The position numbers and the translations under genes were made by a program. A stretch of DNA of 64,000 nucleotides from an uncultured Actinomycetes bacterium (GTDB taxonomy: Bacteria > Actinomycetota > Coriobacteriia > Anaerosomatales > PHET01). Shown here piece by piece: positions 1 to 64,000 of this stretch. The notes below the pieces were generated by a model. It saw only the letters and a list, made by a program, of their open reading frames with translations. It was not told the origin of the DNA and made no database searches. The DNA is taken from contig CAMTUW010000007.1 of assembly GCA_947085035.1 (NCBI GenBank), positions 89,960 to 153,959 on the forward strand, written 5' to 3'. The first letter of the stretch is position 1, and each line of letters begins with the position of its first letter.

Positions 1-17
1 ACGGATGCGCTGAGTGC

Positions 18-536
18 TCACGCGGTCTCCTCCAGCATGCTGATCAGCGTTTCTGCGACCTGAGTGGGCGTGCGGCCCACCGTCTCGATGACGATGTCCG
101 CCGTCGCCGAATAGAGTGTCTCGCGCGCACTGAGCAGCGAGGTCGCTGCGAGCGCACCGCCTGGACCCGCGAGAAGCGGCCGAGTCGCCGTGTCACCTAT
201 CCTCGCGAGCGCTTCTGCGGCCGTGACCTCAAGGTAGACGACGGTACCGAGCCGCTTGAGCGCGGCCCGATTCGCGGGGTCGAGCACCACACCACCGCCA
301 CACGCGACCACACTGCGTGGCGCGCCCTCGAGCTCGAGCAGGGCCGCGGACTCACGCTCACGGAACCGTTGTTGTCCCTCGCTCACGAAGACCTCGGCGA
401 CACTCATGTGAGAGTGTCCCTCGATCATCCGGTCCAGGTCCGCCACGGGCAACGCCAGCCGTCTGGCCACGATCGCGGCGACCGTCGACTTGCCGGCTCC
501 CATGAAGCCGATGAGGAAGATGTGTCCTGGCGTCAT
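18..536 (-). CDS. aroK: Shikimate kinase
   Basis: Last 172 aa of ORF 18..1127. Walker A 'GFMGAGKST' near the N-terminus, with length and layout typical of AroK. The ATG at 536 overlaps the aroC stop (ATGA). The upstream part of the ORF overlaps aroC and is Arg-rich shadow sequence. Confidence 0.9.
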   Translation of the reverse strand: MTPGHIFLIGFMGAGKSTVAAIVARRLALPVADLDRMIEGHSHMSVAEVFVSEGQQRFRERESAALLELEGAPRSVVACGGGVVLDPANRAALKRLGTVVYLEVTAAEALARIGDTATRPLLAGPGGALAATSLLSARETLYSATADIVIETVGRTPTQVAETLISMLEETA

Positions 537-1684
537 CGCAGGATGCGTTCTCTGTAGCGGTTCAGAGCCTCGAGGATGTCTTCGATCGCATCGCCACCGA
601 ACTTCTCCAGATAGGTCTGGGCAAGCACGAAAGCGACCTCTGACTCGGCCACGACGGCAGCGGCGGGAACCGCGCAGACGTCGCTGCGCTCCTTGCTCGC
701 GTCTGCCGGGTCGTGAGTTGCGATGTCCACGGTGCGAAGTGGGCGCATGAGCGTGGGTATTGGCTTCATCGCGGCGATAGCGATGACGGCCTCGCCGTTC
801 GTCATGCCGCCCTCGAGGCCACCGGCCCGGTTCGTGGAGCGCGAATAGCCGTTCACCGCGTCGTGACAGATGGGGTCGTGCGCCTGGCTTCCCGGCACCC
901 TCGATGCCTTGAAACCGAGTCCGAACTCCACGCCCTTGATCGCCGGAATCGACACGAGCGCTGCCGCCAAGCGAGAATCCATGCGTCGACTCGCTTCCGC
1001 ATACGATCCCAGACCCGGCACAACGCCTGTGACCAGCACAACGAACGTACCCCCCAGCGACTCTCCGTCCGCCCGGGCGGCGTCGATCGCCGCGCGCATC
1101 GCATCTGCCGCGCGTGCATCCGGACACCTGACGTCGCTAGCGTCTGCCGAGTCGAAATCCAACTCCTCGAGCCGATCCCCAGACGCGGCGACGACATCCC
1201 CGATCGACAGCACAGCAGAGCGAATCGTCACGCCCATGTGTGCGAGGAACGCCTTCGCGATGCAACCTGCAGCCACTCTCGCGGCGGTCTCGCGAGCGCT
1301 CGCGCGCTCAAGAATGTCTCTGCAATCATCTGAGCCGATCTTGAGCACCCCGGAAAGATCGGCGTGTCCAGGCCGCGGATGCGTCTCTTGGATGCCCGGT
1401 GGCTTGTCGCCAGCTGCCGGCATGATCTCAAGCCAGTTCTCCCAGTCGCGATTCGTGACCGCCAACGCCACGGGAGAACCGATCGTGGACCCGAAGCGGA
1501 CTCCAGAGAGAATGGTGGCCCTATCGGCCTCGATGCGCTGGCGACCCCCACGACCGTACCCGGCCTGACGGCGAGTCAGATCAGCGTCAATCAGCGCGGA
1601 GTCGACCCGGATCCCGGCCGGCACTCCGGTGACAATGGCGGTCAACGCACGACCGTGCGACTCGCCTGCGGTGGTATAGCGCAC
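533..1684 (-). CDS. aroC: Chorismate synthase
   Basis: ORF 533..1708. N-terminal 'RYTTAGESHG' chorismate synthase signature. The GTG at 1684 is preceded by GGGAGGGG 7 nt upstream; an alternative GTG lies at 1708. Confidence 0.93.
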   Translation of the reverse strand: MRYTTAGESHGRALTAIVTGVPAGIRVDSALIDADLTRRQAGYGRGGRQRIEADRATILSGVRFGSTIGSPVALAVTNRDWENWLEIMPAAGDKPPGIQETHPRPGHADLSGVLKIGSDDCRDILERASARETAARVAAGCIAKAFLAHMGVTIRSAVLSIGDVVAASGDRLEELDFDSADASDVRCPDARAADAMRAAIDAARADGESLGGTFVVLVTGVVPGLGSYAEASRRMDSRLAAALVSIPAIKGVEFGLGFKASRVPGSQAHDPICHDAVNGYSRSTNRAGGLEGGMTNGEAVIAIAAMKPIPTLMRPLRTVDIATHDPADASKERSDVCAVPAAAVVAESEVAFVLAQTYLEKFGGDAIEDILEALNRYRERILR

Positions 1685-1721
1685 GCGCGAACCCCTCCCG
1701 AAGGTCACAAGCAGTGCGCAG

Positions 1722-1730
1722 ATTCTACCA
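1722..1730 (-). promoter_or_regulatory. Candidate extended -10 promoter element (TGGTAGAAT) upstream of aroC-aroK
   Basis: The minus strand reads TGGTAGAAT in the 54-nt gap after the PilP-like gene, about 37 nt upstream of the RBS-supported aroC GTG. No -35 was checked and there is no experimental support. Confidence 0.3.
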
Positions 1731-1762
1731 GAGCTTGGAACGCCAGGGCTCTGACGAGCGGA

Positions 1763-2362
1763 TCACTTGCCCAGTGCCTGACCCACAGCAAGGGTGATGG
1801 AGGTGTCCCCATAAAGCATCGTCACCGTGGTGCCGGTGATATCGAGCACTCGCCATGGGGTGCCCGGGATGTCCTCGCCTTCCCCAAGGGTGTAGGTCTG
1901 CCCGTTCCATATCAGGGCCGCGACGGTCTTGCCATCGACGACGGAGATGCTCTCAAGATAGAGCGTGTCTTCGGGTATGGATGGCTGGCCGGTCGGGGTG
2001 GTACCCCCTGAGGGAGTCGGCGGCACTGAAGGCTTCACCGTGGGCGCGAACACGTTTCTGAATGAGAACGTGTCGTCTACACGAGGCGTCTCTCTCTGAA
2101 CGGGAACTGGGGCACCGGTGGTGGTCTCTACCGCAATGGGAGGCGGGGTGATGATACCGTCTTGCACCTGCGAATCTTGCGAGAACACGAAGAACACCGC
2201 GATCGCCCCCAGTGCCATCGCCAACAAGACGACGATCGCGCCGCCCAGTATGAGCTTCCCTTTCGTAGTGGAAAGGAACGACGCCACCCCTGACGCGGGT
2301 GTCTCAGACATCACGCTCTGAACTGCGGGGTCACGGGGTGCCCCGCCGAGATTATCGACCAC
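1763..2362 (-). CDS. PilP-like pilus assembly protein (single-pass membrane protein with a C-terminal HR/beta-sandwich-like domain)
   Basis: Last gene of the pilMNO block. It has a TM helix 'LILGGAIVVLLAMALGAIAVFFVF', a Pro/Thr-rich linker and the motif 'FRNVFAP' (compare RDPFxP of PilP/GspC). The C-terminal pattern 'LYLESISVVDGKTVAALIWNGQTYTLGEGEDIPGTPWRVLDI' resembles the PilP/GspC HR domain. The start is uncertain (GTG 2362 or ATG 2311). Confidence 0.5.
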   Translation of the reverse strand: MVDNLGGAPRDPAVQSVMSETPASGVASFLSTTKGKLILGGAIVVLLAMALGAIAVFFVFSQDSQVQDGIITPPPIAVETTTGAPVPVQRETPRVDDTFSFRNVFAPTVKPSVPPTPSGGTTPTGQPSIPEDTLYLESISVVDGKTVAALIWNGQTYTLGEGEDIPGTPWRVLDITGTTVTMLYGDTSITLAVGQALGK

Positions 2363-2377
2363 GAGACGCTGCCTCCC

Positions 2378-3007
2378 CTATTCTGCCGACGCCGGTTCAG
2401 GCGTCGGACTCTCCGCGAGGCTGGACGCCGGAATCGCATACGCGGTGGCGTTGATCATGGTCCTGACCTGATAGTACGGGGGATACGACAACCCCGTGTT
2501 CTTGATCTCTTCGGGAGACGGCTGGGACAACACATCAGTCGCGAACGAGTTGATGCGCACCTGACGAGTCAACTTGCCCACCAGACGCATGAACTCGATG
2601 GTGTCGGCCCACGTGCCGTGAATCTCGATCTGCAAGGGCAGCGCTATGAACGGCTGTCCCTCGGTCACGACCGGCTGGGCGGGAGACACGCTCTTCAAGA
2701 CCACGCCAGCGTCGTAAGCCGTGTCATGTAGGTCGATGATCAGACTGGGCATCTCAGGGGTCTCTGGCATCGCCACCGAAAGCTGGACGAGACGAGCACT
2801 CGTGGACGCCGCCTGGCCCTTGACCTGCCTGCGCTGATCGAGAAGCAGCCTTGCGGCATCGGCCTCAGCCGCTGCGGCGTTGATATCGGCATCGAAAACG
2901 CTGATCCGCTGGTATGCCGGCACGACAAGAACCCCTGCGAGAACAATCGTGCCGAGGAGACACGCCACAACCAGGACGAGCAGCTTGTTACGAGGAGAAA
3001 GGTTCAC
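2378..3007 (-). CDS. pilO: Type IV pilus assembly protein PilO
   Basis: 209 aa with an N-terminal TM, a coiled-coil region and a C-terminal ferredoxin-like region ('LPLQIEIHGTWADTIEFMRLVGKL'). It lies directly after pilM-pilN. The GTG start is 9 nt after the pilN stop. Confidence 0.75.
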   Translation of the reverse strand: MNLSPRNKLLVLVVACLLGTIVLAGVLVVPAYQRISVFDADINAAAAEADAARLLLDQRRQVKGQAASTSARLVQLSVAMPETPEMPSLIIDLHDTAYDAGVVLKSVSPAQPVVTEGQPFIALPLQIEIHGTWADTIEFMRLVGKLTRQVRINSFATDVLSQPSPEEIKNTGLSYPPYYQVRTMINATAYAIPASSLAESPTPEPASAE

Positions 3008-3016
3008 GTGTCCCCC

Positions 3017-3637
3017 CTACTGTCCGGCCGTATCGGGCAGTGCGCGTTTGATCTTGGCGGTCAGATCGAAGGTCACGACCTGCGTGGTGGGAGCGTCGCC
3101 AGTTATTCCCTGATACGCCGAGAAGGGCTGAATGGTCGCCGCGTTGAGCCACACATCTGTGAGGAGTTCAAGCGAGCCGTACCGAACGAGGGTGGAGGCG
3201 ACCGACTTGTAGCCGTCAGTTGCCCTGCTTCCCAACGGATTGGGAGCATGCAGGATCGCAGAAAGCCCGTTCTCCTCGCTGGCCTGCAGTGAGGAAACCC
3301 ATACTTCCTCGGGCAAGACGAGTGAGATCTCCTCGGCGAGTCTTCCCATCTCGACCCTGCCGATCAGCGCGGCGCCAACCGCAGCCTGACGTTTCGCAAG
3401 CTCTTGTTCTTTAAGCTCGAACACTGCGAGCTTCTCCGCGTCCTGTTTGAGTTGAGTAGCGCTCTCACGAGTGCTTTGGAGTTCCTCGGCTCTCGCCGCG
3501 ACGACGAGTTGCACCAGGCCCCAGGACAAAAGAACCCCGGCAACGAGAATCGCGGTAGCGATGAGGACGTATGGATAGAAGCGCTCGTATTTCCGACGCT
3601 CGATGATCTCAGGCGGCAGCAGGTTGATGCGAATCAC
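3017..3637 (-). CDS. pilN: Type IV pilus assembly protein PilN
   Basis: Conserved PilN N-terminus 'IRINLLPPE', followed by a TM helix and a coiled coil. The GTG at 3637 overlaps the pilM stop. The ORF track extends to 3676. Confidence 0.8.
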   Translation of the reverse strand: MIRINLLPPEIIERRKYERFYPYVLIATAILVAGVLLSWGLVQLVVAARAEELQSTRESATQLKQDAEKLAVFELKEQELAKRQAAVGAALIGRVEMGRLAEEISLVLPEEVWVSSLQASEENGLSAILHAPNPLGSRATDGYKSVASTLVRYGSLELLTDVWLNAATIQPFSAYQGITGDAPTTQVVTFDLTAKIKRALPDTAGQ

Positions 3638-4752
3638 TACATGCCCCCCATCGCGAGTCCAACAGCCGGGGCACAACCCATACGGTCAGGAAGCACCAGA
3701 GATTCGATGGAGGGTTGCGTGAGGATGTGGGCCAGCGGATCGCCTAAGATGACATCTGTCTGCAACCCCTTCTCAAGGTAGCTGGGAAGGTTTCGGAGCA
3801 TGGAGCCGGAGCCCGTGAGTATGATCCGTTTGATGGTGCGAACCTGGGTCGCCTGAGTCAGGTAGTAGTCGATCGAGCGCCGCACCTCTCCGATGAAGCG
3901 GTTCGTCTCGCGCTCGAGCGCCTGTTGGGCGACCTGCACCGTCTCGGCATCGACGCCCGGGACGGACGACACGAGGGTGTCCATGGCCGGAAGCCCAGCT
4001 TTGACCTTCAGGTCCTCCGCCTCGTCGTACGTCAGGTTCATGACGTTGGCTATCGCCTGCGTGAACTGCTTGCCTGCCAGAGCGGACACGCGCGTGAAGC
4101 GAGGAACTCCACGCTCAACGACGACGATGTTCGTGAGTCCTGAGGTGATATGGATCAGCCCCGTCGCGCCCCCGGAATCATCATCACCAAGCACCTGCTC
4201 GCCTATACCAAGCAGTGCTCGGACCAGTGCGAACGCGGTCAGATCGATGCGATCGAGCTTGAGTCCCGCGCTCTCGACGGTCTGCACGGCGCCGTTGATC
4301 ATGTCCCGGGACGCGGCCACGAGAAGCACTTCCATCATGTGCTCGTCGGCCGGCGTCATGTAGTCGCCGATGACCTCATAGCTCAGGATCGCTTCTTCGA
4401 CAGGGATGGGGATGTAGTCCTGGGCCTGGTACTGGATAGCCCCGGAGAGCTCGGCCTTCTCCATGTACGGCAGGTCGATCAGGCGCACGACGACCTTCTG
4501 GTTGGCGACACCGATCGCGACTTCCTTCTGACGGAAGCCAGCCTGTTTCCACAGCGTTGTAATCGCCGAGGCGGCCGCATGGGGATCGACGATCTCGCCC
4601 TCGACCACGGCGCCGAGCGGCATGGCGACACGCCCATAACCTGACAGAGTGAATCCGCCGGTTGAGGGACGCACGCGAGCGGCTCGGACGAAATCAGTAC
4701 CTATGTCCAAACCGATCGGCGGCTGTGGTGAGCCTAGCCCAATAGGAGCCAA
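3637..4752 (-). CDS. pilM: Type IV pilus assembly ATPase-like protein PilM (actin/HSP70 fold)
   Basis: 371 aa with 'IGLDIGTDFVRAARV' (phosphate-1-like) and 'RIILTGSGSMLRNL' motifs typical of PilM/FtsA-like proteins. The TTG start at 4752 is preceded by GAGGGAGGAAG. Confidence 0.9.
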   Translation of the reverse strand: MAPIGLGSPQPPIGLDIGTDFVRAARVRPSTGGFTLSGYGRVAMPLGAVVEGEIVDPHAAASAITTLWKQAGFRQKEVAIGVANQKVVVRLIDLPYMEKAELSGAIQYQAQDYIPIPVEEAILSYEVIGDYMTPADEHMMEVLLVAASRDMINGAVQTVESAGLKLDRIDLTAFALVRALLGIGEQVLGDDDSGGATGLIHITSGLTNIVVVERGVPRFTRVSALAGKQFTQAIANVMNLTYDEAEDLKVKAGLPAMDTLVSSVPGVDAETVQVAQQALERETNRFIGEVRRSIDYYLTQATQVRTIKRIILTGSGSMLRNLPSYLEKGLQTDVILGDPLAHILTQPSIESLVLPDRMGCAPAVGLAMGGM

Positions 4753-4890
4753 CGCTTCCTCCCTCGTACGCTACTGCGATGTCTGCTACGTATGCTGCTG
4801 CTGCGATGGTCCCTCGGTAAACGATACCATATCTCGGTTCAGGACAAGTACCCCCGCGTGAAACGCCTACCAGCATACTCTTCCAGCGTC

Positions 4891-6399
4891 CTACTGTCTG
4901 GTCCAGATAGCCAGACTCTGCGAAAGATTGCCATACCCAGGCATGCTCTTCGGGACGTTCTGTCCCAAGTTCGGGCTGGTGCGAAGGTCCATGTTGTTGT
5001 TGCCCTCGACGTCGATGCCCTTGCTGATGAGCGATCCCACCAAGTGAACCTTCGCGGATATCACGATACCCTCGTCCGCGAAGTACGCCCCCGCATGAGT
5101 TGGGACTCCGTCAGGATTCTTTGAGTTGCCGCCTGAGGATCCAGCAAGACGGATCCTCGACGGAGAGACGATTCCAACGATCCTGCCGGGATCGAAGGAC
5201 TGGTTGTTCCTGGTCACACCATCCCCGCAGACTCCCGGAAGAAGACCGCCGACCGGGGTGAAGTCGCCGTCGATGGTCACTTCGCCATTCGCGACCAAGG
5301 ATCCGTTGCCGACGTACGTGACAGCCCCGACAGTGGCGGGAATCGTCAAGGGACCGTCGATGAAGACAGTACCCCATACCGTGAGGACCTTGGTGCTGTG
5401 ATTCCACACGAAGTCGTCGTTCGGCTTCCCAAACGACGTTGTGGGACTGAGCGTGAAACCGGCTGCGAGACTCTTGTTCATGGTGCCGTCATTGTCGATG
5501 ACCTTGTAGCTCGTGGAAGCTCCAGGGGCCCGTGTTCCTGTGTAGGTGGCGGGGTTTCCCGTGGAGGTCACCTCGGAATTGGGCACTGAACGAACGACCG
5601 GATCGCCCTCGTTGTTATCCGAGGACTCGGTGACCGCGTTGGCATAGGCCCGCGTCAGAAAGGCGGTGTCGACTCTGGGAATGTTGATCTTCGGTACAGA
5701 CCGAATCACCTTGGTGGGCGCTGTGACGACCTTCGGGTCCGGTTGCGCTGGATCCACGTACAACAACCCGACATCGACGAGATAGCCCGACTTGACATCA
5801 AGCGTCCCGGACTTGATGTACACGGGACCCCAGCCCAACCCACCGGACATCGCGTTACCCAGGTTATCTCCCTGGCGCAGATCCTCGTAGGTGTAGAACG
5901 GACCGTAGATGGAGGCGTTTCCGTTGAACTTGCCCGCGCCGGAGCTGTTCTGGTTGAATCCTGATCCGTACGCGATGTTCATGCCGTAGATGTCCATGAC
6001 GAACATCCGCACACGAACGGTCTCTCTCGAACCGTCTCTGGCCAGTCCGACCGACGTAAACCGAATGTCTCCCGGTACGGTTTCGGTCGCGGTCACGGTG
6101 GCGCTGCCCGAGCGGAGTTCCGCTGCGGTGAATACCATGGGAAAATCAGCGGCCTTGTAGCCCGTAAGCCCAACCCGCGCTGTGGCTGCGTCCATCGCAC
6201 CGCTTGCCGCCTGAAAAGCCAGCGCTTCGCTCTTTGTGCGCTCAGCCTCGTGCAGGGTCTGTTGGGCAAGCGAGAACCCCCCGACTGTTATCACCGTCAG
6301 CAGTGCGATGATCCCCATGACTGCGACCAGAGCGAACCCCTCTTCCCTGTCGCCTGTCCGATTCTTGAGGAGTGCGAATCTCTTGATCATCGATGCCAC
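4891..6399 (-). CDS. PilX-N/GspK-like large pilus-associated protein (pseudopilin lacking Glu+5)
   Basis: The N-terminus 'REEG|FALVAVMGIIALLTVITVGGFSLAQQ' resembles the PilX N-terminal domain: a prepilin-like hydrophobic segment with Ala instead of Glu at +5. 502 aa, and it follows two minor pilin genes. Confidence 0.6.
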   Translation of the reverse strand: MASMIKRFALLKNRTGDREEGFALVAVMGIIALLTVITVGGFSLAQQTLHEAERTKSEALAFQAASGAMDAATARVGLTGYKAADFPMVFTAAELRSGSATVTATETVPGDIRFTSVGLARDGSRETVRVRMFVMDIYGMNIAYGSGFNQNSSGAGKFNGNASIYGPFYTYEDLRQGDNLGNAMSGGLGWGPVYIKSGTLDVKSGYLVDVGLLYVDPAQPDPKVVTAPTKVIRSVPKINIPRVDTAFLTRAYANAVTESSDNNEGDPVVRSVPNSEVTSTGNPATYTGTRAPGASTSYKVIDNDGTMNKSLAAGFTLSPTTSFGKPNDDFVWNHSTKVLTVWGTVFIDGPLTIPATVGAVTYVGNGSLVANGEVTIDGDFTPVGGLLPGVCGDGVTRNNQSFDPGRIVGIVSPSRIRLAGSSGGNSKNPDGVPTHAGAYFADEGIVISAKVHLVGSLISKGIDVEGNNNMDLRTSPNLGQNVPKSMPGYGNLSQSLAIWTRQ

Positions 6400-6402
6400 A
6401 TC

Positions 6403-7005
6403 CTAATCGCGGTTCCGGAAGATGATCCTGCTGGACTCGGTCAGCGTCTTGCCGTCCGCGGTGGCTCGCACCGTCACAACGACCGACCGTGCCGAGTCAG
6501 GAATCTGGGCCAGAGTGGTGATCTCGGCGCCTGCGGCGTCGAAGTAACGAAACATCGGAACGTTGCCTGACACGTTGGTGATACGCCGTCCCAGCCGACT
6601 CACGAACCTGGCTGGCACCACGACTTGTCCGCTGAGGCCTATCATGTGGGACCTGTGTTCGACCTGCGACTCGCCGTTGGGGTAGGCAACCACCCGAAAC
6701 GTATGAAGCTCTTGGTTGTCGTCGACGTTTTGATCCGTGCGCAGTGTGAGCGAATACGGGCCGGGCATAGGATTGGTGTCGATCCTGACGTTTTGTTGGA
6801 TGATCTCACCCATACGGGTGAGTGGGTAGGTGACAGCCTGAGCACGCTCTGCCTCTGCAGTGGCTTGCTGCTGGCTGCGATTCACCGTGAACGCCACCGA
6901 GTACGCGGTGCCAAGCACGACTCCGAACAGCACGAGCCCGACCAGCAGCTCAGCCATCGTGACTCCAGCGTCGGATGCCAGCTCATGTCGCCTGAAACGA
7001 ATCAC
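6403..7005 (-). CDS. Minor pilin (PilW-like prepilin-type protein)
   Basis: Prepilin cleavage/methylation motif 'SDAG|VTMAELLVGLVLFGVVLG' with Glu at +5. The GTG at 7005 overlaps the upstream stop (GTGA). The ORF track extends to 7059. Confidence 0.65.
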   Translation of the reverse strand: MIRFRRHELASDAGVTMAELLVGLVLFGVVLGTAYSVAFTVNRSQQQATAEAERAQAVTYPLTRMGEIIQQNVRIDTNPMPGPYSLTLRTDQNVDDNQELHTFRVVAYPNGESQVEHRSHMIGLSGQVVVPARFVSRLGRRITNVSGNVPMFRYFDAAGAEITTLAQIPDSARSVVVTVRATADGKTLTESSRIIFRNRD

Positions 7006-8543
7006 AACCGCCACGCCGCCCAGTCGATGGCGGGTGTAGTCGTAGGCGGCGTCATCCATCGAGTCCAGTCATAGGCGCCCATTGTCGTCGCGCCAACGTC
7101 ATTAGTCGAGCGCGTGAAACCTACGACGCCAGACGGTACCGAGACAGCGCTTCCGCCGGTGGGGGTCAGCGTGGCGACGCAGCGGAATCGAATGCCGTTA
7201 TCTGAGAACCTGCCGTTCACGGGTGCGGTGAGAGACTGCGTGAGCGCCGGTGTGGTGGTCGTGGAAAGGTCTGTCCACGCACCGGTCGGGCCGTAAGAAT
7301 ACTGCCAGCGATAGTTCACCGCGCCCGTGACGGGGAACTGTGGAGCTATACTCCTCAGCGCAAGCGACAGGATCGCTCTGGAGTTGTTCTTTCCAGCGCC
7401 GGTCACAGAGACCGTCGACCCGGTCAGCATCTGGCGCGCGATGAACCACTGAGACGAAACACGTGCGGACTCGGAGGCCAGATGATTGTGCACGTGCGCC
7501 CGCGGCCCGCGAGCACTCACGAGAATCCGCCTTCTGGTGAACTCAGTGGTCGCACGATCAGTGGTCGTCTGAGTGTCAGCGCCTGCGGACTGGGTCACCT
7601 CGCTCGGGACGACCGCGCCGGCAGAAGTCTGCGTCTCCATCAGAATTCTGTACGAGAGCGCGGGGTCGGTTGTTTTTTCGGTATCTGACCACGCCCAACG
7701 CACTGAGGAGAAGTCGGACACAGTCAAGACCTCGGGAGTCGTGGGCGCAGAGGCCGGAACGTTGTCAACGTAGACGCTCCAAGCCAGATCACCCAGTTGT
7801 CCCAGTGTGTCTCGGGCCTGTGCGCGCATCTCGACAAGTCCGTCAGCCCAGCCGGTCGTAGCCCATACGCCCTGGGTGGAATCGGATGAAGCGGTCGTGC
7901 GCTTCTCCAGCACGACCCTACCGCCCGCGGTCATCTGCAGGCGCGTGAGTGTCACGCCCGAGCCACCCGACTGGGCCTCCATACCTACGGACACGAGGTC
8001 GCCCCAGACAACGGCTCCGCTCAGCGGGGTATTGTTGGTGCGGACGACCGTGGGTTTCGGGACGCTCGGCGTGCCGGTTGGACTGTCAGATCCGCTCGAG
8101 AGTGCCGGGCGCACATAGGTACCGGCTGACATCCGTATGGGCTCCCCGACCGGGCCCTTGGCGACAACCGTGACGACCACGTGCTTGTACGCGGGTGGGT
8201 GAATGGCGGGGTTCTGCCCCGCGAACCACTTCGGTGCAACGGTAGCCGTGATCACCAGACTGACGTTGTTCAGGGTGACCGAGCGCGCAGTGGCGAACTG
8301 ATTCAGTTTCGCTTGTGTGACGTCGTCATACGTGAGCTCGCGCACGCTTTCCATGAACGAGTTGACCTGATTGACCGCAACAGCATCGGCTTTGGCCGCC
8401 ACACTCATTCCGGTTGACGCGCCCACCAATCCCATCAGCGCGGTGGCCACGAAGAACAGAATCGCAGCAGCTACGACCACCTCGATCAGAACCCAGCCCT
8501 CGTCAGAGCGGGTCTGTTCCGACCTTCTGTTATCGATGCACAC
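7002..8543 (-). CDS. Large minor pilin (PilV-like) with C-terminal FN3/Ig-like domains
   Basis: Prepilin motif 'SDEG|WVLIEVVVAAAILFF' with Glu+5. 513 aa. The C-terminal stretch 'NYRWQYSYGPTGAWTDLS...FSDNGIRFRCVATLTPTGGSAVS' matches the common bacterial Ig-like (I-set-type) pattern. Confidence 0.65.
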   Translation of the reverse strand: MCIDNRRSEQTRSDEGWVLIEVVVAAAILFFVATALMGLVGASTGMSVAAKADAVAVNQVNSFMESVRELTYDDVTQAKLNQFATARSVTLNNVSLVITATVAPKWFAGQNPAIHPPAYKHVVVTVVAKGPVGEPIRMSAGTYVRPALSSGSDSPTGTPSVPKPTVVRTNNTPLSGAVVWGDLVSVGMEAQSGGSGVTLTRLQMTAGGRVVLEKRTTASSDSTQGVWATTGWADGLVEMRAQARDTLGQLGDLAWSVYVDNVPASAPTTPEVLTVSDFSSVRWAWSDTEKTTDPALSYRILMETQTSAGAVVPSEVTQSAGADTQTTTDRATTEFTRRRILVSARGPRAHVHNHLASESARVSSQWFIARQMLTGSTVSVTGAGKNNSRAILSLALRSIAPQFPVTGAVNYRWQYSYGPTGAWTDLSTTTTPALTQSLTAPVNGRFSDNGIRFRCVATLTPTGGSAVSVPSGVVGFTRSTNDVGATTMGAYDWTRWMTPPTTTPAIDWAAWRL

Positions 8544-8671
8544 GATGACCGTCCTTTGGCAGACCGGATGGTACTCAAGTGCGCGCCCGTCACGATGCGC
8601 ACAACGACGCTGTCTCGTGTCATTTATCGGCCGAACAGCGCCATGTCCTTAGTCGGTGACTGTGACGGCCA

Positions 8672-9484
8672 TCATAGCATCGAGGAATACCACTCCCAGA
8701 GTGGCATACCCACTGCGGCGGTGATGACGGCGCCTGTTGCAAGAAACGGTCCGAAGGGGATCTTCCTTCGTGCACCCGAACCGGTTCCGATCACCACCGA
8801 CGCCACCGCACCCACAACGGATCCGAGCATCAAGGCGAGCAACACGTACGGACCCAGAAACAGGCCCATGACAGCCAGAAGCTTGATGTCTCCCATCCCC
8901 AGCCCCGAGACTCCGCGGATCACGGAGTAGAGCGCAGCGATGGCCAAAGGTATCCCCGCACCTAGAAGCATCCCCAGGCCCGCGAACGCAACAGGATGAG
9001 ACAGCGCTGAGCCCGATTGCAGGAGCGGGGCCACCTGATTCGGTGTGACCGTGGAGAGTCCAACGCCGACGAGGCCGATGACGCCCAGAATCGCAACCAA
9101 CTTGTTGGGCAGCCGATACGTGTCCAAGTCAATCGCCGAGAGGATCAACAGCAGATAGAAGAAAGCGATGCCGAATGCTGTTCTGAGAGAGAGCCCCCAC
9201 AGTGCCCACGCCAGTAGCCACAGGACACCGGATGTGAGTTCGACCGCAGGATAACGTACAGGTATCGGAGCGCCACACTCGCGGCACTTGGCTTTGAGAG
9301 CGAGCCATGAAACCACAGGAATGTTGTCGAGCCAACTGATGGAGCCCCCACATGACGGGCAGCGAGATCCCGGGTGCGACAAGGACTCGCTGCGGGGGAA
9401 TCGCCAGATCACGACGTTGGCGAAGCTCCCGAAGACGAGTCCCAAGAGGGCGACGACGAGCGGGACGAACACGTCGGGCAACAC
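8672..9484 (-). CDS. pilD: Prepilin peptidase / N-methyltransferase (A24 family)
   Basis: 270 aa polytopic protein with 'GSFANVVIWR', the zinc-ribbon-like 'CPSCGGSISWLDNIPVVSWL...CRECGAPI' and a 'GMGDIKLLA' active-site region. Confidence 0.92.
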   Translation of the reverse strand: MLPDVFVPLVVALLGLVFGSFANVVIWRFPRSESLSHPGSRCPSCGGSISWLDNIPVVSWLALKAKCRECGAPIPVRYPAVELTSGVLWLLAWALWGLSLRTAFGIAFFYLLLILSAIDLDTYRLPNKLVAILGVIGLVGVGLSTVTPNQVAPLLQSGSALSHPVAFAGLGMLLGAGIPLAIAALYSVIRGVSGLGMGDIKLLAVMGLFLGPYVLLALMLGSVVGAVASVVIGTGSGARRKIPFGPFLATGAVITAAVGMPLWEWYSSML

Positions 9485-9537
9485 GGAACCTCTCTTCGCT
9501 GAGCACCATCATGTGCGCATCAGAGTGTAGCGCACGC

Positions 9538-9569
9538 GAAAGGAGCCGGTCTTTCGACCGACTCCTTTC
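9538..9569 (-). terminator. Strong stem-loop (14-bp stem, GAAA loop) 28 nt downstream of pilA; candidate attenuating terminator
   Basis: The minus-strand RNA reads GAAAGGAGUCGGUC-GAAA-GACCGGCUCCUUUC. The single non-Watson-Crick position is a G.U wobble in the sense transcript and a C/A mismatch on the other strand. There is no U-tract. Confidence 0.5.
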
Positions 9570-9597
9570 GGTATCGAGTTCACGCTGTGTGCGATTG

Positions 9598-9954
9598 CTA
9601 GTTCTCGTAGTTGTGGTTGAGGATGGAGCAGTCGAAATCACCCGCGGTAACGTCGTAGGTACCGGTGCCGGGACACGTGGACGACTTGGCCCAGTCCTTG
9701 ACGTACCCGCCGATCGCGGCCTGCCCCTGTGCCATGGTGCCGATCGAAGAGGCGAGGTTGGTCTCGCTCGCGGCGACCCACTGCTGCACAGCGCCGTCGA
9801 GTGTACGCAGGTTCGCCGAACACGCCCGCCTGCGCGCGGAATCGCTGGCCGAGTTGAAGACCGGGATGGCGACAGCTACAAGAATACCGATAATAAGGAC
9901 AACGACCATCAGCTCGACAAGGGTGAATCCCTCGTCCTTTCGGAACAGCCTCAT
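9598..9954 (-). CDS. pilA: Major type IV pilin
   Basis: 'MRLFRKDEG|FTLVELMVVVLIIGILVAVAIPVF' is a canonical class III signal peptide with Phe+1 and Glu+5. 118 aa. The ATG at 9954 is preceded by GGAAGGAGGG. The ORF track extends to 10014. Confidence 0.85.
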   Translation of the reverse strand: MRLFRKDEGFTLVELMVVVLIIGILVAVAIPVFNSASDSARRRACSANLRTLDGAVQQWVAASETNLASSIGTMAQGQAAIGGYVKDWAKSSTCPGTGTYDVTAGDFDCSILNHNYEN

Positions 9955-10063
9955 GCTGATCCCTCCTTCCCCCTTGCGGGGATCGCGGGCACCACGTTGG
10001 TGCCTCTTACACATAACTTATCGGCAACACGTCGCCGTGCTTTAGCGGAAAGTGACCACAGAT

Positions 10064-11272
10064 TCACTGCACCAGTGTGATGACCTGGAACATGGGCAGG
10101 TAGAGCGCCACGACCATACCGCCCACCACGACGCCGAGCGTCGCCATCATGAGGGGCTCGATGAGCGACGTGAGGCCATCGACCGCCATGGAGACCTCTT
10201 CGTCATAGAAGTCCGCGATCTTGTTGAGCATCGCATCGAGCGCACCGGTCTCCTCGCCCACGGCGATCATCTGGACGAGCATCGACGGGAACACCTTGCT
10301 CTCGGAGAGCGGCTTGGCGATCGTCTCGCCCTCTTTGATGGCCGAGCGCGTCTTCCTCACGGCCTGAGCGACCATCTCGTTGCCTGCGGTGTCCGCGACG
10401 ATGTCGAGGGCCGCGAGGATGGGCACGCCTGCAGAGATGAGCGTCCCGAACGTGCGCGTGAACCTGGCGAGCGAGATCTTTCGGATCAGCGGGCCGAACA
10501 CCGGCATCTGGAGTAACGCAGCATCCCAGATGAGCATGCCCGGTCCCTTCGACCACCACTTGAAGGCGAAGACCGTCGAGAAGATCAAGACGACGGTCAC
10601 GATGCCACCAAAGCCGGCAACGAAATTGGAGGCGTTCACGAGCATCTGCGTCATGAACGGGAGTTCACCGCCCATGTCCGAGAACATCTTCTCGAAGGTC
10701 GGCACGACGAAGACCATCATGGCCACGAGGATGACGAGCACCATTCCGCCCATCGCCACCGGATAGGTCATCGCGGACTTGATCTTGCCCTTGAGCGTCT
10801 GTTCCTGCTCGAAGTGATCAGCCACCCTGTTCAAGACGTCGTCCAAGACACCACCGGTCTCCCCGGCGCGAACCATGTTGACGAAGATGGGCGGAAACAC
10901 CTTCGGGTGGCGCACAAGTGAATCCGAAAGCGACTGCCCGGACTCCACATCTTTGGCCAGCTGACCGATGATGTCTCGCAGATAGGCGTTCTCGGTCTGG
11001 CTGCCCAGGATCGAGAGGCACTTCGTCAGCGAGAGACCTGCGTTGATCATGGTGGAGAACTGCCGGGCGAAGATGGTCACGTCTTTGACCTTGACACCGG
11101 TACCGAACGTGATGTTGCCAAGCGACGCGATGCCACCTTGCTGATTCAAGTCCAAGATGATGTAGCCCATCTGGGTGAGCTTGGCTTGGACCGCATCTTT
11201 CGATTCGCCCTCGAGCTTGCCTTTGGCGATTTTGCCCGCCTTGTCGCGGACGGTATATGAAAACGTGGACAT
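10064..11272 (-). CDS. pilC: Type IV pilus platform protein PilC (GspF family)
   Basis: 402 aa with two GspF-type repeats ('FARQFSTMINAGLSL', 'FTRTFGTLISAGVPI') and three TM segments. The ATG start has a GAGGAG RBS. Confidence 0.92.
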   Translation of the reverse strand: MSTFSYTVRDKAGKIAKGKLEGESKDAVQAKLTQMGYIILDLNQQGGIASLGNITFGTGVKVKDVTIFARQFSTMINAGLSLTKCLSILGSQTENAYLRDIIGQLAKDVESGQSLSDSLVRHPKVFPPIFVNMVRAGETGGVLDDVLNRVADHFEQEQTLKGKIKSAMTYPVAMGGMVLVILVAMMVFVVPTFEKMFSDMGGELPFMTQMLVNASNFVAGFGGIVTVVLIFSTVFAFKWWSKGPGMLIWDAALLQMPVFGPLIRKISLARFTRTFGTLISAGVPILAALDIVADTAGNEMVAQAVRKTRSAIKEGETIAKPLSESKVFPSMLVQMIAVGEETGALDAMLNKIADFYDEEVSMAVDGLTSLIEPLMMATLGVVVGGMVVALYLPMFQVITLVQ

Positions 11273-11301
11273 CCGGGCTCCTCAGCACTGGTTGCGCTCA
11301 C

Positions 11302-12972
11302 TCAGACGATGACGCGCACGATCTCTTCGACCGACGTCAATCCCAATCGTACCTTCTCGAGGCCGTCTTGCCTGAGCGTCAACATGCCCTGCGACGTGGC
11401 GACCCGCTTGATCTTGTCAGCGGTGGCCTCCTCAACGCACAGTTTCGAGATCTCCTCGCTCATCATCAACACCTCGTGGACGCCGATACGACCTTTGTAT
11501 CCGGTTCCACCGCACTTGCGACACCCCACTGACCGGTAAACAGACTCGGGGAGGTTATCGGCAGTGTATCCCGCGTCGATGAGAACCTTGGGCTTCGGGC
11601 GCCACTCCTGCTTGCACTCCGAACACAACTTGCGAGCGAGTCGCTGCGCGAGGATGCAGTCGAGCGCTGAGGAGACGAGGAACGGCTCGACCCCCATCTC
11701 GATCAACCGCGTCAGCGCGCTGGGCGCATCGTTGGTGTGCAGGGTGGAGAGCACCAGGTGGCCGGTGAGCGCGGATTCGATGGCGATCTGCGCCGTCTCG
11801 CGGTCACGGATCTCTCCGACCAAGATGACGTCGGGCGAACAGCGCAGAAACGATCGCAGCGCGCGCGCGAAGTCGAGGCCCGCCTTGTGATTCATCTGGC
11901 ACTGGTTGATACCGGGTAGACGGTACTCCACAGGGTCTTCTGCGGTGACGATGTGGCGCGCGGGATCGTTCAGCACGTTGATCGCCGCATAGAGCGAAGT
12001 CGACTTGCCCGAGCCGGTAGGACCGGTGACCAGTATGGCCCCGTAGGGTTTCTTGAACGAGCTCTCGAACCGCTCGAGCGCCGACGGGAGGAAGCCGAGG
12101 TCTGTCAGGCGCAGGAGGATCGAGTCCTTGCGAAGGATCCGCAACACGATGCGCTCACCGTACACCGTGGGAAGCGACGAGACACGGAAGTCGAGCCTGA
12201 GGGTGCCGATGGTGACTGCACAGTGCCCGTCCTGGGGGCGCCTGGAGTCCGAGATATCCATTTCGGCCATGATCTTGAATCGGGAGATCATGGCCTGTTG
12301 GGTCGATTTCGGACTCCTCATGATCTCGTGGAGCACGCCGTCGATGCGAAGGCGGATGCGCAGGTCGTTCTCCTGCGGTTCGACGTGGATGTCTGAAGCA
12401 CCGTCTGACACGGCCTTTTGGATGATGAAGTTCACGAGCTTGACCGCCGGCGCTTCGGACTCGATGTCTGTCAGCTGCGACAGTTCGTCGTCACCGATGT
12501 CCTCGGTTCCCACGAACGCATCATCCGTCGTGTGTTCGGCGACCTTGTAGTACTCCTCGATCGCGGCCACGATGTCGTCTTTTGTCGAGATGGCGGGCTT
12601 GATCTCGAAACCGGTGATGATCCGCAGGTCATCGAGCGCGAGCACGTTCTGTGGATCGGCCATCGCGACGAGGAGTGTCCCGGCGGTCAGTGAGACCGGC
12701 ATGAGGGTGTAGCGGCGAGCCAGGTCTCTTGGAACGACGGCGACTGCACCGGGCTCAGGCGGTCTTTCCGAGAAGTTGATGTATTCGATGCCGATCTGCT
12801 TGGCCATGACCGAGAGAATCGCGCCTTGCGTGGCGTATCCCAAGTCAACCAGAACGCGGCCGAGCGGACTGCCCGTGGCCCTGTGGACCTCAAGCGCGTC
12901 ATTCAACTGCCCCTCAGTGATGATGCCAGCTCGCATGAGGAGCTGACCAAGCCTTTGTCCTGCTTCCGCCAC
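11302..12972 (-). CDS. pilB: Type IV pilus extension ATPase PilB (GspE family), paralogue 1, with a complete MshEN-type N-terminal motif pair
   Basis: 556 aa with Walker A 'GPTGSGKST', an Asp box, Walker B 'ILVGEIRD', a His box 'TGHLVLSTLHTN' and the tetracysteine 'CSEC...CRKCGGTGYKGR'. The N-terminal T2SSE_N-like domain begins 'RLGQLLMRAGIITEGQLNDAL'. Confidence 0.93.
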   Translation of the reverse strand: MAEAGQRLGQLLMRAGIITEGQLNDALEVHRATGSPLGRVLVDLGYATQGAILSVMAKQIGIEYINFSERPPEPGAVAVVPRDLARRYTLMPVSLTAGTLLVAMADPQNVLALDDLRIITGFEIKPAISTKDDIVAAIEEYYKVAEHTTDDAFVGTEDIGDDELSQLTDIESEAPAVKLVNFIIQKAVSDGASDIHVEPQENDLRIRLRIDGVLHEIMRSPKSTQQAMISRFKIMAEMDISDSRRPQDGHCAVTIGTLRLDFRVSSLPTVYGERIVLRILRKDSILLRLTDLGFLPSALERFESSFKKPYGAILVTGPTGSGKSTSLYAAINVLNDPARHIVTAEDPVEYRLPGINQCQMNHKAGLDFARALRSFLRCSPDVILVGEIRDRETAQIAIESALTGHLVLSTLHTNDAPSALTRLIEMGVEPFLVSSALDCILAQRLARKLCSECKQEWRPKPKVLIDAGYTADNLPESVYRSVGCRKCGGTGYKGRIGVHEVLMMSEEISKLCVEEATADKIKRVATSQGMLTLRQDGLEKVRLGLTSVEEIVRVIV

Positions 12973-13073
12973 CTGTGACGTCCTTTAGCTGTTGCGGTCG
13001 CGAACCGGCACACCCCGACCCCGCGCGGGATAATGGCAATGATAGCGCGCAAGAGGTTGAAACGCACCAACCC

Positions 13074-13892
13074 TCAGTGGTCGCGCATCCGGGCTTGCTC
13101 GAGGTCTGCGAACAAGACGTCTGCGTACCTGCGGAACCGATCGTACGTGGCGGTGCCGGCCTTGACGCCAACGCGCGCGTCCCCGAACCACATCTCGACC
13201 GGCGCGGCCATGACGAATCGAGGTACACCCTCCCTGACCATCTCACTGGCAGGCGCGTGCGCCGAGGCAGCGGGCGCGAACTCCGCGCTGCCTCCGTCAC
13301 GGGAGTGAACGCGCGCGACGGGTCGCTCGCTGACGGGTCTCGTCGGTACGAGGATGGCGGGCTCGGGTTGCTCACGCACGAGGCCCTCCCAGAGCTCGAG
13401 ATCCAGCTCGGGCTCTGGCTCGGGCTCGGGTTCGGGCTCGGGCTCGGGCAGCAGCGCGGCGATCTCGGCACCGAACAGCTCTTCTGACTCGGGCTGGAGG
13501 GGTTCAGGTTCCTCGACCCAAGGCATAGGGGTGACAGCAGAAACAATCGGTTCCGGAGTGTCCGATGGTGGCTCGTAAGTCTCGATACGCTCCGAGAGGG
13601 CTGCCTTGGCAAGCTCCACGATGGGGGCCGGGTGTTCGGCCGGCACCCAATCGCCGGTCCTCAACGGGGTCAGCAATGTGGCGCTGGGGGCGTCGGCCGA
13701 CGGCTCGAGACTCAGGCCCGCGAGATCCGTGTCAACCGGTCCGAGAGTCGCGAAAGTCGACACCGGTGCCGGAACGTGCACGTACTCGTGCCCCCGGATC
13801 CGAGACGATCTGACCAGGGTGGCGATGAGCACCGCGATTGACGCAACAAGAAGCAGGAGCGTTCCGGCGAGGATGATGGCCCGGACGTCCAT
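13074..13892 (-). CDS. Single-pass membrane protein with an acidic (Glu-Pro)7 linker and an unassigned C-terminal domain
   Basis: The ATG at 13892 lies just after the GTPase stop; the ORF track start at 13925 would overlap the GTPase gene. It has a TM helix 'AIILAGTLLLLVASIAVLIATLV' followed by RSSRIR (positive-inside suggests a cytoplasmic C-terminus) and an EPEPEPEPEPEPE tract. I recognise no family. Confidence 0.55.
   Translation of the reverse strand: MDVRAIILAGTLLLLVASIAVLIATLVRSSRIRGHEYVHVPAPVSTFATLGPVDTDLAGLSLEPSADAPSATLLTPLRTGDWVPAEHPAPIVELAKAALSERIETYEPPSDTPEPIVSAVTPMPWVEEPEPLQPESEELFGAEIAALLPEPEPEPEPEPEPELDLELWEGLVREQPEPAILVPTRPVSERPVARVHSRDGGSAEFAPAASAHAPASEMVREGVPRFVMAAPVEMWFGDARVGVKAGTATYDRFRRYADVLFADLEQARMRDH
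13408..13449 (-). repeat. Hexanucleotide tandem repeat (GGYTCN)n encoding (Glu-Pro)7
   Basis: The plus strand reads ctcgggctctggctcgggctcgggttcgggctcgggctcggg, which translates as EPEPEPEPEPEPE in the minus-strand CDS. Confidence 0.8.
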
Positions 13893-13899
13893 GCGCCCC

Positions 13900-14427
13900 C
13901 TACCCCATACTCTCGACGATTTCATAGAGAAGGCCCAACAACACAGCCTTCACCGAGTCCTTCTCGCGCGCGTCGACCGGAAGGAGTGGCACGTTGTCGG
14001 CGAGGCCCAAGTCGGTACGTACGCGCCGTATCGTCTCGGTGTCGTCGGAATCCACCTTGTTCGCGGCGACAACGAACGGCACCTCCGACATCTCGGTGAA
14101 GAAAGAGATCATCTCCCGTGCATCGGACAAGGTCTGTGGCTCGGTTGCGTCCACCAGCAAGACGAATCCGAGCATGCCTTCGGAGAGAGTCTCCCACATG
14201 AATGAGAAGCGCGCCTGACCAGGTGTCCCGAACAGATAGAGGACGACCTCGTCGGAGACGGTGATACGACCGAAGTCCATGGCGACGGTGGTCTCTCCCC
14301 CGCTCTCACCCGAAGCGGCGCTGACCTGTCTCTCTGTCGAGAGAACAGTGATCTCGCTGACCGCCTTGATGAAGGTGGTCTTGCCGGCGTTGAACGGTCC
14401 TGTTACGACGACCTTGACGGACTGCAT
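13900..14427 (-). CDS. Small P-loop GTPase of the CvnD/COG2229 (MglA-related) type
   Basis: 175 aa with G1 'GPFNAGKTT', 'TVAMDFGRI' (switch I region), G3 'LFGTPGQ' (canonical Asp replaced, as in MglA/CvnD-type GTPases) and G4 'NKVD'. It closely resembles the Streptomyces conservon CvnD pattern '...TVAMDFGRI...LYLFGTPGQ.RF.FMW'. Confidence 0.85.
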   Translation of the reverse strand: MQSVKVVVTGPFNAGKTTFIKAVSEITVLSTERQVSAASGESGGETTVAMDFGRITVSDEVVLYLFGTPGQARFSFMWETLSEGMLGFVLLVDATEPQTLSDAREMISFFTEMSEVPFVVAANKVDSDDTETIRRVRTDLGLADNVPLLPVDAREKDSVKAVLLGLLYEIVESMG

Positions 14428-14442
14428 AAGCGAAACGCTCCT

Positions 14443-16296
14443 CTAGAGGTTCTTGACGCCTTCGATGATCTTGAGAATGGTCGCCTTGTCAACGCGGGTG
14501 TCACGTGACAGAACTCCACTGCCAGCTTCAGGTAGTTCTTTGACGTTCGCCTGAGGCCTCGACGATAGCCTCCGCGATGCCCCGGTCAGCGCCGAAAGCT
14601 CATCGGTCAATCCGCCCGAAAAGCCGTAGTCCCCGATACCTTCCTCGCCCAGAAACGCGTCTGTGGAGATCACGCCGCCCGCGGCTACCGGCTCATCATC
14701 GCGAAGCAGATCCACGTCGAACCCTGCCTTGATCGCGAGAGGACTCATCTGATCGTCGGCGATCAACTCGGCGTCCACGTCCAGTGAGTCGAGCAACGAT
14801 CTGAAATCGGGCTCCTCGACCGCGCTCGTGTCTTGCGAAACGGTTGCCAGTGGAGGCTCGGGTACTTCGATCCAGCCCGGGGTGACAACGTCATCAGCAC
14901 GCAGGGACATGGGCTCAGTGACGACCTCGGATGGCTCGGCTGTGACGGGCGACAGTAGATCCGAGGGCAGTTCGCCGAGCCCCAAACCCATCAAGTCACG
15001 CTCGAAGTCCAGCCCAACGGGTTCCGGCTCAGGCTCCGGTTCGGGTTCCGGTTCGGGTTCCGGCTCAGGCTCAGGTTCCGGCTCCGGTTCCGGTACGCTG
15101 ACGAGCCGCTCGAGCAGGTCCTCAACCGAGGGTGCGCCGGTGTCGTCCGGGCGATCATAGCCGATGAACGCGGGTTCCTCGACGGGAACATAAGGGGCAT
15201 GGGTGAGGGTGGACTCTTCAGGCGCAACCTCGAGTCCGCCCTCAGGGAAATACTCCAACACCGCCCCCATGAACTCTTCCAAGGCGAGTTGGTCTTCGGG
15301 AGAGGGCTCCGCGGTCGCAGCGCCGAGGAACTCCGGGATCTCCATGGGCCCGGCGGCGATCGCAACGCGTGCAGCGTCTGTGGCAGCTGAATCACGTTCG
15401 GCCAGCGCTTCTGCCTGTTCAGCTTCTGAGCGCCTCCTCGCCTCCTCGACGAGCTTCTCCTCACGCGCCAGCGCAACGTGCAGTTGAGCCTCCTCGACAC
15501 GGCGGCGTTCAGCCTCGATGACGGCGAGTCTCGCTTCTCGCTCGTCGCGCTCGGCACGGAAACGCGCGATCTCGTCATCTGTCGCGAACTCGAGCAGACC
15601 GGCGCTGAACAGTCCGTAGACGATGCGTGCGACCTCGAAGTCCGTCCGGCCTGACTCCACCGCCAGGTCAGCGACGCTACGCGTCCCGTCGACCTGCAGC
15701 AGGAGCTGCCATTCGACCGGCTTGAGCGATATCTCGAACGTTCCCTCTCCGGGGGCCGTGGCCATCTTGAAAACGACCTCGACCGAGGGAATCCGCTTGC
15801 GGATCCTGCCCCACTCCTCGAGACGACGCGAGCCTTCCATCACCACGTTCTCAATCGAGACGGTCAAACCGATGTCTTCATCGACGACTTCGGGCATCGT
15901 CTCGAAATCGAATTGCCCCTCGTCCCAACGCATCAGGTCGAAGATGGTGTCTTGGATCTGCTCGGTCACGAAGGACTCAAGGACCTCCTCGGTGATGTAG
16001 CCCTCATCGATCAGGATCTGCCCCAGCCGGCGCTCGCCCGCAGGCTCAGCGGCGCGCAGGTCAAGCCCGCGCACCAGCGCCTGGGCCGTGATCCGTTGGG
16101 CTTTGACGAGCCTCTCTCCGAGAGGTTCACTGTGCCAGTTCGAGCTGGCGAAGAAGACATCGCCGTCCCGAAACCAGACGCTCCCGTGCGCTTCGTCCTC
16201 ACGGACGATGCGCAGCACGCCGGTCTTACGGCTGAACGTCACCAGTTGGAAGACGTCCGGCAGACTGAAGTCTTTGAGGTTGCCACTGAGCGCCAT
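14443..16296 (-). CDS. DUF4388-type protein with tandem MshEN-like motifs, a winged-helix-like segment, a coiled coil and a long acidic (Pro-Glu)12 tail
   Basis: The N-terminus 'LSGNLKDFSLPDVFQLVTFSRKTGVLRI' is the characteristic DUF4388 opening. Residues 90-113, 'RLGQILIDEGYITEEVLESFVTEQ', fit the 24-residue MshEN motif. Residues ~190-237 resemble a wHTH. Residues 402-426 are (PE)12P. Confidence 0.7.
   Translation of the reverse strand: MALSGNLKDFSLPDVFQLVTFSRKTGVLRIVREDEAHGSVWFRDGDVFFASSNWHSEPLGERLVKAQRITAQALVRGLDLRAAEPAGERRLGQILIDEGYITEEVLESFVTEQIQDTIFDLMRWDEGQFDFETMPEVVDEDIGLTVSIENVVMEGSRRLEEWGRIRKRIPSVEVVFKMATAPGEGTFEISLKPVEWQLLLQVDGTRSVADLAVESGRTDFEVARIVYGLFSAGLLEFATDDEIARFRAERDEREARLAVIEAERRRVEEAQLHVALAREEKLVEEARRRSEAEQAEALAERDSAATDAARVAIAAGPMEIPEFLGAATAEPSPEDQLALEEFMGAVLEYFPEGGLEVAPEESTLTHAPYVPVEEPAFIGYDRPDDTGAPSVEDLLERLVSVPEPEPEPEPEPEPEPEPEPEPEPEPVGLDFERDLMGLGLGELPSDLLSPVTAEPSEVVTEPMSLRADDVVTPGWIEVPEPPLATVSQDTSAVEEPDFRSLLDSLDVDAELIADDQMSPLAIKAGFDVDLLRDDEPVAAGGVISTDAFLGEEGIGDYGFSGGLTDELSALTGASRRLSSRPQANVKELPEAGSGVLSRDTRVDKATILKIIEGVKNL
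15019..15093 (-). repeat. Hexanucleotide tandem repeat encoding (Pro-Glu)12-Pro
   Basis: The plus strand reads gggttccggctcaggctccggttcgggttccggttcgggttccggctcaggctcaggttccggctccggttccgg. The antisense frame produces the spurious 'GSGSGS' ORF 14828..15160. Confidence 0.85.
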
Positions 16297-16335
16297 CGAG
16301 CGTCATGCATCCGTTCTGGTCGAGGTGCGCTGCGG

Positions 16336-16929
16336 CTAGCCGAGAATCTCGGCCATCGAGTCCGCCGCGGCGCGCATGTCGTACAAGACGAGTCCCAACT
16401 TCGCGTCGGTGTCGGCAAGACAGGTGAGAACCGCCCGGCCGCCGGCGGCGATGAGCATGACGTACCCGCCCTCACCCTCGATGAACACCTGCGACAGCGA
16501 ACCGCGACCAAGCTCAGCCGCAGCGCGCTCGCCAAGGCCGAGAATCGCTGCGGACATGGCGCCCACCCGATCCTCGTGCATGCCATCAGGCAGTGCGGAC
16601 GCCATCGTGAAGCCGTCGAGTGAGACCAAGGCAGCCGCCTGGATGTCCTGGCTGTCTTCCATCAGATCGTTGAGCGCCGTCGCCAGTCGCTCTTCGCGCG
16701 TGGCCTGCCGCGCAGAGGCCGCCGGACGGACAGCCGCGACGGGTGTTGGCGGAGCAGTCGCAGGCACGGGCTCAGGCGACGGGACCGCAGCGGTCACTGT
16801 CGGCGTAGACGCCGCATCAACTGAGACGATCGGAACCACGACGGGCGGAGAGATCAGCTCGTCATCGTCTTCGAACACATCCTCGTCGGTATCGCTCAAG
16901 AAGAAGTCACCGAACGCGTTGTCTGCCAT
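16336..16929 (-). CDS. Roadblock/LC7 (MglB/CvnB-like) domain protein with an acidic, Pro-rich N-terminal extension
   Basis: The C-terminal ~110 aa, 'DIQAAALVSLDGFTMASALPDGMHEDRVGAMSAAILGLGERAAAELGRGSLSQVFIEGEGGYVMLIAAGGRAVLTCLADTDAKLGLVLYDMR', form a typical Roadblock/LC7 pattern. The ATG at 16929 is preceded by GGAGG. The ORF track extends to 16989. Confidence 0.8.
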   Translation of the reverse strand: MADNAFGDFFLSDTDEDVFEDDDELISPPVVVPIVSVDAASTPTVTAAVPSPEPVPATAPPTPVAAVRPAASARQATREERLATALNDLMEDSQDIQAAALVSLDGFTMASALPDGMHEDRVGAMSAAILGLGERAAAELGRGSLSQVFIEGEGGYVMLIAAGGRAVLTCLADTDAKLGLVLYDMRAAADSMAEILG

Positions 16930-17010
16930 TGCAGGAGCACCTCCCAGCGGCTCCGAGCGTGTTCCCAGTTCGCGGGTACCAACAAGCAAGCCCGCAGTCG
17001 AACGGGCTGA

Positions 17011-17069
17011 ATCATACTCTCACGAAGGTCAACCCGAGACAACCTACCTGCGACGACTACCTGCGACGA
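17011..17069 (-). promoter_or_regulatory. Candidate regulated promoter: perfect tandem 13-bp direct repeat (17044..17069) upstream of a TATGAT -10-like hexamer (17011..17016)
   Basis: The plus strand reads ctacctgcgacga|ctacctgcgacga; the minus strand reads TCGTCGCAGGTAG x2. The repeat lies in the pilB2/Roadblock intergenic region and ends 27 nt upstream of TATGAT, which would place it at roughly -40 to -65. Confidence 0.35.
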
Positions 17070-17114
17070 CACGGAACGACATGGAACCGAAGGCCTGAAG
17101 GCTCCGCCGATGCG

Positions 17115-18785
17115 TCACACCACAACGCGCATGATCTCCTCGATCGACGTCTGTCCGAGCAGAATCTTCGAGAAGCCGTCGTCGCGCAACGTGAGCATCC
17201 CCTCAGACACCGCTTGACGTTTGATCTCGTCCGACGAGACGTTTTCCACGGTGAGCCGCTCGAGCTCTTCTGACATCGACATGACCTCATGGACGCCCAT
17301 GCGCCCTTTATAGCCGATGCCGTTGCACTTCTTGCAGCCTCGATGGCGATAGACTGTCGGAGGGTTCCCGGGCTCGAAAGGAAACCCGATGCGCTCGAGT
17401 GCCGCTTCCTCGGGCGTGTACTGCTCCTTGCACGCGCCGCAAAGACGCCTGGCGAGACGCTGCGCGACGACCAGCGTGACCGCCGATGCCGTGAGAAACG
17501 GCTCGATTCCCATCTCCGTGAGTCGCGTGATCGCTGAGGGCGCGTCATTGGTGTGCAGCGTGGACAGCACGAGGTGCCCTGTCAGCGCTGCCTCGATGGC
17601 GATCGTTCCCGTCTCTCGGTCACGAATCTCGCCGATCATGACCTTGTCAGGATCCTGACGCAGGATGGAACGAAGGGCGGCCGCGAACGAGAGTCCCGCC
17701 TTCTCGTTGACGTGGACCTGAGATAGACCCGCCAAACGGTACTCGACGGGGTCCTCGACCGTGATGAGGTTGGTCTTGGGGTCGTTCGTCTCGTTGATGG
17801 CGGCGTACAGGGTCGTGGACTTTCCTGAGCCGGTGGGGCCCGTGACCAGAATGGCGCCGTACGGTAGCGCGAGCGCGTCCAGGAGCCGTTGCATGTTCTG
17901 TTCGAGGAATCCCAGGTCCTTCAGAGACATCATGATGGAATCCCTGCGCAGCAGTCGCAAGACGGCCAGCTCGCCGTGCACGAGTGGCAATGTCGCGACG
18001 CGGAAGTCGACCGCTTTGCCGTCAAGCGTCACACCGAAGCGGCCATCGAGTGGAACCCGGCGCTCAGAGATGTCCATGCCCGAACTGATCTTGAGGCGGC
18101 TGATGAGTTGCCGGTGCACCTTCTTCGGCGTGTGGAGGATCTCTCGGCACACACCGTCGATGCGAAACCTCACCCGCATCTCGTGCTCATACGGTTCGAT
18201 GTAGATGTCGCCTGCGCCCTGCCTGATCGCGTCGGTCACGATCTGATTCATCAACTTCGCAACGACCGAGTTGGCTGAATCGTCGACCTCCTCTTCCCGG
18301 TCGACGGAGCTGATGGCGTCTTCGAGGTCACCGAGCATGCCGTCCACGTTGGTCTGGTTCGTGGCGAACCGGTCGATGGTCGACACCAGATCGCTCATGG
18401 TGGCGACAACGGGTCGAATCTCCAGCCGCGTCACGATCCGCAGGTCGTCGATGGCGAAGATGTTCGCCGGGTCCGACATAGCGACGACGAGCTCGTCGTC
18501 TTCGAGCTTGATGGGGAGCACGTGGTGCTTGCGCATGAGTTCTGTTGGGATGAGCATCGCGGCGCTGGGATCGATGTCGTAAGAGGCGATGTCGACGAAG
18601 GCGAGGCCCATCTGCTCGGCAACAGCCTGAGCGACGCGAGTCTCGGTCGCCAGCCCCATCTCCTCCATCACGACCGCCAACGGGCGACCAGCGGACTGCT
18701 CGAGCGCAGCGGAAAGCTGCTCATCCGTTATGACACCAGCGGAAACAAGCATACGGCCGAGCCTTTGCATGGTGGCCTGTGACAA
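17115..18785 (-). CDS. Second GspE/PilB-type pilus ATPase (paralogue 2), with a degenerate MshEN-like N-terminus
   Basis: 556 aa with Walker A 'GPTGSGKST', 'MIGEIRD', 'TGHLVLSTLHTN' and the tetracysteine 'CGAC...CKKCNGIGYKGR', so it is extension type rather than PilT-like. The TTG start at 18785 is 3 nt after the aroE stop; an alternative ATG lies at 18770. Confidence 0.9.
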   Translation of the reverse strand: MSQATMQRLGRMLVSAGVITDEQLSAALEQSAGRPLAVVMEEMGLATETRVAQAVAEQMGLAFVDIASYDIDPSAAMLIPTELMRKHHVLPIKLEDDELVVAMSDPANIFAIDDLRIVTRLEIRPVVATMSDLVSTIDRFATNQTNVDGMLGDLEDAISSVDREEEVDDSANSVVAKLMNQIVTDAIRQGAGDIYIEPYEHEMRVRFRIDGVCREILHTPKKVHRQLISRLKISSGMDISERRVPLDGRFGVTLDGKAVDFRVATLPLVHGELAVLRLLRRDSIMMSLKDLGFLEQNMQRLLDALALPYGAILVTGPTGSGKSTTLYAAINETNDPKTNLITVEDPVEYRLAGLSQVHVNEKAGLSFAAALRSILRQDPDKVMIGEIRDRETGTIAIEAALTGHLVLSTLHTNDAPSAITRLTEMGIEPFLTASAVTLVVAQRLARRLCGACKEQYTPEEAALERIGFPFEPGNPPTVYRHRGCKKCNGIGYKGRMGVHEVMSMSEELERLTVENVSSDEIKRQAVSEGMLTLRDDGFSKILLGQTSIEEIMRVVV

Positions 18786-18788
18786 TCG

Positions 18789-19676
18789 TCATCCCCTCGT
18801 TCGCCGCGACGCGAGCTCAGTCTCGGCCGCTTGACGCATCACGTCGCGTGGCACCCGTACCTGTGCGTTGTCATTCCAGATATCGACCGCGATCGCCCCT
18901 TGGGCCACGAGCATACTGATTCCGTCGAACGCCGTCGCGCCCACCTGTGCGGCCTCGCGCACCAGTGCCGTTGGGAGCGCGGTCCCGTACACCATGTCGT
19001 AGACCACCTGCCCCGGAGAGATCCATGCGATCGGGAGCGGACTCGGATCATCGGGCTTCATGCCAACCGGAGTCGCATTGACGATGAGATCAGCGCGCCT
19101 CACCCACTCTTCGGACTGAGGCAACGCGGCGACTCGGGCCTCCATTCCGCCGAGGTGCGGATGCATCCTTTGAAGAAGCTTCTCGCCGCGTGTGGCATCG
19201 CGAGCGACGACCGTCACGCTGGCCGCACGCGCCAACAGAAGGGCGACGAAAGCGCCGCCGGCGGCCCCTCCCGAACCGATGATGACGATGTGTTTGCCTT
19301 CGGGAGTGAAGTCGACGTCGGTCTGCAGCGCCTCGAGCAGTCCTCGTCCATCGGTGTTGTAGCCCACCAGCTTGCCGTCGACGACATGCACGGCATTCAC
19401 GGCCCCGGCCATGCTCGCGGCCATCGCCACCTCGTCACACAGTTCGAGAACGGCGTTCTTGAACGGCATCGTGACGCTGAAGCCCACCAGCTGAAGCGAG
19501 GGAGCAAGCGCCATGAAGCGCCGAAGCGCGGTCTCGTCGGGCAGCTCCAGCGGCACGAACGCCCAGTTCAGGTCGAGGTGCGCGTAGACGGCGTTGTGCA
19601 TCGCTGGCGAGAGCGTGTGCCCGAGAGGGTGGCCGATGACGCATGCGAGTTTCGTCTTGCCGTCGATCCCGGTCAT
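18789..19676 (-). CDS. aroE: Shikimate 5-dehydrogenase
   Basis: 'KLACVIGHPLGHTLSPAMHNAVY' and the NAD(P) site 'VIIGSGGAAGG' are AroE hallmarks. The ATG at 19676 is preceded by AAAGGA; alternative ATGs lie at 19694 and 19712. The ORF track extends to 19775. Confidence 0.88.
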   Translation of the reverse strand: MTGIDGKTKLACVIGHPLGHTLSPAMHNAVYAHLDLNWAFVPLELPDETALRRFMALAPSLQLVGFSVTMPFKNAVLELCDEVAMAASMAGAVNAVHVVDGKLVGYNTDGRGLLEALQTDVDFTPEGKHIVIIGSGGAAGGAFVALLLARAASVTVVARDATRGEKLLQRMHPHLGGMEARVAALPQSEEWVRRADLIVNATPVGMKPDDPSPLPIAWISPGQVVYDMVYGTALPTALVREAAQVGATAFDGISMLVAQGAIAVDIWNDNAQVRVPRDVMRQAAETELASRRTRG

Positions 19677-19719
19677 CAGCGTCGTCCTTTTCATGCGGGA
19701 GACTCGCGACATGTCGAGT

Positions 19720-20208
19720 CTAGGGTAGTGGGCGCCGCTCCGCCAACAGGCACCTTTCCAAGTGACGGAGAACAAGTGTGTGCGGGAGGTCGGAGGAGGA
19801 CAGCGGGGTCACGAGAATCGTGCGCATGCCCAAGAGGTTGCCGCCCAAGATATCTGTGAACAGCTGATCGCCAACGACGGCCGCGCTGCCCTGGTTCGAT
19901 CCCATCTGTGCGAGCCCCTTCTTGAACGCGAACGGTAACGGCTTGAGCGCTTTTGCCACGAGGTCGAATCCTATTCGGCGCGCCACATCGGGAACGTGAG
20001 GGTGCCAGTTGTTTGACACGATGCAGACGCGAAAACCCTTGGCCTTCACTGCACGTGCCCACTCGACCAAGTCGTCAGGGACTTCTTGAGCATCACGGGG
20101 CATGAGGGTGTTGTCCAAGTCGATGAGCAGAGTGTCGATCCCGCTCGCGGACAGCTCTTCGAGGTCTATGTCTCGCACGCTACGGTAGTAATCGTCGGGT
20201 CTCAGCAT
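19720..20208 (-). CDS. YqeG-family HAD-IIIA phosphatase
   Basis: 162 aa with 'LLIDLDNTL' (DxDxT motif I), 'CIVSNN' (motif II) and 'VVGDQLFTDILGGN' (motif IV). The yqeG-aroE adjacency matches Bacillus. Confidence 0.8.
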   Translation of the reverse strand: MLRPDDYYRSVRDIDLEELSASGIDTLLIDLDNTLMPRDAQEVPDDLVEWARAVKAKGFRVCIVSNNWHPHVPDVARRIGFDLVAKALKPLPFAFKKGLAQMGSNQGSAAVVGDQLFTDILGGNLLGMRTILVTPLSSSDLPHTLVLRHLERCLLAERRPLP

Positions 20209-20894
20209 CAGTGGTCCTGCACTCCGTCTCCATCATGGTCGTGGTCGCCGGCTCCGGCACCGGCCTCTCTCATCCGCTCGAGCACCTGGTCGAGTCGGGC
20301 GCTGTCTTCGAGACGGCCGTACTTGGCCAGCGCGTCCCGGGCAACGATGACCCCTTCGTAGAGGGCTTCCTCATCCATCCACGTGAGCGTATCGGACATG
20401 ATCTCGTCGATGAGCGGCTCGATCTGTGCCTGGTTGGCCTGCGCGTCCTCGATGTAGAGCAACTGCGCGAGGTTGCTCGTCAGAAGACCGGAACGCGGAT
20501 TCGCCTCAAGACCCCGGCGTGCGATGGCCAGCCCTTCTTCCTCGGACACACTTATTCTCGCGAGCCACGACGCGAGATAGTACGCCTGCTCGAACTGGGG
20601 ATCGAGCACAGTGACCATGTTGAGCGTCGGCATCATGTACGTCTGTTTCGCGAGGGGAATTCCTTCGTAGTATTCGTGGAACTGCGGGTCGAGCCGGTTC
20701 CAGAGAACTGCGGCCACGAATCTGCGCAGACCTCCCAGGTAGGCGAACCCGGTGCGCCCCACGCTACTGGTGGCGCCGACTCCCGCATCCTGCGGCGCTG
20801 CGGTGACAGCGAGGGCTTGGGCGCTGAACAGCAGCACCGCCGCGAGCGCCATACCGACCACGAACGTGCGGATGTCGAGGGCTCCCGTCTTCAC
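20208..20894 (-). CDS. Secreted or membrane-anchored helical-repeat protein with a His/Asp-rich C-terminal tail
   Basis: It has an N-terminal signal/TM 'FVVGMALAAVLLFSAQALA' and the C-terminus 'GAGAGDHDHDGDGVQDH'. It is translationally coupled to the ABC-2 permease upstream (4-nt overlap). I recognise no family. Confidence 0.5.
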   Translation of the reverse strand: MKTGALDIRTFVVGMALAAVLLFSAQALAVTAAPQDAGVGATSSVGRTGFAYLGGLRRFVAAVLWNRLDPQFHEYYEGIPLAKQTYMMPTLNMVTVLDPQFEQAYYLASWLARISVSEEEGLAIARRGLEANPRSGLLTSNLAQLLYIEDAQANQAQIEPLIDEIMSDTLTWMDEEALYEGVIVARDALAKYGRLEDSARLDQVLERMREAGAGAGDHDHDGDGVQDH

Positions 20895-21628
20895 AGGTCA
20901 CGCGCCTGAAACACTCGGGTCGCCACGAGTAGAAGAATGGCCACCCACGCAACGAACGCGGTGAGCATCGTCAGAGCATAGACGCCGGAGTACCCGGTCC
21001 CGTGAGAAACCGCGTTCACCACGTCGAACATCTCAAGCGATGGGATGTAGCTCGGGGCCGAGACGTTCGCAGCGCCACCCGTGTACAGGGTCGAGATCGA
21101 ATGTCCGACGAAGACGAACACGAGGGCCCCCACTGACGAGGTGACCGCGCCCACACGGGTCGACAGCGCCATTCCGAACGCGCCAACGACGCCCATCTCG
21201 AGCCACACCGCGAAGGCAGCCATCACCAAGCGGGTCATAAGCGATCCATAGACCACTCCCCCGATCGCGATGGTGACCACTGTGGACGCAGCGATAACGG
21301 CACCGGTCACGAGGAATATCCCCAGCCAGGTGCCTGCAAGGTACTGCCATCGACGCACATCCCGAGAAAGCAGGCCGAACACCGTCCGGCGTTCCACCTC
21401 GCCCGGGACCCGCGTGGCCGCGAGCGCGATCGTGACGACGAGCGAGGACGCGTACATGAGCGAGATCGCGACCTCGCGAAAGACCGCGTCGACGACACCG
21501 ACACCGTAGCTTGGAAGCGAGGGCGCCACGATGGCGAGCAGACCCGCGAAGACGATCACCATCCACACGACCTTGCGGCGGATGGCGTCAGCCACAACCG
21601 CGCGGGCGATCACGAGAACCGGCCTCAT
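20891..21628 (-). CDS. ABC-2 type transporter permease
   Basis: 245 aa with about six hydrophobic segments. It overlaps the ATPase gene stop by 4 nt. Confidence 0.7.
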   Translation of the reverse strand: MRPVLVIARAVVADAIRRKVVWMVIVFAGLLAIVAPSLPSYGVGVVDAVFREVAISLMYASSLVVTIALAATRVPGEVERRTVFGLLSRDVRRWQYLAGTWLGIFLVTGAVIAASTVVTIAIGGVVYGSLMTRLVMAAFAVWLEMGVVGAFGMALSTRVGAVTSSVGALVFVFVGHSISTLYTGGAANVSAPSYIPSLEMFDVVNAVSHGTGYSGVYALTMLTAFVAWVAILLLVATRVFQARDL

Positions 21629-22572
21629 GTCACACCGCCTTCCTCGACGGGTGCCGCCTCGAGCAGGTTCGCGAAGTACTCCTCGAGAGAATCCCGCTTG
21701 GGGGTCACGGCGAGCAAGCGCCAGCCGGAGTCGTAGAGTGTATCGATGACCTCTCGGACATCTGCGTCAGCTACCGAAAAGACCGCGACGCCGCCCACGA
21801 CGGCCTGCTCGACGATTCGAGCAGCGACCGCGTCCGGCAGTGCGCCATCGCCTTGGACCCTAATCGACGTCTGACCGGCCACGTTGAGCAGGTCGTCGAT
21901 GTGTCCTCGTGCCGCAACCCGGCCCCTGTCAAGAATCGTCACCTCGTCGCAGACCGCCTCGACCTCGGAGAGCTGGTGTGACGAGAGCAACACGCCAACG
22001 CCTTGTCCCTTCAGCTCTTGGATGATGTTGCGGACATCTCGCTGGCCCACCGGGTCAAGGCCTGACGCGGGCTCATCGAACACGATCACTTCGGGAGACC
22101 CGAGCAGCGCCACGGCGAGTCCCAGTCGCTGCAACATGCCTCGCGAGAAGCGGGCGAGTCGCGTTCCTCCCTTATGCTCGAGTCCCACTCGTTCGAGCAG
22201 TTCGTCGATCTCGAGAAGAGCTTCTCGCCGATCGAGCCCGAGCAGCTCGGCATGAAGACCGAGTACCTCTGAAGCACTGAGCAGTGAGGGGAAGTAGGGC
22301 TGCTCCGGAAGGAATCCGACGTTGGAGCGCGCGCCCGGAAGATGGGCGGGGACGCCGGATATCTCGAAGACGCCCGCCGAAGGTGTCACCAGCCCGAGCA
22401 GCATCTTGAGCGTGGTGGTCTTCCCTGCCCCGTTGGGGCCGAGCAGACCGTGAACGCTTCCGTGCGAGACGCTGAGAGAGACTTCCGTCACCGCATCGGG
22501 CCTGCCCACTGCGGTCGAGCCGTAGGACTTGCGCGCACCCTCGATACGGATCGCGAGCGATTCTGCGGTCAC
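21625..22572 (-). CDS. ABC transporter ATP-binding protein (ABC-2/DrrA-like)
   Basis: Walker A 'GPNGAGKTT', signature 'FSRGMLQRLGLA', Walker B 'VIVFDEP' and an H-loop 'LSSH'. Confidence 0.9.
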   Translation of the reverse strand: MTAESLAIRIEGARKSYGSTAVGRPDAVTEVSLSVSHGSVHGLLGPNGAGKTTTLKMLLGLVTPSAGVFEISGVPAHLPGARSNVGFLPEQPYFPSLLSASEVLGLHAELLGLDRREALLEIDELLERVGLEHKGGTRLARFSRGMLQRLGLAVALLGSPEVIVFDEPASGLDPVGQRDVRNIIQELKGQGVGVLLSSHQLSEVEAVCDEVTILDRGRVAARGHIDDLLNVAGQTSIRVQGDGALPDAVAARIVEQAVVGGVAVFSVADADVREVIDTLYDSGWRLLAVTPKRDSLEEYFANLLEAAPVEEGGVT

Positions 22573-23633
22573 CTGCCGAACACCTCCTTGGATATCGCCT
22601 TGGCTTTGAGGAAGTCGCGCTTGTTCGTGGTGAACGTGTGCGATCCGTCCTTGCCCGTCAGTACGTAGTATAGATATTCGGTCTCGGCAGGTCGGGCTGC
22701 CGCTTCGAGGGCGGCCAGTCCCGGACTCGCGATCGGACCGGGTGGCAGGCCCCGTGCGCGGTAGGTATTGTAGGGACTGTCGATCTCTAGGTCTTTGTAC
22801 CGCAAACGGAACCGGTTTCCCGGCAAGACGTATTCCACCGTAGCGTCGATCTCGAGTCGCATCCCTTTGGCCAGCCGGTTGTGTATGACCGAGGAGACCA
22901 GCGCACGCTCATCCGCCAACCTGCTCTCACGCTCGACCATCGACGCCAGCGTGACGAGTTCGTTCAGTCCGAGTCCTCTGGCCGCAGCGGCGCTCGTGTC
23001 GACCCGCGCGATCTCGGCGTCGAACTGGTCGAGCATCATCTCGAGTACCTGCTGGGCAGACGAGCCCTCCCGAACGCGATAGGTCTTGGGGAAGAGGTAG
23101 CCCTCGAGCGACCCGTCGTAGGCGTCAGCAAGGTACGGATGGCCCTCGACGAAGTGCTCCGCACCACCCTTGGCGAGCGCGAGCGTCTCCTCTGCGGGAA
23201 TGCCCAGCTCCTTTTCGAGTCGGGCCGCGACCTGCTCGACCACGAACCCCTCGGGAATCGTCACCGCGACGTAGGCTACCGACGGGCCTTCCAAGAGGCG
23301 GTCGATGGCGTCGTTGTAAGACATCCCCGTGGACAGGTCGTAGTCACCGGCCCGCAGCGCCCCGTCAGCCCCGACCAGACGAACCCGGAGCCTGAACGCG
23401 TTCGGGTTTGCCACGACGCCTTCCTTCGCCAGAACGATCCCGATCCCGGCGGTGCTCTCCCCCTGCTTGATGGTCACGCTCACCGGACGCCCCGCCTCGA
23501 CGGCGCGAGACGGACGGAGGAAGACGGCCCAGGTCGCATAGACAAGCATGATCACGAACAGCATTGCGACCGAGACCACCGCGATCAGCGCGGCGCGTTT
23601 GCGGGGACGGTCCGTGTCAGTGCCGCGGGCCAT
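22569..23633 (-). CDS. mltG: Endolytic murein transglycosylase MltG (YceG-like)
   Basis: N-terminal TM and a YceG-domain pattern '...LEGYLFPKTY...', 'LASMVERE', 'SPYNTYRARGLPPGPIASPG'. Confidence 0.9.
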   Translation of the reverse strand: MARGTDTDRPRKRAALIAVVSVAMLFVIMLVYATWAVFLRPSRAVEAGRPVSVTIKQGESTAGIGIVLAKEGVVANPNAFRLRVRLVGADGALRAGDYDLSTGMSYNDAIDRLLEGPSVAYVAVTIPEGFVVEQVAARLEKELGIPAEETLALAKGGAEHFVEGHPYLADAYDGSLEGYLFPKTYRVREGSSAQQVLEMMLDQFDAEIARVDTSAAAARGLGLNELVTLASMVERESRLADERALVSSVIHNRLAKGMRLEIDATVEYVLPGNRFRLRYKDLEIDSPYNTYRARGLPPGPIASPGLAALEAAARPAETEYLYYVLTGKDGSHTFTTNKRDFLKAKAISKEVFGR

Positions 23634-24073
23634 CAGGAACGTCCGGCCTCGGGCTCGTCAAGCGAGCTCGTCGCATCGAGAAAGGCCTGCAGCAGAATGG
23701 CGGCTGCGACCATGTCTTTGGAGCCCCGCTGCTCGCGCTCAGAGCAACCAGCCTCACGCATCCTCACACTGGCTTCAGCGGAAGTGAGGCGCTCGTCGAA
23801 GAAGGTCACCGGCAGCGTGACGCCGACCGTGAGGCGAGCTGCGAGCGTCCGGGTACGTCGCGCCTGCGGACCTTCGGTGCCGTCGAGCGAGTAGGGCATC
23901 CCGATCACGATGCGCTCGATCCCGTACTCGTCGACAATCGCCGAGAGATCGTCTCCGTTCGCGAACGCACGGGGACCGTCGAGTACGGTGAGCGGCGTAG
24001 CCACCCTGCCGGATGCGTCCGACACGGCAACGCCGATGCGCTTCTCGCCGATGTCGATGCCGAGCGTCCTCAT
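23633..24073 (-). CDS. ruvX: Putative pre-16S rRNA nuclease / Holliday junction resolvase-like protein RuvX (YqgF)
   Basis: 'MRTLGIDIGEKRIGVAVSD' at the N-terminus and 'DERLTS.EA' motifs. 146 aa, and it lies after alaS as in many Gram-positives. Confidence 0.9.
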   Translation of the reverse strand: MRTLGIDIGEKRIGVAVSDASGRVATPLTVLDGPRAFANGDDLSAIVDEYGIERIVIGMPYSLDGTEGPQARRTRTLAARLTVGVTLPVTFFDERLTSAEASVRMREAGCSEREQRGSKDMVAAAILLQAFLDATSSLDEPEAGRS

Positions 24074-24084
24074 CAGCGAATCGC

Positions 24085-26712
24085 TCAGGACGCGACGAGT
24101 GCGGCGCGAGCGGCCGAGAGCGCATCACTGATGCGCGACGAGTCCTCGCCGCCACCCTGGGCCATGGCCGGTTTCCCACCGCCGCGCCCGCCGAGAATCG
24201 GTGCGATCACGCGAACGACGCCACCTGCATCGAAGCCGCCTGCGAGCGCCGTGTCGTTTCCGGCCGCCAGAAAGATCGGCTTGGCAGTGTCGGGATCGGT
24301 GCCCACCAGCACGACCGCGTCGGCACCTCGAGAGCGAAGCGCGTCCCAGAGCGTACGCAGACCCGCCGCGCGTACATCGACCACTTCGGCGACCAACAGG
24401 CGATAGCCGTTGTGCTCGACGACTCCGGCGAGCAGCGCATCGATCGTGCCGTCTGCGACCACCTCTCCGGGCCGCGACGCGCCCGTTTCGAGCTCTTTGA
24501 CACGCGCGACGAGGGAGGCCACCTTCGCGGCGACATCGCGAGCCGTGACGCGCAGGATCCCGGCCGCCTCGGCGAGTTGGCTCTCTTGGGAGCGAACGAG
24601 TTCATAGGCATCAAAGCTCGTGACCGCCTCGATTCTTCGCAGATTGGCTCCCACCGAGCTTTCCGACACGATCTTGACGAACCCGATCTCGCTCGTGCGA
24701 GATACGTGGGTGCCGCCGCAGAGTTCCTTGCTGAAGTTACCCACCTCCAGCACACGAACGAAATCTGAGTACTTCTCGCCGAACAGTGCGGTGACGCCTG
24801 ATTCGCGTGCTGTGGCCAAAGAGGTCTCATAGGCCAGCGCGGGATGGTCCTCGAACACCTTCGCGTTGACGAGACGCTCCACCCGATCGAGCTGGGCGGC
24901 CGTCATACCCTCGAAGTTCGTGAAGTCGAATCTCAGCCTGTCGGGCGTAACGTGCGAGCCGGCCTGAGTCGCGTGCTCGCCAACGACGAGGCGCAGCGCC
25001 CAGTGGAGAAGGTGCGTGGCGGTGTGATTGCGGCGGATGCGCTCGCGGCGCATCACGTCGATGGAGGCGCGCACCGTGTCCCCGACCCGCAGGGTTCCGC
25101 TCTCCACGACGCCGAGATGCGCGGGAAGACCGGGCTCAGGCAGTCGCGTGTCGTGAACCGCGACCTTGGCACCGGCTGGGGTCTCGATGAGCCCGTGGTC
25201 GCCCACTTGGCCGCCCTGCTCACCGTAAAACGGTGTCTTGTCCAAGACGACCTGGACCTGTGAGCCCGGTGCGGCCTCCTCGACCGAGACACCGTCGACC
25301 ACGATGGCGCGCACCACCGCGTCGGCCGCGTCATGCGAGTAGCCCACGAACTCGACCTCGCCGCCTGCCGCGATCTGTGCGAACGTGCCGCCGGACGCCG
25401 ACCAGGACTCACCCTTGACCGCCGCGCGGGCGCGCGTCTTCTGTGCCTCCATCTCGAGGCGGAAGGTGGCCTCGTCGACGCCAAAGCCCCTCTCGGAGAC
25501 GATCTCTGTGGTGAGTTCGTACGGGAACCCGTACGTGTCGTGCAGCGTGAAGGCGACCGTGCCGTCAAGCACATCTTCGCCGGAAGCGGCGAGACGTGCG
25601 AGCTCGGCCTCAAGGAAGCTCAAACCCGTTCTCAGAGTCGCGGTGAAGCGCTCCTCCTCGTTCGTCACGATCCGTTCGATGAGGTCGCGGTGACTCACCA
25701 GTTCGGGGTAGGCCGCGCCCATGGATTCGATGACGTGGTTCACCAAGCGGTAGAGGAACGCGTCCTCGACGCCGAGCAGTCGCCCATGACGCACAGCTCG
25801 TCGCAGAAGGCGCCGAAGGACGTAGCCCCGCCCTTCGTTACCCGGCAAGATCCCGTCGGCGATCATGAACGAGACCGCACGGGCGTGATCGGCGATGATG
25901 CGCAGCGAGGTGTCCTCGCGGCCCCCGCCACCGTAGGCGACGCCGGATATCTCCTCGCCGAGCGCCATGAGTCCCCGCAGGATGTCAGTCTCGAAGTTCG
26001 TGCTCACGCCCTGCAGAATCGCGGCGATGCGCTCAAGACCCATACCGGTGTCGATGTTTTGCTTCGGTAGCGGCGAGAGCGTACCGTCCTCCGCGCGGTC
26101 GTACTGCATGAAGACGAGGTTCCAGTACTCGAGGTAGCGGTCGCAGTCGCAGCCCGGCGCGCACCGGGCGTCGCCGCAGCCGACGCCCTCGCCCTGATCG
26201 TAGTAGAGCTCGGAGCACGGACCGCACGGGCCGGTGGGGCCGGCTGACCAGAAGTTGTCCTTGGCGCCCATGCGCACGATACGCTGGGCAGGCACCTTGG
26301 ACTCCTCGAGCCACAGCTGTTCCGCCTCGTCGTCATCGTCATAGATCGAAGCCCAGATGCGATCCGGATCGAGACCCAACACGTCGACGGAGTACTCCCA
26401 CGACCAGCGGATCGCCTCTCGCTTGAAGTAGTCACCGAAGCTGAAGTTGCCCAGCATCTCGAAGAAGGAGTGGTGACGTCCCGTGGTCCCGATGATGTCG
26501 ATGTCGGTGGTCCGCACGCACTTCTGCACGGTCGTGGCGCGAGTGAACCCCAGATCCTTCACGCCGAGGAAGACGGACTTGAACTGCACCATCCCGGCGG
26601 TTGTGAGCAGCAAAGACGGATCGTCGGGAACGAGCGAAGAGGACGGCAACCGCCTCGATCCCTTGCTCTCGAAGTACCTCAGGAATGACTCACGTATCTC
26701 GGCGGAGTTCAC
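24085..26712 (-). CDS. alaS: Alanine--tRNA ligase
   Basis: 875 aa with 'IRESFLRYFESKG', 'FTTAGMVQFK', the editing-domain 'HTATHLLHWALR' and 'CGGTHV', and a C-terminal DHHA1-like domain. Confidence 0.97.
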   Translation of the reverse strand: MNSAEIRESFLRYFESKGSRRLPSSSLVPDDPSLLLTTAGMVQFKSVFLGVKDLGFTRATTVQKCVRTTDIDIIGTTGRHHSFFEMLGNFSFGDYFKREAIRWSWEYSVDVLGLDPDRIWASIYDDDDEAEQLWLEESKVPAQRIVRMGAKDNFWSAGPTGPCGPCSELYYDQGEGVGCGDARCAPGCDCDRYLEYWNLVFMQYDRAEDGTLSPLPKQNIDTGMGLERIAAILQGVSTNFETDILRGLMALGEEISGVAYGGGGREDTSLRIIADHARAVSFMIADGILPGNEGRGYVLRRLLRRAVRHGRLLGVEDAFLYRLVNHVIESMGAAYPELVSHRDLIERIVTNEEERFTATLRTGLSFLEAELARLAASGEDVLDGTVAFTLHDTYGFPYELTTEIVSERGFGVDEATFRLEMEAQKTRARAAVKGESWSASGGTFAQIAAGGEVEFVGYSHDAADAVVRAIVVDGVSVEEAAPGSQVQVVLDKTPFYGEQGGQVGDHGLIETPAGAKVAVHDTRLPEPGLPAHLGVVESGTLRVGDTVRASIDVMRRERIRRNHTATHLLHWALRLVVGEHATQAGSHVTPDRLRFDFTNFEGMTAAQLDRVERLVNAKVFEDHPALAYETSLATARESGVTALFGEKYSDFVRVLEVGNFSKELCGGTHVSRTSEIGFVKIVSESSVGANLRRIEAVTSFDAYELVRSQESQLAEAAGILRVTARDVAAKVASLVARVKELETGASRPGEVVADGTIDALLAGVVEHNGYRLLVAEVVDVRAAGLRTLWDALRSRGADAVVLVGTDPDTAKPIFLAAGNDTALAGGFDAGGVVRVIAPILGGRGGGKPAMAQGGGEDSSRISDALSAARAALVAS

Positions 26713-27932
26713 GAACGCTCCTCGTCTTCGCTGGCATTATCGTCGGGCTTGTCGGTCACGGGACGCTCGGGGGCCTCATTCGGTTCAGGGCACGGCTCGG
26801 CGTCCTCGCACCCTGTCTTTCGAAACAGTGCTCCGTCCTCGGTCGCTAGCTCTGAGGCGGTGTGCTTCTCGAAGTAGTATACGAACACCGCGTTGAGCGC
26901 GCCTGCCACAGGAACGGCCAAGAGCATCCCGAAAAGACCCCCGACGCTGGCACCGACGAGCAACGAGAGTACCACCAACACCGGGTGCATGTTGACCTGA
27001 TCGGACATGACCCGTGGCTGCAGGAAGATCGATTCGAGCTGCTGGAGCACCACGATGTAGATGATGGTGTAGAGCACGAGAGTGGGACTCACGAACGCCG
27101 CCGAGATCGCCGCGATAAGTCCTCCGACAATCGGACCGAGATACGGGATGAGATTCGATACCCCGGCGATGATGCCTATGACGAGTGCATACGGAACACC
27201 GAGTATCGCGAGCCCGAGCCCCGTGAGCGTACCGACGATCACCGCGATCAGGGTCTGCCCACGAATCCATCCCTCGACGACGAGCGTCACGCGCTCGAAC
27301 ACCTCGAGGAGGTCCGCCCGGCGGCGCACCCCCCCAAGCAGCAACATCTCACTCTTCAGAACCGGCAGATCTCTCAGGACGAAGAAGGCCAAGGCGAGCG
27401 ACAGGAACAGGTTCAGCACCACAGTGAACACCTGTCCGCCCGCAAACACCACGCCGCTCGCGAGCGTTCGCGACCACGTGGCCGCCTGGCGCGCGAGGTC
27501 GTCACGCGACACGTGAATCGCGTCATCGAGCCACGTCGGCACCTCAAGCGTGGTGTACTGGCCCTGAAGCTGGAACCACAGGTCACGCGCCGCGAGGAAG
27601 TGCCTGGGGAAGTCGCCGAGGAACTGGCCGATCTGCTTGACGAGTGGGGGCATGACCACCACGCCCACGAACGACAGGACCGACAGCATCACGAGATAGC
27701 ACACCCCGACAGCCCAGCCGCGCGACAGGCCGCGCCTGGTCAGGTTGGCGACGGGACGCCTGAGCAAGAAGACGACGAGTCCCGCGAAGACGAACGGCGT
27801 GAGCACCCCCGCGAAACGCGAGAGGAGCCACAGTCCCGCGACGACCAGCGCCGCGAGCCCGATGAGGGTCCACGTCTTCAGAAAGCGCGTTCGCCAGCGG
27901 TCAGGCGAAGTGACAACGTTCGGTGCGTCCAT
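26709..27932 (-). CDS. AI-2E family transporter (PerM/UPF0118)
   Basis: 407 aa polytopic membrane protein with 'IPYLGPIVGG' and 'GLFGMLLAVPVAG', which are typical of AI-2E/PerM proteins. It has an acidic C-terminal tail. Confidence 0.85.
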   Translation of the reverse strand: MDAPNVVTSPDRWRTRFLKTWTLIGLAALVVAGLWLLSRFAGVLTPFVFAGLVVFLLRRPVANLTRRGLSRGWAVGVCYLVMLSVLSFVGVVVMPPLVKQIGQFLGDFPRHFLAARDLWFQLQGQYTTLEVPTWLDDAIHVSRDDLARQAATWSRTLASGVVFAGGQVFTVVLNLFLSLALAFFVLRDLPVLKSEMLLLGGVRRRADLLEVFERVTLVVEGWIRGQTLIAVIVGTLTGLGLAILGVPYALVIGIIAGVSNLIPYLGPIVGGLIAAISAAFVSPTLVLYTIIYIVVLQQLESIFLQPRVMSDQVNMHPVLVVLSLLVGASVGGLFGMLLAVPVAGALNAVFVYYFEKHTASELATEDGALFRKTGCEDAEPCPEPNEAPERPVTDKPDDNASEDEERS

Positions 27933-27939
27933 GAACTCC

Positions 27940-28725
27940 TCAGTCCCTTGAGATGTTCTCTCTCAACAGCCTCAACGTACGCCTGAGCAGCCGCGAGACC
28001 TGCATCTGCGAGATACCCAGCTGTCGCGCGATTTCGGTCTGAGTGAGCCCCTCGAAGAAGCGCAGGTACAGCACACGCTGCTCTTGGGCCGTCAGCTCCT
28101 TGAAGGCCACCTGAAGCGTGGTCCGATCGTCGATCACGGCCATGAGGGCGTCGTCTTTGCCGATGTACTCGAGAATCGAGAACGTAGTCGACCCGTCGCC
28201 GCCACGGTCACTCTCGAGCGAGACGAAATTGTACGCCTCGCTCGTCTCCATGGCCTCGAGAACCTCTTCGGGCGTCACTTCGAGATGACCGGCGATCTCA
28301 CGGATCGACGGAGAACGCTGCAGCTCCTGAGTCAGTGCGTCGACGGCCTGATTGACCTTGAAGGAGAGCTCCTGCAGACGCCGGGGAACCTTGATCGCCC
28401 AACCTTTGTCCCGGAAGTAGCGCTTGAGCTCACCCACGATCGTCGGGGTGGCGTACGTGGTGAATTCGACCTGTCGTTCGATGTCGAAACGGTCGACCGC
28501 CTTGATGAGTCCGATCGTTCCGACCTGCACGAGATCGTCGACCGGCTCTCCACGATTCCTGAAACGGCTGGCGAGGTACTTGACGAGGTTCAGGTACATG
28601 GTGATCAGCTCGTCGCGCGCGTCCTCGTCGCCCTCCAGACGATAGCGCCGAAACAGCACTTTCGTGTAGCGCTTGTCCCAGGAGAGTCTGCGCGACTGCT
28701 TCTCTGGTCGGCGACTAGTCAACAT
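27940..28725 (-). CDS. Group 3 RNA polymerase sigma factor (SigB/SigF/SigG type)
   Basis: Region 2 'DLVQVGTIGLIKAVDRFD...FTTYATPTIVGELKRYFRD' and region 4 'GLTQTEIARQLGISQMQVSRL'. The ATG at 28725 overlaps the anti-sigma stop by 11 nt. The ORF track extends to 29010. Confidence 0.9.
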   Translation of the reverse strand: MLTSRRPEKQSRRLSWDKRYTKVLFRRYRLEGDEDARDELITMYLNLVKYLASRFRNRGEPVDDLVQVGTIGLIKAVDRFDIERQVEFTTYATPTIVGELKRYFRDKGWAIKVPRRLQELSFKVNQAVDALTQELQRSPSIREIAGHLEVTPEEVLEAMETSEAYNFVSLESDRGGDGSTTFSILEYIGKDDALMAVIDDRTTLQVAFKELTAQEQRVLYLRFFEGLTQTEIARQLGISQMQVSRLLRRTLRLLRENISRD

Positions 28726-29113
28726 CGACGCTCCCACGTCGCGTGACGAGCCGAAGCGCTCGCCCACCGCTCTCGTCGCTGACGAACTCGTGACTCTCGC
28801 ACACCGCATCGAGAATGAACGCCGCGAACCCGGCGCGACGCTCGGCCTCCTCATCGGAGTCCTGCTCGCACTTCCCGACATGCGTGACGATCTCCAGCGT
28901 CTCGTCATCGGCCTTGAACACCAAGGTGACCTCGGATTCGGGTGACAGCGAATCAACCGCGTAGATGAACGCCTCGTCAACCGCCATGCGCACGTCGTCG
29001 ACGCCTTCATACGACATGCCCGCGCGAGTAGCGAGCGCTGCCGCGGTCATGCGTACGGTCTTGGCGTATTCGCTCTTGGCGGGAACCGTCAGGGTGATGC
29101 GATCCTGAAGCAT
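28715..29113 (-). CDS. Short RsbW/UsfX-like anti-sigma factor (GHKL-like fold, ATP-binding motifs apparently degenerate)
   Basis: 132 aa located immediately upstream of, and overlapping, the sigma gene. The opening 'ITLTVPAKSEYAKTVRMTAAAL' matches the start of anti-sigma kinases. The N-box position reads 'DEAFIYAVD' (Tyr where Asn is expected), and I see no DxGxG. Confidence 0.6.
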   Translation of the reverse strand: MLQDRITLTVPAKSEYAKTVRMTAAALATRAGMSYEGVDDVRMAVDEAFIYAVDSLSPESEVTLVFKADDETLEIVTHVGKCEQDSDEEAERRAGFAAFILDAVCESHEFVSDESGGRALRLVTRRGSVDVD

Positions 29114-29154
29114 TGAGGAACCTCCGCTGAATGATGGAGCCGGTCACGAACTCA

Positions 29155-29553
29155 TTAGTCAGATCGTGGAGTCGGATGGTCGCGAAGCGGACTCTGCGCG
29201 TGGACTCTTGCCCTGTCCTTCCACGCTTGCCGTACCCGTAGCGCCATGTCGTTGACGATCCCTGCGGGCGCCGCGACGATGTCATGGATGGTCCCGGATG
29301 CCGAGGTGACCTTGTCCGACGCCTCTTCGAACCGGGAGATGAGAGCGTCGATACGCAACAGCTCCATGTTGATGGCGTCGACGGTGACGTCGGCCTTGTC
29401 GAGAAGCGGAATGAGCCGCTCGCGCGAGTCCTCAGACAGCGAACGCACCGAGCGAAGCGTGAGTACCGCCTCGCGAAGAGCCCACACCACCACACCGCAC
29501 ACGACACAAGCCGCCGCGAGCAGCACCACGAGCATCACCTGAGCGACGTCCAA
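29155..29553 (-). CDS. DUF948-like membrane-anchored coiled-coil protein
   Basis: 132 aa with an N-terminal TM 'VMLVVLLAAACVVCGVVVWAL' followed by a helical region, a pattern that resembles DUF948 stress proteins. Confidence 0.55.
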   Translation of the reverse strand: MDVAQVMLVVLLAAACVVCGVVVWALREAVLTLRSVRSLSEDSRERLIPLLDKADVTVDAINMELLRIDALISRFEEASDKVTSASGTIHDIVAAPAGIVNDMALRVRQAWKDRARVHAQSPLRDHPTPRSD

Positions 29554-29605
29554 AGTTGGCCTCCCAAGGCCGTGCGAGCTGCTATGAGTGTAGCAGAGGG
29601 CGGCG

Positions 29606-30964
29606 TCACGACCCCACGTCTGTGGCGTCCGTCTCGCTCAGCTCGGCCCCCGTGACCGCCCGGCGACGCAGCTCCTCGATCAGCTCGTGTCGCGCCGCTT
29701 CCCATCCGCGATCTGACGGCCGGAAGAAGCGGCGAGCGGCCAACCCGTCCGGGAGATACTGCTGGGCGACCCAGCCGCTGCTGTCTGAATGTGGATACCG
29801 GTAGGGACCGTACTCATCGGCGCCGGGTCGATGTCGATCGCGCAGGCGCGAGGGCACCTGCCTTGCAGGCCCCTTCCTGATCTCTTGGAGTGCGTCATCG
29901 ATGGCGCGATACGCCGCGTTGCTCTTGGGTGCGAGACTCAGGTAGATCGCCGCTTGCGAGAGATTGATGCGGCACTCGGGCCAGCCGATCGATTCGGCCG
30001 CCTTGAACGCGGCATGCGCGACCAGCAGCGCCTGGGGATCGGCGTTTCCCACATCCTCGGATGCGAAGATGAGCATCCGCCTTGCGATGAACCGGGGATC
30101 CTCTCCTCCGTGGATCATCCGCGCCAACCAGTAGACCGCGGCGTCGGCGTCGCTTCCTCGCATGGATTTGATGAATGCGCTCGCGACGTCGTAGTGCACG
30201 TCGCCCGCCCGGTCGTAGGGCAGGATGCGGGACCCGGAGACCTCGGTCACGGCGCCGATGGTCAACCTGCGGGAGCCATCGGCTGCGCGCTCCGCGCACT
30301 CGGCCGCGAGCTCGAGTGTCGTGAGCGCGACCCTCGCGTCGCCGCCGGCCGTGACGACGATCATCTGCTCGGCGTCTGCATCGACGCTCACCGAGTCGGC
30401 GAGACCCCGCTTGTCGCTCACGGCTCTGCGCACGATCAGTGAGACGTCCTCGTCATTCAAGGGGGCGAGCTCGATCACGCGAGAGCGACTCACCAGCGGT
30501 GGGTTCACCTCGAAAAAGGGGTTCTCGGTCGTGGCGCCGATCAGCACCACGACGCGATCTTCCACGGCGTGAAGCAGGGCGTCTTGCTGGGATTTCGAAA
30601 AGCGATGGATCTCATCGATGAACAGGATCGTGCGTCGGCCCGAGAAGGTGAGCCGGTCGGTTGCACCCTCGATGGACCGCCTCAGATCGGCGACCCCGGA
30701 CGTGACCGCCGAGATCTCATCGAAATGCGTCTGCGTCACTCCGGCGATGATTCTGGCCAGACTCGTCTTACCGGTCCCGGCCGGCCCGTACAAGATGATG
30801 GACGAGAGCGCATCGGCCTCGATCGCCCGCCGCAGCCACGTGCCCTCCCCGACAGCGGCGTCCTGACCGACGAACTCGTCGAGTGTCTTGGGTCGCATCC
30901 GCGCGGCGAGAGGCGCGGCTTTCTCGCGAGCGGCCCTGCCCTCGCTGTCGAAGAGCGATTCCAC
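29606..30964 (-). CDS. rarA: Replication-associated recombination protein A (AAA+ ATPase)
   Basis: 'MRPKTLDEFVGQ', Walker A 'GPAGTGKTS', '[18 protein letters not shown]' and the C-terminal MgsA domain 'HYD..SA.IKS.RGSD.DAA.YWLARM'. The start is GTG. Confidence 0.92.
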   Translation of the reverse strand: MESLFDSEGRAAREKAAPLAARMRPKTLDEFVGQDAAVGEGTWLRRAIEADALSSIILYGPAGTGKTSLARIIAGVTQTHFDEISAVTSGVADLRRSIEGATDRLTFSGRRTILFIDEIHRFSKSQQDALLHAVEDRVVVLIGATTENPFFEVNPPLVSRSRVIELAPLNDEDVSLIVRRAVSDKRGLADSVSVDADAEQMIVVTAGGDARVALTTLELAAECAERAADGSRRLTIGAVTEVSGSRILPYDRAGDVHYDVASAFIKSMRGSDADAAVYWLARMIHGGEDPRFIARRMLIFASEDVGNADPQALLVAHAAFKAAESIGWPECRINLSQAAIYLSLAPKSNAAYRAIDDALQEIRKGPARQVPSRLRDRHRPGADEYGPYRYPHSDSSGWVAQQYLPDGLAARRFFRPSDRGWEAARHELIEELRRRAVTGAELSETDATDVGS

Positions 30965-30971
30965 GGGCGCC

Positions 30972-31568
30972 TTACTCCGTCAGCCGCTCCATGTGCATCT
31001 TGAGGAACGCGGCGTCGGTGGGCCCACTGTGCCGAAAGACGATGAAGCCCTGGTCGTCAGTCATGATGATGTAGGGAGTCGTCTTGACTGCGAGGTCCCG
31101 GGCCAGGTTCACGGCGATCCTGCCCTCCTTGTCCTTCCCGAGACGCGCTTCATCGACGACGGCGGTACCTTTCGCATCGACGGTGGTGTACTTGCCGATG
31201 TCGTAGACGTAGAGGTTGACCAGGCCGCGGTTGGCCGCCATCGCCTTGTCAACTGCCGCGCGAACCTCATTCGTGACCTTCTGAGATCCGTCAACGAACA
31301 GTAGAAGTGTGGGCTGACGAGACTTGAGGTCTTCGGCCAGCGTTGCCGGGAGCTCGACTTGCTCAGGGAACGGCTCGAATGTGACCGCCGGTGCCGGGTC
31401 AGACGGATCGACCTGCTCGCTCGCTTCCGTCGAGCCTTCAACCGCACCTGGGTCAGTGGCGGGAGCGCCGTCAGTGGGCGCGGCAGCCGGATCATCGCCG
31501 CCTCCGCCACAGCCAACCACGGAGAACGCCAACATGAGAACGATGAGTGCCACGGTCAATCTGCGCAT
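30972..31568 (-). CDS. Lipoprotein, thioredoxin-fold-like but without CxxC
   Basis: The lipobox 'AFSVVGC' follows 'MRRLTVALIVLML'. The ATG at 31568 is preceded by GGAGG. Only the last 198 aa of the 445-aa ORF 30972..32309 are credible, because the rest overlaps aspS. Confidence 0.6.
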   Translation of the reverse strand: MRRLTVALIVLMLAFSVVGCGGGGDDPAAAPTDGAPATDPGAVEGSTEASEQVDPSDPAPAVTFEPFPEQVELPATLAEDLKSRQPTLLLFVDGSQKVTNEVRAAVDKAMAANRGLVNLYVYDIGKYTTVDAKGTAVVDEARLGKDKEGRIAVNLARDLAVKTTPYIIMTDDQGFIVFRHSGPTDAAFLKMHMERLTE

Positions 31569-31834
31569 GTTGCCTCCACGATAGTCTCGTGCGCTCCGCC
31601 CTGCCGCGACCCGGCTGGGTGAACCTGCCTCAGCAGGTGGGTGCCCGCACCGCGGGTTCCAGCTTCCCGTTTGACGGGGATCCCTGTCCGCCGCGAAATG
31701 TGAGGCTCCCGGTGAAGAAGTGTTGGTTCGACCGTATGTGCCGGGCCACGCGCAAGGCGAAGCCTGTGGCAAGTGTAGCGCCTCACGCCTCCAAAACGCC
31801 AGCGAAATCAGGCCGAACGGATGGGCGAGCGTCC

Positions 31835-33604
31835 CTACTCGACCCGGAGATGCACGTCTCGCAGCTGGCGCGGACTGACTTCGCTGGGAGCCGCCGTGAG
31901 GGGGTCGGAACCAGAGGTCGTCTTGGGAAATGCGATGACGTCGCGGATCGACTGGGCACCACAGAGCAGCATGACGAGACGATCGAGGCCCAGCGCGATT
32001 CCTCCGTGGGGCGGAGCCCCGAATGCGAGAGCGTCGAGCAGGAAGCCGAACTGGGTGCGCGCCTCCTCCTCGGACAAGCCGATCGCCTTGAGCGCACGGA
32101 GCTGAAGTGCGGGATCGTGCATGCGCAGCGTGCCACCACCGATCTCGTAGCCGTCCATCACAAGATCGTACGCATAGCTGAGCACTGAAGCGGGGTCGCT
32201 CTCGATCAGGTCGAGATGCTCGTCGAACGGGCGAGTGAACGGGTGATGGTTCGCAGCGAAGCGCCCTTCCTCGGCGTCGTACCGAAACATCGGGAAGTCG
32301 ACGACCCACAGCAGCTCGTGGCCCGCGCGCTCGACGTCAAGATCGTTGGCGAGGCGAAGGCGCAGGGTGCCGAGAACCTCGTTTGCCACGGAGCGCTCAT
32401 CAGCGACCATGCACACGAGGTCGCCGGGGGCGACATCCAGAGATGCGCGAAGGGCTGCGGCTTCCTGTTCGGTGAAGAACTTGGCGATGGGGCTCTTGAC
32501 CTCGCCCGCAGAGTTGTAAGCGACCCAGGCGAGACCCTTGGCGCCGGAATCGAGTGCGAGCTGGTTCAGCGCGTCGATGCGTCCGCGGCTCCAGTCCCCC
32601 GCCCCCTTGGCGTTGAGAGCTTTGATCGCGCCCCCGCCTGCAAGCGCGGAAGCGAAGACCTTGAACTCCGAGTTCGCGAAGACGCTGCTCACATCGGTGA
32701 GCTCAAGGCCGAACCGCGTGTCCGGACGATCGGACCCGTAGCGCTCCATGCTCTCGGCATACGTCAGGCGACGCAGCGGCATCGCCACGTCGACGCCTGC
32801 CTCGCGAAGGACGTCTCGCATGACGTCTTCCATCAACTGGAGCACATCATCCATCTCCACGAAACTCATCTCGACATCCACTTGCGTGAACTCAAGCTGG
32901 CGATCGGCTCTCAGGTCCTCGTCTCGGAAGCAACGGGCGATCTGGTAGTAGCGCTCGATCCCGCCAACCATCAACAACTGCTTGTACAGCTGCGGCGACT
33001 GAGGCAGCGCGTAGAACCGGCCAGCGTTCAGTCGGCTGGGCACGATGAAGTCGCGAGCACCCTCAGGCGTCGAGCGCCCGAGGATCGGCGTCTCCACCTC
33101 CATGAATCCGCGCTGCTCGAGTGACTTGCGGAAACGCTGGGTCACCTTGTCGCGCAACGTCAGAGCGGCAAGAACCTCCGGTCGGCGAATGTCGAGGTAG
33201 CGCCACTTGAGCCTCGTGATCTCGTCGGTCTCGATCCCGGGCTCTATCTCGAACGGCGGCGTCTCAGAGCGGTTGAGCACCGATGCGGCCGTGATGACGA
33301 TCTCGATTGCGCCGGTGGGCATGTTCGGATTGCGCGTGCCCTCAGGGCGCTCACGAACCGTGCCGTCGAGAAGAACGACCCATTCAGGGCGAACCGTCTC
33401 GGCGGTTATGAACGCGGCACCGGCGACCTCGGGATCGAAGACGCACTGAACGATTCCCGTGCGATCACGCAGGTCCACGAAGATGAGTCCGCCATGATCA
33501 CGGCGCTTCCCCACCCAGCCGGCGAGACGAACCGTCTCCCCGACGACAGCCTCGCCAAGTGATCCGCACGTGTGCGACCTCATCGAATACCGTCCGTCAA
33601 GCAT
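31835..33604 (-). CDS. aspS: Aspartate--tRNA ligase
   Basis: 589 aa with 'RSHTCGSL', an OB-fold N-terminus, class II motifs '[17 protein letters not shown]' and 'GGGTLRMHD'. An alternative ATG lies at 33583. Confidence 0.96.
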
Positions 33605-34895
33605 GAGTACCCTTCTGTCCGGTGAGCGCTCGTCTGACAGCGTCGGCCACCTCGGCTAGCGCGATGCGCGTCTCTTCTTTCGTTCCCATGTCGCGAAGCG
33701 TCACCTGTCCGGCACGGATCTCGTCCGGGCCGACCACCACCACGAAAGACGCACCGAGACGGTCCGCCTCCTTGAACTGCGACTTGAGCGAGCGTCCCCT
33801 GTGATCACAGTCGGCAGCGACCTCTGCGTCGCGCAACGTCGAGACGATGAGGAAGACCTGCTCGCGCGTGGTCGCGTCCACACTGGCGACATAGACCTCA
33901 GCGACGGCGGGCGACGGCACCACCGCGCCACAAGCCCGCATAGCGAGCAAGGTGCGCTCGAAGCCGAGTGCGAAGCCAAGACCCGCCGTGGGAGGTCCGC
34001 CGTACTGCTCCATCAACCGGTCGTAGCGCCCTCCCCCGCCGATGGCGTTTTGTGATCCGAGTCCCGCATCGACCTGCACCTCAAACACCGTGCGCGTGTA
34101 GTAGTCCAGCCCACGCACGAGCTTGGGCTCCTCGACAAAGGGAATCCCAAGCCCGGCGAGAAGCCCTTTGACCTGCGCGTAGTGCTCCGCGCACGGGGTA
34201 CAGAGCTCATCTCTGAGAAGCGGTGCCTGGGCCATCACGGCCCCGCAGCCGGGATTCTTGCAATCGAAAGCGCGCAGCGGGTTGGTGTCCGCCCGGCGGT
34301 TGCACTCCTCGCAGAGCTCGTCTGTGTGCGAGCGGATGAATCCCGCGACCTTCTCGCGATAGGGGGGGCGGCACGCCTCGTCGCCCATCGAGTTGATGAG
34401 CAGGCGCATCTCGGGGACCGGCACGCCCACAGCCTCGAAGAAGCGCCACATGAGAGCGATGACCTCGGCGTCCACGCTGGGCTCCGACATGTTGAGCGCC
34501 TCGGCGCCGATCTGCCAGAACTGGCGCATGCGACCCTTCTGGGGCCGCTCGTAGCGAAACATCGGGCCCGAATAGTAGAGTTTCGCGGCCTGACCGTTGG
34601 CGGTGAGGTTGTGCTGCAGAGACGCGCGTACGACGCTTGCCGTGCCTTCGGGACGCAAGGTGACGGAACGGTCCCCCTTGTCGGTGAAGGTGTACATCTC
34701 CTTGCCTACGATGTCGGTTGCCTCACCGATGCCCCGGCTGAACACCTCCGTGTGCTCAAAGAGCGGCGTGAAGATCGGGGCGTACCCGTAGCGAGCGAAC
34801 AGTGTCGCCGCAGTGCTCAGCATGAACTCCCACGCGCGCGCGTCCTCGGCCATGAGGTCGGCGGTTCCTTTGGGTGCTTGGAAGTTCTGGCTCAC
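33597..34895 (-). CDS. hisS: Histidine--tRNA ligase
   Basis: '[10 protein letters not shown]', '[21 protein letters not shown]' and 'GGGRYD' class IIa motifs. A GTG at 34895 fits the usual N-terminus. The ORF track extends to 34967. Confidence 0.95.
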
Positions 34896-35020
34896 GATGC
34901 GGTGCGGCCCTTTCGCGTGGGGACAGTGCAAGCGCACAGTGTAGCGTGAGAGGGTGGCTCGCGCCACGAACCGGATGACACGAATCGGATGATCAAGCCC
35001 TACAAGCGATCTCCCTGTAT

Positions 35021-35668
35021 TCAGGCTCTCGGCCAGAACGGATTCCCGCGCGCCTCGCGTCCGATCGTCGTGTCAGGACCGTGACCGGGATGCACGACCG
35101 TATCCGGCGGCAGTGGCGCGAGCTTCGTGGCTATCGCACGGGAAAGCGCCCGTGAATCGCCGCCCGGAAAATCGCTGCGCCCCACGCTTCCCGCAAACAA
35201 CGTGTCACCGCTGAACAGATGCGAAGCCCCTCCGTCAGGATCCTGTGCGAGAAGCGCGATACCGCCGGGCGTGTGGCCCGGCGTGTGCAGCACCGTGAAC
35301 CGCACTCCGCCTCCCTCGATGATGTCGCCGTCACTCACCAGTCGGTCCGGAGGCAGCGAGACGACGTCTGCGAAGCCGAACGCCGCGCCGCCCGTACCTT
35401 CGGCCCCGTCATGGGCAAGTCGCTTCGCGTCGTCTTCATGGACAACGAGGAGCGCACCGGACCTCGAGACAAGCGCGTCCGCACCGCCGATGTGATCGAA
35501 GTGGGCGTGCGTGAGCACGACCGCCGCCACGTCGCGATCGCCAAGCGCCGCGAACAGTGCGGGCTCGTCAGCACCCGGATCGATGACGACCACCGGTCCA
35601 TCCACCGTCGCCGACACGATCCAGCAGTTGGTCTCGAGCGGGCCTAGGCCCAGCCTTGTGACGTGCAT
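35021..35668 (-). CDS. MBL-fold metallo-hydrolase (glyoxalase II-like)
   Basis: 'VLTHAHFDHIGG' (HxHxDH), 'HTPGHTPG' and 'GDTLF.GS.GR.D' motifs. Confidence 0.85.
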   Translation of the reverse strand: MHVTRLGLGPLETNCWIVSATVDGPVVVIDPGADEPALFAALGDRDVAAVVLTHAHFDHIGGADALVSRSGALLVVHEDDAKRLAHDGAEGTGGAAFGFADVVSLPPDRLVSDGDIIEGGGVRFTVLHTPGHTPGGIALLAQDPDGGASHLFSGDTLFAGSVGRSDFPGGDSRALSRAIATKLAPLPPDTVVHPGHGPDTTIGREARGNPFWPRA

Positions 35669-37876
35669 CTATCGGCCACTCCTCTTCTGTGTGGTTTCAC
35701 CGGGCAACATGCGCCGCGCGTCGAACACGCCGTTGACCGCCCGCACGTCACGCAGTAGCGCGTCCAGGCGCCCCATCTCTCCGATCTCGAAGAGGAAACG
35801 CATGTCCACGATTCCGTCTTTGTGGGTGGCGGTCGAGGAGGACAGGATGTTGACGCCTGATTCCGCGATCGCCATGGTGACCTCTTGGAGCAGGCGCAAC
35901 CGATCGAGAGCCTCGACGTAGATCTCCACCTGATAGGTGGCCTTGCTCCCCTCGTCCCACCCGACCTCGATCATCCGCTCCGGGGATGCCTTCAGATCTC
36001 CCGCATTGGGGCAGCTCGCGCGGTGCACCGACACCCCGCGCCCTCGAGTCACGAACCCGATGATGGCATCGCCCGGCACCGGGTTGCAGCACCGCGACAA
36101 CCTCACCAGCACGTCGTCGATGCCCTTGACAACGACGCCGCCGCCCGTCTTTCGGCGCGCTCTGCGCGGAGCGAGCATGGGCTGGTTCAGCGGCAGCGGC
36201 TCCTCCACGGGTTTGGGCGGAAGCGCCGATTCCGGACAGGTGCCGTCCTTGCTCATTCGCCTCAACAGCCGCGTGCCCACCAGCTTCGCCGAGAGCTTGC
36301 TCGCACCGATCTGCGCGAAGAGGTCCTCTCCCCGGGTGTAGTTCATCTCGACGGCCACTGCGTCGAGCGCCTTTTCCGCAGTCTTGTTGCCAATGCCCAC
36401 GCCGTGCTTGCGCATCACTTTCGCGAGCTCATCGCGGCCCCGCTGCACATCGTCGACCCGACTCGCCTTCGCGAAATAGTTGCGGATCTTGCTTCTCGCC
36501 GAGGAGGTCTTGACGATGTTGAGCCAGTCGCGACTGGGGTTCGAGTTCTTGTTCGTCAGGATGTCGACTCGGTCACCCATCTGGAGTTCGTACGCGAGAG
36601 GCACGATCGAGCCGTTCACCTTGGCGCCCACGCAGTGATTGCCCACTTCCGTGTGGATCGCGTAGGCGAAATCGATGGGGATCGAACCGCGCTTCAGGGA
36701 GAACACATCGCCTTTCGGAGTGAAGACGAAGACCTCCTCCTCGAACAGGTCGATCTTGAGGGCCTCCATGAACTCTCGCGGGTCTTTGAGCTCGGTCTGC
36801 CACTCAAGCATCTGGCGAAGCCACGCCAACCGCTCGTCGAACGACTCGTCTCCGCGCAGCCCCTCCTTGTAGCGCCAGTGGGCGGCCACCCCGTACTCGG
36901 CGGTGCGATGCATCTCCTCGGTACGGATCTGGATCTCGAGAGGCCGCCCCGCAGGCCCGATGACGGTGGTGTGGAGCGACTGATACATGTTGAACTTGGG
37001 CATCGCGACGTAGTCTTTGAAGCGGCCCGGCACAGGCATCCAGATGCTGTGGACCGTACCCAGCGCCCCGTAGACGTTTTTGACCGAATCCACGATCACC
37101 CGCAGCGCGATGAGGTCGTAGATCTCGCTGAAGTCCTTACCTTTGCCAACCATCTTCTGGTAGATGCTGTAGAGGTGCTTCGGGCGTCCGCTGATCTCGG
37201 CCTCGATGCCCAACAGCAAGAGCTCGTCGCGCAACTGGTCGATCACGCGCACCGCGTATTCCTCTCGCTGGTCACGGCTCTCGGCGACCATTCGCGACAC
37301 CTGGTGGAACTTAGCGGGGTCCAGGTAGAAGAACGCAAGGTCCTCAAGCTCCCACTTCACCTGCGAGATACCCAGGCGATGCGCCAGCGGGGCATAGATC
37401 TCAATCGTCTCGCGAGCCTTGTCGATGCGCCGCTCGGGTGGCAGAGCCGAAAGCGTGCGCATGTTGTGCAGACGGTCGGCCAGCTTGATGAGGATGACCC
37501 GGATGTCCTTGGCCATCGCGATGAGCATCTTGCGCAGATTGTTGCTCTGCTGTTCGGACTGCGACTCGAACTCGATGCGCCCGAGTTTGGTCACTCCGTC
37601 CACCAGATCGGCGACTTCATCGCCAAAACCCACTCTGACCTCTTCGAGTGTGACCGAGGAGTCCTCGACGGTGTCGTGCAGGAGAGCTGCCTTGAGCGTC
37701 GCTGTGTCCAGGTGAAGCTCGGCCAGGATGAGGGCCACCTCGAGCGGATGATTCAAGAACGGTTCGCCGCTCTTGCGAGTCTGGCCCGAATGCGCACCCT
37801 GCGCGAAATCGTAGGCCTCATCGAGGCCCGTGAGGTCGGCCTCAGGGTTGTAGGCCCTGATCTTGTCCTCGATCAT
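35669..37876 (-). CDS. relA: Bifunctional (p)ppGpp synthetase/hydrolase (RSH)
   Basis: HD domain 'HPLEVA.ILAEL..D..T..AALLHD.VED', synthetase 'YRSLHT'-type 'YQSLHTTVIGP.G.PLEIQIRT..MH', a TGS domain 'VFTPKGD' and a C-terminal ACT domain. The start is the ATG at 37876 or the GTG at 37894. The ORF track extends to 37993. Confidence 0.95.
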   Translation of the reverse strand: MIEDKIRAYNPEADLTGLDEAYDFAQGAHSGQTRKSGEPFLNHPLEVALILAELHLDTATLKAALLHDTVEDSSVTLEEVRVGFGDEVADLVDGVTKLGRIEFESQSEQQSNNLRKMLIAMAKDIRVILIKLADRLHNMRTLSALPPERRIDKARETIEIYAPLAHRLGISQVKWELEDLAFFYLDPAKFHQVSRMVAESRDQREEYAVRVIDQLRDELLLLGIEAEISGRPKHLYSIYQKMVGKGKDFSEIYDLIALRVIVDSVKNVYGALGTVHSIWMPVPGRFKDYVAMPKFNMYQSLHTTVIGPAGRPLEIQIRTEEMHRTAEYGVAAHWRYKEGLRGDESFDERLAWLRQMLEWQTELKDPREFMEALKIDLFEEEVFVFTPKGDVFSLKRGSIPIDFAYAIHTEVGNHCVGAKVNGSIVPLAYELQMGDRVDILTNKNSNPSRDWLNIVKTSSARSKIRNYFAKASRVDDVQRGRDELAKVMRKHGVGIGNKTAEKALDAVAVEMNYTRGEDLFAQIGASKLSAKLVGTRLLRRMSKDGTCPESALPPKPVEEPLPLNQPMLAPRRARRKTGGGVVVKGIDDVLVRLSRCCNPVPGDAIIGFVTRGRGVSVHRASCPNAGDLKASPERMIEVGWDEGSKATYQVEIYVEALDRLRLLQEVTMAIAESGVNILSSSTATHKDGIVDMRFLFEIGEMGRLDALLRDVRAVNGVFDARRMLPGETTQKRSGR

Positions 37877-38001
37877 CTTCAGGGTTGCTGACACGCGACT
37901 ACCTTTCGGGCGACGCAGACACGGACCACCTACCCGGACACTGACTACAGTGTAGGGGATGGCCGCAGAACAGGTGCTGGGCGGTGCTCTCAATCACCAC
38001 C

Positions 38002-41000
38002 TCAGTCAAGCGGTTGCCCCGGCAGGATCGGCCGGTTGAAGCGCTCAAGCAGCTCTGCGGGCGAAGCGGACAGCACCCACGCACGAAACTCTCGGAACTG
38101 TTCGATCTCGTCGAGTCCTTCGGTGTAGCGCACGCTCTGGGCAAGATCCATGCCCACCGGATCGGGAACGAGCGTGAGTCGCCGATACGCGCCGTGGCCT
38201 TCGCCTGTCACGAACCCGAGTTCACGAAAGACCCCGAGCGCGTGCGAGACCCCTCTCTCGTCGAGTCGGCATCCACGATCGAGGCCCGAGCATCCGGCCG
38301 CGAGTTCGGCATTGGTGACCTCGAAACCCTCACCTTCACGGTGAGCTATACCTCTGAGCACGCGGTACAGCGTGGCGAGGTCGTCTCTGCTCGGCGCCAG
38401 CGTTGAGAGAATCGCCTCGTTGATGCGCGCATCCTTCTCGCCGAACAGCAGGTTCACTGTTGAGGAGACGCCATCGCGACCCACGCGCCCGGCCATCTGA
38501 TTGAACTCCACGTCGCTGAAGGGCAGGTGATAGAGAACGACATGGCGGATGTCCGGGATGTTGACGCCTTCGCCGAACGCGCTCGTGGCAATGACGACTT
38601 GGACCTCGCCCGAACGAAACGCGCCCTCGACGGCGTGGCGGACGGAACGCGACAGTCCCCCGTTGTAGAACGCGGTCTTCCGAGCGACCTCGGGAACCCG
38701 TTTGCGCAGCATGCGGGCGAGTCGCACCGAGGCGTCTCGCGAGTTCACGTACACCACGATCTTCTCGCCACACTGTGCGAGGCGGCAGAGGAACACATCC
38801 TTGTCATCGGCGCCCCGTCGATCCTCGATCCCGAGGTTGTCTCGAACGGTGGGGTCCAGCACGAACCGCTCGATTCCAAGCGTCTCGCGGATCCTTTCGG
38901 CGACTTCGTCGGATGCGGTCGCGGTGACGGCGAGAACGGTGGGACCGCCAAGCACGTGCAGGGCCTCGCCGAGTCGCGCGTACGCGGGACGGTTCCCGGC
39001 ACGTGCGAGCCCAACGTGGTGCGCCTCGTCAATGACGACGAACCGGACCTTCTTCGTCGCGGCGAAGCGTTTCGCGTGGAAGTGCAGGAACTCGGGTGTG
39101 GTGAGCACGGTGTCGAGCTCACCGGCGGCCAGGGCGGCGAACGCGGTGTCGCGCTCGCCTTGCGAGGTCTCGCCGGTGACGACCGCCACGCTCAGGCCGA
39201 CTTGGGAGAACACCTCGCTCATGTGATACGCCTGATCGGCCACGAGCGCGCGCAAGGGATACACGAAGACGCTCGCCCCTGCGCCGGACAGGGCGAGGCG
39301 TGCCGCGTGCAGGTGAAAGATCAACGACTTGCCGCGCCCCGTCGCCATCACGGTGAGCGTCGAGGTGCCCTCCGCCAGTGCGGCGAGCGCTTCTGTCTGG
39401 GCCGGATGCAAGTGGTGCTCGCCGATGAACGTGGTTCTCAGGGCAGCCTCGAGTGTTTCGGGCGCGAGCAGGGCCATCTCGCTGCGCCTGGCCTCGCGAA
39501 GGGATTCGTTCAAGATCTCCTCGGCCACCGCATCTCGACGGGACACGAGCACGTTGACGCCCAACGAGCGACCTTCGCCGTCTTTCCCGGTCACGTCGCG
39601 GACTTCGACATCGTATTGGACGCCGCTGTCGATCACCGGCGCCAGCACGGCGGCCAGTCGACGGTTGAGAAACCCGATCTGCGCGCCGTGCGGATCGAAC
39701 AGAGCGATCGCGTTCGCGTCATGCGGATTGTCGGGTTGGCGCTCAAGCCGTAGCGGTGCGCCGGAATCGAGCCGCGCGACCTGATCCTGTCGACCCTCGA
39801 ACGTCACCCCCACGAGCTTCGTGTGAAACGACGGCGCGTCCCCGACACCGGCATACTCCTCGCGGACGAGCAACTCGTCAGCCCTCGCGAACAGGTCGTC
39901 GAGAAGCTCGCCAACGACTCCACCCGGAGCCCTCGCATCATCTCGCACAGCCACCTCTCGCACGATCAGCTGCGCCCTCTTGCGACCGCGCCACTGGTCG
40001 ACCTCGAGCTCGAACGCGAGATCGACCGAGGCGTCTTCGGCGGCCAGTCCCTCGATGTCCTTGCACCGAAAAGCGATCGCCGGCACCGTCGCCGCACCGT
40101 CGTAGGCCGTGAATTTCAGGTGGTCGGCGGACCTGCCCACGCGCTGACGCCCGTTCATGAAGACACCTCGCACCGCGAGCAGGGGCCTGCGATTCCCGTG
40201 ACCGAAGGGCTCGAGCAACGCGATCTCGGAGCCCATCTCGACGCTCACCGTGTCGAGGGCGACCTCGGCATCGACGATGAGAGGCACCTCGAACTGTTCA
40301 GCGGGCAACGCGTCAAGTTGCGCGAGCAGCGCCTTGTGAAACGGCTCCAGGTCGGACTCGAGCAGCGTGAGGCCAACGGCTGCCGCGTGCCCGCCGAAAC
40401 GCTCGAGTAGCGCCGCGCACGACTCGACCGCACGGAAGAGGTCAACGCCGCCGACAGAACGACCAGACCCCCGCGCGACACCGTCGGCTATCGAGAAGAC
40501 GATCGTCGGGACGCCGTAGGCGCTCGCGAGTCGAGAGGCGACGATTCCCTTGACGCCCTCGTGCCAACCCTCGCCCGCCACCAGAAGCGCGCGCTCGCCA
40601 TCGTACGTTCGCTCCGCGACCGCTGTTGCGGCCTGGGCTAACTCGGCTTCGACCGCCTGTCTCGCGCTGTTGTGTCCCTCGAGTGCGTCCGCGCACTCCT
40701 GTGCGCGCGCAGGATCGTCGGTCATGAGCAACTCAAGTGCGACTGCGGGATCCGCCATCCTCCCGGCCGCGTTCAGACGAGGCGCGAGCGCGAACGCGAT
40801 CTGGTCGCTCGCGAGAGTGGCGGTGTCGACTCCGGCAACCGCACTGAGCGCACTCAGGCACGCGCGAGGCGATCGGCGCACCAGTGCGATCCCATCGGCG
40901 ACGAGCGCGCGGTTCTCGCCGGTGAGCGCTACGACGTCGGCCACCGTGCCAAGCATCGCGAGGTCCGTGAGCGTGCGCCACACGGATTCATCGCCGGTGA

Positions 41001-41643
41001 GTCGACCGACCGCGTGCACGAGTTTGAGGGCGACTCCGGCCCCGGCGAGGTTGCGCGAGGGGCAGTCCGGATGAAGCTTCGGATTCGCCACCGGCACGCC
41101 CGTCACGACGTCCTCGCCGGGCTCGTGGTGGTCGGTGACCACGACATCGACCCCCCGGGCGAGCAGTCCACTCACCTCACACGCAGCGGAAACACCGCAG
41201 TCGACGGTGACGATCAGTGACGGCGAGAAGATGAGTGCGCGCTTCACCGCGACGTCGGTGAGCCCGTAGCCTTCGCGGAAGCGATGCGGAACCATGACGT
41301 CGACGCACGCGCCCAGCAGCGCGAGCCCGCGCGCGGCGACAGCGGCGGCGCTGACGCCGTCAAGATCGAAATCGCCGAAGACGAGTATCCGCTCGCCCGC
41401 ACGAATCGCGGCGGCGACCCGCTCCGCCGCAGCATCCATCCCGGGAATCACGGACGGATCGAGCCAGTCACGCTCGAGCGTGGGCTCCAGGAACGCCTCA
41501 ACGTCGGCCGCGGTGAGAACCCCCCGCGACACGAGGATGCGCGAAGTGATCGCCGAGAGGCCCAGTTCGGCCGAGATCGCCGATGCTGCGCTCTCGTCGA
41601 ACGGGGCTACCGACCAGGGGTTTCGGGGGCATGCGTTGTTCAT
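38002..41643 (-). CDS. recJ: RecJ (DHH/DHHA1 ssDNA exonuclease) - HIRAN - RecQ-like DEAH helicase fusion protein
   Basis: A single uninterrupted 1213-aa ORF. Residues 1-~568 carry RecJ motifs (DFDLDG, VDCG, TDHH, AGAGVA, GGHAAAVG). Residues ~606-703 look like HIRAN ('LVGVTFEGRQ...QPDNPHDANAIAL...IGFL'). Residues ~735-1075 form an SF2 helicase (Walker A 'ATGRGKS', 'IDEAHH', 'TATA', 'QMAGRVGRDG'). Confidence 0.85.
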   Translation of the reverse strand: MNNACPRNPWSVAPFDESAASAISAELGLSAITSRILVSRGVLTAADVEAFLEPTLERDWLDPSVIPGMDAAAERVAAAIRAGERILVFGDFDLDGVSAAAVAARGLALLGACVDVMVPHRFREGYGLTDVAVKRALIFSPSLIVTVDCGVSAACEVSGLLARGVDVVVTDHHEPGEDVVTGVPVANPKLHPDCPSRNLAGAGVALKLVHAVGRLTGDESVWRTLTDLAMLGTVADVVALTGENRALVADGIALVRRSPRACLSALSAVAGVDTATLASDQIAFALAPRLNAAGRMADPAVALELLMTDDPARAQECADALEGHNSARQAVEAELAQAATAVAERTYDGERALLVAGEGWHEGVKGIVASRLASAYGVPTIVFSIADGVARGSGRSVGGVDLFRAVESCAALLERFGGHAAAVGLTLLESDLEPFHKALLAQLDALPAEQFEVPLIVDAEVALDTVSVEMGSEIALLEPFGHGNRRPLLAVRGVFMNGRQRVGRSADHLKFTAYDGAATVPAIAFRCKDIEGLAAEDASVDLAFELEVDQWRGRKRAQLIVREVAVRDDARAPGGVVGELLDDLFARADELLVREEYAGVGDAPSFHTKLVGVTFEGRQDQVARLDSGAPLRLERQPDNPHDANAIALFDPHGAQIGFLNRRLAAVLAPVIDSGVQYDVEVRDVTGKDGEGRSLGVNVLVSRRDAVAEEILNESLREARRSEMALLAPETLEAALRTTFIGEHHLHPAQTEALAALAEGTSTLTVMATGRGKSLIFHLHAARLALSGAGASVFVYPLRALVADQAYHMSEVFSQVGLSVAVVTGETSQGERDTAFAALAAGELDTVLTTPEFLHFHAKRFAATKKVRFVVIDEAHHVGLARAGNRPAYARLGEALHVLGGPTVLAVTATASDEVAERIRETLGIERFVLDPTVRDNLGIEDRRGADDKDVFLCRLAQCGEKIVVYVNSRDASVRLARMLRKRVPEVARKTAFYNGGLSRSVRHAVEGAFRSGEVQVVIATSAFGEGVNIPDIRHVVLYHLPFSDVEFNQMAGRVGRDGVSSTVNLLFGEKDARINEAILSTLAPSRDDLATLYRVLRGIAHREGEGFEVTNAELAAGCSGLDRGCRLDERGVSHALGVFRELGFVTGEGHGAYRRLTLVPDPVGMDLAQSVRYTEGLDEIEQFREFRAWVLSASPAELLERFNRPILPGQPLD

Positions 41644-41722
41644 CGACCCATCCTAGACGAAGGGACCGACACCGGCGTCCGGCATCGGCCCCTTCGGGAT
41701 TCGAAGTCCCACTGCACCGAAC

Positions 41723-42631
41723 TTAAGCGGCCGCGTACTTCTTGCGCAGCGCCGCGAACTTGGGCTCGGTCTCTTTCCACATCGCGTAGAGCGGAGACGC
41801 AACCCCGATCGTGGAGTACATCCCCACAGTGATGCCGATCGTCAGGGCGAGAGCGAAGTCACGAAGCGTGTCTCCACCCCAGAACAGCATGACCACGACC
41901 GGGATGAGCGACGTGACAGAAGTGTTAACCGAACGCACGATGACCTGGTTGACAGAAGCGTTCGCCATCTGCATGAACGACTGCTTGACGATGTGCTGGC
42001 TGTTCTCCTTGATGCGGTGGAACACCACGACGGTGTCGTAGAGCGAGTACCCGAGAATCGTCAGCACTGCCGCGATGGTGTTGGGGGTGAGCTCATAGCC
42101 GATCAGCGCGTAGATGCCCAGCGTGATCACGATGTCGTGTATGAGCGCGACGACCGATGTGATCGACATCTTGTACTCGAAACGCACCGAGATGTAGAGT
42201 AGGATGGCACCGATCGACAACGCCAAAGCCAGGATCGCCCGGTTTGTGATGTTGGCGCCCCAGCCGGGACCGATCGTGGTCACCCGAAACGACTCGCTCG
42301 GGATGCCGGTCTTGACTGCGACCTTCTCGGCTTGCCCGGCCGCAACCCGAGGGTCCGTCACGTCAGTGCGCACGATGAAGCCCTCTGAGCCCTGGAACTC
42401 GGTGGTTTGGATGTTGGCGCCGGAGACGCCGGCCTCTGTGAATGCAGAGCGCATCTGCTCGATGGAGACTCCGCGTGCGTCCTCGACGTTGATAGCGGTG
42501 CCGCCCTGGAACTCGATGCCGAACGTGAGGCCCTTGATGGCGAGGGCGCCGATCGCGACTACCAGCAGAATCGCCGAGAAGGCGAACATGTACTTTCGGT
42601 TTCCGAGGAATTCGATGGTGGGTCTACGCAT
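41723..42631 (-). CDS. secF: Protein translocase subunit SecF
   Basis: The N-terminus 'IEFLGNRKYMFAFSAILLVVAI', 'GIEFQGGT' and six TM segments. The ATG at 42631 overlaps the secD stop. The ORF track extends to 42676. Confidence 0.9.
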   Translation of the reverse strand: MRRPTIEFLGNRKYMFAFSAILLVVAIGALAIKGLTFGIEFQGGTAINVEDARGVSIEQMRSAFTEAGVSGANIQTTEFQGSEGFIVRTDVTDPRVAAGQAEKVAVKTGIPSESFRVTTIGPGWGANITNRAILALALSIGAILLYISVRFEYKMSITSVVALIHDIVITLGIYALIGYELTPNTIAAVLTILGYSLYDTVVVFHRIKENSQHIVKQSFMQMANASVNQVIVRSVNTSVTSLIPVVVMLFWGGDTLRDFALALTIGITVGMYSTIGVASPLYAMWKETEPKFAALRKKYAAA

Positions 42632-43997
42632 CTGCGACACCCCCCTTCCCAGCAAAGCCAGCGGGCACGGCGGCACGCTCCTTGGGGATTCCCCAGAATC
42701 TGGGAGCCTTGGGCATGAGGTTCTCGGCGAGCAGCATGATCATCGGACGCTTGAAGACGAACATCATGGCAATATCGCACATGATTCCGATCATGAGCGT
42801 GAGCGCAAAGCCCTTCACCGGGCCGATCGCGATGAAGTACAACGCGGAGGCCGAGACGAGCGTCACGAGGTCGGCGTCAACGCTCGTCATGATTCCGTGC
42901 TTAGAGCCCGAGTTGGCCGCCGAGCGAATGGTCTTTCCCGCAGCGATCTCCTCTTTGACGCGCTCGAGTATGAGGATCGACGAGTCTGCAGCCAAACCTA
43001 TGACGAGCACGACACCGGCGATACCCGGCAGCGTGAGAGCGAACACCCCCATCCGAGACATCAGCGCGAGAATACCCATGAACAGGGACGCGAAGGTGAT
43101 CAGCGCTCCCACCGTCACGAGCCCCATGCCGCGATAGAAGACAACGACGTACACGCACACCAGTCCAAGTCCGACAAGCCCCGCGAGCAGTCCGCGACGC
43201 AGGGAGTCCTGCCCCAGGGTCGGGCCAACGGCGCGTGATTCCGATGGCAACAGCGTCACCGGCAGGGCGCCCGCCTCAAGCACTGTCTTGAGGCGCTTGG
43301 CTTCTTCAGCCGTGAATCCACCTGAGATCGCCGTCTGTCCGTCAAGAATGGCCGAGCGGATCGAGGGTGCGGATCTCACGACACCGTCAAGCACGATAGC
43401 GACTCTGCGCCCGATGCTCTTCGACGTGTAATCCCCCCACACCTTGGCCCCCGCCGGATCCATCGACAGAGTGACTTCGATCTCGGCGGTCTGCGGGTTC
43501 TGCGAGACAGCAGCGCTCTTGATCGCGCCACCCGTGAGGGGCACTCCATCAAGCTCGATCGGCCTGTACGTGCCCGGTTTCAGAGTCACGTTCTCCTGAT
43601 TCGCCTCGATGGCGGCGATGGTCCCCGTATCGGAAATCGACCCCACATCGACGAACTCGAGACGCCCGGTCTCGCCTAGAACAGCAAGTGCCTCCTCCGG
43701 ATTACTGACACCCGGAATCTGGATCATCAGCGAGTCATTGCCCGCACGCTGAACCGTCGCCTCCTTGACGCCGAGGCCGTCCACGCGGTTGATGATGATG
43801 AGCTCGGCACGCTCCATGACGGCCGCAGTCACCGCAGTATCGCTCGTTTCTTGCGCGGTGAGGATCACCGAGAGTCCGCCCTGGATGTCGAGACCCTGCG
43901 TGATGCGACTGCCGGGAGGCCAGAACAGCGCCCACGAACCGATCAGAAGTACGACCGTGATGATGAGAAGTAGCACGTTCTGTTGCTTCTGATCCAT
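42624..43997 (-). CDS. secD: Protein translocase subunit SecD
   Basis: 'GLDIQGGLSV', a periplasmic-type P1 domain and a C-terminal six-TM bundle. The ATG at 43997 has a GGAAGG RBS 4 nt after the yajC stop. The ORF track extends to 44123. Confidence 0.9.
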   Translation of the reverse strand: MDQKQQNVLLLIITVVLLIGSWALFWPPGSRITQGLDIQGGLSVILTAQETSDTAVTAAVMERAELIIINRVDGLGVKEATVQRAGNDSLMIQIPGVSNPEEALAVLGETGRLEFVDVGSISDTGTIAAIEANQENVTLKPGTYRPIELDGVPLTGGAIKSAAVSQNPQTAEIEVTLSMDPAGAKVWGDYTSKSIGRRVAIVLDGVVRSAPSIRSAILDGQTAISGGFTAEEAKRLKTVLEAGALPVTLLPSESRAVGPTLGQDSLRRGLLAGLVGLGLVCVYVVVFYRGMGLVTVGALITFASLFMGILALMSRMGVFALTLPGIAGVVLVIGLAADSSILILERVKEEIAAGKTIRSAANSGSKHGIMTSVDADLVTLVSASALYFIAIGPVKGFALTLMIGIMCDIAMMFVFKRPMIMLLAENLMPKAPRFWGIPKERAAVPAGFAGKGGVADA

Positions 43998-44001
43998 GCT
44001 C

Positions 44002-44301
44002 CTACCTTCCGTGCTCGTCGTCTGAGGCCTCTTCGACCACAGCCGCAACGACCACCCGAGCGATGGCCTGCGGGGCGATCTCCATCTCCGCGCCGCCAGC
44101 GACGCGCACGAGCACTCGCTCACCGACCGTCATGAGGACGGCATACACACCGCCGACGGTGACGATCTCATCTCCGGGAGCGAGCGCTTCAATCATCTTC
44201 TTCTGCTCCGCCGCCCGACGTCGCTGTGGGCGAACCAGGGTGAAGTAGAAGATTCCGACCAAGACCGCGAGGAACATCAAATCCGCAGACTGTAGGTTCA
44301 T
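44002..44301 (-). CDS. yajC: Preprotein translocase subunit YajC
   Basis: 'FLAVLVGIFYFTLVRPQRRRAAEQKKMIEALAPGDEIVTVGG' is the canonical YajC pattern. The start is the ATG at 44301. Confidence 0.85.
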   Translation of the reverse strand: MNLQSADLMFLAVLVGIFYFTLVRPQRRRAAEQKKMIEALAPGDEIVTVGGVYAVLMTVGERVLVRVAGGAEMEIAPQAIARVVVAAVVEEASDDEHGR

Positions 44302-44438
44302 GCTGGGGAACCGACCTCTCAAAGCATCCGACGGGAGTGCGTCGTCGAGACGCACCGATTGCCCATCTTACCTGTCGAGCGCTTCGCGCGAAAGCGAGGA
44401 ATTCCACAAACCTTCTACGAAGGTGCTCCCTCCTCGAA

Positions 44439-45599
<1,161 letters not shown>

Positions 45600-45656
45600 C
45601 TAGACTGCTGTTGTAACGAGAACCCCACTGCGACTGTCACCGTCTTACGGAGGACG

Positions 45657-46202
45657 ATGAACTACCCGACAGCCGAGGACCCGGCCCTCGTGGCCGCGGC
45701 CCGGGGCGGCGACATGGACGCGTTCGAGACGTTGGTGCGCCGCCATACCCGCGTCGTCTACGCGCACGCTTTGCGCTTCTTCGGCGACCCGTCCCCGGCT
45801 GAGGATGTGACGCAGGAGGTGTTCGTGAAGGTCTACCGTTCACTCGGAAGCTTCAACGAGCACTCGCGCTTCACCACGTGGCTCTACCGGGTCACCCGCA
45901 ACGCGTGCCTCGACGAGGTGCGCTCCGGAAAGCGTCGACCGATCCCGGTCGACCCGGTTGAAGCGCCTCAGATCGAAGGAGACTTCTCCGATGAGGTCGT
46001 GTTGTCCACAGCCGTCGAGCATGCCATGAGGGGCCTGCCTCCCGAAGACCGCGACGCGCTTTCGGCTATCGCCCTGTTCGGAATGAGTTACGCCGAGGCA
46101 GGAGAGGTGCTCGGTGTTCCAACTGGAACGGTCAAGTCCCGCGTCTTCAGGGCGCGCCGCACGCTTGCGATCACGCTCGATTTCACGGCGGGAGGTGCGT
46201 GA
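45657..46202 (+). CDS. ECF (group 4) RNA polymerase sigma factor
   Basis: Last 181 aa of ORF 44889..46202. Region 2 'VYAHALRFFGDPSPAEDVTQEVFVKVYRSL..F....RFTTWLYRVTRNACLD' and region 4 'SYAEAGEVLGVPTGTVKSRVFRAR'. The start is the ATG at 45657. Confidence 0.88.
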   Translation: MNYPTAEDPALVAAARGGDMDAFETLVRRHTRVVYAHALRFFGDPSPAEDVTQEVFVKVYRSLGSFNEHSRFTTWLYRVTRNACLDEVRSGKRRPIPVDPVEAPQIEGDFSDEVVLSTAVEHAMRGLPPEDRDALSAIALFGMSYAEAGEVLGVPTGTVKSRVFRARRTLAITLDFTAGGA

Positions 46203-47209
46203 TGGAGTGCATGGAAGCTCAAGAGGTGATCTCCTCCGCACTCGACCGCGAGCCTGTGACCGAAGAGGTACTCGCCGACGCCAAAGAACACTGCCACTCC
46301 TGCGCTCAGTGCTCGCGGATGGTCAAGGCCCTCGTCGCCGTGAAACGCTCACCGCTGCCCGAGCCCTCTGAGGATCTCCCAGACCGCATCATGGCTGCGG
46401 TGCGCGCTGACTCCGCGCTCTCGAGCGGCTCCCCGGTGCCCCAAGCAGCGCCTGATGACTCGGCACAGACCTCACCGACCGATCGCGACGCGCCCGCCTC
46501 GGTTGTCCCGCTCCCCACCTTGCGAGAACGTCTGCTGCATCCGCGCAACCGGCGCGCGCTCGCTGCGTGGTCGGCGGCTGCAGCCGTCATATTCGTAGCG
46601 GCCGGAATCGGCGCGATCGGCGGTCTGCGCACCATCATCATCGCGCCCACCCCTATTGGGATGACAGCGGACTCTCCCGCCACTTTCAACAGCGAGGAGA
46701 CCGCCCCCGAACCACCTAGCGCGCAGGAAGCCGCCATACTCGCATCTGGGCTGATCGTGGTCGACACGGCGGCCTACCGCTTCGTCGGCCCGGATGACAG
46801 TGTGAGCGCCACCGCCCTCAAGGAGATCGGACGGACCCGCTCGGATCTGGGTGAGACGTTCGTCACGGAACACCGGGTCTTGAGTGCCGGTGATCCTGCG
46901 CGTGTGTTCATCGCGCGCACAGATGGCGAGGTACTCGCGTTCGACAGGGTGATCCGCTCATACCAAGGTCTCACCTACGTTTTGCGCAGCGACGCGATCT
47001 CGTCGTTCAAAGAACTCGCCACTCTGCCCGACGGAATGAGCGAACCTGTCTCGGCCGATGGAAGCCCCTTGTTCGAGCCTGTAAGGGGTGGCGGCGAATC
47101 AGGTATCTACCTGAAGGCAGGTGCCGACGCGGCTACCGGGATCGCCTTGCCGCCAGGCAGCGACCCATCACTTTCGGCTGGATGGACGTGGTGGACGCCT
47201 GCGCGATAG
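46199..47209 (+). CDS. Zinc-finger (HxxxCxxC) anti-sigma factor with one TM and a ~190-aa extracytoplasmic domain
   Basis: It overlaps the sigma stop (GTGATG). The ZAS-like 'HCHSCAQC' lies at the N-terminus, the TM is 'LAAWSAAAAVIFVAAGIGAIGG', and the C-terminal domain is unassigned. Confidence 0.65.
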   Translation: MMECMEAQEVISSALDREPVTEEVLADAKEHCHSCAQCSRMVKALVAVKRSPLPEPSEDLPDRIMAAVRADSALSSGSPVPQAAPDDSAQTSPTDRDAPASVVPLPTLRERLLHPRNRRALAAWSAAAAVIFVAAGIGAIGGLRTIIIAPTPIGMTADSPATFNSEETAPEPPSAQEAAILASGLIVVDTAAYRFVGPDDSVSATALKEIGRTRSDLGETFVTEHRVLSAGDPARVFIARTDGEVLAFDRVIRSYQGLTYVLRSDAISSFKELATLPDGMSEPVSADGSPLFEPVRGGGESGIYLKAGADAATGIALPPGSDPSLSAGWTWWTPAR

Positions 47210-47218
47210 CGGAGTTCG

Positions 47219-48253
47219 TCAGAGGATCAGCATGGCGTCGCCGAAACTGAGGAACCGGTAGCGCCGCTCAAGCGCCTCGTGATAGGTGCGCATCAGTAGC
47301 TCACGACTGGTGAATGCGCTCATCATCATCATCAAGGTCGAGCGCGGAACGTGGAAGTTCGTGATGATCGCGTCAACGACGTTGTAGTGATACCCCGGCA
47401 GGATGTAGAGGCTCGTCGACCCCGCCATGGGCATGACCTCTCCTGTATCCGGGTCCCATGCGCTCTCGAGCGCACGCACACTGGTGGTGCCCACCGCTAT
47501 CACGCGCCCACCGCGTTCGCGGGCGCGTCGCACCGCGTCAACCGCTTCGCGCGGCACACGGAAATGCTCGGTATGAATCTGATGCTCACGCGGGTCATCA
47601 TCTTGAACCGGGCGAAACGTGTCGAGACCGATATCGAGCTCGACCGAAGCCACGTCGGCCCCCGCCTCGCGGCACCTCAGTAAGAGCTCAGGCGTGAAGT
47701 GAAGTCCTGCCGTGGGCGCTGCCGCACTGCGCTCGTCTCTCGCATACACGGTTTGATACTGCTCGGAGTCAGCCAGTGGCTGGGTGATATAGGGAGGAAG
47801 CGGAACTTCGCCGATACGCCGGATGATCTCGATGAACGAGCCGTCCTTCGGGCGGAACTGAACGAGCCGCCCACCCATGTCATCGAGCACGTCGACGACC
47901 AGCCCGGTCATCGCCCCGTCGTCGAAGACGAGCCGCGTTCCGGGCTTGACCCGACGCCCGGGCTTGACGAGGCACTCCCATGCGTTCTCGTAGCGCTCAC
48001 GCAGAAGTAGGATCTCTACCGCTCCCCCCGTCTCGTCCTTGACGCCCTTGAGTCTGGCGGGAAGCACCCTCGTCTCGTTGACCACCAACAGGTCTCCGGG
48101 TCGCAGATACTCCGGCAGATCGGAGAAGATCCGATGGTCCATCTGACCGCTCGCGCGATCCAAGACGAGCAGGCGACATGAATCGCGCGGCTCGACAGGA
48201 TGCTGCGCGATCAGACCGCTTGGCAGGTCGTAGTCGAAATCGTCAGTGCGCAC
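47219..48253 (-). CDS. queA: S-adenosylmethionine:tRNA ribosyltransferase-isomerase
   Basis: 'DFDYDLPSGLIAQHP' and 'AAPTAGLHFT'. The GTG at 48253 lies 7 nt after GGAGGA. The ORF track starts at TTG 48268, which lies within that RBS. Confidence 0.94.
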   Translation of the reverse strand: MRTDDFDYDLPSGLIAQHPVEPRDSCRLLVLDRASGQMDHRIFSDLPEYLRPGDLLVVNETRVLPARLKGVKDETGGAVEILLLRERYENAWECLVKPGRRVKPGTRLVFDDGAMTGLVVDVLDDMGGRLVQFRPKDGSFIEIIRRIGEVPLPPYITQPLADSEQYQTVYARDERSAAAPTAGLHFTPELLLRCREAGADVASVELDIGLDTFRPVQDDDPREHQIHTEHFRVPREAVDAVRRARERGGRVIAVGTTSVRALESAWDPDTGEVMPMAGSTSLYILPGYHYNVVDAIITNFHVPRSTLMMMMSAFTSRELLMRTYHEALERRYRFLSFGDAMLIL

Positions 48254-48300
48254 TGGTCTGTCCTCCAAGACGGTCAGGTGTGCAGTGTACCCGGTGACCC

Positions 48301-48903
48301 TCAGGCGCGGCGCGTTGCCCGACGCGCCTCTCGCTCAACCCTCGCCTCGATCTCACTCATGATGCACCCACAGTAGTTCTGGCGGTAGATGCCCAGCTCA
48401 CGCGAGCGCGATGTGGCGAGTGAAAATCTGTCGCGGAAATCCCGGTCGAGGTAGCGCAGGCCCGCCTCAAGCGCGACCCGTTTCCCCTGTACGGCGATGC
48501 TTTCGGCTCGTTGGTACGGACTCACCGTCAACGTCGTTGCGATGGTATCGAAGCCGTTTGTGACGGCCCACTCGGCCGTGGCGCGAAACCGCTGTTCGTA
48601 GCATGCGTCGCACCGCTCTTCTCGGTTGCGTGCACCGCCAACCGCGTCAAGCCACTCATCCGGCCGGTAGTCGAGCTCCACGAAGTCGATGCCGTTGTCG
48701 CTCGCATAGCCGACCAACGCGTCCCGTCGACGGATGTGTTCCTCGCGAGGATGGATGTTCGAGCTCGCGAAGACGACCGTCACCACGCCCGCCTCGCCAG
48801 CAAGAGCGTCGTAGACGCCGAGCAGACAAGGGGCGCAACAGGCGTGCAGCGCCAGACTCTTCTCAGCAGAACTCTGTCCACCCACAGACACCGCCTCTTT
48901 CAC
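48301..48903 (-). CDS. queH: Epoxyqueuosine reductase QueH (DUF208)
   Basis: 'LHACCAPC' near the N-terminus, further conserved Cys residues ('CDAC', 'YCGC') and ~200 aa. It lies directly downstream of... upstream-adjacent to queA on the minus strand, and its GTG overlaps the upstream stop. Confidence 0.8.
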   Translation of the reverse strand: MKEAVSVGGQSSAEKSLALHACCAPCLLGVYDALAGEAGVVTVVFASSNIHPREEHIRRRDALVGYASDNGIDFVELDYRPDEWLDAVGGARNREERCDACYEQRFRATAEWAVTNGFDTIATTLTVSPYQRAESIAVQGKRVALEAGLRYLDRDFRDRFSLATSRSRELGIYRQNYCGCIMSEIEARVEREARRATRRA

Positions 48904-49571
48904 TGGCCAACGAACTGCGCGAGAACCGTTGCGACGCCGAACACGATGAACAGTGCGCCCGACACGCGGCGCACAGCGCGCTCCGGCAGACGCACCCCCA
49001 TCACACGGCCGACGCCGATCGCGATCGCGTCAGCAAAGACCATCCCCAACGTCGAGCCAAGCGTCACAGCCCAGAACTGACCCATGGGCGTGATGCCCTC
49101 AAGAGTCAACCCGCTGTCTTGCAGCCACGAACTCACGGAGGGGCCCGCCGCATGCAGATATGCGAGAAGCGCTGAACCGGGATCGGCGGCGATCGTCATC
49201 GTCATGATCTGCGTCTTGTCACCAAGCTCAGCGAAGAAGAACGCGACGAATGTGGCGAGTATCGGGCCAAGACCGGCTCGCGCACGATTCATGTCGCTCT
49301 CGTCGACCTTGTCGCCGCGCAGTGTCCATACACCGAAACCAACGAACAGCGCTCCTGTGAACCACGGCAACACGCCCACCGGGATGAACGTTCCCAGGGT
49401 CTGCCCAACGAGAGCGGTGAAGAAGTGGACGACCAGCGTGGCCGCGAAGATGCCGATGAGCACCTGCCACGCCTTGTACCGTGTGGCGAGCAGTAAAGCG
49501 AGTAGCTGCGATTTGTCCGCAAACTCACCCACCATGATCAACACGAACGAGACGATGAAAACGTACGTCAT
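48900..49571 (-). CDS. GDT1/TMEM165 (UPF0016) family cation transporter
   Basis: Two copies of the E-x-G-D-(KR)-(ST) motif ('EFADKSQL', 'ELGDKTQI') in a six-TM protein. Confidence 0.8.
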   Translation of the reverse strand: MTYVFIVSFVLIMVGEFADKSQLLALLLATRYKAWQVLIGIFAATLVVHFFTALVGQTLGTFIPVGVLPWFTGALFVGFGVWTLRGDKVDESDMNRARAGLGPILATFVAFFFAELGDKTQIMTMTIAADPGSALLAYLHAAGPSVSSWLQDSGLTLEGITPMGQFWAVTLGSTLGMVFADAIAIGVGRVMGVRLPERAVRRVSGALFIVFGVATVLAQFVGQ

Positions 49572-49578
49572 CTAGGAC

Positions 49579-50436
49579 TCAGAGCTTCACGCCTGCGACG
49601 ATCGCCGCCGCCTCGGCGGTGTTCATCACGAGCATCGCGCGGGTCATCGGACCGACTCCGCCCGGAACAGGAGTGATCGCCGAGGCGAGCGGCTCCACCG
49701 AGTCGAAGTCGACGTCTCCCACCAAAGACCCGTCGGCCGAGCGGTTTATCCCGACATCGATCACGACCGCGCCGGGCTTCACATACTCGGAAGTGATCAT
49801 CTTCTCGCGACCAACAGCGGCAACGAGGATGTCGGCCTCGCGGCACACTGCGGGCAGGTCCACCGTGCGACTGTGACAGATCGTCACCGTCGCGTCGCGC
49901 TCCAGAAGCATCAACGCCTGCGGCTTGCCGACGATCGATGATCGGCCAACCACGACAGCACTCTTGCCTGCGGGGTCGATGCCGTAGTGATCGAGCATGG
50001 CCATGACGCCCCACGGCGTGCACGCCCGGGCACCGCTGAGACCTCGAACCAGACGACCGAGGTTCTCCGGATGCAGGCCGTCCACGTCTTTGGAGCGACT
50101 GACCCTGGCCAGAGCCGCTTCTTCATCCAAGTGTGACGGCAAAGGGAGCTGCACGAGAATGCCATGAACTGCGGGATCGGCGTTGCAGCGGTCGATGATC
50201 TCGTTCAGCTCATCTTGGGTTGTCTGCGCGGGGCGACGATGGTCAAACGACCTGATCCCCACCTGCTCGCAGTCGCGCTCCTTCATCCTGACGTAGGAGT
50301 GCGATGCGGGGTCCTCGCCGATCAACACGACCGCGAGACCTGGCTGCACTCCGGCCGCCTTCACGCGCTCAACGAGCGCACAGGCCCGCTCGCGCACCTC
50401 GGCCGACACCACAAGACCGTCGAGAATCACTGCCAC
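49579..50436 (-). CDS. folD: Bifunctional methylenetetrahydrofolate dehydrogenase/cyclohydrolase
   Basis: '[11 protein letters not shown]', 'GILVQLPLP', 'VVVGRS.IVGKP' and '[11 protein letters not shown]'. The GTG start has a GGGAGGAG RBS. Confidence 0.95.
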
Positions 50437-50556
50437 CCGAACTCCTCCCAGAAATGACGACTTGCGGTGACTTACCGCACGTCAAAGGGTTCAACAAGCC
50501 GACACAGTGTAGCACGCGAGGAGCACTTCACTGAGGGCGAAACCACCCGGAAACAC

Positions 50557-51138
50557 TCAGCCCTTGACCGCGGCGAGAAGCGCGCGGAACTCATCCGTGC
50601 CGGCGCGCCCAACGAGCTCATAGGCAGCCGACTCGGCCGTACTGATGACCGCTCCCGCCGCTGTAAGACGCGCAAGCGCGTATCCATGTGACGCCTCCTC
50701 GCGACTGCAGCACGCATCAGCGATGACGTGCACATCGAACCCCTCGCGAAGCGCCGCAAGCGCGGTCTGCGTGACGCAGATGTGTGTTTCCATGCCAGCG
50801 ATCACCAGCTGACGTCGCGCAGAGGCGCGAACGGCCTCGACGAAAGACGGCTCGGCGAAGCAGTCAAACGTCATCTTGTCCACGGTGGAGATGTCGGCTC
50901 CAGCGTCTGTCGCCTCAGACAACACCGCGCCGAGCGCGGCATCGGTGTCGCCCAGCCCTTTGGGGTACTGGCGGGTCACGATGACCGGCACGCCAACGAT
51001 ACCTGCTGCCCGAAGCAGCAAAGATGCACTTGAGATCACACGCTCGCGCTGGGGCATGGCCGCAGCGAGTCGGTCCTGCACGTCGATCACGATCACCGAC
51101 GCTGAGCGACGGTCGAGAGTTGAAGTCGCGGGAACCAT
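50557..51138 (-). CDS. Isochorismatase-family cysteine hydrolase
   Basis: 'VIVIDVQ', 'K..FD.F' and 'LVIAGMETHICV', the pattern of the Asp-Lys-Cys triad. The ATG has an AAGGAGG RBS. Confidence 0.8.
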   Translation of the reverse strand: MVPATSTLDRRSASVIVIDVQDRLAAAMPQRERVISSASLLLRAAGIVGVPVIVTRQYPKGLGDTDAALGAVLSEATDAGADISTVDKMTFDCFAEPSFVEAVRASARRQLVIAGMETHICVTQTALAALREGFDVHVIADACCSREEASHGYALARLTAAGAVISTAESAAYELVGRAGTDEFRALLAAVKG

Positions 51139-51268
51139 GTCACGCCTCCTTGCACGGGTCCAATGGAGTAGGAGCGCTTGATTCTAACGCCTGAAAGGAA
51201 GGGTACATACTGCAAGACCGGTGAACGGCCGGAGAATGACCGCTGAGTGAACCCCGGAGGTAGTGAAC

Positions 51269-51619
51269 ATGAGCGATGCCCCGATCCTTGCCGGAATCAA
51301 TCGCGTGGCCGATGTCGACACAGCGAGTGATTTCGAGAAGAAGCACCTCCCTTATCTCACCTGCGAGCGTGAGGGCGAGAAGGTCCACGTGCGAGTGGAA
51401 GTCGGCCACTGGGTGGGCCATCCCAACCAGCCGGATCACTTCATCGAGTGGATCGCAGTACACGCGGCCGGCGTGCCGGTGGCGAGGTTCGATCTCTCGG
51501 CCGTCGCAGTCGAACCCGTGGTGAGCTGCGTGCTCGCGATTGAGCCGGGAACAGCGATCACGGCCATGGAATCGTGCAACCTGCACGGCGTCTGGGTCAC
51601 CGAGGTCGTCTCTCCGTAG
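51269..51619 (+). CDS. Superoxide reductase (neelaredoxin / class II desulfoferrodoxin-type)
   Basis: 'KKHLPYL', 'VEVGHWVGHPNQPDHFIEWI' and 'CNLHGVW' match the His4-Cys iron site pattern of SORs. The ATG at 51269 lies 8 nt after GGAGG. Confidence 0.8.
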   Translation: MSDAPILAGINRVADVDTASDFEKKHLPYLTCEREGEKVHVRVEVGHWVGHPNQPDHFIEWIAVHAAGVPVARFDLSAVAVEPVVSCVLAIEPGTAITAMESCNLHGVWVTEVVSP

Positions 51620-51684
51620 AGAAGACCCCCGATCGCTACGCGCACGACACCAAGCCGCCTCGAACCGCTGAGGCGGCTTGGCTC

Positions 51685-52041
51685 TCAGTTCGCCCGGTTC
51701 GGGTCGGACAGTTGTCGTACCGCACCGGCTTGCTCTCGGCGTAGGGAGGCGAAAACGATCTCGCCGCGCCCCTCAAGAGCTTGTGCTTCGATGTCGAGCG
51801 TCTGCGCAAGAAGTTCGAGCACGCGGTCGTCCGGCATGTTGATGGCGACAAGAGAGGCAAGAGATGCCCCGGACAGTCGCGATGCGATGGCGGGATCCAT
51901 ATCAAGCGCCAAGCCGATGGCCTGCTCGGCGAGTTCGATCGGCTCTTCGGCGACCGGGGAACCGACTTGCTCGAGCGCTCGACGAATGAGAGCACCCATC
52001 TGCTCGATTATGCGCAGGATGTAGTCAGACTGGTACTGCAC
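51685..52041 (-). CDS. Hypothetical helical protein
   Basis: The ORF has coding-like codon bias. The GTG at 52041 follows GAGAGGA; the ORF track starts at TTG 52068. I recognise no family. Confidence 0.45.
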   Translation of the reverse strand: MQYQSDYILRIIEQMGALIRRALEQVGSPVAEEPIELAEQAIGLALDMDPAIASRLSGASLASLVAINMPDDRVLELLAQTLDIEAQALEGRGEIVFASLRREQAGAVRQLSDPNRAN

Positions 52042-52137
52042 GCATCGTCCTCTCGCTTTATCGCTCAACCCAGAAAGTACCCCAATCGGTCTCGTTACCT
52101 GTCGAAACCGACCAAAGTACGGGTGGATGACTCCGAG

Positions 52138-53208
52138 TCAGAAAAGCACCTCTTGCTCGGGCGCGTCACCGGGTGGTGTAAGGCCAAGATGTTGATACGC
52201 TCGTGTTGTGGCCTGTCTCCCTTTGGGTGTGCGCACCATCATCCCCAACTGCAGCAGATACGGTTCGTAGACGTCTTCGAGCGTCTCCGACTCCTCACCC
52301 GTGGCGGCGGCCAACGTGTTGAGGCCCACCGGCCGACCGACGAAGACCTCGGCGAGTGTCCTGAGAATCTTGATGTCCATCCAGTCCAAGCCCACATGAT
52401 CCACCTCGAAGAACGCGAGCGCTTCGGCTGCGACATCTTCTGAGATCGTGCCGGCATGACGCACCTGGGCGTAATCTCGGACACGCTTCAACAGTCTGTT
52501 AGCCAGACGCGGTGTCCCTCTGCTTCGGCGAGCGATCTCGGCGGCCGCACGGGCATCGAGCTCGACGCCGAGGATCGTCGCAGAGCGTGTCACTATCGAG
52601 CGCAGGTCATCGGCGTCGTAGTAGTCCAGCCGAAACGCCATGCCGAAGCGGTCACGCAAGGGGGCCGTCAGAAGGCCCGTGCGAGTGGTAGCCCCCACAA
52701 GCGTGAACCGAGGCAGATCGAGGCGGACCGAGCGCGCGGCCGGCCCCTTGCCTATGATGATGTCGAGGGTGAAGTCCTCCATCGCCGGGTAGAGGATCTC
52801 CTCGACAGCACGACCCAGGCGGTGGATCTCGTCGATGAAGAGCACGTCTCGTGGCTCGAGGTTCGTGAGCACTGCGGCCAGATCGCCCGCCCGCTCGATC
52901 GCCGGGCCGCTCGTGGTCTTGAGTCTGACCCCTGACTCGGCGGCGATGACAGCGGCCAGCGTCGTCTTTCCCAAGCCGGGTGGTCCGGACAGCAGAATGT
53001 GGTCGATCGGCTCCTGGCGCTGTATCGCAGCCTCGATGAGTACCGCGAGGTTCTCCTTGACCCTGGCCTGCCCGAGGTATTCGTCCAAGGAGCGAGGCCG
53101 GAGCGAGCGATCGATCTCGAGATCGTCTTCCGTGAGATCGGCCGACACGAGTCGCTGCGCGTCATCCGCCTCGTCTTCATGCGGGCCAGCTTCCCAGATG
53201 GTGCTCAC
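52138..53208 (-). CDS. ruvB: Holliday junction branch migration helicase RuvB
   Basis: '[11 protein letters not shown]', Walker A 'GPPGLGKTT', 'LFIDEIHRL' and 'ATTR.G.L..PLRDRFG'. Confidence 0.96.
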
Positions 53209-53792
53209 GACCCACCCCCCAGCCTCGCGAGCGCGTACTTGAGCACCCCTTGGACGTCACTTGAAGCTGACGCCCCTTTGAGCGCTGTGGTGACCTCTGC
53301 GGAGGTGAACCCCATGCCGAGAAGCGCCTCGCGCGCTTCTGACGCAGCCAGCGCCACGCGCCCCTTCACCGCGCCGTCGCCACTCGAGCCAGGCAAGAAC
53401 CGCCCTCCGAGATCGACGATGATGCGCTGAGCGGTCTTGCGTCCGATACCGGGAACGCTCGAGAACAAAGTCGCATCCTCGGTCATCACCGAGTGCGCGA
53501 GTTCATCAGGAGAAAGCGCTGACAGCGTGGCCAGCGCGACCTTGGGCCCGACGCCGCTCACCGTGAGCAGCGCCTCGAAAGCCTCGCGCTCACTCGTGCT
53601 CGCGAAACCGAAAAGGGTCATCTCGTCCTCGCGCACATGAAGATGCGTGTGAACCAGCACCTGGTCACCAACGGCCGGCAGCGCCGCGATCGACCGCGCT
53701 GACATCAAGAGCCGGTATCCGACGCCGCCCACGCCGATGAGGGCGTATCCCGCGCCGGTGCCCACGACACATCCTTCGAGGAATGCGATCAC
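53205..53792 (-). CDS. ruvA: Holliday junction DNA-binding protein RuvA
   Basis: The N-terminus 'MIAFLEG' and HhH motifs '[13 protein letters not shown]' and '[12 protein letters not shown]'. It overlaps ruvB and ruvC by 4 nt each. Confidence 0.92.
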
Positions 53793-54286
53793 GCGGTGGC
53801 CTCCTCGAGTGCTTTGCGACCTCGCAGATGCGCGTGGGTGATCGCTACAGCGAGTGCGTCGGCCGCATGATCGGGCTTCGGGTCGTGATCAAGCGCAAGA
53901 AGTGTGCGCACCATGTACGTGACCTGACTCTTGTCAGCGGTCCCCGACCCGACGACACAACTCTTGATCTGCACCGGCGAGTACTCCCCCAACGGAAGAT
54001 CGGAATCGGCCGTGGCGAGCAGTGCGACCCCGCGGGCCTGACCGGTGGCGAACGCACTCTTGGCGTTTGTCCCGAAGAACACACTTTCCACGGCGCACTC
54101 GTCAGGAGAGTAGCGACCCACGATCGAGGCGATCTCGTCGTGAATCGTCTTCAGGCGGGATGCCACCGAGCATCCCGGGCGCGTCTCGATGCACCCGTAG
54201 GCGAGCGCACGTTGCTTCGAGCCGCGAAATTCGACCACGCCCCAACCGGTGCTCGCCAACCCGGGATCGATGCCCAAGATGATCAC
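53789..54286 (-). CDS. ruvC: Crossover junction endodeoxyribonuclease RuvC
   Basis: 'IILGIDPGLASTGWGVV', 'AVE..FF..N' and 'DAADALAVAI.H'. The GTG at 54286 follows GGGGAGG. The ORF track extends to 54319. Confidence 0.92.
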   Translation of the reverse strand: MIILGIDPGLASTGWGVVEFRGSKQRALAYGCIETRPGCSVASRLKTIHDEIASIVGRYSPDECAVESVFFGTNAKSAFATGQARGVALLATADSDLPLGEYSPVQIKSCVVGSGTADKSQVTYMVRTLLALDHDPKPDHAADALAVAITHAHLRGRKALEEATA

Positions 54287-54385
54287 GCAGCGCCGCCTCC
54301 CCTGGTCGCAATCGAACATATGTTCAGGGTAACAGCCCCCTACGACAGCGTAAAGCTGAGCCGAGTGATCGGGCGGACGCCCACC

Positions 54386-55141
54386 TCAGGCAAGCTCAGC
54401 GGCGATCTCGTCAGTGAGCTCCATCGTGTGGTAGACGTTTTGGATATCGTCGAGTTCCTCGAGCCTGTCGACCAGTCGCAATACCTTCTTGGCGTCAGCG
54501 ACGCTGACCACGGTCGTGTTGACCGGCTCCATGACCAACTCAGCTCCCTTGACGGGAGCTCCGGCGGACTCGAGCCGCTCCCGAACGCCCATGACCTCTC
54601 CGGGCGTGGTGTAGACGTAGACCTCATCGTCCGCGACATCCATGTCATCGCCGCCGGCCTCGGCCACCAGAAGGAACATCTCGTCCTCGTCGAAAGTGGT
54701 GCCCCGCTCGACGGCTACCTGACCCTTGCGCTCGAACTGGAACGCGACCGATCCCGTCGCGCCGAGATTGCCACCGGCGCGAGTGAACGCTGAGCGCACG
54801 TCGGCCGCCGTCCGATTGCGGTTGTCGGTGAGCGCCTCGACATACAGGGCCACCCCCGCAGGACCATAGCCCTCGTAGATGACTTCTTCGAACAGTGCGG
54901 CGTCCGATCCCGCACCGAACGCCTTGTCGATCGCGGTCTGGATCTTGTCTTTGGGCAACGAGTAGCTCTTGGCTTTGGCGATGGCGGCGGCAAGAGGCGC
55001 GTTGTTCTCGGGGCTCGGGTCACCACCAGCCCTCGCAGCGACGGTGATGATACGGCTCAGTTTCGAGAACAACGCTGAGCGCTTCGCGTCCACTGCGGCC
55101 TTACGATGCTTGGTGGTCGCCCATTTCGAGTGCCCGGACAT
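54386..55141 (-). CDS. YebC/PmpR family DNA-binding transcriptional regulator
   Basis: The N-terminus 'MSGHSKWATTKHRKAAVDAKR' is diagnostic. 251 aa. Confidence 0.93.
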   Translation of the reverse strand: MSGHSKWATTKHRKAAVDAKRSALFSKLSRIITVAARAGGDPSPENNAPLAAAIAKAKSYSLPKDKIQTAIDKAFGAGSDAALFEEVIYEGYGPAGVALYVEALTDNRNRTAADVRSAFTRAGGNLGATGSVAFQFERKGQVAVERGTTFDEDEMFLLVAEAGGDDMDVADDEVYVYTTPGEVMGVRERLESAGAPVKGAELVMEPVNTTVVSVADAKKVLRLVDRLEELDDIQNVYHTMELTDEIAAELA

Positions 55142-55178
55142 GCGTCCTCATCTCTTTGCTCCACACTCATCTCGGCCT

Positions 55179-55754
55179 TCAGCTCGAGACGACATCCTCG
55201 ATGAAATACCTGTGCACACGCGGATCGCCGGTGAGCTCCGGATGAAACGCCGTGGCAAGCACGCGACCTCCTCGCGCGGCGACGATGCGTCCATCGTGCT
55301 CAGCGAGCACTTCAACACCTGCGCCGACCCTCTCGATCCAAGGCGCCCTGATGAAGACGCCCCGATACGCATGTCCGATGTGGGCGAAGTCGAGATCGAC
55401 CTCGAACGAGTCCACCTGTCTTCCGAAAGCGTTGCGCCTGATCTCGACGTCAAGAATGCCCAACGAGCGCTGCCCGGGCACCGCGTCAATCACCGCTTGG
55501 GCCACGAGGATAGCACCCGCGCACGTTCCCCAGACCGCCATACCCTCGGCGTGCCGCTTCACGATGGGCTCATAGAACTCATACGTCACCATGAGTTTCG
55601 CGATCGCGGTCGACTCGCCGCCGGGAATGATCAATCCGTCGAGGTCGTCAAGCTGGGAGGGCCTCCGCACAGCAACGGCGCCCACGTCGAGCGCCTCGAG
55701 CGAGTAGATATGCTCACGGAAGGCCCCCTGCAGTGCGAGCACTCCGATTCTCAC
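55179..55754 (-). CDS. pdxT: Pyridoxal 5'-phosphate synthase glutaminase subunit PdxT
   Basis: 'RIGVLALQGAF.EH', 'GGESTA', 'GTCAG' and 'FHPE'. The GTG at 55754 lies directly after the pdxS stop. The ORF track extends to 55829. Confidence 0.92.
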   Translation of the reverse strand: MRIGVLALQGAFREHIYSLEALDVGAVAVRRPSQLDDLDGLIIPGGESTAIAKLMVTYEFYEPIVKRHAEGMAVWGTCAGAILVAQAVIDAVPGQRSLGILDVEIRRNAFGRQVDSFEVDLDFAHIGHAYRGVFIRAPWIERVGAGVEVLAEHDGRIVAARGGRVLATAFHPELTGDPRVHRYFIEDVVSS

Positions 55755-55755
55755 T

Positions 55756-56652
55756 CTACCAGCCACGCTCCTGCATACGCTCAGCGCTTGGGATGTCTGA
55801 GATGTTGATGCCGACCATCGCCTCGCCAAGATCGCGAGAGACGCGAGCGATGACGTCAGGATCGTCGAAGTGGGTGGTCGCCTCGACGATCGCCTTCGCG
55901 CGTTTTGCAGGGTCGCCGCTCTTGAAGATGCCTGAGCCGACGAACACGCCGTCGCAGCCCAGTTGCATCATGAGTGCGGCATCGGCAGGTGTCGCGATCC
56001 CGCCGGCGGAGAAGTTCACGACCGGCAGCTTTCCGGTCTCAGCGACCAGCCGGACGAGCTCGTACGGGGCCTGCAGATCCTTCGCGGCGGTGTAGAGCTG
56101 CTCGCCACGCAGGCCTGACACCCACGCGATCTCATCGGAGACGGTCCGCATGTGACGCACGGCCTCTACCACGTTGCCTGTTCCTGGCTCGCCTTTGGTG
56201 CGCACCATGGCCGCGCCCTCGGCGATGCGCCGAAGCGCCTCACCAAGATTGCGACATCCGCAGACGAACGGCACGCCGAACGCCCACTTGTCCACGTGGT
56301 ACTCGTCATCGGCGGGCGTGAGGACCTCGGACTCGTCGATGTAGTCGACACCGAGTGTCTCGAGCACCTGGGCCTCGACGAAATGTCCGATACGGCACTT
56401 GGCCATGACCGGGATGGTCACCGAGCCGACGATCGCCTCGACGATGGTGGGGTCCGCCATTCGCGCAACGCCACCCATCGCGCGGATGTCGGCAGGCACC
56501 CTCTCAAGCGCCATGACGGCAACCGCGCCGGCGTCCTCTGCGATCTTGGCCTGCTCGACGTTGATGACGTCCATGATGACGCCACCCTTGAGCATCTCGG
56601 CCAATCCGGTCTTGACTCGAACGGTCCCGGTCTCTCGCACAGTCTCAGTCAC
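55756..56652 (-). CDS. pdxS: Pyridoxal 5'-phosphate synthase lyase subunit PdxS
   Basis: '[17 protein letters not shown]...[23 protein letters not shown]'. The GTG at 56652 follows GAGAGGAG. The ORF track extends to 56754. Confidence 0.95.
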
Positions 56653-56785
56653 TGGCTGTCTTGCTCCTCTCGGCACCCGAAAAGCCACAGGGTGAGTGAT
56701 CGCTTCGTCAACTCGTGGATTGTACCCGCGCCTCACGGATAGGTACAACCGCAATGACCGAACCCACCAAAGGGGTGCGAAACGA

Positions 56786-57835
56786 CTACCTGATCTCGAT
56801 GCGCCCGTCGAGCGGGATCACCTGGAACCACGTTGTCCCGCTGGCGAGCTTGACGGGATTGCCCGCAGCGTCGCGAAAACGCGGTGGCGCTGTGCGATCA
56901 GCCACCCATGTCACGTCGATCCTCCCGCCGTTGCGAAGAATCGTCGCCCTCCCTTTGCCCCCCAGATCGATGTCGTAGGTCACCGATTGGATCTTGTCAC
57001 GGCCAGCCACCGTGTACTTCGCCCAGATGATCACGACATTGGTTGCGCGAACCTGCTTGCCGGACGCTCGGTCCCGGTGGACGTTTCCGTTGTTCCAGCG
57101 CAGATAGCTGTCCTTCTCCGCGTCATATTCCCACCTCACGCGATTGGCCTGCGAGAAGGGGATGTCGACTCGCGCAGCCGTCGGCGTCAGCTCCATGCCG
57201 CGTCGCTGGAAGCTGAGCGCCTCGAGCTCTGCGGTGGTCTTCATCTTGCGCTTCTTCGCCTCCGCGTAGGCCTTCTTGGTGTCGAGCATCAGGTTATGCG
57301 GAGCGCTCCGGTCGGACGCACGCCAATACGGGTACGAGACGCCCACGTCCTGCGAGAGGTCTGACAGACGGGCCGCCCGCACTCTGCGGTTCACCCCTGC
57401 ATTCGCCCCCGAGAAGAAGAACAGCCCATCGTACTGCGGAACGACCCACAGGTCTGATAGGCGCGCGCTCCTGACCGGTCCGAGCGTATCCGGCACACGA
57501 CTGTGGAAGATGCAGTTGAAGCGCGTGATGCCGCCCTCGGCGATGGTCTCGTAGACGACATCGGCGGAGTTGAGACCCAACTGCGGCCTCGAAGCGGGCG
57601 AGTTCTCGATCTTGACTGACAGCGGCCTTCTCGAAATCGCCTCATGACTCGGAGCGTCCTTGCCCGTGTAGGGCCAACGCGGCGGCGTCGGCGGCTTGGC
57701 CACGGTGCGCTCAGCGTTCGCCACAGGCCAAAGCGACGTCACCTCGACGGGTGGGCGGGCGCATCCCGTTGCGAGCAGAGCCGCGACGAGAGACCCCGCA
57801 GCCGCGATCAGGACGTATGTGCGGTTGTGCGACAT
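56786..57835 (-). CDS. DUF3048 (YerB-like) lipoprotein
   Basis: The lipobox 'LLATGC', then '[36 protein letters not shown]', which is typical of the DUF3048 N-terminal domain. The ATG has a GGAGGAG RBS. Confidence 0.75.
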
Positions 57836-57968
57836 ATGTCGCTCCTCCTGTTGTCGGTCACTCGCAGTCTAGCCCACCGTGGATACGCTCGACCAACATC
57901 GGCGCACCTCTACCATTGCCGCGGGACGCGGCTCAGGCTTACGATGGGCGGGTCAGAGAGGCGGCCGA

Positions 57969-58181
57969 ATGCCCTGCTACCTGTTGCACATGATCGAAAT
58001 GCCCGCACCGCGCCCTTACGAGGACCCCGACCTCAAAGATCTCGTCGGTGAGATCCCTCAGTTGTTCTGCGCGCACTGCACCCCTCCCCGACCGCTGATG
58101 GCATCCGAAGGCATGCGATGCCTCGACCGTGAGATCCCCTGCTGGAGGCGACCGGAAGACATCTGCCCTCCCACACCCTAA
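57969..58181 (+). CDS. Possible small (70 aa) Cys-rich protein
   Basis: An ATG 8 nt after GAGAGG, high GC3 by eye, and 6 Cys including 'CAHC'. It lies in an otherwise empty 342-bp gap and its 3' end overlaps the convergent lgt stop. It could be a shadow ORF. Confidence 0.3.
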   Translation: MPCYLLHMIEMPAPRPYEDPDLKDLVGEIPQLFCAHCTPPRPLMASEGMRCLDREIPCWRRPEDICPPTP

Positions 58182-59011
58182 CCCACCGCAGACGTACGGC
58201 GACCCTCCTGTGGCAATCGGGTCGTTCGCGTCCAGCGAATCAACGCGACACCCACCACGACCATGGGAACGCTGAGCACCATACCCGTGGTCGCCCACCC
58301 GCCGAAGAGGAATCCCAGCTGCGCGTCGGGCTCCCTGAACACCTCGACGGCGATACGGAAGACACCGTACAAGACGAGCAGCCACCCCACGAGTTCACCT
58401 CGAGGTCGCGGCGGCACTCTGCGAGCGAGAAGCACCATCACGACGAGCAGCACGAGCCCCTCGAGAAACGCCTCGTAGAGCTGCGAAGGGTGGCGAGGAA
58501 CCGGTCCCGCACCGGGGAACACGACACCCCATGGCACGTCGGTCGTCCGCCCCCAGATCTCGCCGTTGACGAAGTTGGCGAGCCGTCCGAACAAGAACCC
58601 GGTGGGAGCACCGATCGCACCGATGTCCCACAGCGTGAGAGTCGGCATGTCGAGCATGCGCGAAACCACCACCCCGGCGATCATGATGCCCACGAGGCCA
58701 CCGTGAAAGGACATCCCGCCATCCCAGATCGCGAAGACGTCAGCCGGATTGCGGAAATAGTGACCATTCCCGTAGATCAGGACATAGCCGAGTCGAGCAC
58801 CTCCGATCACGCCGACGACAGCTGCGAGTAGAATCGTGGACAGATCGTCGTCGTCAAGCGCGAGGCCCCACTGACGAATCATGGCTCGAGCGATGACCGC
58901 GCAGGCGACGAAAGCAGCGACGTACGCGAGCCCATACCAGTGCACGGCAAGAGGGCCCAGCCGGAAGGCTATGGGATCGATGGCCGGAAACGCGATCGAA
59001 GCGAGCGACAT
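58178..59011 (-). CDS. lgt: Prolipoprotein diacylglyceryl transferase
   Basis: 'IHWYGL.Y', 'GGRLGYV', 'WDGGMSFHGG' and 'GRL.NF.NGE..G' motifs. 277 aa. Confidence 0.92.
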   Translation of the reverse strand: MSLASIAFPAIDPIAFRLGPLAVHWYGLAYVAAFVACAVIARAMIRQWGLALDDDDLSTILLAAVVGVIGGARLGYVLIYGNGHYFRNPADVFAIWDGGMSFHGGLVGIMIAGVVVSRMLDMPTLTLWDIGAIGAPTGFLFGRLANFVNGEIWGRTTDVPWGVVFPGAGPVPRHPSQLYEAFLEGLVLLVVMVLLARRVPPRPRGELVGWLLVLYGVFRIAVEVFREPDAQLGFLFGGWATTGMVLSVPMVVVGVALIRWTRTTRLPQEGRRTSAVG

Positions 59012-59014
59012 GCG

Positions 59015-59581
59015 CTAGAACTCCACGCGTGGAACGGCGTCAGCCGCCGGTTCGGCCTCGAAGTACTCCTTGGCGGTGAACCCGAAGGCGCCAGCGACGA
59101 GCAGCGCCGGGAACGACTGGATCGCGGTGTTGAAGGACATCACGGTGTCGTTGTAGAACTGCCGCGCGTACGCGATCTTGTTCTCGGCGTCTGCGAGCTT
59201 CTCCTGCAAATCGAGGAAACCCTGATTCGCCTTGAGGTCGGGATACGCCTCCGCGACCGCGAACAGCGTCTTGAGAGCGCCGGTCAACATCCCTTCGGCT
59301 TGCCCCTGCTCGGCGATACCGTGAGCACCCATCGCGATGTTTCGCGCCTTGACCACGGCCTCGAGCGTCGTGCTCTCATGCGAAACATAGCCCTTGACCG
59401 TCTCGACCAGATTGGGAATCAGGTCATAGCGCCGCTTGAGCTGAACCTCGATCTGCGCCCAGGCGTTACCCACGCGATTGCGAAGTACGACGAGTCTGTT
59501 GAACAGGGCGACCAGTGCGATGGCTATCGCGCCGAAAACAACGCCCAGCCCACCACAAGACACCAAGAACGGGAGTTCCAT
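59015..59581 (-). CDS. lemA: LemA family protein
   Basis: An N-terminal TM, then 'NRLV.LRN.V.NAWAQIEVQLKRRYDLIPNLVETVKGY' and 'AENKIAYARQ.YND.V..FNT'. The ATG at 59581 follows GGAGGGG. Confidence 0.88.
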   Translation of the reverse strand: MELPFLVSCGGLGVVFGAIAIALVALFNRLVVLRNRVGNAWAQIEVQLKRRYDLIPNLVETVKGYVSHESTTLEAVVKARNIAMGAHGIAEQGQAEGMLTGALKTLFAVAEAYPDLKANQGFLDLQEKLADAENKIAYARQFYNDTVMSFNTAIQSFPALLVAGAFGFTAKEYFEAEPAADAVPRVEF

Positions 59582-59702
59582 GAAAGTCCCCTCCAACAAA
59601 ACGGTCCCGCATGCGCGGGCTCAACCACCGAGAATGTTAACACTCCCCGCGACACCAGGACACCCGAGGAGAAGGCGCAACGGACACTCCGGCCACTGTG
59701 CG

Positions 59703-60077
59703 TCAGGTGGATGTCGCCTTCGAATCGATCTCGGCAAGTGCGTCCTCGACGGCTACGACGCCTTCGAGTTGCCGCCTGAAGTACTCGCAGTACGCCTCGA
59801 TCTTGAGGCTCTCACTCATAGGATGCAGCGATTCGTGCGGCACGGACTCCCCGGAGATGATGAGTGCCGCGAAGTCGGAGCCCGGTTCTTCGGCAAGGGT
59901 CCGCATCGCCGCGAGCAGGAACGTCGGCACCACAGCCCCAACGGTGATGGACGTACCGCAGTGCGGGCATACGAAGGTCATGTCGGCGTGCGCGGCACCC
60001 CTCAACACGACAGTGTCGATGTCCTCGAGTCCCACTTCGATGGTGCCGTCTACCGGGCAGGTGACCGTGAACTGCAT
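59703..60077 (-). CDS. Hypothetical 124-aa protein with a zinc-ribbon-like N-terminus
   Basis: The ATG at 60077 is preceded by GGAGG. It contains 'CPVDG...CPHCG'. The rest of the 189-aa ORF upstream is unsupported. I recognise no family. Confidence 0.45.
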   Translation of the reverse strand: MQFTVTCPVDGTIEVGLEDIDTVVLRGAAHADMTFVCPHCGTSITVGAVVPTFLLAAMRTLAEEPGSDFAALIISGESVPHESLHPMSESLKIEAYCEYFRRQLEGVVAVEDALAEIDSKATST

Positions 60078-60291
60078 CTCTCCCGCCTCCGTCCGTCGCA
60101 TGTGTGAAGATTGTACCTCTCCAAACAGATTCGCAGTCAGTGGCATCGACAACCCCTGACGCAATCCACGGACGCAAGAAACGCGCCAGCAGCGGCTTCC
60201 CGCCAGTTCGGGGGTGCGGTAGACTTGCGCGCACCCGGCCCGTGGGCTGGGTGGCCCTCCATCCGCTTTCAACTCCCGAGGTGAGCAGTCA

Positions 60292-61578
60292 ATGGCCCGC
60301 GTCCAGCCGTTCTCAGCATGGCGTTATGCCCGCTCAGACAGTGATCTGTCTGCAGTCACGGCACCTCCCTACGACGTCATCTCTCGGACTCAACGCGAAG
60401 AACTCATCTCGCGCGACCCGCACAACGTGGTCGTCCTCGAGCTGCCAGAAGGCCCGCTCGATCCCGCCCTTCCCGGTAACCGCTACGCACGCGGCAAGGA
60501 GGCCTGGGGCGAGATGCGCGCGACGGGAGTGCTCGCCCGTGACGCTTCGCCGCAACTCTATGTTCTTGAGCAGAGCTACGAGATCGCGGGGCGCACGGTA
60601 CGCCGCCGGGCCTTCATCGCCGAAGTGGGCATCGAGCCGTTCGAGGCCGACGTGATCATCCCGCACGAGCGGACACTTCCGAAGGCGCTTGGAGACCGGT
60701 TCGAGCTCATCAAGGCCACCGGTGCGAATCTCAGCCCGGTCTTCGGCCTGTTCGATGACCCCGCCTGCACGACTGACGTCCTCTTCGACGAGGTCATGTC
60801 TACCAAACCCGTGGCGAGTGCCACCGACGACGACGTCACGAGCGTGTTGTGGGCGTGTGCCGATTCGGATGTGGCCGGACGCCTCACGAACCTGATGGCG
60901 GACAAGCGGATATTCATCGCCGACGGTCACCACCGCTACACCACAGCGCTGGCCTACCGCGACCTTCGCCGCGAGCAGGAGCCAACCTTCGAGGGCGACG
61001 CCCCTTGGGACTTCGTCATGATGGCACTCGTGAGCATGGACGACCCCGACCTCACGGTTCTGCCCTACCACCGGATCGCTGACGCACCCTCACGGCTCGA
61101 TTCCGCACAGTTCTACGAGCGACTCGGCGAGTTCTTCGACGTCACCGAACTCCCGCCGGGACACCCTTCATCGTCGCTGACCCATCTCGAGCGCCAGTCG
61201 TTCCTCGTCAAGACGCGCGATGACGAGCGCGCCCGTCTGGCGGTCTTGCGAGCCGGGATCGACCTCGCCGAGGCGATTCCCTTGGACCGCTCGACAGCGT
61301 GGAAGGACCTCGACGTCACCGTGCTCCAAGAACTCGTGCTGTGGCCGTTGCTGGGAATCCACCCCGACCACCCCGAGACGCTCGATCGTATCTCGTTCAC
61401 CAAGGACGCGCACGAGGCACTACGCGAGACAAGCGTCCACGACGTGGCGTTCATCCTGAGGCCCACTGCGCTCACGCAGTTGAAAGAGGTCTCCTTGTCG
61501 GGAGAGACGATGCCCCAGAAGAGCACGTACTTCTACCCGAAGCTGCCCTCGGGTCTCGTCCTCAGGTCGGCCGAGTAG
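60292..61578 (+). CDS. DUF1015 family protein
   Basis: The N-terminus 'PFSAWRYA......VTAPPYDVIS', 'FIADGHHRY' and 'MPQKSTYFYPK' are the DUF1015 hallmarks. Confidence 0.85.
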   Translation: MARVQPFSAWRYARSDSDLSAVTAPPYDVISRTQREELISRDPHNVVVLELPEGPLDPALPGNRYARGKEAWGEMRATGVLARDASPQLYVLEQSYEIAGRTVRRRAFIAEVGIEPFEADVIIPHERTLPKALGDRFELIKATGANLSPVFGLFDDPACTTDVLFDEVMSTKPVASATDDDVTSVLWACADSDVAGRLTNLMADKRIFIADGHHRYTTALAYRDLRREQEPTFEGDAPWDFVMMALVSMDDPDLTVLPYHRIADAPSRLDSAQFYERLGEFFDVTELPPGHPSSSLTHLERQSFLVKTRDDERARLAVLRAGIDLAEAIPLDRSTAWKDLDVTVLQELVLWPLLGIHPDHPETLDRISFTKDAHEALRETSVHDVAFILRPTALTQLKEVSLSGETMPQKSTYFYPKLPSGLVLRSAE

Positions 61579-61599
61579 CAGCACTCACTCGAGATCTCC

Positions 61600-61818
61600 T
61601 CAGTAGCGCAAGGACTCCCGCTTGATCTTGTGGATCAACACCTCGCGCTCGTCAGTGGTGTAGGAGTCCGGCAACTCGCGATACGCCGCGACGCGCGCAG
61701 AGACCACAAGGCCGTTGCCGATTCGATGCAGCGCCCACAGGAAGCACGTGATCGACGATGCGACGAACAGATCGCGAATGAGCCCATAGATCGTCAGCTC
61801 GTTGTCGTAGTAGTCCAC
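61600..61818 (-). CDS. Small (72 aa) single-pass membrane protein
   Basis: The GTG at 61818 is preceded by GGGGAGGAAA. It has one hydrophobic helix, 'LFVASSITCFLWAL', and lies downstream of the Cys-rich gene on the same strand. Confidence 0.4.
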   Translation of the reverse strand: MDYYDNELTIYGLIRDLFVASSITCFLWALHRIGNGLVVSARVAAYRELPDSYTTDEREVLIHKIKRESLRY

Positions 61819-61887
61819 CGATTTCCTCCCCTCACGTGGCGCGACATGGTGCCCGCCTGCAGTGAGTATGCCCCTCGGTGGCGAGCC

Positions 61888-62130
61888 CTACTCGGCTCGC
61901 GGGCCTCTCGTCAAGAAGAACTCGCAGTACAGACAGATGTCCATGATCGCTGCCTCGCGGTCAACATCGGGGGAAAAGACCAGCTCCGGGTCGGTGGTCA
62001 GCTTGTGCGTGGAGCGCTCGCAATACGCGAAGGCGCACTTCGACGGGCATCGGTCCTTGAAGACGGCTGGGTGTGGGCACTCGGCCTGCATCTCGTCGTC
62101 GCACGCCCTGATTTCCCAACAGCCACTCAT
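61888..62130 (-). CDS. Small (80 aa) eight-cysteine protein, two-CW-domain-like
   Basis: 'GCWEIRACDDEMQAECPHPA' resembles the opening 'CWE..xC....CP' of two-CW domain proteins. It also has 'CPSKCAFAYC' and 'CLYCEFF'. GC3 is high by eye. It is divergent from the FAD oxidoreductase gene. Confidence 0.45.
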   Translation of the reverse strand: MSGCWEIRACDDEMQAECPHPAVFKDRCPSKCAFAYCERSTHKLTTDPELVFSPDVDREAAIMDICLYCEFFLTRGPRAE

Positions 62131-62232
62131 CACTCACCCGATTCCCGTCGCCCACCGTATCGTGGACGCGATTATACACACCGCAAGAATCGACGACGTG
62201 AACTCATCGTCAATCTCACTGCGGCTATGAGG

Positions 62233-62238
62233 TAGAAT
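62233..62238 (+). promoter_or_regulatory. Candidate -10 hexamer TAGAAT, 5 nt upstream of the oxidoreductase ATG (possible leaderless transcript)
   Basis: 'ggTAGAATccgcgATGATG'. There is no RBS between the hexamer and the ATG. The same hexamer occurs upstream of aroC. Confidence 0.25.
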
Positions 62239-62243
62239 CCGCG

Positions 62244-63341
62244 ATGATGACTGACGAGACGGTCCTTCCGACAGAGACATTCGACACGGTGGTCGTGGGC
62301 GCTGGCCCAGCCGGAGTGATGGCCGCATACCACGCAGCGGAGCGGGGTAGCGTACTCCTCATCGACTCTGCACGGCTCCCGCGCGACAAGAGCTGCGGCG
62401 GCATGCTCAACGAGTACTCGCAGGAGTTCCTCGAGCCTTTCGGAGAGATGCCGTCCTCGATGATGCTGGATCCGCAGTGGGTGAACTTCCGCTACCACGA
62501 CTGGGACCGACGAATCCTCAGGCCGACCGAGCTTCGGTTCGCCAACGTTGATCGAGGCGACTTCGACGCATGGCTCGTCTCGCTCCTGCCGACGAATGTC
62601 ACCGTGCGGGCCGAGGCCGCCCTTTTCGGCTACGACGAGAGCGAGCGCTCGGTCCACGTGCGACTGCGCTCCAGCGGCGGCGTTGAGTCCTGCATCGAGT
62701 GCTCCAATCTCATCGGCTGCGACGGACCGCGCTCGACGGTCCGGCGTGCGATCGGTGCCGGTAGCGTGATGACCTATGTGACCCTGCAGGACTTCGTCAC
62801 GCTCGAGGGCGGACTCGAGCCCTTCTTCGACTGCATCTACATGCGTGACATCGGCGACTCGTTCGCCTACGCGTATGTGGTTCCCAAAGGAGACGTAGCC
62901 ATTGTGGGCTCCGTCTTCTACCCCAAGACCAAGCGACCGCACGAGAAGCACGACCAGGTCCTGTCGACACTGCGCCGGACTATGCCGCTCGGCGCCTCGT
63001 CGAAGCGAGAGGCCTGGGTCGCGCTGTCTGTCCGACGAGGTCACGACGTGGTTCCCGGCAGCGGAAGAGTGCTGCTCGCGGGCGAAGCCGGCGGCTTCAT
63101 GTCGCCGACGAGCGGCGAAGGCATCTCGTATGCGCTCAACACCGGTCGTCTCGCGGGGCGCGCCGTCGCGAAGCATGCGCCCGAAGACGCATTGGCCGCC
63201 TACTCGGCCGCAACGCGCTCGATCTCAACGAATATCCGTCGCAAGCTTGGCTGGCTGCCACTCATGGAATCGCGCGTTGGCAAGTACGTCGCCGGCTTTG
63301 TGCCGACTCCGATCGTCTCCCGCGTGACCAAGGGTCTCTAG
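62244..63341 (+). CDS. FAD-dependent oxidoreductase (geranylgeranyl reductase-like)
   Basis: The Rossmann 'VVVGAGPAGVMAAYHAAERG', 'RDKSCGGML' and 'LLAGEAGGFMSPTSGEGI' (GD-like motif). Confidence 0.8.
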   Translation: MMTDETVLPTETFDTVVVGAGPAGVMAAYHAAERGSVLLIDSARLPRDKSCGGMLNEYSQEFLEPFGEMPSSMMLDPQWVNFRYHDWDRRILRPTELRFANVDRGDFDAWLVSLLPTNVTVRAEAALFGYDESERSVHVRLRSSGGVESCIECSNLIGCDGPRSTVRRAIGAGSVMTYVTLQDFVTLEGGLEPFFDCIYMRDIGDSFAYAYVVPKGDVAIVGSVFYPKTKRPHEKHDQVLSTLRRTMPLGASSKREAWVALSVRRGHDVVPGSGRVLLAGEAGGFMSPTSGEGISYALNTGRLAGRAVAKHAPEDALAAYSAATRSISTNIRRKLGWLPLMESRVGKYVAGFVPTPIVSRVTKGL

Positions 63342-63919
63342 CTCTGGTCGTTCCCGCGATGCCAGTTCATGTGCATCCTGCTAGGTGTCGCCTCGACCTG
63401 TCCGAGGTACTTGCTCCCCAGGCCGGGATGTCCGTAAGGCCTGTCGACCCCCGTCGTCATCTGGGCGAAGGATATCTGGCCGATCCTCATGCCCGGAACC
63501 AGCAGAATCGGGAGATTCGCCACGTTGCTGAGCTCGAGTGTGAGCGTACCGTCCCAACCCGGATCGACGTAGCCGGCCGTCGAGTGGATGAGAAGACCGA
63601 GTCTGCCCAGTGAGCTCTTGCCTTCGAGTCGACCCACGATGTCATCCGGAAGCGCGATGCGCTCGACCGTGGTACCCAGAGCGAACTCCCCGGGATGAAG
63701 CACGAAGGGCTCCTCCACGTTGACCACGACACGCTCTGTCAGGCCGGGTTGCTCACGAGCCGGGTCGATGTAGGGGTACCGTGAGTTGCGAAACACTTGG
63801 AAATCCGCCCCCAGACGCAGGTCCACGCTTGACGGCTGGATATCGTCAGGGTCGCACGGGTCGATCACGATTCGGCCCTTGGCCATCTCGAGTTTGATGC
63901 TGTGGTCGGACAACACCAT
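63338..63919 (-). CDS. dcd: dCTP deaminase (possibly the bifunctional dUMP-forming type)
   Basis: 'MVLSDHSI', 'QPSSVDLRLG', 'GKSSLGRLGL' and 'GYVDPGW.G.LTLEL.N'. The start is the ATG at 63919. The ORF track extends to 63994. Confidence 0.92.
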   Translation of the reverse strand: MVLSDHSIKLEMAKGRIVIDPCDPDDIQPSSVDLRLGADFQVFRNSRYPYIDPAREQPGLTERVVVNVEEPFVLHPGEFALGTTVERIALPDDIVGRLEGKSSLGRLGLLIHSTAGYVDPGWDGTLTLELSNVANLPILLVPGMRIGQISFAQMTTGVDRPYGHPGLGSKYLGQVEATPSRMHMNWHRGNDQS

Positions 63920-64000
63920 GTGAAGCCTCATCTCTCGTTTCAGGGCGTCCAGGTCAGGCGCACTTGCTGAAACCGCAGCTCCTGCATACAGCACAGCCGC

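Follow-up and report, generated by a model that had tools for sequence, protein, structure and literature searches.

The 64,000-nucleotide stretch of an uncultured Actinomycetes genome analyzed here (the window) carries, between two intact PilB ATPase genes and on the minus strand, four genes encoding a Roadblock/LC7 protein, a 617-aa PATAN (DUF4388) protein, a 175-aa GTPase, and a single-pass membrane protein. We consider it fairly probable that this module is a pilus-dedicated, MglA-family regulatory switch of the PATAN-coupled Group 5 type that is coupled to the extension motor. As part of this best explanation, we propose that, in evolutionary terms, it is related to the actinobacterial conservon but has no kinase. 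The position of the Roadblock-PATAN-GTPase triad directly upstream of pilB, seen in four more genomes of the window's lineage and in at least six Actinomycetota loci beyond it, appears to be new.

Organization of the pilus operon

The original prediction placed four codirectional genes between two pilB genes of a type IV pilus operon. All of these open reading frames were recovered on the minus strand, surrounded by pilB, pilC, pilA, pilD, and pilMNO; the host operon reads aroE-pilB...pilB-pilC-pilA-pilD-pilMNO. (Coordinates are window positions, and every feature given lies on the minus strand.) From the upstream pilB (pilB_up) through the Roadblock, PATAN, GTPase, and membrane protein genes to the downstream pilB (pilB_dn), the gaps measure 185, 39, 15, 7, and 101 nt, in that order, with a spacing of 7 to 39 nt inside the four-gene block. 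The 185-nt spacer holds a weak G+C-rich hairpin (16989 to 17008), to which a terminator-like scan gives a 7-bp stem and a poor T tract. The shikimate dehydrogenase gene aroE (18789 to 19775), whose orthologs carry Shikimate_dh_N and Shikimate_DH domains, ends 3 nt upstream of the start of pilB_up and marks a conserved aro-pil operon context.

Both flanking genes encode PilB-type extension ATPases of 556 aa. pilB_up (17115 to 18785) matches Pfam T2SSE at 5e-136 and MshEN at 2.6e-24, and its Walker A, Walker B, His box, and tetracysteine motifs are readable; pilB_dn (11302 to 12972) matches T2SSE at 4.4e-136 and also MshEN. Against NCBIfam type_IV_pilB (TIGR02538), they score 618 and 636 bits, respectively, both below the equivalog cutoff of 675.65, and the gene context supports their assignment as PilB. 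Namely, the operon continues with the platform protein gene pilC (10064 to 11272; T2SSF, 1.6e-70, two repeats), the major prepilin gene pilA (9598 to 9954; MRLFRKDEG/FTLVELM... in translation, with an N_methyl domain in the L087 and L088 orthologs), the prepilin peptidase gene pilD (8672 to 9484; A24_N_bact, 2.4e-33, plus Peptidase_A24), and pilMNO (2378 to 4752). The last three genes (pilM, 3637 to 4752; pilN, 3017 to 3676; pilO, 2378 to 3007) were identified as open reading frames with phmmer matches across loci, and their L088 orthologs carry PilM_2/FtsA and PilO domains. There is a single pilC and a single major pilin gene. The open reading frame 3' of pilO (1763 to 2362) gave no secretin match; since no secretin gene follows pilO, the operon fits a monoderm-type pilus.

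The GTPase and its Roadblock partner

The domain assignments made in the original prediction (Roadblock, DUF4388, GTPase, and single-pass membrane protein) were all upheld, with profile searches placing the 197-aa protein in the Roadblock/LC7 family and the 175-aa protein among MglA-family GTPases. The latter, a small Ras superfamily GTPase (13900 to 14427), matches Pfam ATP_bind_1 (3.5e-20), Ras, Arf, and GTP_EFTU, as well as the NCBIfam small_GTP model. Among its top PDB profile matches, Thermus thermophilus MglA is the only full-length one (E = 3e-11). Its motifs are GPFNAGKT in G1 (residues 10 to 17), ETTV in G2, FGTPGQ in G3 (residues 66 to 71), NKVD in G4, and DAR in G5 (residues 152 to 154); the canonical Asp is missing from G3, as first noted. 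The features that define the MglA family are all found: a single-domain P-loop GTPase, a GxxxxGK[ST] G1, a G3 without the Ras Asp in which PGQ is kept, and a Roadblock gene within four genes, here two upstream in the same operon.

MglA Groups 2 to 5 share TT in G2 and GTPGQ in G3, and Group 5 has a canonical [NT]KxD in G4, whereas CvnD (Group 2) has GGFGxGKT in G1 and NxF[DE] in G4 (PMC4316618). The window GTPase shows the Group 5 combination of TT in G2 without an arginine finger, GTPGQ, and canonical NKVD. It had been thought to follow the CvnD/COG2229 pattern; this view had to be abandoned, since GPFNAGKT and NKVD match the PATAN-linked Group 5 and not GGFGxGKT and NxF[DE]. A CvnD-type identity was also rejected in a comparison with the CvnD sequences (n = 41) of conservon loci, where G1 and G4 differ and DAR, the G5 motif of Groups 2 and 3, is alone in common. 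We therefore assign the GTPase to the MglA family, as a Group 5-like member by its motifs and not a true CvnD.

Within its own lineage, GTPase sequences from more than 120 clusters are 83 to 92% identical to it. Among the matches listed, identity is 52 to 60% to PATAN-linked GTPases of Chloroflexota and Actinomycetota and 43 to 48% to CvnD; the former are its closest relatives outside the lineage, and all of them are encoded directly 3' of a PATAN gene. A rough neighbor-joining (NJ) tree, which covered CvnD and the GTPases of Actinomycetota, Chloroflexota, and Aquificales, separates the pilus-linked actinobacterial GTPases plus CvnD from those of Chloroflexota and Aquificales with bootstrap support of 83.

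The Roadblock/LC7 protein of the MglB/CvnB type (16336 to 16929; Robl_LC7, 5.8e-16) has an ATG preceded by GGAGG, and independent gene callers agree on its length of 197 aa. The Roadblock domain follows an N-terminal extension of some 95 residues that is acidic, rich in Pro and Ala, and has a net charge of -15. Its PDB matches are 7f8m_A (E = 5e-25), cvnB5 (3leq; E = 8e-7), and MglB at only 0.07.

The PATAN protein and its probable kinship with conservons

The PATAN (DUF4388/PatA_N) scaffold (14443 to 16296) matches Pfam PF14332 over residues 4 to 162 (1e-32), and its homologs in Coriobacteriia/Anaerosomatales metagenome-assembled genomes (MAGs) are annotated as DUF4388 domain-containing proteins. 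The AF2 model is confident at residues 1 to 135 and 190 to 311 and in the tail helix; the C-terminal part comprises a winged helix-turn-helix (wHTH), a coiled coil, a disordered linker, and the tail helix. The C terminus gave no Response_reg match and thus has no CheY-like receiver.

The PATAN domain contains a helical insert (residues 58 to 113; 15958 to 16125) that is reminiscent of the MshEN motif pair, which consists of two tandem 24-residue units of RLGxx(L/V/I)(L/V/I)xxG(L/V/I)(L/V/I)xxxxLxxxLxxQ. AF2 places four helices at residues 59 to 122. The insert matches NCBIfam NF053729 with an E value of 6.3e-9 and 35.5 bits, just below the 38-bit cutoff, and in the PDB it finds the PilB N termini 6olj and 5tsg (E = 1e-3) and MshE 5htl (0.045). 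Of its two 24-residue motifs, the first is degenerate and the second, RLGQILIDEGYITEEVLESFVTEQ, near-perfect. Judged from sequence, the insert resembles an MshEN c-di-GMP site, a likeness that appears to be new.

Two elements of the C-terminal part recall CvnC (DUF742), the middle protein of conservons. The winged-helix segment (residues ~187 to 236; 15589 to 15738) is homologous to the CvnC/DUF742 wHTH by hhalign, and the extreme C-terminal amphipathic helix (...RDTRVDKATILKIIEGVKNL-COOH; 14446 to 14505), modeled by AF2 at residues 604 to 616 with a pLDDT of ~80, is common to CvnC tails. Aligning a CvnC profile with a short-PATAN profile gave a probability of 91% (E about 1e-6); after removal of the tail, the same alignment gave 63.8% (E = 6.6e-5), with controls at or below 4.5%. 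All 37 GTPase-coupled PATAN proteins compared, which come from three phyla, carry the tail motif, as do all 24 CvnC proteins. Pfam DUF742 did not match the PATAN proteins in single-sequence mode, and Foldseek gave only weak MarR-type wHTH matches. The wHTH and C-terminal helix of GTPase-coupled PATAN proteins in three phyla thus appear homologous to CvnC, a relationship that likewise appears to be new. Together with the NJ grouping with CvnD, it bears out the original description of the module as conservon-like.

Could the module simply be a true conservon, with gene expression or an unrelated target as its output, a kinase encoded elsewhere, and an incidental location in the aro-pil operon? 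The Roadblock-X-GTPase order, the CvnD-like DAR, the CvnC-like half of X, and the NJ grouping would all fit. Yet the GTPase has G1 and G4 motifs that are not CvnD-type, X bears PATAN, which elsewhere is a PilB/PilC-binding domain, and synteny with pilB is conserved. Moreover, a CvnA-like kinase is absent from the block in the window and in four further lineage genomes (L087, L089, L090, and L091), and in those four also from the surrounding 8 to 10 kb on either side, in agreement with the original prediction of no such kinase in the module; the gene upstream of Roadblock is pilB. We therefore regard a true conservon as very unlikely. It is possible, if somewhat doubtful, that the pilus-linked triad represents an ancestral conservon, CvnC being a detached PATAN wHTH and tail, and that the PATAN protein, as both exchange factor and effector, passes the nucleotide state of the GTPase, and possibly a c-di-GMP signal, straight to the PilB/PilC motor of a monoderm type IV pilus. 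If this were true, Group 5 GTPases, noncyanobacterial PATAN proteins, and the conservon would share one mechanistic origin.

Conservation of the pilus linkage

The survey of related genomes confirmed that the GTPase, Roadblock, and DUF4388 genes lie together beside pil genes. The same block was found in L001/L002, L087, L089, L090, and L091, and also in L088, whose contig begins inside the Roadblock gene; the full six-gene block is kept in five genomes of the window's lineage (Coriobacteriia/Anaerosomatales MAGs), the window included. More distantly, the order Roadblock-PATAN-GTPase-pilB occurs in at least six Actinomycetota loci. In all six loci that were informative (L008, L035, L036, L037, L039, and L046, with identity of at least 52%, taken from the matches listed), the triad adjoins pilB-pilC, with aroE between the triad and pilB in L008. 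Since the block and the triad-pilB order recur in other genomes, their juxtaposition is not due to chance. As a side observation, one relative carries two GAF-HD-GYP genes directly after pilB_dn.

The membrane protein and the second PilB are additions peculiar to the window's lineage. The 272-aa membrane protein (13074 to 13892), recognized by hydropathy and AF2, found no match in Pfam or in the family profile searches. It has one hydrophobic segment (residues 1 to 32; Kyte-Doolittle maximum, 2.87), modeled by AF2 as a helix at residues 3 to 36; this N-terminal transmembrane helix leads into an acidic linker rich in Pro and Glu, and the C-terminal part is a conserved β-hairpin plus helix (APVEMWFGDARVGVKAGTATYDRFRRYADVLF). 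Only 51 homologs were found, and the named ones all come from MAGs of this lineage (Coriobacteriia and unclassified Actinomycetota). As for the ATPases, pilB_up and pilB_dn are ~50% identical, and pilB_up is 49 to 53% identical to pilB_dn and other actinobacterial PilBs. At each of the six other actinobacterial loci, the pilB located after the module is matched better by pilB_dn than by pilB_up (E about 1e-190). By these comparisons, pilB_dn is orthologous to the lone PilB found behind the module elsewhere in Actinomycetota, and pilB_up is an extra paralog restricted to the lineage; the duplication is old, with both copies conserved.

These data bear on the idea, raised in the original prediction, that the module chooses between two motor ATPases, placing pilB_up or pilB_dn at the pilus base for, e.g., two pilus modes or pilin sets. 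In every lineage genome examined, the two paralogs flank the module immediately on either side; they stem from an old duplication and were both kept. Catalytically, both seem intact, and their NCBIfam c-di-GMP motif scores differ (39.7 bits for pilB_up and 59.5 bits for pilB_dn, both above the 38-bit cutoff). In contrast, the triad accompanies a single PilB in the six other actinobacterial loci, usually followed by a gene for a weaker-matching PilB/PilT-like ATPase (in four of the six directly downstream of pilB, before pilC in most loci). The operon has no second pilC or major pilin gene, and PATAN gives no sign of discriminating between the PilB paralogs. Motor selection is thus disfavored as the core role, and we consider it unlikely; because the relatives at these six loci outside the lineage have one PilB, a choice between PilBs is unlikely to be the ancestral function.

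Outside Actinomycetota, the picture differs. Among the matches listed, neither the ~30 Chloroflexota loci nor the two Aquificales loci have a pilus gene within 10 kb of the PATAN-GTPase pair, so the core module is not intrinsically bound to pili. This would suit a general polarity regulator, in which the GTPase marks a pole or site for several machineries, the pilus motor is one client, and the operon position reflects coinheritance. Such breadth has precedents: Myxococcus MglA governs pili, gliding, and polarity, and membrane localization of Synechocystis PATAN proteins is independent of PilB and PilC and therefore implies other partners. However, adjacency to pilB is held across divergent Actinomycetota, with GTPase identity of about 55%, and the genes are tightly packed in one operon with no other conserved client genes nearby. 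We find a general spatial role improbable for this module.

A proposed mechanism for pilus control

In the pilus-dedicated switch that we favor, the GTPase would cycle between GTP- and GDP-bound states, as its intact motifs, read directly from the sequence, predict. The Roadblock protein, probably a dimer, would be its GTPase-activating protein (GAP), modeled on MglB and on MfpD, a CvnB homolog. The PATAN wHTH and tail, as the counterpart of CvnC/MfpC, would bind the GTPase and most likely promote nucleotide exchange. In the mycobacterial Mfp system, MfpD is the GAP and MfpC (DUF742) the guanine nucleotide exchange factor (GEF) of the conservon GTPase MfpB; we infer the GAP and GEF roles from these distant Group 2 homologs. 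By analogy with cyanobacteria, the N-terminal PATAN domain would contact the PilB N-terminal region, the cytoplasmic N-domain of PilC, or both, and the state of the GTPase would determine if, or at which site, the extension ATPase becomes engaged with the pilus base. A c-di-GMP input may come from the MshEN-like insert. In the Coriobacteriia/Anaerosomatales lineage, the membrane protein, with its long acidic linker, would serve the complex as a membrane tether, and another PilB paralog would have been added upstream.

The operon joins Group 5 GTPases, of which no member has been studied, PATAN domains, whose sole known partners are cyanobacterial PilB and PilC, and conservons, whose outputs are largely unknown. 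Its fixed place beside pilB across several Actinomycetota classes singles out the pilus extension motor as a concrete target. Type IV pili of high-GC monoderm bacteria would thereby gain their first proposed regulatory logic. The four to six proteins form a compact set for in vitro work on GAP, GEF, effector, and second-messenger inputs, and the CvnC link provides an evolutionary outgroup for conservon research.

Comparison with known systems

The original prediction knew of no described case of such a module. This holds in part: MglB>PATAN>MglA triads had been cataloged and PATAN binding to PilB and PilC demonstrated, but no description of the module within Actinomycetota pilus operons was found in the literature searched. 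Table S2 of the 2015 catalog lists triads in Aquificae, Chloroflexi, Deinococcus, and the actinobacterium Acidothermus (Acel_1323); it covers genes within four positions only and does not tie the triads to pili (PMC4316618). The window module shares with Group 5 (Wuichet and Søgaard-Andersen, 2015; PMC4316618) the MglB>PATAN>MglA order, the TT, GTPGQ, and NKxD motifs, and the Roadblock partner. It differs in lying inside a type IV pilus operon, with an added membrane protein and second PilB; in the ~290-aa acidic linker of its 617-aa PATAN protein; and in the DAR of its G5, as in Groups 2 and 3.

PatA-type proteins (PixG, PixE, and LsiR) also carry a PATAN/DUF4388 domain, which suffices alone to switch pilus polarity. 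In Synechocystis (2021), this domain by itself reverses phototaxis and has two binding sites, the PilC N-domain and the N-terminal half of PilB1, and the authors had seen MglA/MglB genes near PATAN genes; PATAN-PilB binding is established for PatA-type (PATAN-REC) proteins only. Whereas these take their input through a phosphoreceiver, the window protein lacks REC, pairs with a GTPase and a Roadblock protein, has a CvnC-like C-terminal module, and belongs to a monoderm actinobacterium. As for MshEN receptors (MshE and PilB N termini), the PATAN insert aligns to their tandem 24-residue motif region, but it has a spacer of 8 residues versus 5, a degenerate first half-site, and a score just below the cutoff.

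The MglA-MglB systems of Myxococcus and Thermus (Group 1) likewise couple a Roadblock regulator to a small Ras-like GTPase, and in Myxococcus one of their outputs is that PilB is recruited to the pilus base via SgmX and SopA. Yet in Group 1, G3 reads TVPGQ and G2 holds an intrinsic arginine finger, where the window GTPase has GTPGQ and ETTV without Arg; the mgl genes lie outside the pilus operon, the SgmX and SopA effectors are absent at the window module, and its Roadblock protein matches MglB only weakly (E = 0.07). Finally, compared with conservons (AGPS), the module lacks the CvnA histidine kinase, has GPFNAGKT in G1 and NKVD in G4, has an X that carries a PATAN domain and is devoid of the CvnC N-terminal VRPY...GRT motif, and lies among pilus genes rather than in a stand-alone four-gene operon. 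What it shares with them is the Roadblock-X-GTPase order, the GTPGQ and DAR motifs, and an X with a CvnC/DUF742-type winged helix and C-terminal tail, and the MfpD GAP and MfpC GEF offer a biochemical template for its study.

The Roadblock-PATAN-GTPase module lies within a pilus operon

The module is encoded on the minus strand, in an operon ordered alaS-ruvX-mltG-ABC transporter-HAD phosphatase-aroE and then, from pilB_up onward, pilus genes. The first of two 556-residue PilB-type ATPases, pilB_up (17115 to 18785), is followed by genes for a Roadblock protein (16336 to 16929; Robl_LC7, E = 5.8e-16 in Pfam), a 617-residue PATAN protein (14443 to 16296; DUF4388/PatA_N, E = 1e-32 in Pfam), a 175-residue small GTPase (13900 to 14427; matching ATP_bind_1, Ras, Arf, and small_GTP in Pfam and NCBIfam), and a 272-residue membrane protein with one hydrophobic segment at residues 1 to 32 (13074 to 13892). 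The second ATPase, pilB_dn (11302 to 12972), comes next; both are T2SSE+MshEN proteins (E about 1e-136). All genes that follow are also on the minus strand: pilC (10064 to 11272), pilA (9598 to 9954), pilD (8672 to 9484), three pilin-like open reading frames, and pilM, pilN, and pilO, beyond which the operon runs on into aroC and aroK. Pfam and NCBIfam thus upheld every family assigned in the original prediction (Roadblock, DUF4388, small GTPase, and two PilB ATPases). The DNA comes from an uncultured actinobacterium of Coriobacteriia/Anaerosomatales type, names borne by homologs at 83 to 92% identity.

The six central genes are spaced 185, 39, 15, 7, and 101 nt apart. Scans for promoters (1 candidate site, with 1.7 expected) and terminators (11 candidate sites, with 5.7±2.1 expected) were uninformative; in the spacer between pilB_up and the Roadblock gene, the sole terminator-like feature is a weak hairpin. 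Since neither a secretin gene nor a pilT gene was found within the 64-kb window, the locus fits a monoderm-type pilus. The window has no pilT, whereas a PilT-like gene follows pilB in L091, a locus of the same lineage, and in other Actinomycetota, which bears on pilus retraction. In L091 this gene encodes 354 residues (13258 to 14322) and lies downstream of pilB_dn. We considered pilB_up as a replacement for PilT and rejected it: it has the full PilB architecture, and L091 carries both PilBs as well as the PilT-like gene.

Two other features of the window deserve mention. The stretch between mltG and aroE (19720 to 23633, minus strand) encodes an ABC ATPase and an ABC-2 permease, together with a YqeG-like HAD phosphatase and a 228-residue protein that matches no family; every examined genome of the lineage keeps this block. 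Farther away (38002 to 41643, minus strand), a 1,213-residue open reading frame joins RecJ (DHH, DHHA1, and RecJ_OB) to HIRAN and an SF2 helicase (DEAD and Helicase_C), which is an unusual architecture for RecJ.

Adjacency to pilB is conserved across Actinomycetota

Genomes were scanned with an 18-sequence GTPase alignment, and the best 80 of at least 600 matches were compared, so that frequencies describe a sample and not a census. The window's lineage was absent among the scan matches listed; its loci were obtained by exact-protein look-up. Every sufficiently long contig of the lineage carries the block pilB-Roadblock-PATAN-GTPase-membrane protein-pilB, in full in L001, L002, L087 (a 2.5-Mb record), L089, L090, and L091, and from the contig start onward in L088, which begins inside the Roadblock gene. 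The module is syntenic with pil genes in related genomes of the same lineage. In L089 (GCA_040961035.1), two GAF-HD-GYP (HD_5) genes, predicted to encode cyclic di-GMP (c-di-GMP) phosphodiesterases, directly follow pilB_dn in place of pilC (13950 to 16311); their position next to pilB_dn hints at a possible c-di-GMP link for the pilus locus.

Outside the lineage, the triad followed by pilB occurs in at least six Actinomycetota loci (L008, L035, L036, L037, L039, and L046, the last from Egicoccus, class Nitriliruptoria); L022, a seventh contig whose length does not permit a judgement, is not counted here. Where the sequence extends far enough past pilB, the next genes are a weaker-matching PilB/PilT-like one, pilC, and pilA; in five of the six, aroE lies just upstream. 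In L008, from an Actinomycetota MAG, three Roadblock genes in tandem (5183 to 6423) precede the genes for a 1,130-residue PATAN protein and the GTPase; aroE comes after the GTPase, between the module and pilB.

Other phyla carry the core pair elsewhere. Among the scan matches listed, PATAN-GTPase pairs occur in at least about 30 Chloroflexota loci with no pilus gene within 10 kb and in at least two Aquificales loci without pilus genes, one of which also has a Roadblock gene; ordinary conservons account for at least about 40 loci. Since these phyla keep the core pair away from pilus genes, the module might, with low probability, have a general polarity role. At L015 (13010 to 13909) and some 12 further Chloroflexota loci, the pair is followed in Anaerolineae by recurring genes for a REC-GGDEF protein, an alpha/beta hydrolase, and a hexapeptide transferase; these neighbors gave no clear functional lead.

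The GTPase is Group-5-like and close to the conservon root

In the published classification (PMC4316618), MglA Groups 2 to 5 share TT as G2 and GTPGQ as G3. The conservon CvnD proteins form Group 2, with NxFD as G4 and DAR as G5; in Groups 1, 4, and 5, G4 is the canonical [NT]KxD. The window GTPase reads GPFNAGKT (G1), ETTV (G2), GTPGQ (G3), and NKVD (G4), with DAR at residues 152 to 154. We tabulated these motifs for 82 relatives taken from species-representative genomes or exact-protein look-up. All 41 conservon GTPases combine GGFGxGKT (with one GGLGVGKT and one ending in GKS), Nx[FW]x (mostly NxF[DE]), and DAR, and almost all of the PATAN-following GTPases of Chloroflexota and Aquificales (at least roughly 30) have GPFxxGKT and NKQD. 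The window protein thus has G1 and G4 of the Group-5 type, yet its G5 is DAR; other pilus-linked actinobacterial GTPases have a degenerate G4 (NR[AS]x or NKTA). Mean identity to the window's lineage is 55% for the latter, 56% for Chloroflexota, 47% for Aquificales, and 45% for CvnD.

In a rough neighbor-joining tree with 100 bootstraps, CvnD is monophyletic (bootstrap 100), pilus-linked Actinomycetota plus CvnD separate from Chloroflexota plus Aquificales (bootstrap 83), and the pilus-linked actinobacterial GTPases are paraphyletic. From the motifs, the neighbors, and this rough tree, we infer that the window GTPase is a Group-5-like member of the MglA family, lying near the base of the conservon clade. 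The CvnD-type assignment originally proposed does not stand, as G1 and G4 differ and, of the CvnD signature in G1, G4, and G5, DAR alone is shared. A GPN-loop identity, implied by the best Pfam match (ATP_bind_1), was also rejected: that match is partial, and both motifs and neighbors are those of the MglA family.

The PATAN protein has a CvnC-like C-terminal half

The Roadblock domain occupies residues 86 to 172 of 197, after an N-terminal stretch that is acidic and rich in Pro and Ala. Its strong matches are to generic prokaryotic Roadblock structures (best, 7f8m_A, 5e-25; PDB 7YH1 is described in the literature as an Asgard roadblock). It also matches CvnB5 (E = 8e-7) and Rv3364c, the CvnB homolog of mycobacteria (E = 7e-6), whereas MglB is matched weakly (E = 0.07).

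For the PATAN protein, an AF2 model from a 59-sequence alignment gives a confident beta core with a four-helix insert (residues 1 to 135), a confident winged helix followed by a 70-residue helix (residues 190 to 311), and a confident terminal helix (residues 604 to 616). Residues 312 to 600 are proline-rich, acidic (net charge -56), and of low AF2 confidence, and contain short islands conserved in the lineage, such as DFERDLMGLGLGELP and GGLTDELSALTGA, which are possibly short linear binding motifs. Long acidic Pro/Glu-rich stretches of low confidence with (PE)n runs occur in all three non-GTPase proteins of the module: PATAN residues about 312 to 597 (14506 to 15360; net charge -56), the membrane protein linker (13218 to 13775; -26), and the Roadblock N terminus (16645 to 16929; -15). 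Insert residues 58 to 113 match an MshE-related c-di-GMP motif model (E = 6e-9; 35.5 bits, just below the 38-bit cut-off) and PilB N termini in the PDB (E = 1e-3); the second of its 24-residue motifs is near-perfect and the first degenerate. Foldseek found nothing significant in the PDB for the model (best, TraR, E = 0.017, and otherwise weak MarR-type winged helices). We know of no solved PATAN fold for comparison.

The GTPase-preceding PATAN proteins of Actinomycetota, Chloroflexota, and Aquificales share one C-terminal motif at any length from 180 to 1,130 residues (37 of 37): a winged helix and then h-h-x-[RK]-[LI]-I-x-x-[IV]-[RK]-x-[LI]-COOH. The 24 conservon middle proteins that we extracted are DUF742 proteins (E = 1.8e-38 for one representative) and end, downstream of their own winged helix, in L-L-x-R-V-L-x-G-L-R-x-L-COOH. 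In profile-profile comparison, CvnC columns 55 to 129 align with the last 88 columns of short PATAN proteins (probability 91%, E = 1e-6), reaching the C terminus on both sides; with the tails removed, the match falls to 64% (E = 7e-5), and unrelated and reversed controls give at most 4.5%. Single-sequence Pfam search gave no DUF742 match in PATAN proteins, the likeness being detected by profile-profile comparison alone. Given this match, and given that both proteins are encoded between a Roadblock gene and a GTPase gene, there are moderately strong grounds, at the sequence level, for regarding the PATAN C-terminal half as homologous to CvnC.

A second PilB and a membrane protein are specific to the lineage

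Among the loci compared, the second PilB and the membrane protein are confined to the window's lineage. The membrane protein has no Pfam family match, and its C-terminal motif, modeled by AF2 as a hairpin plus helix and nothing more, has no PDB sequence match (EmrA, E = 0.77, was judged chance). Its 51 detectable homologs are all MAGs of this lineage where named and mostly metagenome contigs where unnamed. Each PilB is 49 to 55% identical to other actinobacterial PilBs; judging from their sequences, the two are an old duplication. A selector of pilB_up versus pilB_dn is a possible function of the module, in this lineage only.

A proposed GTPase-gated adaptor and its relation to known systems

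The locus encodes intact GTPase motifs, a Roadblock partner, a PATAN domain with an MshEN-like insert, a CvnC-like module, and a membrane anchor, in closely packed genes with conserved adjacency to pilB. The most economical model would be a GTPase-gated adaptor by which the extension ATPase is licensed, or put in place, at the base of the pilus. By homology, the Roadblock protein would be the GAP, the winged helix and tail of the PATAN protein a GTPase-binding or GEF element, and the PATAN domain a PilB/PilC-binding element. More speculatively, c-di-GMP could enter via the PATAN insert and the membrane protein's hairpin-helix could dock the complex; alternatively, the PATAN tail helix might be amphipathic and bind the membrane.

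These roles have precedents. In mycobacteria, the GAP of the conservon GTPase MfpB is the Roadblock protein MfpD and its GEF the DUF742 protein MfpC. In Myxococcus, MglA-GTP recruits PilB via SgmX and SopA, and PATAN proteins co-occur with SgmX. In Synechocystis, the PATAN domain (DUF4388) by itself binds PilB1, in its N-terminal half, and the PilC N-domain, is membrane localized, and reverses phototaxis; the same study remarked on PATAN+GspE_N architectures and MglA/MglB neighbors and posed a conserved PATAN role in pilus regulation as a question (bioRxiv 10.1101/2021.06.11.447907).

The original finding of a GTPase module in the pilus operon is real and its annotation essentially right by Pfam, NCBIfam, and synteny; its claim to novelty holds in part. 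In the searchable literature, which leaves out most subscription journals, we found no description of the module in Actinomycetota pilus operons or of a CvnC-PATAN relationship. The triad itself is already catalogued: the order MglB>PATAN>MglA is listed as MglA Group 5 for six Aquificae, Roseiflexus, Acidothermus cellulolyticus (Actinobacteria), and others, with Group 1 and 5 genes "occasionally" adjoining PATAN genes and pili unmentioned in that context (PMC4316618, with the listing in Table S2). A system of this kind is known from comparative genomics alone; to it our analysis adds the fixed place of the triad in pilus operons across Actinomycetota, its lineage-specific elaboration, with a membrane tether and an additional PilB, and the putatively CvnC-like half of the PATAN scaffold.

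Follow-up and report, generated by a model that had tools for sequence, protein, structure and literature searches.

A RecJ-HIRAN-RecQ-like helicase fusion at the recJ locus of an environmental Coriobacteriia member, probably a one-piece DNA-end resection enzyme

We analyzed a stretch of 64,000 nucleotides (hereafter, the window), in which positions 38002..41643 on the minus strand hold a single gene that fuses RecJ to a HIRAN domain, a helicase and a winged helix; the coordinates of its parts given below refer to the same strand. According to the ORF list and the translation, the gene starts with ATG and encodes 1213 amino acids plus a stop, with zero internal stops, which confirms the single continuous ORF with three modules that a first-pass annotation had proposed. 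An identical 1213-aa protein was found on three contigs (cluster P0001). The gene was also correctly placed in the recJ slot between secDF and relA, as secD and secF lie upstream and relA/spoT downstream in the window, and as a relA-sized ORF immediately follows the fusion recJ at the related loci that were fetched. At the recJ/relA junction (37985..38004, from sequence reading and the ORF list), the recJ stop codon TGA (38002-38004) overlaps a Shine-Dalgarno-like GAGGTGG, and relA starts with TTG at 37993. This arrangement suggests that recJ and relA are co-transcribed and translationally coupled. The source organism is an environmental member of the Coriobacteriia, and the fusion gene is its housekeeping recJ.

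The protein extends for ~640 residues C-terminal to RecJ, as do its counterparts in hundreds of related species, and this extension comprises a HIRAN domain, a RecQ-like SF2 helicase with intact catalytic motifs, a winged helix and a conserved terminal peptide. Pfam recognizes six domains in the 1213 residues, each above its gathering cut-off, and the domain HMM searches thus recovered the RecJ, HIRAN and RecQ-like SF2 helicase parts that had been read from motifs; all of the motifs originally quoted were found in place. The AF2 model of the fusion protein has a pLDDT of 86 and a pTM of 0.61. All databases annotate the protein simply as "RecJ", and our literature search found no paper on a RecJ-HIRAN-helicase fusion or on the biochemistry of any member.

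The RecJ 5'-3' ssDNA exonuclease core occupies residues 30-563 (39955..41556), as defined by TIGR00644, Pfam, phmmer searches of the PDB and Foldseek. The NCBIfam RecJ equivalog model TIGR00644 scored 452.3 bits against a cut-off of 396.9 and was aligned over model positions 2-545 of 546, and Pfam assigned DHH to residues 85-233 (65 bits), DHHA1 to 354-441 (49 bits) and RecJ_OB (PF17768) to 457-562 (81.8 bits). The catalytic motifs are DFDLDG (91-96), VDCG (147-150), DHH (171-173), D236 and GGH (417-419), and these motifs, which supply the metal and phosphate ligands, are invariant among 54 homologues. The closest known structures are RecJ proteins, both by phmmer (8y30 at 1e-83 and 5f54 at 4e-80) and by Foldseek (E 6.5e-41 to S. 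aureus RecJ 8y30 and 2e-40 to 5f56). The N-terminal part is, therefore, a complete RecJ at the equivalog level, for which processive 5'-3' exonuclease activity on ssDNA is predicted.

The RecJ core is followed by a helical linker (residues 576-602, '..LFARADELL..'; 39838..39918), in which the AF2 model places two helices. The standalone HIRAN-helicase proteins P0160 and P0151 begin with a counterpart of this linker, 'LFAQA..', and the linker is part of the HIRAN-helicase module rather than of RecJ. The HIRAN domain itself spans residues 603-703 (39535..39837), with PF08797 scoring 49.1 bits over residues 606-685 against a cut-off of 24.7, and phmmer matched it to structures of the human HLTF HIRAN domain (2mzn, 4xzf, 5bnh and 4s0n) at E 4e-6. 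N639 and D642 of its NPxD motif (NPHD, 639-642) are invariant in the 54 homologues. HMMER aligns NPHD with the NPYD of HLTF, making D642 the equivalent of the Asp and H641 that of Y93. The Asp of HLTF NPYD contacts the 3'-OH, and we take D642 to be its counterpart in the fusion protein. F615 corresponds to HLTF Y72 in a manual two-sequence alignment, as this position lies outside the HMMER alignment. In the cavity of the HLTF HIRAN, a single-stranded dinucleotide is held between Y72 and Y93 (PMC4666394). By analogy, the HIRAN of the fusion protein is predicted to bind a free 3'-OH end.

The helicase core, an SF2 DEAH enzyme, covers residues 733-1085 (38389..39447) on the evidence of Pfam, NCBIfam, the PDB and Foldseek. 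It contains motif 0 (FIGEHHLHPAQ, 739-749), motif I (MATGRGKS, 766-773), motif II (DEAHH, 872-876) and motif VI (QMAGRVGRDG, 1049-1058), which are invariant in the 54 close homologues and were found in most of the 50%-identity representatives. Pfam DEAD (747-915) and Helicase_C (951-1058) scored 83 bits each. The nearest relatives in the PDB are RecQ, RECQ4, WRN and RECQL5, and Foldseek matched the modeled region to the RecQ catalytic core 4tmu at E 3e-19. The top NCBIfam helicase models are likewise RecQ models (residues 733-1087), yet all of them remained below their cut-offs, with TIGR00614 (recQ_fam) at 156.9 bits against 219.8 and TIGR01389 (recQ) at 168 bits against 640. E. coli RecQ carries a four-cysteine Zn-binding module in its RQC region. 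In the fusion protein this module is absent, as the tail (residues 1086-1213) holds just two cysteines in the query and none of the columns conserved in 30, 40 or 54 homologues is a cysteine. For HRDC there was no Pfam match at E <= 0.1, and the protein ends 128 residues past the helicase core. With a score under the TIGR00614 cut-off and with neither a Zn module nor HRDC, the helicase is best classified from its sequence as RecQ-like and not as a bona fide RecQ. The RecQ-like assignment made in the first-pass annotation thus holds for the motifs, the Pfam domains and the closest relatives but does not extend to membership of the RecQ family proper. The 3'->5' polarity and the strand-splitting mode that we ascribe to the helicase are extrapolated from family membership and should be considered as predicted.

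The C-terminal tail (residues 1086-1201; 38041..38388) consists, in an AF2 model of pLDDT 81, only of helices and a winged helix, with the winged-helix domain lying between the first helices and a long one. Foldseek placed ArsR/SmtB, Fur and MarR winged-helix proteins at the top, with weak E-values of about 6e-3, and no RecQ winged helix was among the top 50 matches for the tail model. The predicted winged helix occupies a position equivalent to that of RecQ and, given the weak matches, is only generically WH-like. The tail is followed by the near-invariant C-terminal motif FNRPILP (residues 1202-1208; 38020..38040), recognized by its identity across homologues, which reaches a mean of 98% in 53 close homologues; at least 90% of the sequences in a diverse set (n=40) retain P1205 and P1208. 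FNRPILP is also present in the standalone HIRAN-helicase proteins and borders the low-confidence end of the AF2 model. PF10141, the C-terminal domain of Firmicutes RecJ, scored 15.8 bits in the window protein, under its cut-off of 26.4, and 31.2 bits, over the cut-off, in the family member P0167 (residues 994-1169, model positions 32-185 of 202). With matches to 10 of the 40 diverse members at E <= 0.1, ranging from weak to significant, PF10141 is co-linear with the second half of the helicase and the winged-helix tail.

The same architecture was found in more than 120 protein clusters from NCBI, JGI, ENA and Logan and at 564 confirmed genome loci, always in the secDF-recJ-relA slot. Cultured Olsenella, Parafannyhessea, Kribbibacterium and Collinsella are among the carriers, and the ORF is uninterrupted at about 75 of 79 fetched loci. 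The family extends to MAGs that bear the labels Bacillota/Clostridia or Armatimonadota. Rather than being a peculiarity of the source genome, the fusion is the usual form of RecJ in a large clade. Well over 100 independent assemblies, isolates among them, carry the ORF without a break, so that it does not result from a frameshift or an assembly fusion, and the gene is genuine and widely conserved in bacteria. Among close homologues, mean identity to the query is 74% for HIRAN (the best-conserved module wherever it occurs), 70% for the helicase, 65% for RecJ, 61% for the tail and 98% for the C-terminal peptide; as judged from these sequences, strong purifying selection acts on every module. HIRAN has, nonetheless, been lost repeatedly (in Collinsella, in some Olsenella and in many further representatives), and one deep clade, to which the Armatimonadota-labelled MAGs belong, has lost Walker A, DEAH and motif VI, with RecJ and HIRAN still in place. 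Neither module is thus indispensable, and the helicase scaffold can be retained without ATPase activity. Standalone HIRAN-helicase proteins exist and are rare.

Several known systems share parts of this architecture. The long RecJ of Firmicutes (S. aureus 8y30, 757 aa) is the best overall PDB match to the RecJ part, and its C-terminal PF10141 is co-linear with the late helicase and the winged-helix tail of the fusion; it has, however, about 200 residues past the OB fold, no HIRAN and no helicase motifs. Residues 669-728 of 8y30 match the fusion tail weakly (E 0.098), and 8y30 was not in the top 50 Foldseek matches for the tail model. Human WRN also has a RecQ-type helicase and an exonuclease on a single polypeptide and is among the best PDB matches of the helicase. 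The WRN nuclease is, however, DnaQ-like, N-terminal and 3'-5' (it is named 'Bifunctional 3'-5' exonuclease/ATP-dependent helicase' in the PDB), whereas that of the fusion is a DHH-family 5'-3' RecJ, and the two are independent fusions with opposite nuclease polarities. RecBCD, AddAB and AdnAB resemble the fusion in the job that we propose for it, namely, the conversion of a duplex end into a 3' tail by a particle that unites motor and nuclease. These are multi-subunit complexes of SF1 motors and PD-(D/E)xK nucleases. Pfam found no UvrD-helicase or PDDEXK match in the fusion protein, only SF2 and DHH domains, and the fusion, having neither an SF1 motor nor a PD-(D/E)xK nuclease, is thus analogous to this group and not a member of it.

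HLTF/Rad5 proteins, like the fusion, carry HIRAN directly N-terminal to an SF2 ATPase, and the phmmer match noted above covers NPxD. The HLTF motor is, however, a Snf2-type dsDNA translocase, accompanied by a RING domain and no nuclease, and it reverses forks rather than resecting DNA (PMC4666394), whereas the motor of the fusion is RecQ-like and tied to a nuclease. S. aureus DinG is a single-chain bacterial SF2 helicase with an N-terminal 3'-5' exonuclease (PMC12345164); it differs from the fusion in being an XPD/DinG-type 5'-3' helicase with another nuclease fold and polarity and with no HIRAN. In the division of labour that we propose, the fusion parallels RecQ and RecJ of the RecF pathway in E. 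coli and D. radiodurans, in which RecJ works with RecQ, a 3'-5' SF2 helicase that unwinds while RecJ degrades the 5' strand; RecJ alone deals with 5' overhangs, and blunt or 3'-tailed ends require RecQ (PMC4846377). The RecJ of the fusion is a full equivalog, and its helicase is nearest to RecQ-family cores in both sequence and structure. In model organisms, RecQ and RecJ are separate proteins that are coordinated via SSB, whereas in the fusion the two are covalently joined with HIRAN between them, and the helicase has no Zn-binding module, no HRDC and a score under the RecQ-family cut-off.

Given what the component families do, we consider the most likely function, and a rather probable one, to be 5'-end resection of the RecQ+RecJ type within one polypeptide, in which HIRAN would capture the 3' end. 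In such a scheme, the helicase would load on the 3'-terminated strand at a double-strand end, a gap or a stalled fork and would run 3'->5' into the duplex, driven by ATP. The displaced 5'-terminated strand would pass to the RecJ core of the same polypeptide and be degraded 5'->3', and, as the helicase and RecJ would act on opposite strands, both would progress in one direction, leaving a single-stranded 3' tail onto which RecA could be loaded. HIRAN, on the free 3'-OH end, would recruit and orient the enzyme and might shield the end. The coupling of the two activities, like the binding of the 3' end, is proposed by analogy with the systems above.

Among other explanations, a dedicated processor of stalled forks, as opposed to a general end-resection enzyme, has perhaps one chance in a handful. 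HIRAN would then dock on the nascent leading-strand 3' end at a blocked fork, and the helicase would unwind the nascent lagging strand for degradation by RecJ, or the fork would be regressed, with replication restart following. The direct similarity of the HIRAN to that of HLTF, a fork-remodelling enzyme in which HIRAN is required for fork reversal (PMC4666394), is in line with this, as is the rank of HIRAN as the most conserved module where present. A further point in its favor is that RecQ and RecJ are reported to act on blocked forks in E. coli after UV irradiation (Courcelle and Hanawalt 1999, cited in PMC4846377). However, the RecJ-helicase fusion has been retained despite the many losses of HIRAN, so that its core function is independent of HIRAN, and the gene is the sole recJ seen at the canonical locus and presumably also covers the general roles of RecJ. 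The fork-processing and end-resection readings are mutually compatible.

It is less likely, though conceivable, that the helicase module is no motor at all but a DNA-binding or regulatory scaffold on RecJ, with RecJ supplying the only catalysis that matters. Such a scaffold could be a duplex or junction clamp, a processivity factor or a partner-docking platform. The deep clade described above, whose full-length helicase-shaped region is without the ATPase motifs, agrees with this possibility, and the co-linearity of PF10141, with one member above the Pfam cut-off, suggests that RecJ can benefit from non-catalytic remnants of the helicase module. D. radiodurans RecJ offers a parallel, as its C-terminal domain has no catalytic role and serves in interaction and orientation (PMC4846377). 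Nonetheless, in the window protein and its relatives the ATPase/helicase motifs are all invariant, and the helicase surpasses the RecJ core in conservation, as selection for catalysis, and not for a mere scaffold, predicts.

A mobile-element or anti-phage role, in which the fusion would target foreign DNA by means of a HIRAN-helicase module acquired from phages or defence islands, is very improbable. In its favor, DpdF and PsyrT, two RecQ-like defence helicases, head the PADLOC matches of the fusion protein, and the standalone HIRAN-helicase-WH protein P0160 is encoded among small ORFs, a cI-like repressor and two PHROG families, while the neighbours of P0151 are small ORFs and an HTH_3 gene. 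However, the PADLOC matches are confined to the generic helicase core (e.g., model positions 11-354 of 610), and we therefore rejected a DpdF/PsyrT identity, as the match is not full-length and the neighbours are secDF and relA. The secDF-recJ-relA housekeeping operon is conserved over hundreds of species with a vertical-looking distribution, no partner defence genes were found nearby, and a profile scan of IMG/VR gave only one true member, itself a RecJ-fused gene of host type. Finally, an assembly or frameshift artefact joining recJ to an adjacent helicase gene is practically discounted and was rejected, as nothing in the window favors it and as the linker and junction regions align gap-free across the family. 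At a few long-read MAG loci (L044, L051, L052 and L055) the gene is in pieces, so that sequencing errors do affect it, but in the opposite direction.

Resection in cis by helicase and nuclease therefore remains our preferred reading of the fusion, which is probably a one-piece DNA-end resection enzyme. If this is true, a single protein would carry out the work that the RecF pathway divides between RecQ and RecJ.

The window carries, at 38002..41643 on the minus strand, a single ATG-initiated open reading frame of 1213 codons with no internal stop, as the first-pass annotation had claimed when it described one uninterrupted RecJ-HIRAN-RecQ-like helicase fusion, and the motifs quoted there all lie at the positions it had assigned to them. 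Six Pfam domains are found in the protein, each exceeding its own gathering cut-off: DHH (residues 85-233, 65 bits), DHHA1 (354-441, 49 bits), RecJ_OB (457-562, 82 bits), HIRAN (606-685, 49 bits versus a cut-off of 24.7), DEAD (747-915, 83 bits) and Helicase_C (951-1058, 83 bits). The NCBIfam RecJ equivalog, TIGR00644, matches end-to-end over residues 30-563 (452 bits versus a cut-off of 397), and the proposed RecJ and HIRAN homology is thus borne out.

The fusion is not an artefact of assembly or of a frameshift, as independent assemblies and isolate genomes carry the same continuous frame. A search of ~5.8 billion proteins yielded more than 120 clusters at 61-75% identity, drawn from NCBI, JGI, ENA and Logan, all ~1200-1250 residues long and with an identical set of eight precomputed Pfam families; where named, their members are called 'single-stranded-DNA-specific exonuclease RecJ' of Coriobacteriia, and nothing more. 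A scan of one genome per species confirmed at least 564 loci of the family. Among the best 79 of these, which include the isolates Olsenella porci, O. kribbiana, O. intestinalis, Parafannyhessea umbonata, Kribbibacterium absianum, Collinsella tanakaei and C. aerofaciens, an uninterrupted frame is followed directly by a relA-sized one in ~75. Four of the 79 (L044, L051, L052 and L055) have the gene split over two or more frames. All four are MAG assemblies, three of which come from one 'MFD' series, and the splits probably reflect indel errors, not true pseudogenes. When mean identity to the query was calculated per module across 53 close homologues, HIRAN reached 74%, the helicase 70%, the RecJ core 65%, the tail 61% and the last motif (FNRPILP) 98%, while the two connecting segments were far more variable, at 49% and 32%. 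This pattern shows purifying selection on all three modules, with the junctions acting as linkers.

The gene lies in a housekeeping locus, in the recJ slot between secDF and relA where it had been placed from the sequence. Its upstream neighbours are tgt, secD and secF; relA/spoT, an MBL-fold hydrolase, hisS and aspS follow it, and the whole row shares one strand. The GAGGTGG ribosome-binding sequence of relA overlaps the recJ stop, and the TTG start of relA follows 9 nt further on; because of this overlap, the two genes are probably co-transcribed and translationally coupled. On the other side of the gene, the 79-nt secF-recJ spacer would form a very stable RNA hairpin (window 41643-41704, minus strand; -43.5 kcal/mol, z = -3.5 versus shuffles) with a core 18-bp stem (41679-41696 / 41658-41675) and an outer stem in which part of the recJ Shine-Dalgarno region and the A of the start codon are paired. 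The hairpin is not followed by a T-run and may act on recJ as a control element of translation or stability. Counted from the first start codon possible for each, the secD and secF frames overlap by 53 nt (window 42624-42676); secF probably starts further downstream than listed.

The assignment of the motor as RecQ-like stood, but it is not a true RecQ. RecQ models are the top NCBIfam matches for residues 733-1087, and RecQ-family structures are among the structural matches, but the curated RecQ thresholds are missed, with 157 bits versus a cut-off of 220 for recQ_fam and 168 versus 640 for recQ. The helicase (733-1085) carries motif 0 (FIGEHHLHPAQ), Walker A (MATGRGKS), DEAHH and motif VI (QMAGRVGRDG), all invariant in close homologues. 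At the position of the RecQ Zn-module, no conserved cysteine cluster is present in the query or in the homologue alignments, and Pfam gives no HRDC match in the window protein. The helicase fails two of the defining features of RecQ that were tested. Profile matches to WRN, RECQ1 and BLM run on for ~40 residues beyond motif VI, which fits an origin of the helicase within the RecQ clade. The top PADLOC matches are the RecQ-like DpdF and PsyrT helicases, and as these are restricted to the helicase core, membership in a defence system is ruled out.

An AlphaFold2 model of residues 14-1213, built from 54 sequences, has a mean pLDDT of 86 and a pTM of 0.61. With the full model as query, Foldseek returned the RecJ proteins of S. 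aureus, D. radiodurans and T. thermophilus at E-values of 6.5e-41 to 3e-27, and RecQ-family cores (C. sakazakii and E. coli RecQ, RECQL5, BLM, WRN and RECQ1) at ~1e-17 to 3e-19. Two helices (576-602, 'LFARADELL') separate the RecJ OB fold from HIRAN. The same helices form the N-terminus of standalone HIRAN-helicase proteins, and the boundary of the HIRAN-helicase module is therefore at about residue 575. The HIRAN region (603-703) directly matches human HLTF HIRAN structures (E 4e-6) via the segment 'LRLERQPDNPHDANAIALFDPHGAQIGFLNRRLAAVLAPVID'. In the HLTF cavity, a single-stranded dinucleotide is held between Y72 and Y93 (PMC4666394). The equivalents of these residues in the window protein are F615, by manual alignment of both sequences, and H641. 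In HLTF, the Asp following Y93 contacts the 3'-OH; its equivalent here, D642, is invariant, as is N639. The window protein is a bona fide RecJ with a bona fide HIRAN.

In the RecF pathway, RecJ acts with RecQ and SSB; 5' overhangs are digested by RecJ alone, while the start of resection at blunt or 3'-tailed ends requires RecQ, a 3'-5' helicase (PMC4846377). If the motor of the fusion has the same polarity, as we infer, the helicase, running 3'-5' along the 3'-ended strand, and the exonuclease, digesting the 5'-ended strand 5'-3', would both advance into the duplex, and since the two activities would enter it the same way, a covalent pair would be geometrically sensible. The helicase would unwind the duplex, and the displaced 5' strand would be threaded into the RecJ core, to which the motor is presumably physically coupled, and degraded there, leaving a 3' tail. 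HIRAN would recognise and bind the free 3'-OH. In this way the enzyme would be recruited to, or oriented at, an end, a gap or, at a stalled fork, the end of the nascent leading strand; possibly, HIRAN would also hold the 3' end while a loop is spooled out.

Natural variants of the family bear on the separate parts of this scheme. Residues 591-1213, searched exhaustively with HMMER against 1.84 billion representatives clustered at 50% identity, matched 852 of them at E <= 1e-30, and nearly all of the top 150 belong to the fusion family, with fused proteins of ~1200 residues down to 31% identity. By source names and MAG labels, from which taxa were assigned, fused members occur in Coriobacteriia, in MAGs labelled only 'Actinomycetota', in Candidatus Oleimmundimicrobium (L045, 41% identity, every domain present), in Bacillota- and Clostridia-labelled MAGs (MEW6724600.1, MDD2401180.1) and in Armatimonadota-labelled MAGs (MBI4279602.1, MGQ0568691.1). 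RecJ-helicase fusions of ~1090-1130 residues that lack HIRAN are found in Collinsella, in part of Olsenella and in many other representatives (loci L056-L079 for Collinsella and several Olsenella, at ~1090-1110 residues, e.g., L070:8001-11285 and L064:8001-11294). As these forms are interspersed with HIRAN-bearing branches in a rough NJ tree of 117 full-length members, their distribution implies several independent losses, and such repeated loss marks HIRAN as an accessory targeting device. One fused member from a MAG labelled 'archaeon' (P0210, MFW6008189.1) has a LysM domain (PF01476, 36.8 bits, residues 647-682) inserted in the N-terminal part of the HIRAN region; such a pairing is odd in an enzyme that acts on DNA in the cytoplasm, and the label 'archaeon' is open to doubt.

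A deep clade (P0243, P0246, P0253, P0255 and P0270; 1173-1203 residues), in which P0246 and P0270 come from Armatimonadota-labelled MAGs, keeps RecJ, HIRAN and a full-length helicase-shaped region but has lost Walker A, DEAH and motif VI, with, for example, 'VISPRSGGER' in place of 'VMATGRGKSL'. To judge from these substitutions, the clade shows that the helicase body can serve without ATP hydrolysis, as a putative pseudo-helicase kept as a scaffold. For some lineages, the explanation that the helicase body acts only as a scaffold, with ATP hydrolysis dispensable, is thus alive. For the window protein it is unlikely, as there the motifs are invariant and the helicase is more conserved than the RecJ core, and an active motor remains our preferred reading.

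Standalone HIRAN-helicase-winged-helix-RPIxP proteins of 630-680 residues are rare and occur in low-GC organisms. The early region around one of them, P0160 (L080:8001-9974), is prophage-like and contains a cI-like repressor, a small HTH gene in divergent orientation, many small ORFs and members of PHROG families 10048 and 5889; another, P0151 (L081:265-2193), is surrounded by small ORFs and an HTH_3 gene. A single-protein scan of IMG/VR for a phage reservoir of the standalone module gave no matches, and a profile scan gave 33 helicases with one true family member (L082). As this member is itself RecJ-fused, a phage origin of the standalone module is unsupported beyond the prophage-like context of P0160. 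The contig in question (IMGVR_UViG_3300008147_000049), catalogued as viral, ends in this host-type, HIRAN-less RecJ-helicase gene (L082:4186-7425), and either spans the junction of a prophage with its host or has been misclassified.

In the AlphaFold2 prediction for the tail (1086-1201), a winged helix is preceded by two helices and followed by a long C-terminal one. A separate model of residues 1061-1213 (pLDDT 81) matched solely generic winged-helix proteins in Foldseek (SmtB/ArsR, Fur and MarR, E ~6e-3), and with these generic hits and no conserved Cys cluster, a specific match of the tail to the RQC or HRDC domain of RecQ is rejected. Near the chain end, where the model passes into its disordered terminus, lies FNRPILP (1202-1208; window 38020-38040), whose consensus NRPIxP is near-invariant from fused through standalone members. 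It resembles a docking peptide but matches no motif known to us.

PF10141, the C-terminal domain of Firmicutes-type RecJ (~200 residues), gives co-linear matches over the helicase end (the second half of the RecA2 lobe) and the winged-helix tail, a stretch that in the window protein comprises residues 1025-1201 (window 38041-38568). Residues 1025-1181 of the window protein align with PF10141 positions 52-185, and the corresponding ranges are 1140-1207 with 121-184 in the homologue P0122, 1150-1249 with 93-189 in P0128, 898-1047 with 55-180 in a Coriobacteriaceae MAG (L062) and 994-1169 with 32-185 in P0167. P0167 is the one member above the cut-off (31.2 bits versus 26.4, E 2.3e-7), and 10 of 40 diverse family members have matches at E <= 0.1. 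Against the PDB, a tail profile found residues 669-728 of S. aureus RecJ (8y30) at just E 0.098, which is suggestive and not decisive; in an earlier profile that included the helicase end, helicases swamped the tail signal. On these alignments, it is plausible but unproven that the C-terminal domain of Firmicutes RecJ derives, as a remnant, from the helicase and winged-helix module of a RecJ fusion; if the link holds, the origin of that domain would be accounted for. We give only a small chance to the broader proposal that the fusion is an old form of RecJ, spread over Actinomycetota-, Bacillota- and Armatimonadota-labelled lineages, that would act as a self-sufficient, single-polypeptide end-resection machine, with PF10141 as its decayed helicase/winged-helix remnant and the motif-less clade as a living intermediate. 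If true, this would be a third solution to resection, beside RecBCD/AddAB/AdnAB and the two-protein RecQ and RecJ.

Functionally, that two-protein pair is the nearest known system. Architectural parallels are WRN, where a RecQ helicase is joined to a DnaQ-type 3'-5' exonuclease, HLTF/Rad5, where HIRAN is joined to a Snf2 motor, and S. aureus DinG, where a helicase is joined to a 3'-5' exonuclease (PMC12345164). RecBCD, AddAB and AdnAB do a job analogous to that proposed for the fusion, but with unrelated folds. Databases label the family plainly as 'RecJ'. The fusion will certainly be listed in domain-architecture databases; in the literature covered we found no description of a RecJ-HIRAN-helicase fusion, and mention in journals outside that coverage is possible. 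The parts are ordinary, and what is noteworthy is their combination, its commonness, including in the human gut Collinsella and Olsenella, and the natural separation-of-function variants.

That RecJ and a RecQ-like helicase are naturally joined in one chain is 'Rosetta-stone' evidence for the two activities operating as a unit, and a single protein lets the coupling of unwinding to 5'-strand degradation be dissected without a reconstituted complex. The HIRAN-less, dead-ATPase-motif and standalone HIRAN-helicase forms are ready-made separation-of-function mutants, and HIRAN, placed between the modules, offers a bacterial test system for its action at 3' ends, beyond eukaryotic fork reversal. 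As the fusion is the standard RecJ of the abundant human gut genera Collinsella and Olsenella, recombination and repair in these organisms may be organised unlike in the E. coli and B. subtilis models.
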